A stretch of 32,000 bases of DNA, from positions 360,001 to 392,000 of the forward strand of contig NZ_OZ060386.1 in the NCBI RefSeq assembly GCF_964059055.1. Direction: 5' to 3'. This stretch comes from Buchnera aphidicola (Neophyllaphis podocarpi) (GTDB taxonomy: Bacteria > Pseudomonadota > Gammaproteobacteria > Enterobacterales > Enterobacteriaceae). The position numbers and the translations under genes are program-made. Each line of letters opens with the position of its first letter. Positions within the stretch are counted from its first letter, which is position 1. Under the pieces are notes generated by a model, which was not told where the DNA came from, made no database searches, and worked only from the letters and a program-made list of their open reading frames with translations. This document shows positions 1 through 32,000 of this stretch, in pieces.

Positions 1-2245
1 TTATAGAATGATATATATAATTAATATTTTCTTTTTCTATAATACGTTTCAATGAATTATTTAGTTTAATGTTAAATCCTATAATTAATGAACTGGATGC
101 AATAGCTAAAGAAACATCTGTTTCTGTAATATTACCAATACCAGAATGTATGATATTAATTTTTATTTTATCGTTTGATAAGCTACATAATGAACTACAG
201 ATTGATTCTAAAGATCCGTGTACATTCGATTTTAATATTATATTAAAATTTATTAATTTATTTTTATCTATACTTGAAAAAATATTTTCTGTTTTACTTT
301 TTTCTCTACGTAATAATTTAACTTCTCTATTTTTTGCTTGTCTGTAATATGCAATATCTCGAGCTTGTTTTTCGCTATTTACTACATTAATAATATCCCC
401 AGGAATAGGAATACCAGATAAACCTAATATAGTTACAGGAATAGATGGTTCTGCTGATTTTATTTCTTCTCCTAATTCATTAAATAAAGCTCTTATTTTT
501 CCATATTCTAAACCACACAAAACTATATTACCTTTCTTTAATACTCCTTGACGTATTAATACAGTAGCTATAGGACCTCTACCTTTATCAAGAAAGGATT
601 CAATTACAACACCCTTAGCAAGTCCAGAAAATGTAGTTTTAATATCCAAAATTTCAGATTGCAAAGAAATAGAATTTAATAAATCTTGTATACCAATATC
701 TTTCTTAGCTGAAATATTTACAAAAATATTATCTCCTCCCCATTCTTCTGGAACAATATTATATTTTACTAATTCATTTTTAATCTTTAATATTTTTGTT
801 AGCTCAGATTTATCTATTTTATTTATAGCAACAATAATAGGAACTTTAGCAAAATTTGCATGATTTATAGATTCTATAGTCTGAGGCATTACACCATCAT
901 CCGCAGCTATTACTAAAACAATAATATCTGTGATTTTAGCTCCTCTAGATCTTATAGAGGTAAATGCTTCATGCCCAGGAGTATCAATGAAAGTAATAAT
1001 ACTATTGTTATGTCTTACATAATACGCGCCAATATTTTGAGTAATACCTCCAGGTTCTTTAGAAGCTAGATCAGTAGAACGAATACGATCTAAAAGTGAA
1101 GTTTTTCCATGATCTACATGACCCATTATTGCAACAACAGGTGGTCTTGTTTTTTTTATATGAGTTATATTAGAATTTTCAATATCCTTAATTAACAAAC
1201 TTTCTAATTTATTAGATTCATACAAAGTTACTTTATGACCCATTTCTTCTGCAACTAATTGAGCTGTTTCTTGATCTATTAACTGATTTATTGTAACAAT
1301 GCTACCCATATTCATTAATAACTTAATAACTATAGAACTCTTTACAGCCATTTTATTTGATAAATCTGCAACTGTAATAGTTTCTCCTATAGTAATATTT
1401 CGGTTAATATTTTTTTTAGGTTTTTTAAAACTCTGATGTAAAATATTATTTTTAAAATTTTTAGTTTTATTTTTATTTAACATATTAAAACTATGATCTT
1501 TAAATTTTCTTTTTTTAAATCTAGCACTTTTATTATTAATTTTACGTATTTTATCTAATTTTGTATAACGATCATCTTTATTTAATTTAAAATTATTAGA
1601 TAATTTAGAACTAAATTCCTTTTTATTATTTCTAATAACATTTTTTTTATTTTTAAATGTAGTTTTTGATTCTTTTTTTAACTTAACAGAAAAATTTTTA
1701 TTATTATTTTTATTTGCAGAATAAACCTTAGATTTATATTGTATATCTTTTAAATTATTTTTATTAATTATTTCTTTCTGTTTATTATAAGAATTATTAA
1801 CAGTATCTTTTGATGAAACTAAGTTTTTCAAATCAGTTGCGCTTTTATTATGGTTTTTTTTAATTATTTTATTTTTTATTGATAAATTTTGTGTATTAGA
1901 AGAACTTATAAGATTAATTTTATTTGTAATTTTATTATTTTTTTTATACAATAATTTAGAGTTTTTTAAATAAGTTTTATTTTTTCTAAACTCAATTTTT
2001 ACAGATTTATTTTTGCCATTATTACTAGAAATATTTAAAAAACTTTTTACTTTGCGTTTTAAAGTCATATGCATAAGTGATTTACCACGTTGCTTACTTA
2101 AATGATCAAGTAAAACTTCTTTTTCATGCTCACTCACGTAATCATTTTTATTTTTTACAATTCCTGCATCAGAAAATTGTTTTAATAAAATATCTAATGA
2201 AATATTTATTTCAATTGCTAATAATTCTATAGATATATTTGTCAT
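1..2245 (-). CDS. infB: translation initiation factor IF-2 (3' end truncated by window edge)
   Basis: The minus-strand ATG is at 2245. The N-terminus [29 protein letters not shown] parallels E. coli IF2 MTDVTIKTLAAE...QQFADAGI. The G domain read by hand around 1150-830 is [15 protein letters not shown]...DTPGHEAF...NKIDK, in frame with 2245. The frame stays open to position 2, and the last residues (...[26 protein letters not shown]) align about 100 aa before the E. coli C-terminus. It is absent from the ORF track because no stop lies within the window. Confidence 0.95.
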
Positions 2246-2258
2246 TCTATTTATCCTA

Positions 2259-3746
2259 TTATTTTTTAGTATTAAACCAGCATATATTTCTTGCTTGCAT
2301 AATTAATTCACCAGCTTTCTTATTATCTAGAAAAGGAATGTCAATTAAATCATCTATTGCTTGATCGGCTAAATTTTCTAAAGTTAAAATTCCTTTTTTG
2401 TTTAATTCTTTCAATAGTAATTTGTTAACATTTTTTAATGAAAGAATTAAAGAACTTGTTTTGCTATTTCTGATATTTTCTTCTTTAGCTAACTCTAATG
2501 TAACTAAAGCATTTCTAGCTTTATGACGTATCTCCTTAAGTAAACATTTATTAATAGTTTTTATTTCAAGTAATTCTTCAAAAGGAACATAGACTAATTC
2601 TTCTAAAGAAGAAAAACCTTCATGAAATAAAATTTCAGCTAAAGATTTATCTATACTTAAATATTTAACAAAAATATCAATTGAAGTATTTTGTTCTTCC
2701 TGATGTTTTATATTTAAATCATCTATAGTCATAACATTAAGATTCCAACCACTTAATTGTGAAGCTAATCTAACATTTTGTCCATTCCTACCAATAGCCT
2801 GTGCAAGATGATTAGATTCTACTGCTATATCCATAGAATGATTTTCTTCATCTACTATTATAGATGAAACATCAGCAGGCGCCATAGAATTAATTACAAA
2901 TTGAGCAGGATTTTCATTCCATAAAACTATATCAATTTTTTCTCCACATAATTCACTAGAAATAGCCTGAACACGAGCTCCTCTCATTCCTACACAAGCT
3001 CCTATAGGATCTATTCTTTTATCATTTGTTTTTACAGCTATTTTCGCGCGAGATCCAGGATCTCTTGCAGCAGCTTTAATTTCAATTAACTCTTCTCCTA
3101 TTTCAGGAACTTCAATTCTGAATAATTCTATTAACATTTCAGATTTAGATCTACTGATAAATAACTGTATATTTTTAGATTCATTATAAACCGAATATAA
3201 AATACCTTTTAATCTATCTCCTAATCTAAAGTTTTCTCTAGGAAGCATATCTTCGCGAATTAATAATGCCTCAGCATTGTTACCTAAATCAACAATAATA
3301 CTATCTCTATTTATTTTTTTTACTAAACCTGTTATTATTTCACCGGAACGACTACTAAACTGTTCCATAATCATAGTTTTTTCAGCTTCACGAACTTTCT
3401 GTACAATAACTTGTTTTGCTGTTTGCGTAGTTATTCTATCAAAAACAACTGATTCAATTTGATCTTCAATATAGTCTTTCACCTGCAATAAATTATTTTC
3501 AAAACGTGCTGCTTCTAAAGTAATTTCTTTTGTAGGATGAACTACTTCAGAAACAACTAACCATCTACGAAAAGTATAAAAATCCCCACTTTTACGATTA
3601 ATACAAACTCTAACATCAATTTCTTGTTCATGTTTTTTTTTTGTTGCTATAGCTAATGCACTTTCTAAAGCTTCAAAAATTTTTTCTCTAGGTAAAGATT
3701 TTTCATTAGAAACAGCCTCTACGACTGCCAAAATTTCTTTATTCAT
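2259..3746 (-). CDS. nusA: transcription termination/antitermination factor NusA
   Basis: The ORF-track frame is 2259..3782. I moved the start to the ATG at 3746 because [32 protein letters not shown] is nearly identical to the E. coli NusA N-terminus and gives 495 aa, the E. coli length. The KH-region motif [18 protein letters not shown] is present. The stop lies 13 nt upstream of the infB ATG, the classic nusA-infB arrangement. Confidence 0.96.
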
Positions 3747-4030
3747 TTTATTAAACTCCAAAAAAACTTGTAAAGAAAACAAAATAAATATTTTAAAGTA
3801 GTAAAAATAAAAATTTTTTATAAAAAAAACAAAAATATATTAATTCATTAAATTTAATTATTAAATAATTAATATTTAAGATATAAGAATTTTTTTATAA
3901 AAATCTAAAATTAAATATTTATATTTAAAAAATAATATATAATTATTGTATAAAAAATAACAATTCATTTAAAAAATAATAAAAATTAAAAATTTATGTA
4001 TATAATTTTTATTAAAATAAAGATTTCTTT

Positions 4031-4059
4031 TATAATAAAAAACCCCGAGTAAACGGGGT
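4031..4059 (-). terminator. rho-independent terminator downstream of secG-tRNALeu
   Basis: The minus-strand RNA reads ACCCCG-UUUACU-CGGGGU (stem 4042-4047 / 4054-4059) followed by UUUUUAUUAU. It is the only G+C-rich stem in a spacer of more than 400 nt of nearly pure A+T. Confidence 0.7.
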
Positions 4060-4133
4060 CAAATATAAAAATTAATAGATTTATAAAATCAAAAGTATAT
4101 AAATTTTTAAACTTTAAAAATATATTAAGAGTT

Positions 4134-4174
4134 TAAAATCTAAAAATATTCAACAAAAATATTTTTAGATTTTA
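4134..4174 (-). repeat. perfect 17-bp inverted repeat (hairpin with 7-nt loop) 24 nt downstream of the tRNA-Leu 3' end
   Basis: TAAAATCTAAAAATATT (4134-4150) and AATATTTTTAGATTTTA (4158-4174) are exact reverse complements around the loop CAACAAA. It may be a 3' processing or terminator structure; the function is unknown. Confidence 0.6.
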
Positions 4175-4197
4175 TTGAAATAATTAAAGTAGTATAA

Positions 4198-4284
4198 TGC
4201 CGAGGACGGGACTCGAACCCGCAAACTTAAAATCAAAGTACTACTACCTCAAAGTAGTGTGTATACCAATTTCACCACCTCGGC
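4198..4284 (-). tRNA. leuU: tRNA-Leu (anticodon GAG), class II with long variable arm
   Basis: I folded the cloverleaf by hand on the minus strand. The acceptor is GCCGAGG/CCTCGGC, the anticodon stem is CTACT/AGTAG with loop TTGAGGT (GAG), and the T arm is GCGGG-TTCGAGT-CCCGT. It sits directly after secG, as leuU does in E. coli. The discriminator A is followed by TTA, so no CCA is encoded. Confidence 0.9.
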
Positions 4285-4316
4285 TTATTTTTAAAAATAA
4301 TAAAATAAATAAACTG

Positions 4317-4574
4317 TTATTTATTAACATTATTTTTTAACAAATAAATATCATCGGTATCTCTGCTACTAAGATTACAAAGCAATAAGCTTATTATAAA
4401 AAAAATACAAGCAAAAAACATAGTTAATTTAGTAATAAAGTTATTATTATTAAAGTATAAAAAATTGTTTGTATTATTTTTATTTAATATATTGTTTGAG
4501 TTTTGTTGTATAATTATACATGTAATAAGAAATAAAGATACTAATAAAAAAATTAACAAAAAAAAATTATACAT
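4317..4574 (-). CDS. secG: preprotein translocase subunit SecG
   Basis: The 85-aa ORF begins MYNFFLLIFLLVSLFLITCIIIQQ, matching E. coli MYEALLVVFLIVAIGLVGLIMLQQ. The second TM segment MFFACIFFIISLLLCNL matches ALLATLFFIISLVLGNI. Synteny glmM-secG-leuU supports the call. Confidence 0.9.
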   Translation of the reverse strand: MYNFFLLIFLLVSLFLITCIIIQQNSNNILNKNNTNNFLYFNNNNFITKLTMFFACIFFIISLLLCNLSSRDTDDIYLLKNNVNK

Positions 4575-4610
4575 AAATGATCCTTATAAAATTTAATTAA
4601 ATAAAAAACT

Positions 4611-5953
4611 TTACATATTTAATCTATCAATAAAATTAGATATCTTTTTTGATAATGTTTGCACTATATTAATAAATTTACTTTCAATTAAAATACGAAA
4701 AACAGGTTCTGTGCCAGATTTACGTATAATAATTCTGCCGTAATTTCCCAATAATTTTTTAGATTTATTTATAATATATTTATATTTTTTATGTTTTATA
4801 AACATGAAATATTTTTCATAAGAAAAATTTAATATAACCTGAGGGAACAAATTAATTTCACTAGATAAACTGTGTAAACTTAATTTATTTATTATCATTA
4901 TAGAAATAATTTCTAGACTAGAAATTATTCCATCGCTGCAAAAAGATTTATCTAATAAAATTATATGACCAGAACTTTCTGCTCCTAAATTCCATTTATT
5001 TTTTTGTAATTTTTTTAAAATACAACGGTCCCCTACTTTAGAAATCTTAAAAGGTATACTTAATTTTTTCAAAGAAAAAATTAAGCCTTTATTACTCATA
5101 TAAGTAATAACAACTCCTCCTTTCAAAATACCTATATTTTTAAAATATTTTGCAATTATGTATATGATTTTATCACCACAAACTATATTACCTAAATGAT
5201 CAATCATGATCATTCTATCTCCATCTCCATCAAAAGCTAATCCAATATCTGCTTGTTCTGATATAACTTTTTTTTTAGAAAATATAAATTTGTAGAACCG
5301 CAAAATTTATTAATATTTTTCCCATTAGGAATATTAAATATATTAATAACTGTAGCTCCTAATTCATAAAATAATTTATTAGCAATATTATAAGTAGCTC
5401 CATTAGCATAATCTATAACTATTTTAAAGCGACAGGATTTAATTGTTTTTGTAAAATTTTTTTTACAAAAATTTATATAAATTCTAGATGCATTTGAAAT
5501 AGTTGAAAAATAACTCATTGTTTGATGTGTAATATAATTTGAAGTATTTTCTAATTCTAGTTCAATTTCTCTTTCAATTATATCTGATAATTTACTACCA
5601 TCTACAGAAAAAAATTTCACTCCATTAAATTCAAAAGTATTATGAGAAGCAGAAATCATAACTCCAAAACAAGATAATAACTTTGATAAATAAGATACAG
5701 CAGGAGTAGGAAGAATTCCAACAAAAATCACAGAAAAACCAGATGCAGATAAACCTGATGCAATACAAGACTCTAATATATAACTAGAAGAACGTGTATC
5801 AGTGCCAATTATAATATTTCTTGAATAATTTTTATTTAATAAAACTGTGCCTGCAGCTAATCCTAATTTTAAAATAAAATTTTTAGTAATAGGAATAGTA
5901 CCTATTTTTCCACGAATTCCATCAGTACCAAAATATTTATGATTGATCATCAA
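4611..5953 (-). pseudogene. glmM: phosphoglucosamine mutase GlmM, interrupted by a frameshift in an A9 tract (T9 on + strand, 5268-5276); possibly rescued by slippage or a sequencing artefact
   Basis: ORFs 5237..5953 and 4611..5303 together cover the full E. coli GlmM. The N half has YFGTDGIRG and SASHNT. The C half has [20 protein letters not shown] and RKSGTEP. The frames switch exactly at the A9 run, and A10 would give one gene of about 447 codons. Confidence 0.9.
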
Positions 5954-6791
5954 AATTTAAATCCTTAAATAATTTTACAATTTTAATAATATCTATAGCA
6001 TTTAGTGTTTCTTTAACATCATGAGTTCTAATAATATTAATACCTTTAAGAATAGCAATAATATTACAAGTAAGACTTCCTGCTAAAGATTCTGATACTT
6101 GTATATCCAATAATTTAGTTATCATGGATTTTCTTGACATACCTACCATTAAAGGTAAATTAAATGATTTAAATTTATGTATATTAGATAAAATTTGATA
6201 ATTATTAATGATACTTTTACTAAAACCGAAACCAGGATCTAATATCAACCTATTTCTATTTATTCCTAATGTTTCACATAATAATATTTTTTTAGAAAAA
6301 AAATTATATACTTCTTTTAAAACATTAGAATATTTATAATCATTAACTATTGTACTATTTGTTAATTTGCTATGTACAATACAACATAAAACTTCAGATT
6401 TAGATATCTCTTTTAAAGATTCATTTGTAGAAAAAGAGCGTACATCATTTATCATATGAGCTCCTTTAGCAATTGATTCTTTAATAACTACATATTTAGA
6501 TGTATCAATAGATATAAAAATATCAAATCTAGAAGATATAGCTTCTAATACAGGAATGACACGATCTAACTCTTCTTGTTCGCTTATTTCTGTATAGTTT
6601 GGCCTTGTAGACTCTCCTCCAATATCTAAAATATTAATACCTAAAGAAATCATATGATAAGCACGATCAATCGAATTAGGTAAAGAATAATATTTTCCTC
6701 CGTCAAAAAAAGAATCAGGAGTAACATTAAGAATTCCCATGACATTTATATTAGATAGATCTAATGAAATATTTTTAACTTTTATTTTCAT
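5937..6791 (-). CDS. folP: dihydropteroate synthase
   Basis: The 284-aa ORF carries MGILNVTPDSFFDGGKY, DIGGESTRP and DPGFGF, the hallmark motifs of the pterin-binding DHPS family. Its length is close to E. coli FolP (282 aa). Synteny ftsH-folP-glmM matches E. coli. It overlaps the glmM start by 17 nt. Confidence 0.93.
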   Translation of the reverse strand: MKIKVKNISLDLSNINVMGILNVTPDSFFDGGKYYSLPNSIDRAYHMISLGINILDIGGESTRPNYTEISEQEELDRVIPVLEAISSRFDIFISIDTSKYVVIKESIAKGAHMINDVRSFSTNESLKEISKSEVLCCIVHSKLTNSTIVNDYKYSNVLKEVYNFFSKKILLCETLGINRNRLILDPGFGFSKSIINNYQILSNIHKFKSFNLPLMVGMSRKSMITKLLDIQVSESLAGSLTCNIIAILKGINIIRTHDVKETLNAIDIIKIVKLFKDLNFDDQS

Positions 6792-7019
6792 TCAACTCTC
6801 TTTAAAAAATTAAAAGATCTTTTAAAAATATGTAAAATTAAATAAAGTAACTATTATTAAAATGGTATTTTAAAATATTAAGTCATTGCCTACTGGTAAA
6901 AAAATTTAACAGTAGACTTAAAACAAAATATATTTTGATTTTTAATAAAATTAAAAAAATTTAAAAAAAATCAATTCATGATAAATAAAATTTTATATCT
7001 AAATTAGTTATTTATACCC

Positions 7020-8936
7020 TTAATAAAGAAAATTATTTTTATCGCAAACTTTATTTAAAGAATTTTTATTATGAGAATCATCAGTATTTAATTTAATACT
7101 AGTGGTTTTATCATTCCAATTTTTAGGAGGTTTCACATCTCTTCTATTCATTAAATCATCAATCTGCGAAGAATCAATTGTTTCATATTTAATTAAAGCA
7201 TCTTTCATTGAATGCAAAATATCTATATTTTTATTCAAAATTGAACGAGCTCTTTTATAATTATTTTCTATTAATAATTTTACTTCTTCATCAATTATAT
7301 GAGCTGTTTCATCAGACATATGTTTAGCTTTTGCAACTGATCTACCTAGAAAAACTTCACCTTCTTCTTCTGCATAAAGTAAAGGACCCAATTTATCTGA
7401 AAAACCCCATTGAGTAATCATATTACGAGCTAAATTAGTAGCAACTTTAATATCATTAAAAGCTCCGGTAGAAACATTATTCTTTCCATAAATTATTTCT
7501 TCAGCTAAACGACCTCCATATAAAGTAGATATTCTACTTTCTAATTTTTTACGACTAATGCTTATCATATCTTTTTCTGGTAAAAAACAAGTAATACCTA
7601 AAGCTTGTCCTCTTGGAATAATAGTAACTTTATGAACAGGATCGTGTTCTGGTACTAAATAGCCAATAATTACATGCCCTGATTCATGATAAGCTGTAGA
7701 TTCTTTTTGTAAGTCAGTCATAATAATAGATTTTCTTTCAGTACCCATGATAATTTTATCTTTAGCTTTTTCAAATTCTGACATAGAAACAAACAAGTTG
7801 TTATTTCTAGCAGCAAATAATGCAGCTTCATTAACTAAATTAGCTAAATCTGCACCAGAAAATCCAGGAGTACCTCTAGCAATTATCATAGATTCTACAT
7901 CAGAAGATAAAGGCACTTTTTTCATATGTATTTTTAATATTTGATTTCTACCACGTACATCAGGTAAAGAAACAATTACTTGACGATCAAATCTTCCAGG
8001 ACGTAATAAAGCTGGATCTAAAACATCAGGTCTATTAGTTGCTGCTATAACTATGACACCTTCGTTTCCTTCAAAACCATCCATTTCAACTAACATTTGA
8101 TTTAAGGTCTGTTCTCTCTCGTCATGACCTCCTCCTAAACCAGCCCCTCTTTGTCTTCCTACAGCATCTATTTCATCAATAAAAATAATACAAGGAGATG
8201 ATTTTCTAGCATGATCAAACATATCTCTAACTCTAGAAGCTCCTACTCCTACAAACATCTCAACAAAATCAGAACCAGAAATAGTAAAGAATGGAACTTT
8301 AGCTTCTCCTGCAATAGCTTTAGCTAGTAAAGTCTTACCTGTTCCTGGAGGACCTACCATTAATACACCTTTAGGAATTTTGCCTCCTAATTTTTGAAAA
8401 CGATCTGGTTCTTTTAAATATTCAACAAGTTCCATAACTTCTTCTTTAGCTTCATCACATCCAGCAATATCAGAAAATGTAATTTTTATCTTATTTTCTG
8501 TTAAAATTTTAGCTTTACTTCTACCAAAAGACATAGCTCCTTTTCCGCCACCAATTTGCATTTGACGCATAAAAAATATCCAAACACCAATTAATAATAA
8601 CATTGGAAACCAAGAAATAAAAACAGAAGTAACAAAACTAGGTTCTTCAGGAATTTCTCCTATAACTTTCACATTTTTAGTAATTAAATTATCTAATAAT
8701 TTAGGATCATTAATCGGTATATAAGTTTTATAGGAAATATTATTTTTTTTAATAACACTAATTTCTCTACCATTAATATGTACTTCACGTATCTGATCTT
8801 GATTGACTTCTGATAAAAAAGTTGAATAATCAATTTTCAAAATATTAACTTCATTTGAATTAAAACTTTGAAATACAGACATAAATATAATAGCTATGAC
8901 TAACCAGATAATTAGATTTTTGGCCATGTCACTCAA
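7020..8936 (-). CDS. ftsH: ATP-dependent zinc metalloprotease FtsH
   Basis: The 638-aa ORF is near-collinear with E. coli FtsH. Walker A is GPPGTGKT, the SRH region is present, and the zinc site is HESGHVI. The ORF-track start is TTG at 8936 (MSDMAKNL), with GAGAGG 8 nt upstream. An alternative ATG at 8927 would give MAKNL. Confidence 0.96.
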
Positions 8937-8983
8937 AGGAATAACCTCTCATAAAAACTAAATTAGAAATAAATAGCTCAGAT

Positions 8984-9613
8984 TTAATTATTTTTTTTAT
9001 TTTTAGCTAAAATAAAAATTTCACGAGAACGGCTACGTGAAGCATCTGGCTTATGAATTTTAACTTCAAAAAAAATCAGTTTTATCTTTTTAATAAGCGA
9101 TTCAAATTCAGTACCATGAAATGATTTTATTAAAATAAAACCGTGTTTATCCAAAAATTTTATTGAAATTTGTAAAACTAACTCACACAAATTAGTAGAT
9201 TTTAAAGAATCAATAATCAAGTTTCCACTGATATTAGGAGATATATCTGACATAATAAAATTTATTTTTTTACCTTTAATACTTTGATGAATCGATTTTA
9301 AAGTTGAATACTTTCTTAAATCTCCTTGAATAAACTTAACACCAAGGATAGGATTCATAGGTAAGATATCACATGCTATAATTTCACTTTTAGAACCTAT
9401 TCTATTAATTGCATAGTTTGACCAACCTCCAGGAGCAGATCCTAAATCAATTATATTCATGTTTTTTTTAAATAAACTATATTTATAATCTATTTGTTGT
9501 AATTTAAACCATGATCTAGAACGTAAATTATTTTTTAATGATAATTTAACATATTTATCATTAAAGTGTTCTTTTAACCAATTACTAGAAGACTTAGATT
9601 TTTTTTTAGACAT
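8984..9613 (-). CDS. rlmE: 23S rRNA (uridine2552-2'-O)-methyltransferase RlmE (FtsJ)
   Basis: The ORF is 209 aa, the same length as in E. coli. SSSNWLKEHFNDKYV...LRSRSWFKL...DLGSAPGGWS matches E. coli SSSRWLQEHFSDKYV...LRSRAWFKL...DLGAAPGGWS. It sits upstream of ftsH, as in E. coli. Confidence 0.94.
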   Translation of the reverse strand: MSKKKSKSSSNWLKEHFNDKYVKLSLKNNLRSRSWFKLQQIDYKYSLFKKNMNIIDLGSAPGGWSNYAINRIGSKSEIIACDILPMNPILGVKFIQGDLRKYSTLKSIHQSIKGKKINFIMSDISPNISGNLIIDSLKSTNLCELVLQISIKFLDKHGFILIKSFHGTEFESLIKKIKLIFFEVKIHKPDASRSRSREIFILAKNKKNN

Positions 9614-9669
9614 ATAATTTTAGTGTTTATAGGTAAATTATTATAAATACAAATAGATGTTAATTTAAA

Positions 9670-10149
9670 CTATATATATTGAATATTTAATATTTTATAT
9701 TTTACATTACCTCCAGGTGTTTTAACTAAAGATACATCATTAATTTTTTTGCCTATGATTCCTCTAATTATAGGAGAATTTATAGAAATTAAATTTTTTT
9801 TAAAATCTGCTTCGTCATCTCCTACTATACAACAAGTAAATTGATCTTGATTATGTAAGTTTAGTAAAGTTACAGTAGAACCAAAAATTACTTTGCCTTT
9901 ATTAGGTATTTTCTTTATATCTATAATTTGAGCATTAGAAAGTTTAAATTCAATTTCTTTAATTCTACCTTCACAAAAACTTTGTTCTTCCCTAGCAGCA
10001 TGATATTCCGCATTTTCTTTTAAATCACCATGTTGTCTAGCTTCTTTTATAGCAGATATGATTAAAGGACGTTTTATATATTTTAATCTTTTCAATTCTT
10101 GACGAAGTTTTTCAGCGCCTATCAGAGTCATAGGAGTTTGATTAATCAT
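9670..10149 (-). CDS. greA: transcription elongation factor GreA
   Basis: The 159-aa ORF contains [14 protein letters not shown]...[28 protein letters not shown]...[27 protein letters not shown], collinear with E. coli GreA. Confidence 0.95.
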
Positions 10150-10459
10150 TTTGACATACCTCTTATAATTTATAAATTAATTAATTTTAAAATTAAATAA
10201 TAATTTGAATATTATATAAAATTAAATAATTAAAATAAAAATATTAATTTACAATTAATAATTTATAATATTATTTTATAATACTATAACCATAAAATTT
10301 AATAATCTCAAAAATAATAACTAATTTTTGTAATTATATAATATAGAAAAAACTAGTATTAAATATATATAAACTATTAAAAATTAGATATTTAGTTTAA
10401 ATAACAACAAATACTTATTAAAATTAAAAATTTAAAACAACTAAAAGAAAAAATAAAAA

Positions 10460-10714
10460 ATGAAAATAGAAAAAATAAAAGAAACTTTAATAAAAGAGTT
10501 AAAATTAACAAAAGTATATATAAAAGGAAATGAACATCACATAGAAATTATCGCGATTGGAGATTTTTTTTTGAGAAAGAGTGAAGTACAAAGACAACAA
10601 CATGTATACAAACCTCTGATGAATTACATAACAAATAAGAAAATTCATGCTATAACAATCAAAGCATATACTATAAAAGAATGGCAATCAAAAAAATCAA
10701 TAGAAATATATTAA
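10460..10714 (+). CDS. ibaG: BolA-family acid-stress/iron-sulfur associated protein IbaG (YrbA)
   Basis: The ORF is 84 aa, the E. coli length. HIEIIAIGDFF...SEVQRQQHVYKPLMNYITNKKIHAITIKAYTIKEW matches E. coli HFQVIAVGELF...[35 protein letters not shown]. It lies directly upstream of murA, as in E. coli. Confidence 0.9.
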   Translation: MKIEKIKETLIKELKLTKVYIKGNEHHIEIIAIGDFFLRKSEVQRQQHVYKPLMNYITNKKIHAITIKAYTIKEWQSKKSIEIY

Positions 10715-10750
10715 TATTAGAAAATAAAAATTATTAAATTATATAATATA

Positions 10751-12019
10751 ATGATAAACAAAATAAATAAAATAATGATAAATGGTCCAACAAGACTAAA
10801 TGGAGATGTAAACATTTCAGGATCAAAAAATGCATCACTGCCAATATTATTTGCTACTTTACTTACAAAAGAAAAAATAATATTAAATAATGTACCAAAT
10901 ATTAAAGATATTGAAATAACTATAAAACTATTAAAACATTTAGGTGTTAAGATTAAAATATATAAATCAACATATATAATTCAATCAAATAAAGTTAGAA
11001 AATATTCGATTCCGAACAATTTAGTTATCAGTACAAGAGCATCTATTTGGGCATTAGGAGCATTTTTAACCCGTTTTAAAAAAATTAAACTTGCATTTCC
11101 AGGAGGATGTAATATAGGACTTAGACCTATAGATATTCATATAGAAGGATTAAGAAAACTAGGAGCAATAATAAAAGTAAAAGATGGTTTTATTAAAGCA
11201 TATGTAAAAAAAAAATTAAAAGGTGTCTGTATTATCATGAAAAAAATTAGCGTAGGAGCAACAATTAATATCATGAATGCAGCAATTTTAGCAGAAGGAA
11301 CAACAATAATCAAAAATGCAGCAAAAGAACCTGAAATAATTGATACTGCTAATTTTCTTAATATGTTAGGAGCTAATATTGAAGGAGCAGGAAATTATAA
11401 AATCACTATAAAAGGAGTAAAAAGTTTAAAAGGAGGATCCTATAAAATACCTCCAGATAGAATAGAAACTGGAACATTTCTAGTAGCCGCTGCTATTTCT
11501 AAAGGAAAAATTACATGCCACAATACAAAAACAAATGTATTGGATTCAATATTAAGTAAACTAGAAGAATCAGGAGCAAAAATTAAAATTGGAATAAATT
11601 GGATAAGTCTTGATATGAAATATCAAAAACCTAAATCAGTAAATATAGTAACTGCTCCATACCCTGGTTTTCCAACAGATATGCAAGCACAGTTTACAAT
11701 ACTAAATATTACTTCACAAGGAAAAGGAACAATTAAAGAAACAATATTTGAAAATCGTTTCATGCATATTCCTGAAATAATTAAAATGGGAGCTAAAGTA
11801 AAAGTAAAAAAAAATAATATAATTTGTGATGGAGCGTCTAATTTATTATCTTCTGAAATTACAGCTAAAGATTTAAGATCTTCGGCTAGTCTAATACTAG
11901 CAGGATGCATAGCTCAAGGAAAAACTATAATAAATAATATATATCATATTCAGAGAGGTTATGAAAATATTTTATATAAATTAAAAATACTTGGAGCTAA
12001 TATAAAAATTATTAAATAA
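10751..12019 (+). CDS. murA: UDP-N-acetylglucosamine 1-carboxyvinyltransferase MurA
   Basis: The 422-aa ORF contains GPTRLNGDVNISGSKNASLPILFA, the active-site loop PGGCNIGLRPID and FENRFMHIPE, collinear with E. coli MurA (419 aa). The exact start is uncertain between the ATG at 10751 and the one at 10775. Confidence 0.95.
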   Translation: MINKINKIMINGPTRLNGDVNISGSKNASLPILFATLLTKEKIILNNVPNIKDIEITIKLLKHLGVKIKIYKSTYIIQSNKVRKYSIPNNLVISTRASIWALGAFLTRFKKIKLAFPGGCNIGLRPIDIHIEGLRKLGAIIKVKDGFIKAYVKKKLKGVCIIMKKISVGATINIMNAAILAEGTTIIKNAAKEPEIIDTANFLNMLGANIEGAGNYKITIKGVKSLKGGSYKIPPDRIETGTFLVAAAISKGKITCHNTKTNVLDSILSKLEESGAKIKIGINWISLDMKYQKPKSVNIVTAPYPGFPTDMQAQFTILNITSQGKGTIKETIFENRFMHIPEIIKMGAKVKVKKNNIICDGASNLLSSEITAKDLRSSASLILAGCIAQGKTIINNIYHIQRGYENILYKLKILGANIKIIK

Positions 12020-12066
12020 ATTAAATAAAAATCTATAAAACTTCAACTTAAAAAGGATAAAATACA

Positions 12067-12414
12067 ATGTACGCAATTTTTTTAAGTGGCGGAAAACAAT
12101 ATAAAGTAATTGAAGGACAAGAAATAAAAATAGAGAAAGTAAAAGATAAAATAGGTAATTTTATACAATTTAAAAAAGTTTTAGTTATATCAAAGAAAAA
12201 AAATACACAAATTGGTAGCCCTTTTGTTAAAGGAGGTATAGTCGAAGCAAAAGTCAATGATCATATTAGAGATAAAAAAATTGTTATTATTAAATTTAAA
12301 AGAAGAAAACATTATAAAAAAAAACAAGGTCACCGTCAATGGTTAACAAAAATAACTATAACTAAAATTAGTAAAAATACAAAAAGATTAGAGGAGACAA
12401 AAAATGGCTCATAA
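12067..12414 (+). CDS. rplU: 50S ribosomal protein L21 (with ~12-aa C-terminal extension)
   Basis: [14 protein letters not shown]...[16 protein letters not shown] matches E. coli MYAVFQSGGKQHRV...FRRRKHYRKQQGHRQW. The ORF runs 12 codons past the E. coli end and overlaps rpmA by 11 nt. Confidence 0.94.
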
Positions 12415-12667
12415 AAAAGCAGGAGGATCCACTAGAAACGGGAGAGATTCTCATTCAAAAAGATTAGGAGTTAAACGTTTCGGAGGAGAATTAATATCTG
12501 CAGGTAGTATAATAGTAAGACAAAGAGGTACTAAATTTCATGCTGGAAATAATGTAGGATGTGGTAAAGATCATACATTATTCGCTAAATGTAATGGAAG
12601 AGTAGAATTTAAAATACAAGGAAAAAATAAAAAAAAATATATAAATATATTAGAGACAAAATACTAA
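12404..12667 (+). CDS. rpmA: 50S ribosomal protein L27
   Basis: The N-terminus [29 protein letters not shown] is the canonical L27 N-terminus. GAGGAG lies upstream of the ATG. Confidence 0.96.
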
Positions 12668-12718
12668 AATTATTTAATTAGAAACTATTTAAACATACAA
12701 AATTTTATTTTAAATAAT

Positions 12719-12777
12719 TATTTTACTGAAATATTTCAAAATATAATTTTTAAAATTAATTTTATTTCAGTAAAATA
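12719..12777 (+). repeat. perfect 15-bp inverted repeat (29-nt loop) between rpmA and obgE
   Basis: TATTTTACTGAAATA (12719-12733) is the exact reverse complement of TATTTCAGTAAAATA (12763-12777). It ends 17 nt before the obgE ATG. The role is unknown; it could be an attenuator, a processing site or a protein-binding site. Confidence 0.5.
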
Positions 12778-12785
12778 TTAAATAG

Positions 12786-13829
<1,044 letters not shown>

Positions 13830-14170
13830 TAAAGCATTTTTTGAAAAAATATCAAAATATATAATTAAAAATATATAATTTAAATTTTTTTATATAAAAT
13901 TATATAGTTAAAATTATTCTTTAAAAATACTTATTTTTAAAAAAAAGTAAAAATTAAAAAAAATATAAAAAAAATAAAAGATAGTCTTTATATTATCAAA
14001 TAAAAATACTTATTATATTATAATTAAATATACTATGAAAAAATATATAGGAGCTGGTCAAAAGAAATAAAAAAAATTAATTAAATTAATAATTTATCCT
14101 AATCTTTAAATAAAAATTTAAAATATCATAAATAATAAAAATATCATACAACTATTAATTTAAATATCTT

Positions 14171-14201
14171 AAAAAAGAAAGTCCGGTATACAACAAACCG
14201 G
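14171..14201 (-). terminator. candidate rho-independent terminator after rpsI
   Basis: The minus-strand RNA reads CCGGU-UUGUUGUAU-ACCGG (14183-14187 / 14197-14201) followed by ACUUUCUUUUUUAAG. It lies about 30 nt downstream of the rpsI stop. Confidence 0.5.
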
Positions 14202-14233
14202 CTCTTTCAAATAATAAAAATATTTTGAAAATG

Positions 14234-14626
14234 TTAACGTTTAGAAAATTGTGGTTTTTTACGCGATTTTCTCAAACCTACTTTTTTTCTTTCTACTTCT
14301 CTTGAATCACGAGTAACAAAACCTGATTTTCTTAAGTCTTTACGAAATAATTCATCATATTTAATTAATGCACGAGAAATACCTAATCTAATGGCTCCAG
14401 CTTGCCCAGAAATGCCACCACCTTTTACAGTAATATAGAAATCAAATTTATTTAATAAATTTAATAATACTAAAGGTTGTTTAACAAGCATACATGATGT
14501 TTCTCTACTAAAATAACTCTCTAATTTTTTATTATTAATAGTAATTTTACCACTACCTTTTTTTACAAAAACACGAGCAGAAGAACTTTTACGCCTACCA
14601 GTACCATAATATTGAGTTAATGACAT
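14234..14626 (-). CDS. rpsI: 30S ribosomal protein S9
   Basis: The ORF is 130 aa, the E. coli length. It contains [15 protein letters not shown] and ends ...[14 protein letters not shown], the S9 signature C-terminus. Confidence 0.96.
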
Positions 14627-14664
14627 GATAGAAATATACCTCCTTTATATTAATAAAATGTTAT

Positions 14665-15093
14665 TTATATGATAAGATTTCTTGGTTGTTGAGCAGTATG
14701 ATTATGATAATTACCAGGAAATACTTTTAATTTTTTCAGCATTAATTTACCTAAAGAGTTTCTAGGTAACATACCTTTAACAGCATTAAATATAATTCTT
14801 TCTGGAAATTTACATAACATTTCTTTAAATTTTAATTTTTTAATTCCACCAATGAATCCTGTATGTCTATAATATATTTTATTATTTAATTTATTACCAG
14901 TAACTAAAATTTTCTTTGAATTTAAAACAATAATAAAATCTCCTATATCAATATGAGGAGAATATTCTACTTTATGTTTTCCGCATAATATATGAGCAAT
15001 TTTAGTAGATAACCTACCTAAAACTTTATTAGTAGCATCAACGTAGTACCAATTTCTTTTAATGTTTAAAGGTTTAATCAAAAAACTTTTCAT
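14665..15093 (-). CDS. rplM: 50S ribosomal protein L13
   Basis: The ORF-track frame is 14665..15135. I moved the start to the ATG at 15093 because [30 protein letters not shown] aligns with E. coli [30 protein letters not shown] and gives 142 aa, the E. coli length. Confidence 0.94.
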
Positions 15094-15544
15094 AAAAATC
15101 CTTAAATTAACTAGAAAAACTAATATCATATTCAAAAAAAATCAATGACTATCTAAATATATGTCATATCTTGATTTATATAAAAAATGTTATTAATATA
15201 ATATACATTATTTCAGAATAAAAATATAACAAGTTTAATTAGTAATTTAAGAAATTTAAAATTTTAATATATAAAATATGTTAAAAACAAAATAAGAAAA
15301 TAGTGTTTAAAATGTAATTTTAATTATATAAAAATCAAATATTCAATAAAAATAATAAAGATTTACCAATTATTATTTAAATAAAAATATGAAAAAATTA
15401 GCATATATAAAAATAAAATAATACATAAAAACATAAAAGATCAAACATTTTAAAAATGTTTATAAAAATATTAACAAAAAATTCATAAATAATATTAATA
15501 ATTCATGATAAATTAATAGTATTATATGTTAATAGGTAGTCATT

Positions 15545-16714
15545 ATGATTTCCGATAATTCTTTGATATTCTTAAGAAAAAAAATTAATACAATTGATGA
15601 AGAAATACTATTACTTCTTCATAAAAGAAAAAAAATAGCAATTGAAATAGCAAAAATTAAAATAGATAGAAATAAACCAATAAGAGATATAAAAAGAGAA
15701 AAAGAACTAATAAATAAATTAATAAAAATAGGTGATAAAAAAGATCTTGAATCAAATTATATTTATAAGATATTTAAGATCATAATCAAAAACTCGGTAA
15801 ATATTCAAAATAATTTACTTGAAAAATATAATAATAAAAATAAAATTTATGAGCCTATATTAGGATTTTTAGGACCAAAAGGATCTTATTCAAACTTAGC
15901 AACAACAGAATATGCAAGTAAAAATTTTAATAAGTTTTCAACAAAAGGATTAAAAAACTTTCAAGAAGTTATTAATAATCTTTGCGATAATAAAATAAAT
16001 TATGCTGTTTTACCTTTAGAAAATAATAATTCAGGTACTATAAATGAAGTATATGATCTAATTGAAAAAAACGATAATTTATATATAGTAGGAGAAATTT
16101 ATATTTTAATTGATCATTGTTTATTAACTACAAAAAATGTAAAAAATATTAATAACATAAAAAAAATATATAGTCATCCTCAACCAGTTCAACAATGTAG
16201 TAAATTTATTAATCAAATTAAAAATTGTAATATTCAATATACATCAAGTACATCGTCTGCAATGCAAATAATTTCTAATACAAATTTAAATGACATTGCG
16301 GCTATAGGAAGTAAATTAGGAAGTAATTTTTATAAATTAAAAATCTTAAAAGATAATATTTCTAACAAAAAAAATAATATTACTCATTTTATAATACTAT
16401 CTAATGAATATAAAAAAAATTTAGAATTAAAAAAATCTAAAACTAGTTTTATCATAGAAGTAAAAAATAATATTACAGATTTAATAGAAATATTATTGAT
16501 AATAAAAGAAAATGATCTTAAGGTCACTAAAATAGAATCAAGACCTGCTAGCGGATCTTTATGGAATAAAACATTCTATATAGATATTCAGTCTCATTGT
16601 GATTCACAAAACATGCAAAAAGTAATTAAAAAAATTGATATTTTTACAAATAGAATTAGAATTCTAGGATGTTATCCCATATGTAATTCTTTCGATAAAA
16701 TATTAAAAATATAA
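15545..16714 (+). CDS. pheA: bifunctional chorismate mutase / prephenate dehydratase (P-protein)
   Basis: The 389-aa ORF has the CM domain LIFLRKKINTIDEEILLLLHKR..., PDT motifs GFLGPKGSYS and YSHPQPVQQCSKF, and an ACT domain with ESRP. It is collinear with E. coli PheA (386 aa). Confidence 0.93.
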   Translation: MISDNSLIFLRKKINTIDEEILLLLHKRKKIAIEIAKIKIDRNKPIRDIKREKELINKLIKIGDKKDLESNYIYKIFKIIIKNSVNIQNNLLEKYNNKNKIYEPILGFLGPKGSYSNLATTEYASKNFNKFSTKGLKNFQEVINNLCDNKINYAVLPLENNNSGTINEVYDLIEKNDNLYIVGEIYILIDHCLLTTKNVKNINNIKKIYSHPQPVQQCSKFINQIKNCNIQYTSSTSSAMQIISNTNLNDIAAIGSKLGSNFYKLKILKDNISNKKNNITHFIILSNEYKKNLELKKSKTSFIIEVKNNITDLIEILLIIKENDLKVTKIESRPASGSLWNKTFYIDIQSHCDSQNMQKVIKKIDIFTNRIRILGCYPICNSFDKILKI

Positions 16715-16837
16715 ACAAAAATATTTTATAAAATAAATATGAAATTAATTTCTTAATATAATTGTACAAATCAATTTAATATTAAAATAATTTCGTTAAT
16801 GTTATTATATAAAAATAATTTATTATGAGTAATTAAA

Positions 16838-18190
16838 ATGTTCGGTAATTTAACAAAACAACTAAAAAAAACAATACAAAAAATTAGTAATAGAGGAAGA
16901 TTAACAGAAAAACATATAAAAAATACAATAAGAGAAGTTAGAATTGCATTATTAGAAGCAGATGTATCATTATTAGTTATTAAAAAATTCATAGATGCAA
17001 TTCAAAAAAAAGTAATAGGAATAAAAATAAACAAAAGTTTAACTCCCGGACAAGAATTTATTAAAGTTGTTATGAGAGAGTTAATAAAAATAATGGAAGA
17101 TGATAAACAAAAACTAAATTTATCAGTACAACCACCGGCTGTAATATTATTTCTGGGAATACAAGGAGTAGGTAAAACTACTAGTGTAGTTAAATTAGGA
17201 AATATATTAAAAAATAAAAATAAAAAAGTAATAATAGTATCAACAGATATCTATCGCCCTGCCGCTATAACACAAATAGAAATATTATCAAAAAAAATAA
17301 ATATTGATTGTTTTAAATCAGATATAAATGAATCTCCTGATAAAATAGCAATTAAAGCACTAGAATATGCAAAAATAAAATTTTATGATGTTTTATTAGT
17401 TGATACTGCAGGACGTATGCATATAGATAAAAAAATGATGAATGAAATAAAAAATATTTATAATGCTATAAATCCTGTTGAAACATTATTCGTTATTGAT
17501 GCAATGACAGGACAAGATAGTATAAATATTGCAAATAGTTTCAATAAAAAAATTAATATAACAGGAATTATATTAACTAAAACAGATGGTGATGCAAGAG
17601 GAGGAGCAGCTCTATCTGTAAAATATATAACTAAGAAACCAATAAAATTTATTAGTAATGGAGAAAAAATACATTCTATAGAAAAATTTAATCCAAAAAT
17701 AATAGCAAAACGTATATTAGGAATGGATGATACAATAAATATAATAGAAGAAATAGAAAATAAAATAAACAAAAAAGAAATTGAAAAAATTACTAATAAA
17801 TTAAAACAAGGAGAAAATTTTGATTTAAATGATTTTTTATTACAAATAAAACAAATAAAAAAAATGGGAGGAATTGTAAATTTAATAGAAAAATTTAAAT
17901 CTAATAACAAAATTATAAATAATATAAAATCAAATACAAGCAAAAAAGAACTTAATAAAATTGAATCCATAATTAATTCTATGACTATAAAAGAAAGAAA
18001 ACAGCATAATATTATTAAAGGATCCAGAAAACGTAGAATATCTCTAGGATCAGGTACAACTATACAAGATGTTAATAATTTACTTAAACAATTTACTAAA
18101 GTAAAAAATATTATGAAAAAAATTAAAAACAAAGGATTATCTAAAATAATACATGATTTTAAAAATATGATACCAAAAAACATCTTTTAA
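16838..18190 (+). CDS. ffh: signal recognition particle protein Ffh
   Basis: MFGNLTKQLKKTIQKISNRGRLTEKHIKNTIREVRIALLEADVSL matches E. coli MFDNLTDRLSRTLRNISGRGRLTEDNVKDTLREVRMALLEADVAL. The G domain has GIQGVGKTT, DTAGR and TKTDGDARGG, and a Lys-rich M domain follows. Confidence 0.96.
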   Translation: MFGNLTKQLKKTIQKISNRGRLTEKHIKNTIREVRIALLEADVSLLVIKKFIDAIQKKVIGIKINKSLTPGQEFIKVVMRELIKIMEDDKQKLNLSVQPPAVILFLGIQGVGKTTSVVKLGNILKNKNKKVIIVSTDIYRPAAITQIEILSKKINIDCFKSDINESPDKIAIKALEYAKIKFYDVLLVDTAGRMHIDKKMMNEIKNIYNAINPVETLFVIDAMTGQDSINIANSFNKKINITGIILTKTDGDARGGAALSVKYITKKPIKFISNGEKIHSIEKFNPKIIAKRILGMDDTINIIEEIENKINKKEIEKITNKLKQGENFDLNDFLLQIKQIKKMGGIVNLIEKFKSNNKIINNIKSNTSKKELNKIESIINSMTIKERKQHNIIKGSRKRRISLGSGTTIQDVNNLLKQFTKVKNIMKKIKNKGLSKIIHDFKNMIPKNIF

Positions 18191-18231
18191 AAAATACTAT
18201 TTTTATATTAAATAAATAAGGAAAAATCAGC

Positions 18232-18474
18232 ATGGTAAAAATTCGTTTAGCTAGACATGGTTCAAATAAAAGACCATTTTATAAAATAATAGTTGCAGAT
18301 AATAGAAGGGCTAGAAATGGACGTTTTATAGAAAAAATTGGTTTTTTTAACCCTTTGCAAAAAGATAAAAATAAAAAAGTTTCAATGAAAATAAAAAGAA
18401 TAGCATTCTGGATTAAAAATGGAGCTATATTGTCAGAAAGAGTTAAAAATATATGTAAAACATACAATAAATAA
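18232..18474 (+). CDS. rpsP: 30S ribosomal protein S16
   Basis: The S16 N-terminus MVKIRLARHGSNKRPFYKIIVADNRRARNGRFIEKIGFFNP is present, and AAGGAAA lies upstream. Confidence 0.96.
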   Translation: MVKIRLARHGSNKRPFYKIIVADNRRARNGRFIEKIGFFNPLQKDKNKKVSMKIKRIAFWIKNGAILSERVKNICKTYNK

Positions 18475-18493
18475 AAATTTTTAAAGAATATAA

Positions 18494-19027
18494 ATGCTAA
18501 AAAAACAAAATAAAAAACAAAAATCAAAAATTATTATAGGAAAAATTGGTTCTCCTTATGGTATTCTAGGTTGGATTTCAATATTTTCATTTACACAGAA
18601 AAAAAAAAATATATTTGCATATAATTTTTGGAAGATAAAAAAAGAGAAAAAATATTTTGATATTACAGTAATTAAATGGAAAAGAAAAAAAAATAAATTT
18701 TATGTAAAAACTAAAGAAATAAAAGATAGAACTCATGCATCACAGTTTACAAATTGTAATATATTGATTGATGAAATAAATTTACCTATATTAAAAAATA
18801 ATGAATATTATTGGAAAGATATAATAAATTGCGAAGTTTATAATTTAAATAATTATAAAATAGGATATGTTATTAGCTTAATAGAAAATGGGTGCTATGA
18901 TATTTTAGTAATAAAAACAAATCTAAAAAAAAATAAAAAAATGATGTTTATTCCTTTTATAGAAAAAAAAATCATTAAATACGTTAACATAAATAAAAAA
19001 ATCATAAAAATAGAACTACCAAATTGA
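18494..19027 (+). CDS. rimM: 16S rRNA processing protein RimM
   Basis: The 177-aa ORF contains IIIGKIGSPYGILGW and NEYYWKDIINCEV, matching E. coli IVLGKMGSSYGIRGW and GDYYWKDLMGCQV. It has the expected position in the rpsP-rimM-trmD-rplS operon. Confidence 0.9.
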   Translation: MLKKQNKKQKSKIIIGKIGSPYGILGWISIFSFTQKKKNIFAYNFWKIKKEKKYFDITVIKWKRKKNKFYVKTKEIKDRTHASQFTNCNILIDEINLPILKNNEYYWKDIINCEVYNLNNYKIGYVISLIENGCYDILVIKTNLKKNKKMMFIPFIEKKIIKYVNINKKIIKIELPN

Positions 19028-19830
19028 ATAATAACAAGACAAAATTAAACATTAAAAAATTAAAATTAAATTGGATAGGTATTATAACTATATTTAAAGA
19101 AATGTTTAAATCTATCACAGATTATGGTATTACAAGCAGAGCTATAAAAAACAAAATTATTAATTTAGAATACTGGAATCCAAGAGAATTCTCTTGCAAT
19201 AAACACAAAAGGATAGATGAAAGACCATATGGTGGAGGACCTGGAATGGTAATGCAAGTCAAACCTTTGGTAAAAGCAATACATGCAGCAAAAATAAAAG
19301 CAGGAAAAAATGTAAAAGTATTTTTTTTATCTCCTCAAGGAAAAAAAATAGATCACAAAAATATTGTAGATTTAGCTACTAACTTAAAAATAATTTTAGT
19401 ATGCGGAAGATATGAAGGGATAGATGAAAGAATAATCAAAAAAGAAATTGATGAGGAAATATCTATAGGAGATTACATTACTAGCGGAGGAGAGCTTCCA
19501 GCTATGGTAATAATTGATGCAATTATCAGAATTTTACCTGGAGCATTAAAAAAGCGAAAATCTTTTAAAAATGATTCTTTTTATAACGGAATTTTAGACT
19601 ATCCTAATTACACTAGACCTAAAATAGCCTATAATATGGAAGTACCTAAAGTATTATTATCTGGTAATCACAAAAAAATTGACGAGTGGAGATTTAAAAA
19701 ATCTTTAGAAAAAACTTGGATAAAAAGACCTGATTTAATTAAAAAAATAAATTTAAATAGTAATGAAAAAAAAATTTTAAATGAGTATAAAAAACAATTT
19801 TATTTAAAAAAAATTAAATACAAAAAATAA
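19024..19830 (+). CDS. trmD: tRNA (guanine37-N1)-methyltransferase TrmD
   Basis: [27 protein letters not shown]...[11 protein letters not shown]...[14 protein letters not shown]...[14 protein letters not shown] is collinear with E. coli TrmD. There is no ATG upstream of the conserved WIGII. The TTG at 19024 overlaps the rimM stop as TTGA, and the exact start is uncertain. Confidence 0.9.
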
Positions 19831-19844
19831 AATTAGGATATATA

Positions 19845-20192
19845 ATGAATCAAATAATAAAAAATATAGAAGAAAAACAGTTAAAAATCAATATACCAAA
19901 TTTTAGATCAGGAGATATTATAGAAGTTAATGTATGGGTGGTAGAAGGTAATAAAAAGAGAATTCAAATGTTTGAAGGTTTAGTAATAGGAATTAAAAAT
20001 AGAAAATTAAATTCATCTTTTACTATAAGAAAAATATCAAACGGAGAAGGAGTTGAAAGGGTATTTCAAACACATTCTCCTATAATTGAAAGTATTAATA
20101 TAAAAAGATTAGGATATGTAAGAAAATCAAAACTATATTATCTTAGAAAAAAAGTAGGTAAATCTGCAAAAATCAAAGAAAGATTAACATAA
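19845..20192 (+). CDS. rplS: 50S ribosomal protein L19
   Basis: The ORF is 115 aa, the E. coli length. It contains [29 protein letters not shown]...[16 protein letters not shown]. Confidence 0.96.
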
Positions 20193-20199
20193 ATAAAAA

Positions 20200-20227
20200 G
20201 CAGTCAAGAATAAAAAATTCTGACTGC
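20200..20227. terminator. bidirectional hairpin terminator between convergent rplS and tldD
   Basis: GCAGTCA(A)GAAT (20200-20211) pairs with ATTC-TGACTGC (20217-20227): 11 bp, one bulged A, 5-nt loop. The minus-strand reading is followed directly by UUUUUAUUUAU. The plus-strand reading has a T7 run 9 nt downstream. Confidence 0.65.
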
Positions 20228-20288
20228 AATATTTAATTTTTTTAAAATATTAAATATTTAATTAATTAAAATTATAAATTTTTATAAT

Positions 20289-21743
20289 TTAATTAGTTCC
20301 TCCAATAGTTAAATTATTTAATTTAATAGTTGGTTGGCCTACTCCTACAGGAATACTTTGACCATCTTTTATGCATATACCTATACCACTATCTAAGGAT
20401 AAATCATTCCCTACCATAGAAATTTGCTGCATTACTTCAATACCAGATCCAATTAATGTTGCATTTTTTATAGGATTTGTAATTTTTCCATTTTTTATTA
20501 AATAAGCTTCTGAAGTAGAAAATACAAATTGACCTGAAGTAATATCTACTTGACCTCCGCTGAAATTTGTAGCATACAAACCAAAACCAACACTTTCGAT
20601 AATTTCATCTTTATTTGATAAACCAGGCAACATATAAGTATTAGTCATACGAGGCATGGGCAAATGAGCATAAGACTCACGACGGCAATTACCTGTAGAT
20701 TTAGTATCCATAAATTTAGCGTTTAATTTGTCTTGCATATAACATTTTAATATTCCATTTTCAATTAAAATATTTTTTTGACTAGGAGTTCCTTCATCAT
20801 CAATTGTTAAAGAACCTCTCCTACCAAATATAGTTCCATCATCTATAATAGTACATAAACTTGAAGCAACTTTTTTGCCTATTTTATTACTAAATAAAGA
20901 AGTACCATGTCTATTAAAATCTCCTTCTAATCCATGACCAACAGCTTCATGTAATAATACTCCAGGCCATCCAGAACCTAATACAACAGCATAAGAACCT
21001 GAAGGAGCAGGTATTGCATATAAATTTAATAAAGCAGAACGAACAGCTTCTAGAGTCCAATATATTATATTAGTTTCACCTGAATTATTTTTTTCCATAA
21101 AAAATTTATAACCATCACGTCTACCTCCACCCATAAATCCTTGTTCTCTTTTACCATTCTCTTCAACAAAAACACTAATATAAACATGTATTAAAGGTCT
21201 AATATCATAAGATAAATTACCATCTGTGGATGAAACAAAAATATTTTCATAATTACTCAAAATACGAGCATTAACATCTACAACTCTTTTATCAGCTTTT
21301 CTAGCAACATTATTTATAATATTTAATATATCTATTTTTTCTTCAGAAGTATTACCTCTTAAAGGATTTATAAAATTGTATTTATTACTAGTGATAACAT
21401 TATTAAAATTAATAATTTTATTATTTACATAATTTTTATCATAAATACTATCACATGCCATTTTTGAAATTTTAAATAATGAATCTACATTTATATCATT
21501 AGAATAAGAAAAACCAGTTTTGGAACCATTAATAGCTCTTATACCTATTCCATGATCTTCGTGGTAAGAACCTGTTTTAATAATGCCATTCTCTAGCAAC
21601 CAAGATTCCTGTAATATTGATTGAATATAGATATCTCCATATTCTATTTTAGAATCAGACATTTTATTTAAAACATCATAAATATTTTCTTTATGGATAT
21701 TATTAGAAGTTAATAAATTCTGTTTTACTGAATTAATAGTCAT
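20289..21743 (-). CDS. tldD: metalloprotease TldD
   Basis: The 484-aa ORF (E. coli 481) has the zinc motif [15 protein letters not shown] and a C-terminal GxGQP... region, collinear with E. coli TldD. Confidence 0.92.
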
Positions 21744-21914
21744 TATTATAAACCTATAAAAATAAAATAATTGGATTATATAAAATATTATTTAATAATT
21801 TATTTAAGATTTTAAAAAATAATAATTATCAAAATAGTTTAAAAAATTATTATTTAATATTTATATATTCCAAAAATAATAATTAAAAAAACAAAAATTC
21901 TTTAATATTAATTA

Positions 21915-21942
21915 TTGATATATTAATACAATATAGTATTAT
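21915..21942 (+). promoter_or_regulatory. candidate sigma70 promoter upstream of aroQ-accBC
   Basis: TTGATA (21915-21920), a 16-nt spacer, then TATTAT (21937-21942), about 75 nt upstream of the aroQ ATG. Such hexamers are common in this A+T-rich background, so the evidence is weak. Confidence 0.25.
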
Positions 21943-22015
21943 TTGAAAAATAGTATTTAATATTTATTTTAGTTATTATTTTATCATAAACAGTGTATAG
22001 GATTTTTAAAAACAG

Positions 22016-22459
22016 ATGAAAAAAAAAAATAATGTTTTAATATTAAATGGTCCAAATTTAAATTTGTTAGGTATAAGAGAAAAAAATATTTATGGTAATT
22101 TTACAATTGAAGAATTAATAAAAATTACTACAAAAGAAGCAAAAAAACTAAATATAAAATTATTTCATATACAATCTAATGCAGAGCATATTTTAATAGA
22201 TGAAATACATAAATGTATGAATTATATAAATTTCATAATTATAAATCCGGCTGGTTTATCACATACTAGTATATCTCTAAGAGATGCATTATTATCAGTG
22301 AATATAAAATTTATAGAAGTACATATATCTAATATATATAAAAGAGAAGAATTTAGGAAAAATTCATATATTTCTGATATAGCAGATGGAATAATATGCG
22401 GTTTTGGAATTAATAGTTATTTATTAGCTTTAAAAGCATCTGCAGAATTGTTAAAATAG
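22016..22459 (+). CDS. aroQ: 3-dehydroquinate dehydratase, type II
   Basis: The 147-aa ORF contains [15 protein letters not shown]...[15 protein letters not shown]...[17 protein letters not shown]...[14 protein letters not shown], matching E. coli AroQ motifs. It lies upstream of accB-accC, as in E. coli. Confidence 0.94.
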
Positions 22460-22483
22460 AATAATAGTATTTTAGGTTTCAAT

Positions 22484-22924
22484 ATGGATATAAAAAAAAT
22501 AAGTAAGCTAATTAAATTAATAGAACAATCATGTATTAGTGAAATTAAAATTTCTAATGGATCAGAAGTAGTAAAAATTAAAAAAAGCATTTATATGCAT
22601 AAAAACACAAAAAATTCAGAAAAAATACAAATATATAAAAAAAATAATTTAAATAAAAGAATAAGAAATAACAAAAAAAACAAGGAAAAAAAAACAATAA
22701 TAAAATCACCAATGGTAGGTACTTTTTATTATAATTCACATAAAGATTCCAAACCATTTATATCAATAAATCAAAGAATTAATAAAGGAGATATAATTTA
22801 CATTATTGAAGCTATGAAAGTAGTAAATCATGTAAGATCAGAAAAATCAGGCATAATTAAAAAAATTTTAGTAAAAAATGGACAATCAGTAGAATTTGAT
22901 CAACCATTAATTATTATAGAATAA
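22484..22924 (+). CDS. accB: acetyl-CoA carboxylase biotin carboxyl carrier protein
   Basis: [24 protein letters not shown] matches E. coli [32 protein letters not shown] is present, and the biotinyl-lysine motif is IEAMKVVN (E. coli VEAMKMMN). The Ala/Pro linker is replaced by a Lys/Asn-rich one. Confidence 0.94.
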
Positions 22925-22938
22925 AAGGGAGAATTAAT

Positions 22939-24300
22939 CTGAAAAAAATTCTAATTGCTAATAGAGGGGAAATAGCACTACGTATCTTAAGAAGTTGCAA
23001 AGAAATGGGCATAAAAACAGTTGCAGTACATTCTACAATAGATAAAAATTTAAAACATGTGTTATTAGCAGATGAAACAGTATGTATAGGACCTCCTGAA
23101 ATATCAAAAAGTTATTTAAATATTCCATCAATTATTTCAGCAGCTGAGATTACCGGATCTACAGCTATTCATCCAGGTTATGGCTTTCTAGCAGAAAATG
23201 CAAATTTTGCAGAACAAGTAGAAAAATCAGGTTTTATATTTATAGGTCCAAAAGCAGATACAATGAAAAAAATGGGAGACAAAATATCTGCTATAAAGAT
23301 AATGAAAAGTTACAAAATTCCATGTATACCTGGTTCAAATAAAAAAATAAGTATAAACATGAAAAAAAATTATAAATATGCTGAAGAAATTGGTTATCCA
23401 ATTATATTAAAAGCTTCAAAAGGAGGAGGAGGTAGAGGAATAAGAATTGTAAAAAATAAATACAAATTAAAAGAGAATATAATTTTAGTAAAAAAAGAAT
23501 CTAATTTATCATTTAATGACAAAACAATATTTATGGAAAAATATTTAAATGATGCACGTCATATTGAAATACAAATATTAGCAGATGGAAAAGGTAATGC
23601 AGTATACATATCTAATAGAGACTGTTCAATCCAATTAAATAATCGTAAAATTTTAGAAGAAGCTCCTGCTATAGGTATTAATAAAAATATCATTGATAAT
23701 ATAAGTAAAATATGCATAAATGTTTGTATAAAAATAAAATATAAAGGAGTAGGAACTTTTGAATTTTTATACAAAAACAAAAAATTTTTCTTTATAGAAA
23801 TGAATACTAGAATTCAAGTTGAACATGCAATTACAGAAATGGTTACAGGAATAGATTTAATTAAAGAGCAAATAAATATATCATTTGGAAAAATACTATC
23901 AATTAAACAAAATCAAATAAAAACAAAAGGTCACTCTATAGAATGTAGAATAAATGCAGAAAATATTAAAACATTACTTCCTAGTACTGGTAAAATAGAA
24001 GAATTACATATTCCTAGTGGTTTCGGAATTCGATGGGAATCACATATTTACAACGGATATCCAATAACTCATTACTATGACTCAATGATAGCTAAAGTTA
24101 TATCATTAGGTGAAAATAGATATATTGCAATCAAAAAAATGCAAAATGCTTTAACAGAAACTATTATTAGCGGTATAGAAACAAATATAAAATTACAAAA
24201 AAAAATATTAAATAACAAAAAATTTATTAAAGGTAAAATTAATTCTAAATTTATAAAAGACATAGTAGAAAATATAAAAAATCAAAACATGCACTTCTAA
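22939..24300 (+). CDS. accC: acetyl-CoA carboxylase biotin carboxylase subunit (non-canonical start, probably CTG)
   Basis: The ORF track starts at the ATG at 23005 ([10 protein letters not shown]...). The same frame upstream reads (CTG)[21 protein letters not shown], matching E. coli residues 2-23, [29 protein letters not shown] lies at 22926-22932, 6 nt before the CTG at 22939. The remainder is collinear with E. coli AccC ([18 protein letters not shown]). Confidence 0.9.
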
Positions 24301-24331
24301 GATTTACTAAAATTATTTGAAGTGCAGTTTT
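24290..24331. terminator. candidate bidirectional terminator between convergent accC and fis
   Basis: TGCACTTC (24290-24297, overlapping the accC stop) pairs with GAAGTGCA (24319-24326). It is followed by GTTTTAT on the + strand and TGTTTTGATTTTTT on the - strand. The 21-nt loop is long for a terminator. Confidence 0.4.
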
Positions 24332-24358
24332 ATAATATTTAGTCAAAATATATTTATT

Positions 24359-24658
24359 TTAATTCATTCCATATTTCTTTAATTTTTTACGTAATGTACC
24401 TCTATTAATACCCATTAAAGAAGCAGCTTTAGTTTGATTACCTCTAGTATGTTGCATAATAACATCTAATAAAGGTTGTTCTACTTCATTCAAAAAATAA
24501 TTATAAATATTCTTTAAATTAGAATGATTTAAATTAGAAAAAAAATTTTTTAAAGCTATACTAATAACATTACGTAAAGGTTTTTCCACAATTTTATTGT
24601 TTATATTTATAGTAGGAACTAAAACTACAAAATTAGAATTTATATTATTTAAAAACAT
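24359..24658 (-). CDS. fis: DNA-binding protein Fis
   Basis: In this 99-aa ORF the C-terminal half, LNEVEQPLLDVIMQHTRGNQTKAASLMGINRGTLRKKLKKYGMN, is nearly identical to E. coli Fis. Confidence 0.96.
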   Translation of the reverse strand: MFLNNINSNFVVLVPTININNKIVEKPLRNVISIALKNFFSNLNHSNLKNIYNYFLNEVEQPLLDVIMQHTRGNQTKAASLMGINRGTLRKKLKKYGMN

Positions 24659-24817
24659 GATTTCATATTCTCTTTATATTTAGTAAAGATATCTTAATTA
24701 TACAACATTTATTATTTAAAGAATTAAAACTAGAAATTATTTATAATAAATAAAAAATAAAAAATAAAACAAGAAAATAATTATCTTTATACTAACTAAA
24801 AAATTAAAAAATCAAAT

Positions 24818-25767
24818 TTAAACATGTTTAATTAATTTAATTAGTGAAATCATATCATAAGGCAAAGAAATTCTCCATTTCATTTTCTTTTTAGTAATAG
24901 GATGATATAATTCTAACATAAACGCATGTAATGCCTGGCGATGAAATTCATTAATTTTTTTATTAAAAAAATTTTTTTTATATATCATTTTATGGTGGTT
25001 ATTAATATATAATTTATCCCCTACAATAGGATGATTAATATGTGATAAGTGAACACGAATCTGATGAGTTCTACCTGTTCCTAAAGAAATAAATAAAAAA
25101 GAAAAATTTTTAAAATAACTAATGACTTTACAGTTAGTAATTGACTCTTTACCTTTATTATTAACACTCATTTTTGTTCTATAAATTTTATGTCTAGCTA
25201 TAGGATAATTAATTTTTATATTAGAGCTAACATTACCATATACTATAGACTTATAATACCTTTTAACTTTATGTAATTTAAAATAATTTATTAAAATATT
25301 ATATGAAATAATATTTTTTGCAATAACCATTAAACCTGAAGTATTTTTATCTAAACGATGTACTATACCAACTCTAGGAATATTTATCATTTTATAATCA
25401 CGATAAAGTAATGCATTTAAAACAGTTCCATTTAAATTACCAGCTCCTGGATGAACAACTAAATTACATGGTTTATTAATAACTATTATATCTTTATCTT
25501 CATATATTATATCTAAATTTATATTTTGAGGTATTAACTCATTTAGATTACTCTGAACAATTTTAACATAAATTTTGTCTCCATTAAAAATTTTTTTTTA
25601 GGAACGTTTACAATAATATTATTTACATAAACTTGATTTTTTAAAATGACTTTTTTAAAAAAAGAACGAGAATAATTTTTAAACAAATAAACTAAAACAT
25701 AGTCTAATCTTTTTCCAAATAATTCAGAATTAAAAACAAATGAACTTAAATGATATTCTTTAAACAT
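24818..25767 (-). pseudogene. rluD: 23S rRNA pseudouridine synthase RluD, interrupted by a frameshift in an A9 tract (T9 on + strand, 25591-25599); possibly rescued by slippage or a sequencing artefact
   Basis: The N-terminal ORF 25543..25767 carries the S4 domain (GKRLDYVLVYLFKNYSRSFFKKVILKNQVYVNN). After the A9 run, the other frame, translated by hand, reads [62 protein letters not shown]...RVGIVHRLDKNTSG...GRTHQIRVH...FHRQALHAFMLELYHPIT. This is collinear with E. coli RluD, and the catalytic Asp motif is intact. A10 would give a single protein of about 316 aa. Confidence 0.88.
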
Positions 25768-25934
25768 AAAATAATCCTTAAAATAGTTATATAAATATAT
25801 AATTAATTAAAATATATTAGAAAATAAATATAAATTAAAATTATAACAAAATATTCAAGATTACATTACAATAGTTTAATATATAAAGATCTATAATAAT
25901 TTAAGTAAATATTTTATATCACAAAAAAATATAT

Positions 25935-28547
25935 ATGATAAAAACCACAAATGAAATACGTAAAATGTTTCTGGAATTTTTTTATAATAAAGATCATAAA
26001 ATTTTAGAAAGCAGTTCACTAATACCTAAAAATGATAACACGTTATTATTTACAAATGCAGGTATGAATCAATTTAAAAATATTTTTTTAGGAAGTGAAA
26101 AAGCAAAATATCCCAGAATTGTAACTACGCAAAAATGTTTAAGAACAGGAGGAAAGCACAATGATATTGAAAATGTAGGAAATAGTAACAAACATCATAC
26201 ATTTTTTGAAATGCTAGGAAATTTTAGTTTTAATGATTATTTTAAAAAAGAAGCAATTAATTATGCTTGGGAATTACTAACAAGTAAAAAATGGTTTAAT
26301 TTACCAAAAGAAAATTTTATAATTACGATATACAAAACAGACAAAGAAACTTATAAAATATGGTTAAATGACATAGGAATAAATAAAAATAATTTAATAA
26401 AAATAGGAGACAACAAAAAAAATAAATACTGCTCAGATAATTTTTGGCAAATGGGAAAAGACGGACCTTGCGGACCATGTACAGAAATTTATTATAATAA
26501 TAATACAAAAAATACATGTTTTAAAAAAAATAAAGAAGATTTTATCGAAGTTTGGAATATAGTATTTATGCAATTTAATAAAATTTCTCATGATAATATT
26601 AAACCTTTAAGAAAATCATATATTGATACAGGAATGGGATTAGAAAGAATTTCTGCAGTATTACAAAAAGTAAATTCTAATTTTAAAATAGATATTTTTA
26701 TAGAATTAATTAATCATATAATTAGTTTAGCTGACAAAAAAATAATAAATAAAAAATCTATATATATTATAGCAGATCATATAAGATCTATATCTTTTAT
26801 GATAATAGAAGATATAACTCCATCAAATGAAGGTAGAGGATATACTCTTAGAAAACTTATTAGAAGATCAGTATTACATGGAAGTAAAATTGGTATTAAA
26901 ATAATTTTTTTACATAAATTAATTCCTGTATTAATTAAAACAATGGGATTCTTTGCAAATGAAATTAAAAATAAAAAAAATAAAATAAAAAAAATAATAA
27001 AAGAAGAAGAAAAAAAATTTTTAATTCTATTAAAAAAAGGAAAAAAATTATTAAATCAACATCTAAATGATAAACAAAAAATCATTTCAGGGAAAAAAAT
27101 ATTTTATTTGTATGATACATTTGGAATACCTATAGAATTAATGTCAGATATATGCAATACAAAACAAATCAAACTAGATATTAATGGATTTAGAAAATGT
27201 ATGGAAAAACAAAAAACATTAGCTAGAAATAATAATAATTTTGATAAAAAATATAATACCTCCATACTACCAATAAATTCAATATCTAAATTTAAAGGAT
27301 TTGAAAAACACCAAATAACATCCAAAATTATTTTTATAATTGTCAATAACAATTTATTAAAACAAATAAATAAAAATGATGAAACAATTATTATATTACA
27401 AGAAACATGTTTTTTTCCTGAATCTAGTGGTCAAAAAGGAGACACAGGATATATAAAAACAAGTACAGGATTATTTAAAGTAAAAAATACTATTAAATAT
27501 GGATTATCAATAGCTCATATTGGAGAATTAAAACAAGGAAGTATAAATATAAATGATTCTGCAGATATCATATTAAATCAGGAAAGAAGAAATAAAATAG
27601 AAATAAATCATACCGCAACACATTTATTAAATGCTGCTTTAAAAAAAATTTTGGAATCTGAAATAGAACAAAAAGGATCTTGGATAAATGACAAATATTT
27701 AAGATTAGATTTTACATACAAAAAAAATATAAAAATACATCTAATACATCAAATAGAAAATTTAGTTAATTATCACATTAGAAAAAATCATGAAATTAAA
27801 ACTTTTAATATGAAATTTGAAGATGCTTGCAAAAAAAATATATCTAAATTAGAAAACAAAACATATAAATCAATCGTAAGAGTTTTATCTATAAATAAAT
27901 TTTCAAATGAATTATGCGGTGGAACACATACAAAAAATACTGGTAATATTGGATTATTTAAAATAATATCATGTGTTAGTAATTCAGCAAATACTAGAAG
28001 AATAGAAGCAGTTACTGGACAAATAGCTTTAGATAAAATACATGAACAAAATATAGAAATAAAACATATTAATTCAATTCTTGGCACAAATAATAATCAA
28101 ATAAAATCAAAAATTCAAAATTTAATTTATGATAAAATAAATTTAGAAAAGCAAGTTGCTTCATATAAAATTAAAGAAATTGAAATAACATACAAAAAAA
28201 TAATTAAAAATTTTATAAAAATAAAAGATATTAAATTTATTTTTTATATTTTAGATAATATAGAAAATAAACTAATATTTAAATTAATAGATAAAATCAA
28301 AAATAAAATAAAACCTGTAATTATTGTAATAATTAATAAAAAAAATGAAAAAAATTTTATTATAATATCAATCAGTAATTGCATTACAAAAAAAATACAA
28401 GCAAAAGATATAATAAAAATTATACTTAAAAAAACAAATGGAAAAGGAGGAGGAGGAAAAAATATAGCTATAGGAGGAAATATTAATTTAAATTATATAG
28501 AAAAAGCAATAAATAATTTAAAATTATGGATAAATCAAAATATATAA
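25935..28547 (+). CDS. alaS: alanine--tRNA ligase
   Basis: The ORF is 870 aa (E. coli 876). The N-terminus has EIRKMFLEFFYNKDHKILESSSLIPKNDNTLLFTNAGMNQFK. The editing-domain motifs HTATHLL and CGGTH are present, and the C-terminus has GGGGKNIAIGG. Confidence 0.96.
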   Translation: MIKTTNEIRKMFLEFFYNKDHKILESSSLIPKNDNTLLFTNAGMNQFKNIFLGSEKAKYPRIVTTQKCLRTGGKHNDIENVGNSNKHHTFFEMLGNFSFNDYFKKEAINYAWELLTSKKWFNLPKENFIITIYKTDKETYKIWLNDIGINKNNLIKIGDNKKNKYCSDNFWQMGKDGPCGPCTEIYYNNNTKNTCFKKNKEDFIEVWNIVFMQFNKISHDNIKPLRKSYIDTGMGLERISAVLQKVNSNFKIDIFIELINHIISLADKKIINKKSIYIIADHIRSISFMIIEDITPSNEGRGYTLRKLIRRSVLHGSKIGIKIIFLHKLIPVLIKTMGFFANEIKNKKNKIKKIIKEEEKKFLILLKKGKKLLNQHLNDKQKIISGKKIFYLYDTFGIPIELMSDICNTKQIKLDINGFRKCMEKQKTLARNNNNFDKKYNTSILPINSISKFKGFEKHQITSKIIFIIVNNNLLKQINKNDETIIILQETCFFPESSGQKGDTGYIKTSTGLFKVKNTIKYGLSIAHIGELKQGSININDSADIILNQERRNKIEINHTATHLLNAALKKILESEIEQKGSWINDKYLRLDFTYKKNIKIHLIHQIENLVNYHIRKNHEIKTFNMKFEDACKKNISKLENKTYKSIVRVLSINKFSNELCGGTHTKNTGNIGLFKIISCVSNSANTRRIEAVTGQIALDKIHEQNIEIKHINSILGTNNNQIKSKIQNLIYDKINLEKQVASYKIKEIEITYKKIIKNFIKIKDIKFIFYILDNIENKLIFKLIDKIKNKIKPVIIVIINKKNEKNFIIISISNCITKKIQAKDIIKIILKKTNGKGGGGKNIAIGGNINLNYIEKAINNLKLWINQNI

Positions 28548-28548
28548 A

Positions 28549-28576
28549 TTGACTACTTTATATATTAATATATGTT
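28549..28576 (+). promoter_or_regulatory. candidate sigma70 promoter for csrA
   Basis: TTGACT (28549-28554) lies immediately after the alaS stop, followed by a 16-nt spacer and TATGTT (28571-28576). The -10 element is weak. The same AATTGACT octamer recurs at 28830-28837. Confidence 0.3.
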
Positions 28577-28630
28577 TTATAAGCATTAAATAAGAATGAA
28601 TCTTTGTATTTTTTTAAGGAGTAAAATAGA

Positions 28631-28810
28631 ATGCTTATTCTAACTCGTAGAGTTGGTGAGACTCTTATGATAGGTGATGAAGTTACAGTAACTGTATTAG
28701 GAGTAAAAGGAAATCAAGTTCGCATAGGAGTAAATGCGCCCAAAAAAATTTCAGTTCACAGGGAAGAAATATATAAAAGAATTAAATCTGAAAAAATAAA
28801 TAATAAATAA
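28631..28810 (+). CDS. csrA: carbon storage regulator CsrA
   Basis: This gene is not in the ORF track (59 aa). My hand translation is [59 protein letters not shown], nearly identical to E. coli CsrA over the first ~50 aa. AAGGAG lies 10 nt upstream. It sits after alaS and before tRNA-Ser, as in E. coli. Confidence 0.95.
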
Positions 28811-28831
28811 ATATATATTTTAAAAAAAAAA

Positions 28832-28860
28832 TTGACTTATTTTGTAAAAAAAGTAATATA
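28832..28860 (+). promoter_or_regulatory. candidate sigma70 promoter for the tRNA-Ser/tRNA-Arg pair
   Basis: TTGACT (28832-28837) is followed by TAATAT (28854-28859) after a 16-nt spacer, or AATATA after a 17-nt spacer. It lies about 30 nt upstream of the tRNA-Ser 5' end. Confidence 0.35.
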
Positions 28861-28890
28861 AAAATTATAAAAATTTATTTTAATATAAAA

Positions 28891-28980
28891 GGTGAGATGG
28901 CCGAGAGGATTAAGGCGCTCTCCTGCTAAGAGAGTATGTAACTAATAAATGCATCGAGGGTTCGAATCCCTCTCTCACCA
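28891..28980 (+). tRNA. serV: tRNA-Ser (anticodon GCU), class II
   Basis: The acceptor is GGTGAGA/TCTCACC. The anticodon stem is CTCTC/GAGAG with loop CTGCTAA (GCT). A long variable arm is present, and the T arm is GAGGG-TTCGAAT-CCCTC. Its position after csrA matches E. coli serV. The discriminator A is followed by TAA, so no CCA is encoded. Confidence 0.9.
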
Positions 28981-29019
28981 TAAATTAAATAAAAATTTAA
29001 AATATAAAATATATACTTA

Positions 29020-29093
<74 letters not shown>

Positions 29094-29135
29094 ATATAAA
29101 AAAATTAAGTATTTAATTATAAATAAAATATAATA

Positions 29136-29161
29136 ATTATGTTTACATAATCATTTTTTTT
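29136..29161 (+). terminator. weak candidate terminator after the tRNA pair
   Basis: ATTATGT-TT-ACATAAT (29136-29151, A+T-rich, very small loop) is followed by CA and a T8 run (29154-29161). Confidence 0.3.
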
Positions 29162-29222
29162 AAAAAATTATATATATTAATATAATTTGAAAACTAAGAT
29201 TATAAGGCAAAAAACATACAAA

Positions 29223-30749
29223 ATGTTATCTAATATTTCAAAAGAGCTAAACTGGTTACAAAAAAATAATAAAATATTAAAAGGAATTAAAAAAGGTATA
29301 GAAAGAGAAACATTAAGAATTGAATATAATGGAAATATATCACCTAAAAATCACCCTAAAAAAATGGGATCTTCATTAACTAATAAATGGATTACTACAG
29401 ATTTTTCTGAAAGTTTAATGGAATTTATTACTCCTGCATATGATAATATAAATAAAACAATATTTTTCCTGCAAGATATTCATAATTATGTGTCTAATAA
29501 TTTGATTAAAGAATATATGTGGCCTTTTAGTATGCCTGGATTTATTAAAAATCAAAATAAAATTGAAATTGCAAACTATGGAACATCTAATATAGCTAAA
29601 ATAAAAAAAATATATAGAGAAGGTTTAAAAAATAGATATGGTGTTTATATGAATATCATGTCAGGAATACATTATAATTTTTCTTTTCCAAAAAAATTTT
29701 GGAAATATTGGTTTGAGTATAAAGGATTAAAAAAAAACCAACATAACATATCTAATAGTTATATGAAATTAATTAGAAATTATTATAGATTTGGTTGGAT
29801 AATACCATATTTATTTGGAGCATCTCCTGCTATATGCTCTTCATTTCTAAAAAAAAATAAAACTAATATAAAATTCATAAAAAATAAAAAAGAAGTTTTG
29901 TACCTTCCTTGGGCTACATCTTTAAGATTAAGTGAAATTGGTTATAACAATAAATTGCAAAAAGAAATAAAAATTAATTTTAATTCTATTAATTATTATA
30001 TAAAACAACTAAAATTAGCTCTAAATACACCTATAAAAAAATTCAAAAAATTTGATGTTTGTAAAAATAAAATAAAAAAACAACTAAATTGTAATATATT
30101 ACAAATGGAAAATGAACTTTATACACAAATTAGACCTAAAGTAAATATTAAACCTAATCAAATACATTATAAAGAATTACTGAATAAAGGTATAGAATAT
30201 ATAGAAATAAGATCATTAGATGTAAATCCTTTTTCTTCTATAGGAATAAATAAAATACAGATGCATTTTTTAGAAATATTTATCATATGGTGTATGATAG
30301 GAAGTTCCAAAAAAATGAATCAAACAGAACTAAATATTTCGAATGAAAATTGGAATCGTATTATATTAGAAGGTAGAAAACCTAAACAAATTATAAAATT
30401 TAAAAAAAATAAAACAATTTATTTAAAAAATGTTATGAATCACATAATAAAAGATCTATATGAAATAGCAGAAATATTAGATGACAAATCAAAAAATAAA
30501 TCTTATACAAAATCTTGCAATAATGTATATGAATTAATTAAATATCCAGAATTAACTTACTCTAATATTACTCTCAAAAAAAATCTAAAATATGGAATGA
30601 AAGAAAGCGGTTTAATGTTAGCAGAAAAATATTTTAATAAATTTAAAAATAAATCAATGAAAATTTTAAAATATGAAGATTTTATAAAAGAAATAAAATA
30701 TTCAAATAAACTAAAAAAAGAAATAGAAAATCAAGAAAAAATCAATTAA
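29223..30749 (+). CDS. gshA: glutamate--cysteine ligase
   Basis: The ORF-track frame begins at the TTG at 29187. I prefer the ATG at 29223 because MLSNISKELNWLQKNNKILKGIKKGIERETLRI aligns with E. coli [33 protein letters not shown]. Other matches include KWITTDFSESLMEFITP, YREGLKNRYG, RNYYRFGWIIPYLFGASPAICSSF and IEIRSLDVNPF. Confidence 0.95.
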   Translation: MLSNISKELNWLQKNNKILKGIKKGIERETLRIEYNGNISPKNHPKKMGSSLTNKWITTDFSESLMEFITPAYDNINKTIFFLQDIHNYVSNNLIKEYMWPFSMPGFIKNQNKIEIANYGTSNIAKIKKIYREGLKNRYGVYMNIMSGIHYNFSFPKKFWKYWFEYKGLKKNQHNISNSYMKLIRNYYRFGWIIPYLFGASPAICSSFLKKNKTNIKFIKNKKEVLYLPWATSLRLSEIGYNNKLQKEIKINFNSINYYIKQLKLALNTPIKKFKKFDVCKNKIKKQLNCNILQMENELYTQIRPKVNIKPNQIHYKELLNKGIEYIEIRSLDVNPFSSIGINKIQMHFLEIFIIWCMIGSSKKMNQTELNISNENWNRIILEGRKPKQIIKFKKNKTIYLKNVMNHIIKDLYEIAEILDDKSKNKSYTKSCNNVYELIKYPELTYSNITLKKNLKYGMKESGLMLAEKYFNKFKNKSMKILKYEDFIKEIKYSNKLKKEIENQEKIN

Positions 30750-31049
30750 TTAAAAAAACAAATTTATTATAAATAGAAATTTATTTAAATTAATTGCATA
30801 AAAATATTTTTATACAATAAAATTATATCTAAATTTAAATTAAACTACATAAATCAATATACAAATATATTGATTTAATACATTAAAAAATAAAATTTCA
30901 TACAAATTAACTAAGAAAATAAAATATATTTATACAATTAAACTTTAATATAAAAATATTATTTAGTTGTATACTATACATAATCAGTGAATTTTATTAA
31001 TAACTATATTATTATATTAAAATAATTTATTAATAAAATTGATTAAATA

Positions 31050-31754
31050 ATGTATATAAAACTAGTTATATTAATTATTATAATGTCTATATCATCTGTT
31101 TCAGCATTTGAATTAAAAAAAAATAAAAAAAATTTTTATCAAGCAAAAATTTTAGCAAGTAAAATAGAAAAAAAAGCTCCTGGAACTTTTTATTGTGGTT
31201 GTAAAATTATATGGAATAATAAAAAAGGAATACCAGATTTAAATTCATGTGGATATAAAATACGAAAAAATAAAGTGAGAGCAAATAGAATTGAATGGGA
31301 ACATGTAGTTCCAGCATCACAATTTGGAAATAAAAGAATTTGCTGGAAAATAGGAGGACGTAGTCAATGCGATAAAGATTCAGGATATCAAAAAATAGAA
31401 ACAGATTTGCATAATTTAAGACCTGCTATAGGAGAAATTAATGGAGATAGGTCTAATTTTTTATTCGAATTAATAAGAAATAAAAAATTGGTAAATCAGT
31501 ATGGAAAATGTAGCGTGAAAATTGATTTCAAAAATAAGATTATAGAACCTCCAGAAATAGCTAGAGGAGCTATAGCTAGAACTTATTTTTACATGAGAGA
31601 TAAATATAAAATTAAATTATCAGATAAACAATCGTATATTATGAGCATATGGAATAAAAAATATAAAGTTAGTTTATGGGAGTGTAAAAGAAATAATTTA
31701 ATTTCAAAATATCAAGGAAATTATAATTTTTATATAACAAATCAATGCAAATAA
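31050..31754 (+). CDS. endA: periplasmic endonuclease I
   Basis: The ORF is 234 aa (E. coli 235). It has an N-terminal signal-like segment ending VSA/FE, then APGTFYCGCKIIWNNKKG...CGY..R.N..RANRIEWEHVVPASQFG...HNLRPAIGEINGDRSNF...ARGAIARTYFYMRD, collinear with E. coli EndA. Confidence 0.94.
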   Translation: MYIKLVILIIIMSISSVSAFELKKNKKNFYQAKILASKIEKKAPGTFYCGCKIIWNNKKGIPDLNSCGYKIRKNKVRANRIEWEHVVPASQFGNKRICWKIGGRSQCDKDSGYQKIETDLHNLRPAIGEINGDRSNFLFELIRNKKLVNQYGKCSVKIDFKNKIIEPPEIARGAIARTYFYMRDKYKIKLSDKQSYIMSIWNKKYKVSLWECKRNNLISKYQGNYNFYITNQCK

Positions 31755-31766
31755 TTTTTTATTAAA

Positions 31767-32000
31767 ATGAAAATTTATAGAATATATTTAAAAAATAATA
31801 ACATAAAGATTAATAAAAAAATCGTAATAAATAATATAAAACAAGTACATTATTTAAATAAAGTAGTAAGAATCAAACATAACGACTTAATAGAAATATT
31901 TAATAATAGTAAATATGTGTATCATGCAAAAATTATAAATTTAAAAAAAAACAATATACATATGAAAATAATAAAAATAATAGAAACAAAAAAAGAATCT
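31767..32000 (+). CDS. rsmE: 16S rRNA (uracil1498-N3)-methyltransferase RsmE (5' part only; runs off window)
   Basis: My hand translation from the ATG at 31767 is MKIYRIYLKNNNIKINKKIVINNIKQVHYLNKVVRIKHNDLIEIFNNSKYVYHAKIINLKKNNIHMKIIKIIETKKES..., open to the window end. It resembles the E. coli RsmE N-terminus MRIPRIY...HI.RVLRM..G..L.LFDGSN.VF.AEI. Its position after endA matches E. coli endA-rsmE. Sequence similarity is modest. Confidence 0.7.
   Translation, partial: MKIYRIYLKNNNIKINKKIVINNIKQVHYLNKVVRIKHNDLIEIFNNSKYVYHAKIINLKKNNIHMKIIKIIETKKES

Follow-up and report, generated by a model that had tools for sequence, protein, structure and literature searches.

A conserved poly(A) frameshift in glmM of Buchnera aphidicola from Neophyllaphis, and its probable correction by slippage at the A run

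The glmM locus and its predicted product

The DNA analysed is a 32-kb stretch of the genome of Buchnera aphidicola from Neophyllaphis (21.9% GC; hereafter the window). The host, Neophyllaphis, has been proposed to be sister to all other aphids. The gene for phosphoglucosamine mutase, glmM, lies on the minus strand of the window at 4611–5950. Its 1340 nt (3n + 2) leave it one base short of a 447-codon frame, and the frame changes inside a run of nine A (T9 on the plus strand) that is the sole lesion in the gene. The features to which we refer are as follows.

4611–5950, minus strand: glmM
5237–5950, minus strand: upstream glmM frame (open reading frame 5237–5953; depositors' start ATG at 5950), coding for domain I and for domain II up to its middle
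4611–5267, minus strand: downstream glmM frame from GTT (Val) to the TAA stop (open reading frame 4611–5303, open across the tract), the remainder of domain II (metal loop included), and domains III and IV
5639–5653, minus strand: codons of the catalytic phosphoserine loop SASHN (residues 100–104), on invariant columns S100, A101, S102, H103 and N104
5268–5276, minus strand: A9 homopolymer, the point of the frame switch, from reading of the sequence
5267–5273, minus strand: A_AAA_AAG in phase, a heptamer on which –1 ribosomal slippage could occur (CTA AAA AAA AAG in the upstream frame)
5214–5231, minus strand: codons of the Mg-binding loop DGDGDR, on invariant columns D241–R246, readable in the downstream frame only; the first internal ATG (5213) comes after them

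Read on the minus strand from the TTG at 5303 to 5237, the sequence begins with TTG CGG TTC TAC AAA TTT ATA TTT TCT AAA AAA AAA GTT, and the run is of exactly nine A. An earlier note on this DNA, made from the sequence alone, had placed the split of the gene in this run; sequence and open reading frames agree on this point. Neither half has a stop in its own frame. If unshifted, the upstream frame terminates at a TAG (5239–5237) 13 codons past the tract, and the downstream frame is free of stops over its 218 codons, as against 30 in each of the other two frames. The presence of an A9 run is not in itself above chance, there being 23 A/T runs of at least nine and 82 of at least eight in the window.

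Pfam searches recover the four-domain architecture PGM_PMM I–IV. The upstream open reading frame matches PGM_PMM_I (2e-37) and positions 3–57 of PGM_PMM_II, and the downstream one positions 76–103 of PGM_PMM_II, PGM_PMM_III (2.9e-24) and PGM_PMM_IV; domain II is shared between the two, and the break therefore lies inside it. When the frame is repaired, the product of 446/447 aa can be aligned over its entire length with solved structures of GlmM, gap-free at the junction (3pdk, 2.6e-90); E values lie between 1e-83 and 1e-90 for the full-length alignments with 3pdk, 7ojr and 6gyz. On NCBIfam TIGR01455 (equivalog cutoff 447.55), the repaired protein reaches 461.8 bits over profile positions 1–441 of 442. 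Its four loops, namely SASHN, DGDGDR, the sugar loop GAExSGH and the phosphate loop RxSGTEP (here RKSGTEP), all fall on invariant columns, in keeping with the earlier description of the catalytic motifs as intact. The predicted activity of the encoded protein is that of a mutase converting GlcN-6-P to GlcN-1-P. The gene murA (10751–12019), which had been described as intact in the window, is so; glmS and glmU, if present, would be located outside it.

The length of the tract that would restore the gene can be narrowed down by the family. It had been suggested that either ten or seven A would give an uninterrupted gene of about 447 codons, and as far as the frame is concerned both would. However, in an alignment of eight sequences, with GlmM from Buchnera, Tachikawaea, Pantoea, Yersinia and Providencia, exactly three residues separate the invariant L225 and V229 in every protein, and A7 removes one of the three. 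The Leu-x3-Val spacing of the family would be regained by the A10-equivalent reading only.

Conservation of the frameshift and selection on the gene

Tract length was compared in related strains, as had been proposed in the earlier note. The run occupies gene nt 675–683, with the same length and position in all four copies compared. Nine A are present in all three deposited genomes (the window, CP135042 and CP135039), which come from two groups; the CP1350xx genomes were obtained by Illumina NovaSeq 2x150 sequencing in a different laboratory from that of the window's depositors. The Logan re-assembly of SRR29340286, the reads of which match CP135042, also has A9. The Logan contig is identical to CP135042, which suggests that the two share a sample or come from equivalent ones, and it is counted here as an independent assembly, not as an independent sample. 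The glmM of CP135042 differs from that of the window at four positions, and that of CP135039 at 58. When species-representative genomes were searched with the repaired GlmM, 76 pattern matches were obtained, none of which was confirmed, and a pattern with free tract length (A7–A11) had no match in genome or metagenome contigs, so that these searches added no further strains or alternative lengths.

The 58 differences from CP135039 are all substitutions (4.3% divergence), with no indel in 1340 nt. By comparison, 12 indel events are seen in the 762 nt of two neighbouring spacers, and at that rate a neutral sequence of 1340 nt should have acquired approximately 20. In the same pair, omega is 0.27 for the N-terminal half of glmM and 0.077 for the out-of-frame C-terminal half, in which 22 synonymous changes stand against eight nonsynonymous ones (binomial p = 2e-10); for the intact genes adjoining glmM it is 0.05–0.22. 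A stretch of 181 nt across the tract has no substitutions, and is the longest such stretch in the 8.4 kb compared. Both halves had been described as conserved with no second lesion, and the comparison supports this. Judged by its substitutions, glmM is evolving as a working gene with purifying selection on both halves, and not as a decaying pseudogene.

A second gene in the window has the same type of lesion.

24818–25767, minus strand: rluD, 950 nt (3n + 2)
25591–25599, minus strand: A9 tract and frame change in rluD (CCT AAA AAA AAA TTT), requiring, as in glmM, either +1 A or a shift by –1

Reading in three frames gives two rluD fragments, which match positions 4–65 and 127–313 of the RluD profile. 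The A9 tract is present in the window, in a contig of N. varicolor type (L006) and in the CP135039 contig (L007), and omega downstream of it is 0.114 (p = 1e-8). By these comparisons, rluD resembles glmM in having a conserved A9 frameshift and in being under purifying selection. A third candidate, accC, the open reading frame of which is short of 23 N-terminal profile residues, was rejected; these residues are encoded with no change of frame, and the gap is explained by a non-canonical start after a GGGAG Shine–Dalgarno sequence.

Possible routes to a full-length GlmM

It is very probable, from the conservation described above, that glmM is functional through some form of recoding at the tract. 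The gene is conserved like a working one though it is out of frame; most likely, slippage at the A run allows it to be read through, and we consider transcriptional slippage that adds one A to be probably the main route to the full-length protein. In this scheme, an ancestral in-frame CTA AAA AAA AAA GTT (A10) would have become A9 by a one-base deletion, probably through replication slippage, which was then fixed. RNA polymerase would slip backwards on the nine-A/U hybrid and incorporate one extra A in a fraction of transcripts. The A10 mRNAs would yield the full 446-aa GlmM and the unslipped A9 mRNAs a truncated product of 237 aa, which is presumably degraded. The correction would be made on the RNA rather than on the ribosome, a part of the transcripts would be rescued, and the enzyme made from them would presumably be sufficient.

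There is ample precedent for such a scheme. That slippage occurs in bacteria at runs of nine A or T has been firmly established (PMC5009743). In the A/T runs of Buchnera, single-base insertions are the prevailing transcription error (151 of 157 insertions), and they increase exponentially as the run becomes longer (PMC5574713); the correction needed by glmM, +1 A, is what slippage most often produces. As summarized in PMC3017870 (citing Tamas et al. 2008), frameshifted poly(A) genes give full-length products from a mixed mRNA pool, in which approximately 30% of the transcripts are full length. The class of Tamas et al. 2008 (PNAS 105:14934) and Wernegreen et al. 2010 (Buchnera and Blochmannia), as it is presented there, shares with glmM an AT-rich obligate insect endosymbiont as its setting, a single-base indel in a sense-strand poly(A) of at least nine in a gene that is otherwise intact, and a frameshift kept between related strains with purifying selection downstream. 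The glmM case differs from it in gene and host lineage, and is documented here by genome comparison. Against slippage, Traverse and Ochman found no frame-restoring transcription error in their Buchnera transcriptome (PMC5574713).

Two further cases are instructive. A conserved poly(A) frameshift in pheA of Buchnera from Periphyllus/Chaitophorinae was judged functional by its annotators on the basis of conservation and Tamas et al. 2008 (Manzano-Marin et al. 2023, bioRxiv 10.1101/2022.08.28.505559); it concerns another gene and another aphid subfamily, and the window's own pheA (15545–16714) is intact. In Thermus thermophilus dnaX and in IS elements, as would be the case for glmM, the polymerase realigns on nine consecutive A/T, as many as the RNA:DNA hybrid is long, and the extra A residues lead into another frame (PMC5009743). 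Those systems are programmed and give two useful products, whereas the unslipped product of glmM is a truncated enzyme for which no use is apparent. In contrast to theirs, the glmM tract is one among many in its genome.

The same full-length protein could alternatively be made mainly by –1 ribosomal frameshifting, a route that the earlier note had overlooked. The Lys-tRNAs on AAA in the P site and AAG in the A site of A_AAA_AAG would slip back by one base and translation would continue with GTT, giving the product of the A10 mRNA. Because the proteins are identical, the comparative data cannot tell the two routes apart, and the evidence for purifying selection fits both equally well. The heptamer is of the dnaX type, it is in phase, and –1 is exactly the correction needed; the rluD tract likewise has A_AAA_AAA in phase. 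AAA and AAG are read by a single tRNA-Lys(UUU) in E. coli as well as in Buchnera, which renders A_AAA_AAG particularly prone to shifting. Frameshifting that is ‘corrective’ of indels is, moreover, recognised as a class (PMC5009743). Nevertheless, an in-phase slippery heptamer arises automatically in any A9 run, whatever the frame; it carries little weight and was dropped as a clue to ribosomal frameshifting.

In E. coli, dnaX has the identical heptamer, in phase and with the same direction of shift, together with an upstream Shine–Dalgarno-like stimulator and a downstream stem-loop; glmM has neither. There is no hairpin at the usual spacing of 5–8 nt: the 48 and 68 nt downstream of the glmM tract fold with –5.1 and –6.0 kcal/mol, no better than shuffled sequences (z = 0.14 and 1.40), and the only strong local stem starts approximately 52 nt downstream. 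No Shine–Dalgarno-like stimulator lies approximately 10 nt 5' of the slip site; the upstream 25 nt, GGTTCTACAAATTTATATTTTCT, contain no GGAGG- or AGGGAG-like element. Rfam gives no frameshift element in 4000–6200 at E <= 1 (one tRNA and a chance sRNA match were found) and none in the whole window at the gathering score, where the matches are three tRNAs. Heptamers that lack stimulators usually shift at a few percent only, and the flanks of the rluD tract are not conserved. A further difference is that the shift truncates the protein in E. coli dnaX and would complete it in glmM. A ribosomal slip of –1 could contribute to GlmM, but as the main source of the protein ribosomal frameshifting is rather unlikely.

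A variant of the slippage scheme is that A9 is selectively held: dependence on slippage would keep GlmM (and RluD) at a low fixed dose, and the tract would be a heritable throttle on expression that limits the supply of peptidoglycan precursors, the selecting agent being either the symbiont itself or selection at the level of the host. If this were true, it would explain why the easily reversible mutation from A9 to A10 has swept neither lineage over approximately 4% divergence, and it might account for the 181 nt without substitutions around the tract. We regard it as improbable.

It is also conceivable, though we think it very improbable, that glmM has become a split gene, with two separate polypeptides (one of 237 aa and a C-terminal piece starting at the TTG at 5303 or made by reinitiation) that assemble with no frameshifting. 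Both open reading frames are open and under purifying selection, the C-terminal one starts with a TTG upstream of the tract, and the PGAP annotation has two separate proteins. The break, however, is inside domain II and not between domains. No ribosome-binding site that could be used precedes the TTG, the closest GGGA ending 17 nt upstream. The first ATG of the C-terminal frame (5213) comes after the DGDGDR loop, and reinitiation there would leave the loop in neither piece. The same single-base pattern at the A9 tract of rluD points to a mechanism based on the tract, and not to two split enzymes that evolved independently.

True loss of function would make glmM a young pseudogene with no rescue, which looks intact because too little time has elapsed. 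Homopolymer indels are a typical first step in the erosion of Buchnera genes, according to PMC3017870, and genes of this type are scored as pseudogenes by automated pipelines. In addition, the peptidoglycan pathway is absent from several other Buchnera lineages (PMC9672956), and glmM is therefore not indispensable for Buchnera in general. The lesion is, however, older than the split of two strains that are now 4.3% different, and since that split the downstream half has acquired 22 synonymous changes and only eight nonsynonymous ones, with no stops and none of the indels that the spacer rate predicts. The sequence comparison thus strongly disfavours a pseudogene, in agreement with the earlier view that loss of function was unlikely; a true pseudogene, which had been left as an alternative, is contradicted by the low omega, the lack of indels and the conserved frameshift.

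Least probable of all is that the genome truly carries A10, glmM being an ordinary intact gene: homopolymers are a classic site for errors of base calling and PCR slippage, but this alternative, also allowed for in the earlier note, is contradicted by A9 in three deposited genomes from two groups and in the Logan re-assembly, by the fact that the data are Illumina, by the 17 other sense-strand poly(A) tracts of at least nine in the window's assembly, all of which are in frame and which include correctly called A10 (nusA, murA) and A11 (rimM, aroQ), and by the depositors having kept the frameshift on purpose.

Annotation of the gene and its consequences

The frameshifts in glmM and rluD are already allowed for by the depositors, who deliberately retained the lesion and joined each coding sequence under a stated curation rule, after Tamas et al. 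2008; the earlier note had turned to the same precedent as the depositing community. The rule is that applied to pheA, and it accounts likewise for the joining of the GlmM and RluD records. The joined GlmM, CAL4323485.1 (446 aa), is identical to the repaired protein and has the junction that the earlier note proposed; the joined RluD, CAL4323939.1, has 316 aa. With the joined GlmM already in the public record, the novelty of the case had been overrated. RefSeq/PGAP, on the other hand, splits glmM into two ‘hypothetical proteins’, the upstream one being WP_367676042.1. No description of the glmM case or of the Neophyllaphis lineage was found in the literature searched on poly(A) frameshifts. 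Overall, glmM is an ordinary further case of the known poly(A) frameshifts of endosymbionts.

The value of the case is mainly practical, and knowledge of the mechanism is unchanged. At least one comparative study of peptidoglycan metabolism in Buchnera discards frameshifted coding sequences as pseudogenes (PMC9116674). For this lineage, either that practice or the PGAP split would lead to its being wrongly scored as unable to make the precursors of UDP-GlcNAc. Together, glmM and rluD are two well-supported additions to the poly(A) frameshifts retained in endosymbionts, both conserved and under purifying selection. Both require +1 A, the commonest transcription error of Buchnera, which fits the idea that only those frameshifts that can be corrected by the dominant slippage product survive.

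The frame break in glmM and the reading that restores it

On the minus strand of the window, glmM of the Buchnera from Neophyllaphis podocarpi reads TGC GGT TCT ACA AAT TTA TAT TTT CTA AAA AAA AAG TTA TAT CAG across a run of nine A (5276-5268), and it is at this run that two overlapping ORFs meet.

5237..5953, minus strand: upstream ORF of glmM, 238 aa from a TTG or 237 aa from the ATG at 5950
4611..5303, minus strand: downstream ORF of glmM, 230 aa
5231-5214, minus strand: DGDGDR metal loop of GlmM, just 3' of the break

In Pfam, the upstream ORF matches PGM_PMM domain I (2e-37) and, in the domain II profile, positions 3-57; the downstream ORF matches positions 76-103 of that profile, domain III (2.9e-24) and domain IV. 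The break thus lies inside domain II. The earlier note is borne out at the coordinates it gives. The repaired protein, in which the two frames are joined at the tract, matches solved GlmM structures over its full length, with no gap at the junction (best 3pdk, 2.6e-90), and exceeds the NCBIfam GlmM equivalog cutoff (461.8 versus 447.55 bits).

The window's GlmM was aligned with those of two other Buchnera, Tachikawaea, Pantoea, a psyllid symbiont, Yersinia and Providencia. Three residues always separate an invariant Leu from an invariant Val, namely KKK in the window and KLR, KKI, KNR, LKC or QER in the others. The reading equivalent to A10, which requires one added A or a -1 shift (L KKK V), fits this family spacing. 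Of the two tract lengths offered in the earlier note, A10 restores both frame and spacing, whereas A7 restores the frame at the cost of one residue. At the same position of glmM, the Buchnera of Melaphis carries an A8 that is in frame (TTA AAA AAA ATA GTA) and that of Floraphis has TTA AAA TTA CGA GTA, which points to a recurrent A-run of Lys codons. Most simply, the ancestor of the Neophyllaphis Buchnera would have carried A10 and one A would have been lost.

Age of the lesion and selection on the gene

The GC content of the window is 21.9%, and it holds 82 A/T runs of at least eight and 23 of at least nine. Of the latter, 19 are sense-strand poly(A) within genes, 17 of them in frame. The A9 run of glmM is by itself ordinary; what stands out is the frame break. 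Longer tracts also occur in frame.

nusA, 3633-3642: in-frame A10
murA, 11206-11215: in-frame A10
aroQ, 22019-22029: in-frame A11
rimM (gene 18494-19027): in-frame A11

The intact rimM carries its A11 together with three A9 tracts within 534 nt.

That these A10 and A11 tracts stand in frame speaks against the assembly systematically calling long A runs too short. A sequencing artefact is further ruled against by the related strains, in which comparison of tract length had been suggested: A9 is found at the same position in the complete genomes CP135042 (N. varicolor; glmM of 1340 nt as in the window, four differences from it) and CP135039 (N. podocarpi; likewise 1340 nt, 58 differences, 4.3%) and in the Logan assembly of reads SRR29340286, which is identical to CP135042 and so counts as an independent assembly but not an independent sample. 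A different laboratory produced the CP1350xx genomes, using Illumina NovaSeq 2x150 reads (PMC11193766). A minority A10 allele in the population is possible. As to host labels, the window, labelled N. podocarpi, lies four glmM sites from the 'N. varicolor' genome and 58 from the 'N. podocarpi' one; either the labels of the two laboratories disagree or host species were mixed up.

Substitutions between the window and CP135039 were counted by the Nei-Gojobori method. In the upstream half of glmM, 13.8 differences are synonymous and 14.2 nonsynonymous (omega, the ratio of nonsynonymous to synonymous rates, 0.27). For the downstream half, which is out of frame, the counts are 22 and 8 (omega 0.077; binomial p versus neutrality 2e-10), and each of the two other frames of this half contains 30 stops. 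In the 8.4 kb shared with CP135039, the intact neighbours rlmE, ftsH, folP, secG and nusA have omega values of 0.05-0.22 and zero indels. There are no indels over 1338 nt of glmM, in contrast to 12 indel events in the 762 nt of the ftsH-folP and secG-nusA spacers combined. The shared A9, the downstream omega and this indel contrast argue that the frameshift is older than the split of the strains and that its downstream frame has from then on been under selection as translated sequence. Low omega and the lack of indels likewise count against a decaying pseudogene, and bear out the earlier view that real loss of function is unlikely. Some Buchnera lineages can do without peptidoglycan genes (PMC9672956), so the case for function rests on the strong substitution pattern rather than on assumed essentiality.

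Routes to a full-length GlmM

RNA polymerase would slip back on the A9 and add one A, giving an A10 mRNA. We favour this, with moderate confidence, over a ribosomal route as the main source of full-length GlmM. The RNA:DNA hybrid is nine bases long, and there is good documentation of slippage in bacteria on runs of nine A or T (PMC5009743). Homopolymers accounted for 151 of the 157 transcription insertions in Buchnera; of all transcription insertions in the same study, 80% were of a single base, and insertion frequency climbed exponentially with run length (PMC5574713). A passage in PMC3017870, citing Tamas et al. 2008, gives about 30% full-length transcripts for frameshifted endosymbiont genes. 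A caution for the slippage model is that Traverse and Ochman recorded zero reading-frame-restoring events in their Buchnera data (PMC5574713). Were slippage as common as rescue needs, a sizeable share of the poly(A) transcripts of intact genes (rimM, nusA, murA, aroQ) would also be out of frame.

A -1 ribosomal slip on A_AAA_AAG (CTA AAA AAA AAG) may contribute, and sequence comparison cannot tell it from polymerase slippage, the product being identical. That it is the main source of full-length GlmM seems doubtful. The heptamer, identical to that of E. coli dnaX, is in phase in the upstream frame, but every A9 contains an in-phase slippery heptamer and its presence adds no evidence; moreover, the search for a stimulator found no suitably spaced hairpin downstream of the tract (fold versus shuffles, z = 0.14 and 1.40), no Shine-Dalgarno-like element 5' of it and no frameshift element in an Rfam scan of the window. 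Assembly of the enzyme from two separate polypeptides is unlikely: the break falls within a domain, the TTG at 5303 has no suitably spaced ribosome-binding site, and the first downstream-frame ATG (5213) lies 3' of the DGDGDR loop, so that reinitiation at this codon would yield two pieces that both lack the loop.

A second case, neighbouring genes and annotation

A frame break in an A9 run also occurs in rluD, which needs the same correction as glmM (one added A or -1).

24818-25767, minus strand: rluD, 950 nt (3n+2), frame break in A9
25591-25599, minus strand: A9 tract of rluD, CCT AAA AAA AAA TTT

Both the N. varicolor-type contig and CP135039 retain this A9 and show no indels, and the downstream part of the gene has omega 0.114 (21 synonymous and 11 nonsynonymous differences; p = 1e-8). 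When the window is compared with CP135039 over 8.4 kb, the longest run free of substitutions (181 nt, 5119-5299) covers the A9 of glmM and its DGDGDR codons; the excess over the next longest (156, 152 and 143 nt) is marginal and was spotted post hoc. Unlike glmM, rluD has no such conserved flanks: the tract of rluD has a substitution 8 nt upstream and another 17 nt downstream, and there is thus no general flank conservation pointing to a dedicated signal.

Elsewhere in the window, murA is intact, as had been stated; glmS and glmU, the remaining UDP-GlcNAc genes, fall beyond its borders. The 84-aa ORF immediately 5' of murA (10460-10714) matches the BolA family weakly (31 bits; cutoff 137) and is, judged by position, probably a much diverged ibaG/yrbA homologue. 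In all Neophyllaphis Buchnera, ftsH and glmM are separated by folP (dihydropteroate synthase, 5937-6791); in the Buchnera of Floraphis and Melaphis there is no folP at that position and glmM directly follows ftsH, a lineage difference in folate-pathway retention. At 22925-23005 the frame of accC is open, with no ATG, GTG or TTG start for the first ~23 conserved residues; a GGGAG followed 7 nt on by CTG (ATT AAT CTG AAA AAA ATT CTA ATT GCT AAT AGA GGG GAA) suggests that translation starts at a non-canonical codon, CTG or ATT, and that there is no lesion.

The poly(A) frameshift phenomenon seen in glmM was reportedly described by Tamas et al. in 2008 and by Wernegreen et al. in 2010. In the 559,180-bp assembly, RefSeq/PGAP calls both halves of glmM 'hypothetical proteins', and the depositors' record CAL4323485.1 is a 446-aa 'Phosphoglucosamine mutase' with the two frames joined at the junction put forward in the earlier note. 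The depositors joined rluD as well (CAL4323939.1, 316 aa, NVPKKKIFNGDK). The joined GlmM record matches a published curation rule, adopted after Tamas et al. 2008, by which genes that a frameshift breaks at a homopolymer of A or T are kept as functional, weighing conservation in related strains (bioRxiv 10.1101/2022.08.28.505559); the assembly was probably made by that group or under its protocol. A poly(A) frameshift is likewise allowed for in the curated annotation of pheA in Chaitophorinae Buchnera (same source). Our literature search found no paper that singles out glmM or rluD in the Buchnera of Neophyllaphis; their interpretation as joined genes is already encoded in the public record, and glmM is an instance of a known phenomenon that curated Buchnera annotation routinely accommodates. 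Its value is as a warning that automated pipelines split or throw out such genes, with the result that, in a lineage with an intact murA, UDP-GlcNAc and peptidoglycan-precursor synthesis would be wrongly scored as broken.

Follow-up and report, generated by a model that had tools for sequence, protein, structure and literature searches.

The window, by which we mean the whole 32,000-nucleotide stretch of DNA analysed here, has a GC content of about 21% and carries the gene order alaS - rluD - fis - accC/accB - aroQ - pmbA; a scan against Rfam found three tRNAs only. The gene that we assign to rluD, which belongs to the Buchnera aphidicola of a Neophyllaphis aphid and is predicted to encode the 23S rRNA pseudouridine 1911/1915/1917 synthase, lies on the minus strand and is split between two reading frames which meet at a run of nine adenines (Table 1). 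The first frame gives an N-terminal ORF of 74 aa (25767..25543, minus strand) that ends in ...NVPKKKFLMETKFMLKLFRVI*, and around the run this unshifted frame reads ...AAC GTT CCT AAA AAA AAA TTT TTA ATG GAG.... The second, which holds the 3' segment of the gene, reads ATT TTT AAT GGA..., its first A being the last A of the run. On the minus strand the context of the run in that frame is TCC TAA AAA AAA ATT TTT and, because the TAA at 25598..25600 closes the frame there, the downstream frame can be entered only at the run itself.

A sequence-only reading of this stretch, made earlier from the letters and a list of ORFs, had described the split in these terms, and all its coordinates are correct, including the T9 run of the plus strand at 25591-25599, the stop at 25543 and the frame open down to 24818; its hand translation of the downstream frame agrees with the computed translation. 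It had also held that coding sequence lies hidden in front of the methionine at 25390, and indeed ATG, GTG and TTG are all absent from the downstream frame between 25597 and 25390, where it offers only ATT and ATA codons. For want of such a start, an ORF list drawn up mechanically has a 190-aa ORF and an apparent 152-nt 'gap'. Across the window, A/T runs number 18 of length 9, three of length 10 and two of length 11. The A9 run alone is unremarkable in this setting; what goes beyond chance is that the frames flanking it join into a full-length RluD.

Table 1. Features of the rluD locus, in window coordinates.
Feature	Position	Strand	Remarks
Shine-Dalgarno-like AAGGA	25775..25779	-	7 nt 5' of the rluD ATG; read from the sequence, putative function
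rluD 5' segment, frame 0, codons 1-59	25591..25767	-	From the ATG (25767-25765) to three AAA Lys codons; encodes the S4 RNA-binding domain (Pfam, dN/dS)
TAA closing the downstream frame	25598..25600	-	T before the A9 run plus the first two A's of the run
A9 homopolymer (T9 on the plus strand)	25591..25599	-	Deficit of 1 nt; proposed slippage site; slippery heptamer A AAA AAA in frame 0
Out-of-frame tail of the unshifted product	25543..25590	-	FLMETKFMLKLFRVI followed by TAA (25545-25543); overlaps the true coding frame
rluD 3' segment, frame reached through one added A	24818..25590	-	Catalytic PseudoU_synth_2 domain; TAA at 24820-24818
First canonical start (ATG) in the downstream frame	25388..25390	-	Artefactual ORF start; would drop 67 conserved residues
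GAT codon of the catalytic Asp (Asp140 in the numbering of the repaired protein)	25349..25351	-	Motif GIVHRLDK, aligned to GIVHRLDK of E. coli RluD

Adding one A to the run yields an ORF of 316 aa with zero internal stops, whereas with one A fewer the frame stays broken and with two fewer a protein of 315 aa results. A tenth A had been claimed to restore a synthase of about 316 aa with its S4 domain and catalytic Asp, and the repaired protein has this length, both domains and the HRLD Asp. The S4 domain (PF01479) matches residues 20-64 with 30.2 bits against a Pfam cut-off of 22.8, and PseudoU_synth_2 (PF00849) matches residues 93-243 with 108 bits over the full profile, positions 1-152. The repaired protein passes the model of the RluA subfamily, TIGR00005 (281 bits, cut-off 192.7). 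Against the NCBIfam equivalog for RluD, NF008385, it scores 348.4 bits, 2.6 below the curated cut-off of 351, while the next equivalog, RluC, reaches 116 bits and RluA 86.5; the shortfall is small and expectable in a protein of an endosymbiont with 21% GC. In a search of solved structures, E. coli RluD matched the joined protein over residues 8-313 with 274 bits (E 1e-80). The alignment runs without gaps over the junction (nvPKkKifnGdki / DKPKEKVLGGEQV), placing PKKKIFNGD against PKEKVLGGE, and this gap-free correspondence of PKKK with PKEK fits A10 as the in-frame state. The GIVHRLDK motif is common to the repaired protein and E. coli RluD, and its Asp is the catalytic residue (Asp139 in E. 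coli).

The position of the gene agrees with this assignment. In other Buchnera, the order is alaS - bamD - rluD - (fis) - aroQ - pmbA, with an intact RluD of 311-313 aa, and rluD of the window sits at the orthologous position.

Two annotations exist for the window genome. The RefSeq PGAP annotation splits the gene into products of 74 aa and 257 aa, starting the latter at the ATT made from the last A of the run (25591), and the closest database protein likewise has 257 aa and is named 'RluA family pseudouridine synthase', from Buchnera aphidicola (Neophyllaphis podocarpi). The submitter's annotation instead holds a single protein of 316 aa, CAL4323939.1, 'Ribosomal large subunit pseudouridine synthase D'. 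This record equals the A10 repair residue for residue; the submitter had therefore already bridged the frameshift. The work of Manzano-Marin et al. 2023 (bioRxiv 10.1101/2022.08.28.505559) annotates genes frameshifted at A/T homopolymers as functional, following Tamas et al. 2008, under a policy that weighs conservation among close relatives and in a data set that includes Buchnera of Neophyllaphidinae. CAL4323939.1 matches this policy, and the window genome may come from that study. A literature search found no paper discussing rluD in the Buchnera of Neophyllaphis. The rluD interpretation of the sequence-only reading stands, but that reading missed that a rescued poly(A) frameshift is a textbook phenomenon of endosymbionts, already known, and that the bridged product is already public.

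Homopolymer length is a classic source of error in sequencing and assembly, and the true genome might have A10. We compared the window with the corresponding loci of the N. podocarpi (CP135039) and N. varicolor (CP135042) symbionts and of the Logan assemblies of SRR29340286 and SRR29340287. The sequence CCT-A9-T5-AATGGAGA is present in all five, so that three genomes, each deposited separately, and two Logan read assemblies agree on the A9 tract, for which a comparison with sister genomes had been proposed. Over 950 positions of rluD, the window differs at 1 from N. varicolor and at 41 from N. podocarpi. In rluD, the Logan contigs are identical to N. varicolor (SRR29340286) and N. podocarpi (SRR29340287), and they might share their read sets with CP135042 and CP135039. 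The three genome records nevertheless differ in size (559180, 559476 and 559524 bp). A Sci Data 2024 study is the source of the CP1350xx genomes, and the window genome is a separate submission with an ENA-style CAL accession. Longer runs are moreover resolved in frame within intact ORFs of the window, namely T10 at 3633-3642, A10 at 11206-11215 and the A11 runs at 18599-18609 (rimM) and 22019-22029 (aroQ), and the assembly therefore does not shorten long runs systematically. Finally, the submitter chose to bridge the frameshift and left the sequence uncorrected. A sequencing or assembly artefact is exceedingly improbable on this evidence: the genome does lack one A at this site, as do at least two lineages of Neophyllaphis symbionts in common.

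These sister genomes were reached through a protein cluster and exact-protein look-ups. A search of genome contigs with the repaired RluD ranked only distant matches (low-GC Firmicutes, Pelagibacter and similar) and no Buchnera relatives, probably because the frameshift splits the tblastn match and so hides them. The window holds a second gene of this kind. In glmM (minus strand, 4611-5953), which the sequence-only reading had described as carrying the same lesion, there is likewise an A9 run (T9 on the plus strand at 5268-5276), and one extra A gives a phosphoglucosamine mutase of 447 aa, which supports that description. The glmM run and split also occur in N. varicolor, where they were reached through a neighbouring gene; a protein search with the repaired GlmM returned no Neophyllaphis entries among the matches listed.

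If the A9 run simply inactivates rluD, the gene yields no full-length protein and is a pseudogene too recent to have decayed. In Buchnera, gene erosion usually begins with an indel in a poly(A) run (PMC3017870, PMC5574713), the rluD fragments of one Blochmanniella lineage have been taken for a lost gene (PMC12779916), and PGAP makes no full-length RluD call in RefSeq. We compared the window with N. podocarpi in the A10-repaired frame by the Nei-Gojobori method. The two sequences differ by 41 substitutions and 0 indels over 950 nt. Across the whole gene, dN/dS is 0.124, with 26 synonymous and 15 non-synonymous changes (synonymous excess, P=6e-10). Constraint extends to each of its parts, although only two diverged lineages are compared and the counts per segment are small (9 substitutions in the S4 part, 12 in the middle): dN/dS is 0.164 in the S4 segment, codons 1-59 (5 synonymous, 4 non-synonymous, P=0.014), 0.110 in the disputed middle, codons 60-126 (8 and 4, P=6e-4), and 0.116 in the C-terminal part, codons 127-316 (13 and 7, P=8e-6). 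Third codon positions hold 25 of the 41 substitutions (P=2.6e-4). Read in the wrong frames, the gene gives values between 0.28 and 1.77; for the middle segment these are 0.47 and 1.77, against 0.11 in the frame for which codon-level conservation between 25391 and 25590 had been predicted. Pooled over 14 neighbouring intact genes, dN/dS is 0.148 (range 0.04-0.47) at a dS of 0.146, and rluD is indistinguishable from them.

In a 17-kb three-way alignment, the window and N. podocarpi are separated by 22 indel events, of which 19 are intergenic, over 2745 nt, and 0 are in rluD, where the intergenic rate would predict 6.6 (P=0.0014). When the same 41 substitutions are placed at random, 72% of the placements create a premature stop, whereas none is observed. 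Stops or indels in sister lineages, which had been named as the sign of a decaying gene, were looked for and none was seen. Because both lineages carry the A9 lesion, the most parsimonious reading of the sequences is that all of this constrained evolution postdates the frameshift. Parallel recent deletions from A10 to A9 in both lineages are formally conceivable, such runs being mutational hot spots, and the lesion may on that account have arisen independently and recently in each. This escape needs two independent, very recent and identical deletions in lineages that are dS = 0.16 apart, and together with dN/dS values of 0.11-0.16 in all three segments, equal to those of intact neighbours, it leaves a young pseudogene quite unlikely. 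The purifying selection on both sides of the run indicates instead that rluD is not decaying and that full-length protein is therefore probably still made. Since codons 60-126 are conserved although the first canonical start of their frame is the ATG at 25390 and a TAA closes the frame at the run, it also follows that translation should enter this frame at the run. That the run has stayed uninterrupted is uninformative as a sign of selection for slipperiness, as about 90% of the coding runs of at least 8 are also unchanged between the two lineages.

The origin of the run may be traced in part. In two other Buchnera lineages with an intact RluD (311 and 313 aa), the site reads CCT GAT AAA AAA ATG or ATA, which is A7. 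Replacement of this GAT (Asp) by AAA (Lys) in the Neophyllaphis lineage would have produced CCT AAA AAA AAA ATT, an A10 run in frame, and the loss of one A would then have led to A9.

How both parts of the gene could come to be read as one can be approached from what is known of these bacteria. Runs of 9 A or T make bacterial RNA polymerase slip (PMC5009743). In Buchnera, 151 of 157 insertions made during transcription fell in homopolymeric runs, most of them a single base added to an A/T run, and the rate of such insertions climbs exponentially with run length (PMC5574713, Traverse and Ochman 2017); the same authors saw no transcription error restoring a frameshifted frame in Buchnera LSR1 (PMC5574713). 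For poly(A) frameshifts of Buchnera and Blochmannia, Atkins et al. 2016 (PMC5009743, citing Tamas 2008) give 12-50% of transcripts as corrected, and Williams and Wernegreen 2010 (PMC3017870, citing Tamas 2008 and Wernegreen 2010) state that the frameshifts are kept between species without gene decay. By analogy, RNA polymerase would realign backwards on the T9 template of rluD and add an A to a fraction of the mRNAs. An A10 mRNA would read CCU AAA AAA AAA AUU UUU AAU GGA and encode the 316-aa enzyme with its S4 and catalytic domains, while an unshifted mRNA would yield the 74-aa S4 fragment. We favour transcriptional slippage because it is documented in Buchnera and because its +1 direction fits the deficit. 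In our judgement, the best explanation of the locus, and one in which we have fairly high confidence, is an A9 lesion in rluD with selection on both of its sides and a full-length RluD made chiefly through transcriptional slippage. The lesion, its conservation and the selection are seen in the sequences, whereas the slippage and the amount of full-length protein that it yields are deduced from the selection and by analogy.

The ribosome could in principle make the same correction. Frame 0 at CCU AAA AAA AAA holds the slippery heptamer A AAA AAA, which has the X XXY YYZ form, and a -1 shift on it would give PKKK-IFNG, the product that an A10 mRNA encodes. A ribosomal slip here would thus lead to the same 316-aa protein and may contribute to it, and transcriptional and ribosomal slippage would be inseparable from the sequence alone. 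Programmed -1 frameshifting of the dnaX type is another matter, as it depends on stimulatory elements that this site does not show. The 91 nt 3' of the run fold at -7.1 kcal/mol, more weakly than the mean of shuffled sequences (-9.5; z=+0.95), and hold no stimulatory structure. The 20 nt 5' of it (GTAAACGTTCCT) have no SD-like stimulator, and the 20 nt before the last A of the run (GTAAACGTTCCTAAAAAAAA) contain neither GGAG nor AGGA. With neither a downstream structure nor an upstream SD-like element, we rejected a dnaX-like programmed signal; an unprogrammed contribution is possible. The mechanism documented by experiment in Buchnera is moreover transcriptional (PMC3017870, PMC5009743), and as the main route to the full-length protein, programmed frameshifting appears highly improbable.

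A further alternative dispenses with any shift: the S4 domain, as the 74-aa ORF, and the catalytic module could be two polypeptides, the second started at an ATT at 25591 or 25573. PGAP begins its 257-aa model at the first of these, the second has a GGAG 5 nt 5' of it that is kept in N. podocarpi, and a catalytic-module-only RluD was stable enough for crystals (PDB 1prz, 252 aa). These sites nevertheless make doubtful starts. Enterobacteria initiate very poorly at ATT. The one at 25591 lacks an SD and lies inside a translated ORF, and the GGAG is merely part of the Gly-Asp codons of the conserved NGD/GGE motif. The S4 part would end with 15 out-of-frame residues, and the selection that acts on it (dN/dS 0.16) is most simply explained by its fusion to the enzyme. 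We consider a split gene very unlikely on these grounds. A scan of 24650-25950 found fewer promoter-like sites than in shuffled sequences and no terminators, a result that is uninformative in DNA of 19% GC.

Given slippage, the deficit might itself be put to use. The A9 state could be maintained as an expression device that sets a low dose of RluD and of GlmM through the frequency of slippage and at the same time supplies a free, functional 74-aa S4 polypeptide, in the manner of the tau and gamma products of dnaX. We see only a slim chance that this is so.

The value of the case lies mainly in the annotation and interpretation of reduced genomes, and it opens no new question. Automatic pipelines give rluD as two fragments, which can be misread as gene loss, whereas the comparison made here speaks for a gene that still functions; in E. 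coli, no other rRNA pseudouridine synthase is required for normal growth. The genes of Buchnera known to depend on slippage thereby gain one more probable case, and this one is shared between species.

Judged by its sequence features, rluD appears to be a member of an established class, in which AT-rich insect endosymbionts tolerate frameshifts in poly(A) tracts and rescue the genes that carry them. Like the cases of Tamas 2008 and Wernegreen 2010, it has a single 1-nt indel in an A run of at least 9 and is intact elsewhere, the lesion is conserved across related lineages of an AT-rich obligate insect endosymbiont without decay, and the correction needed is +1 A, the direction that slippage favours. 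The experimentally tested cases of that class, as summarised in two reviews (PMC3017870, PMC5009743), were cell-wall genes of Buchnera and a histidine gene of Blochmannia; rluD and the Neophyllaphis host lineage are not among them. In Buchnera of Periphyllus/Chaitophorinae, pheA has a conserved poly(A) interruption, which Manzano-Marin et al. 2023 treated by the same reasoning and under the same annotation policy; it concerns another gene in another clade, and rluD is absent from the portion of that text that was searched. With dnaX, rluD has in common that a lysine-codon A run is the slippery site and that A9 is a length documented as prone to slippage (PMC5009743). Two modes are known for dnaX, a -1 ribosomal frameshift at A AAA AAG in E. 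coli and transcriptional slippage on A9 (PMC5009743). Recoding in dnaX is programmed, with stimulators and two functional products, whereas in rluD no stimulators were found, the shift would serve to mend the frame, and no role is known for the short product. The A9 slippage of dnaX is that of Thermus. The nearest case by gene is rluD of Blochmanniella BSEQ, also present as ORF fragments in an insect endosymbiont (PMC12779916). There the fragments were read as inactivation or loss (PMC12779916), whereas in the window both are under purifying selection and are separated by a single conserved poly(A) deficit.

The rluD gene is not the only one in this region to be interrupted at a poly(A) tract. 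glmM breaks at a run of nine A into two overlapping ORFs of 238 and 230 aa, and adding one A yields a 447-aa phosphoglucosamine mutase with zero internal stops. The A9 run and the split ORFs are also found in N. varicolor CP135042 and in its Logan assembly, built from sequencing reads. When the repaired GlmM was used as a protein-search query, no Neophyllaphis entries were among the matches listed. A second poly(A) length change, affecting the C-terminus alone, is present in trmD: the A8 run near the 3′ end is A7 in the sister N. podocarpi genome (CP135039), where the gene (15720-16586 of the CP135039 locus) is called as 288 aa and overlaps rplS. TrmD is 268 aa in both the window and N. varicolor.

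Features of the window, with coordinates
Feature	Position	Strand	Remark
A/T run	3633-3642		in frame in an intact ORF
glmM	4611-5953	minus	interrupted at A9 run (T9 on +, 5268-5276)
A/T run	11206-11215		in frame in an intact ORF
A11 in rimM	18599-18609		length same in both sister genomes
trmD 3′-end A8 run	19806-19813		length compared with N. podocarpi
A11 of aroQ	22019-22029		right behind ATG; length same in both sister genomes
GGAG + in-frame ATT	25573-25586	minus	ATT at 25573, GGAG 5 nt upstream; downstream rluD frame
alaS-rluD spacer	25768-25934		divergent gene starts; 167 nt only

In-frame A/T runs of 10–11 nucleotides also lie inside intact ORFs, including rimM and aroQ. By the reasoning applied to rluD, such runs should be strong slippage sites, and many out-of-frame transcripts would be expected from the intact genes that contain them.

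One public annotation makes a gene of its own out of the part of rluD that lies downstream of the run. For this part the RefSeq pipeline (PGAP) has a 257-aa protein model, named “RluA family pseudouridine synthase”, that starts at an ATT using the last A of the run (window 25591; position 10001 of the CP135039 locus) and overlaps the S4 ORF of 69/74 aa. The window's genome therefore carries two conflicting public annotations of rluD, 316 aa versus 74 + 257 aa. Further into the downstream frame, the GGAG ahead of a second ATT is kept in N. podocarpi. It is conceivable that this pair is a candidate weak internal initiation site, giving a product with the catalytic module only; more probably, the GGAG simply reflects Gly-Asp codons.

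When window positions 14848-32000 are compared with N. podocarpi, the spacers between genes have diverged much less (K=0.054, 2451 nt aligned) than the synonymous sites of the genes that flank them (dS about 0.146). This difference may come from saturation of base composition in spacers that are almost pure A+T, from the alignment itself, or from constraint acting on the spacers.

Upstream of rluD, bamD (yfiO, 244-257 aa) sits between alaS and rluD in two other Buchnera genomes. Because only a short spacer separates the two genes here, Neophyllaphis Buchnera have apparently lost bamD at this site, a reading that covers the alaS-rluD interval only.
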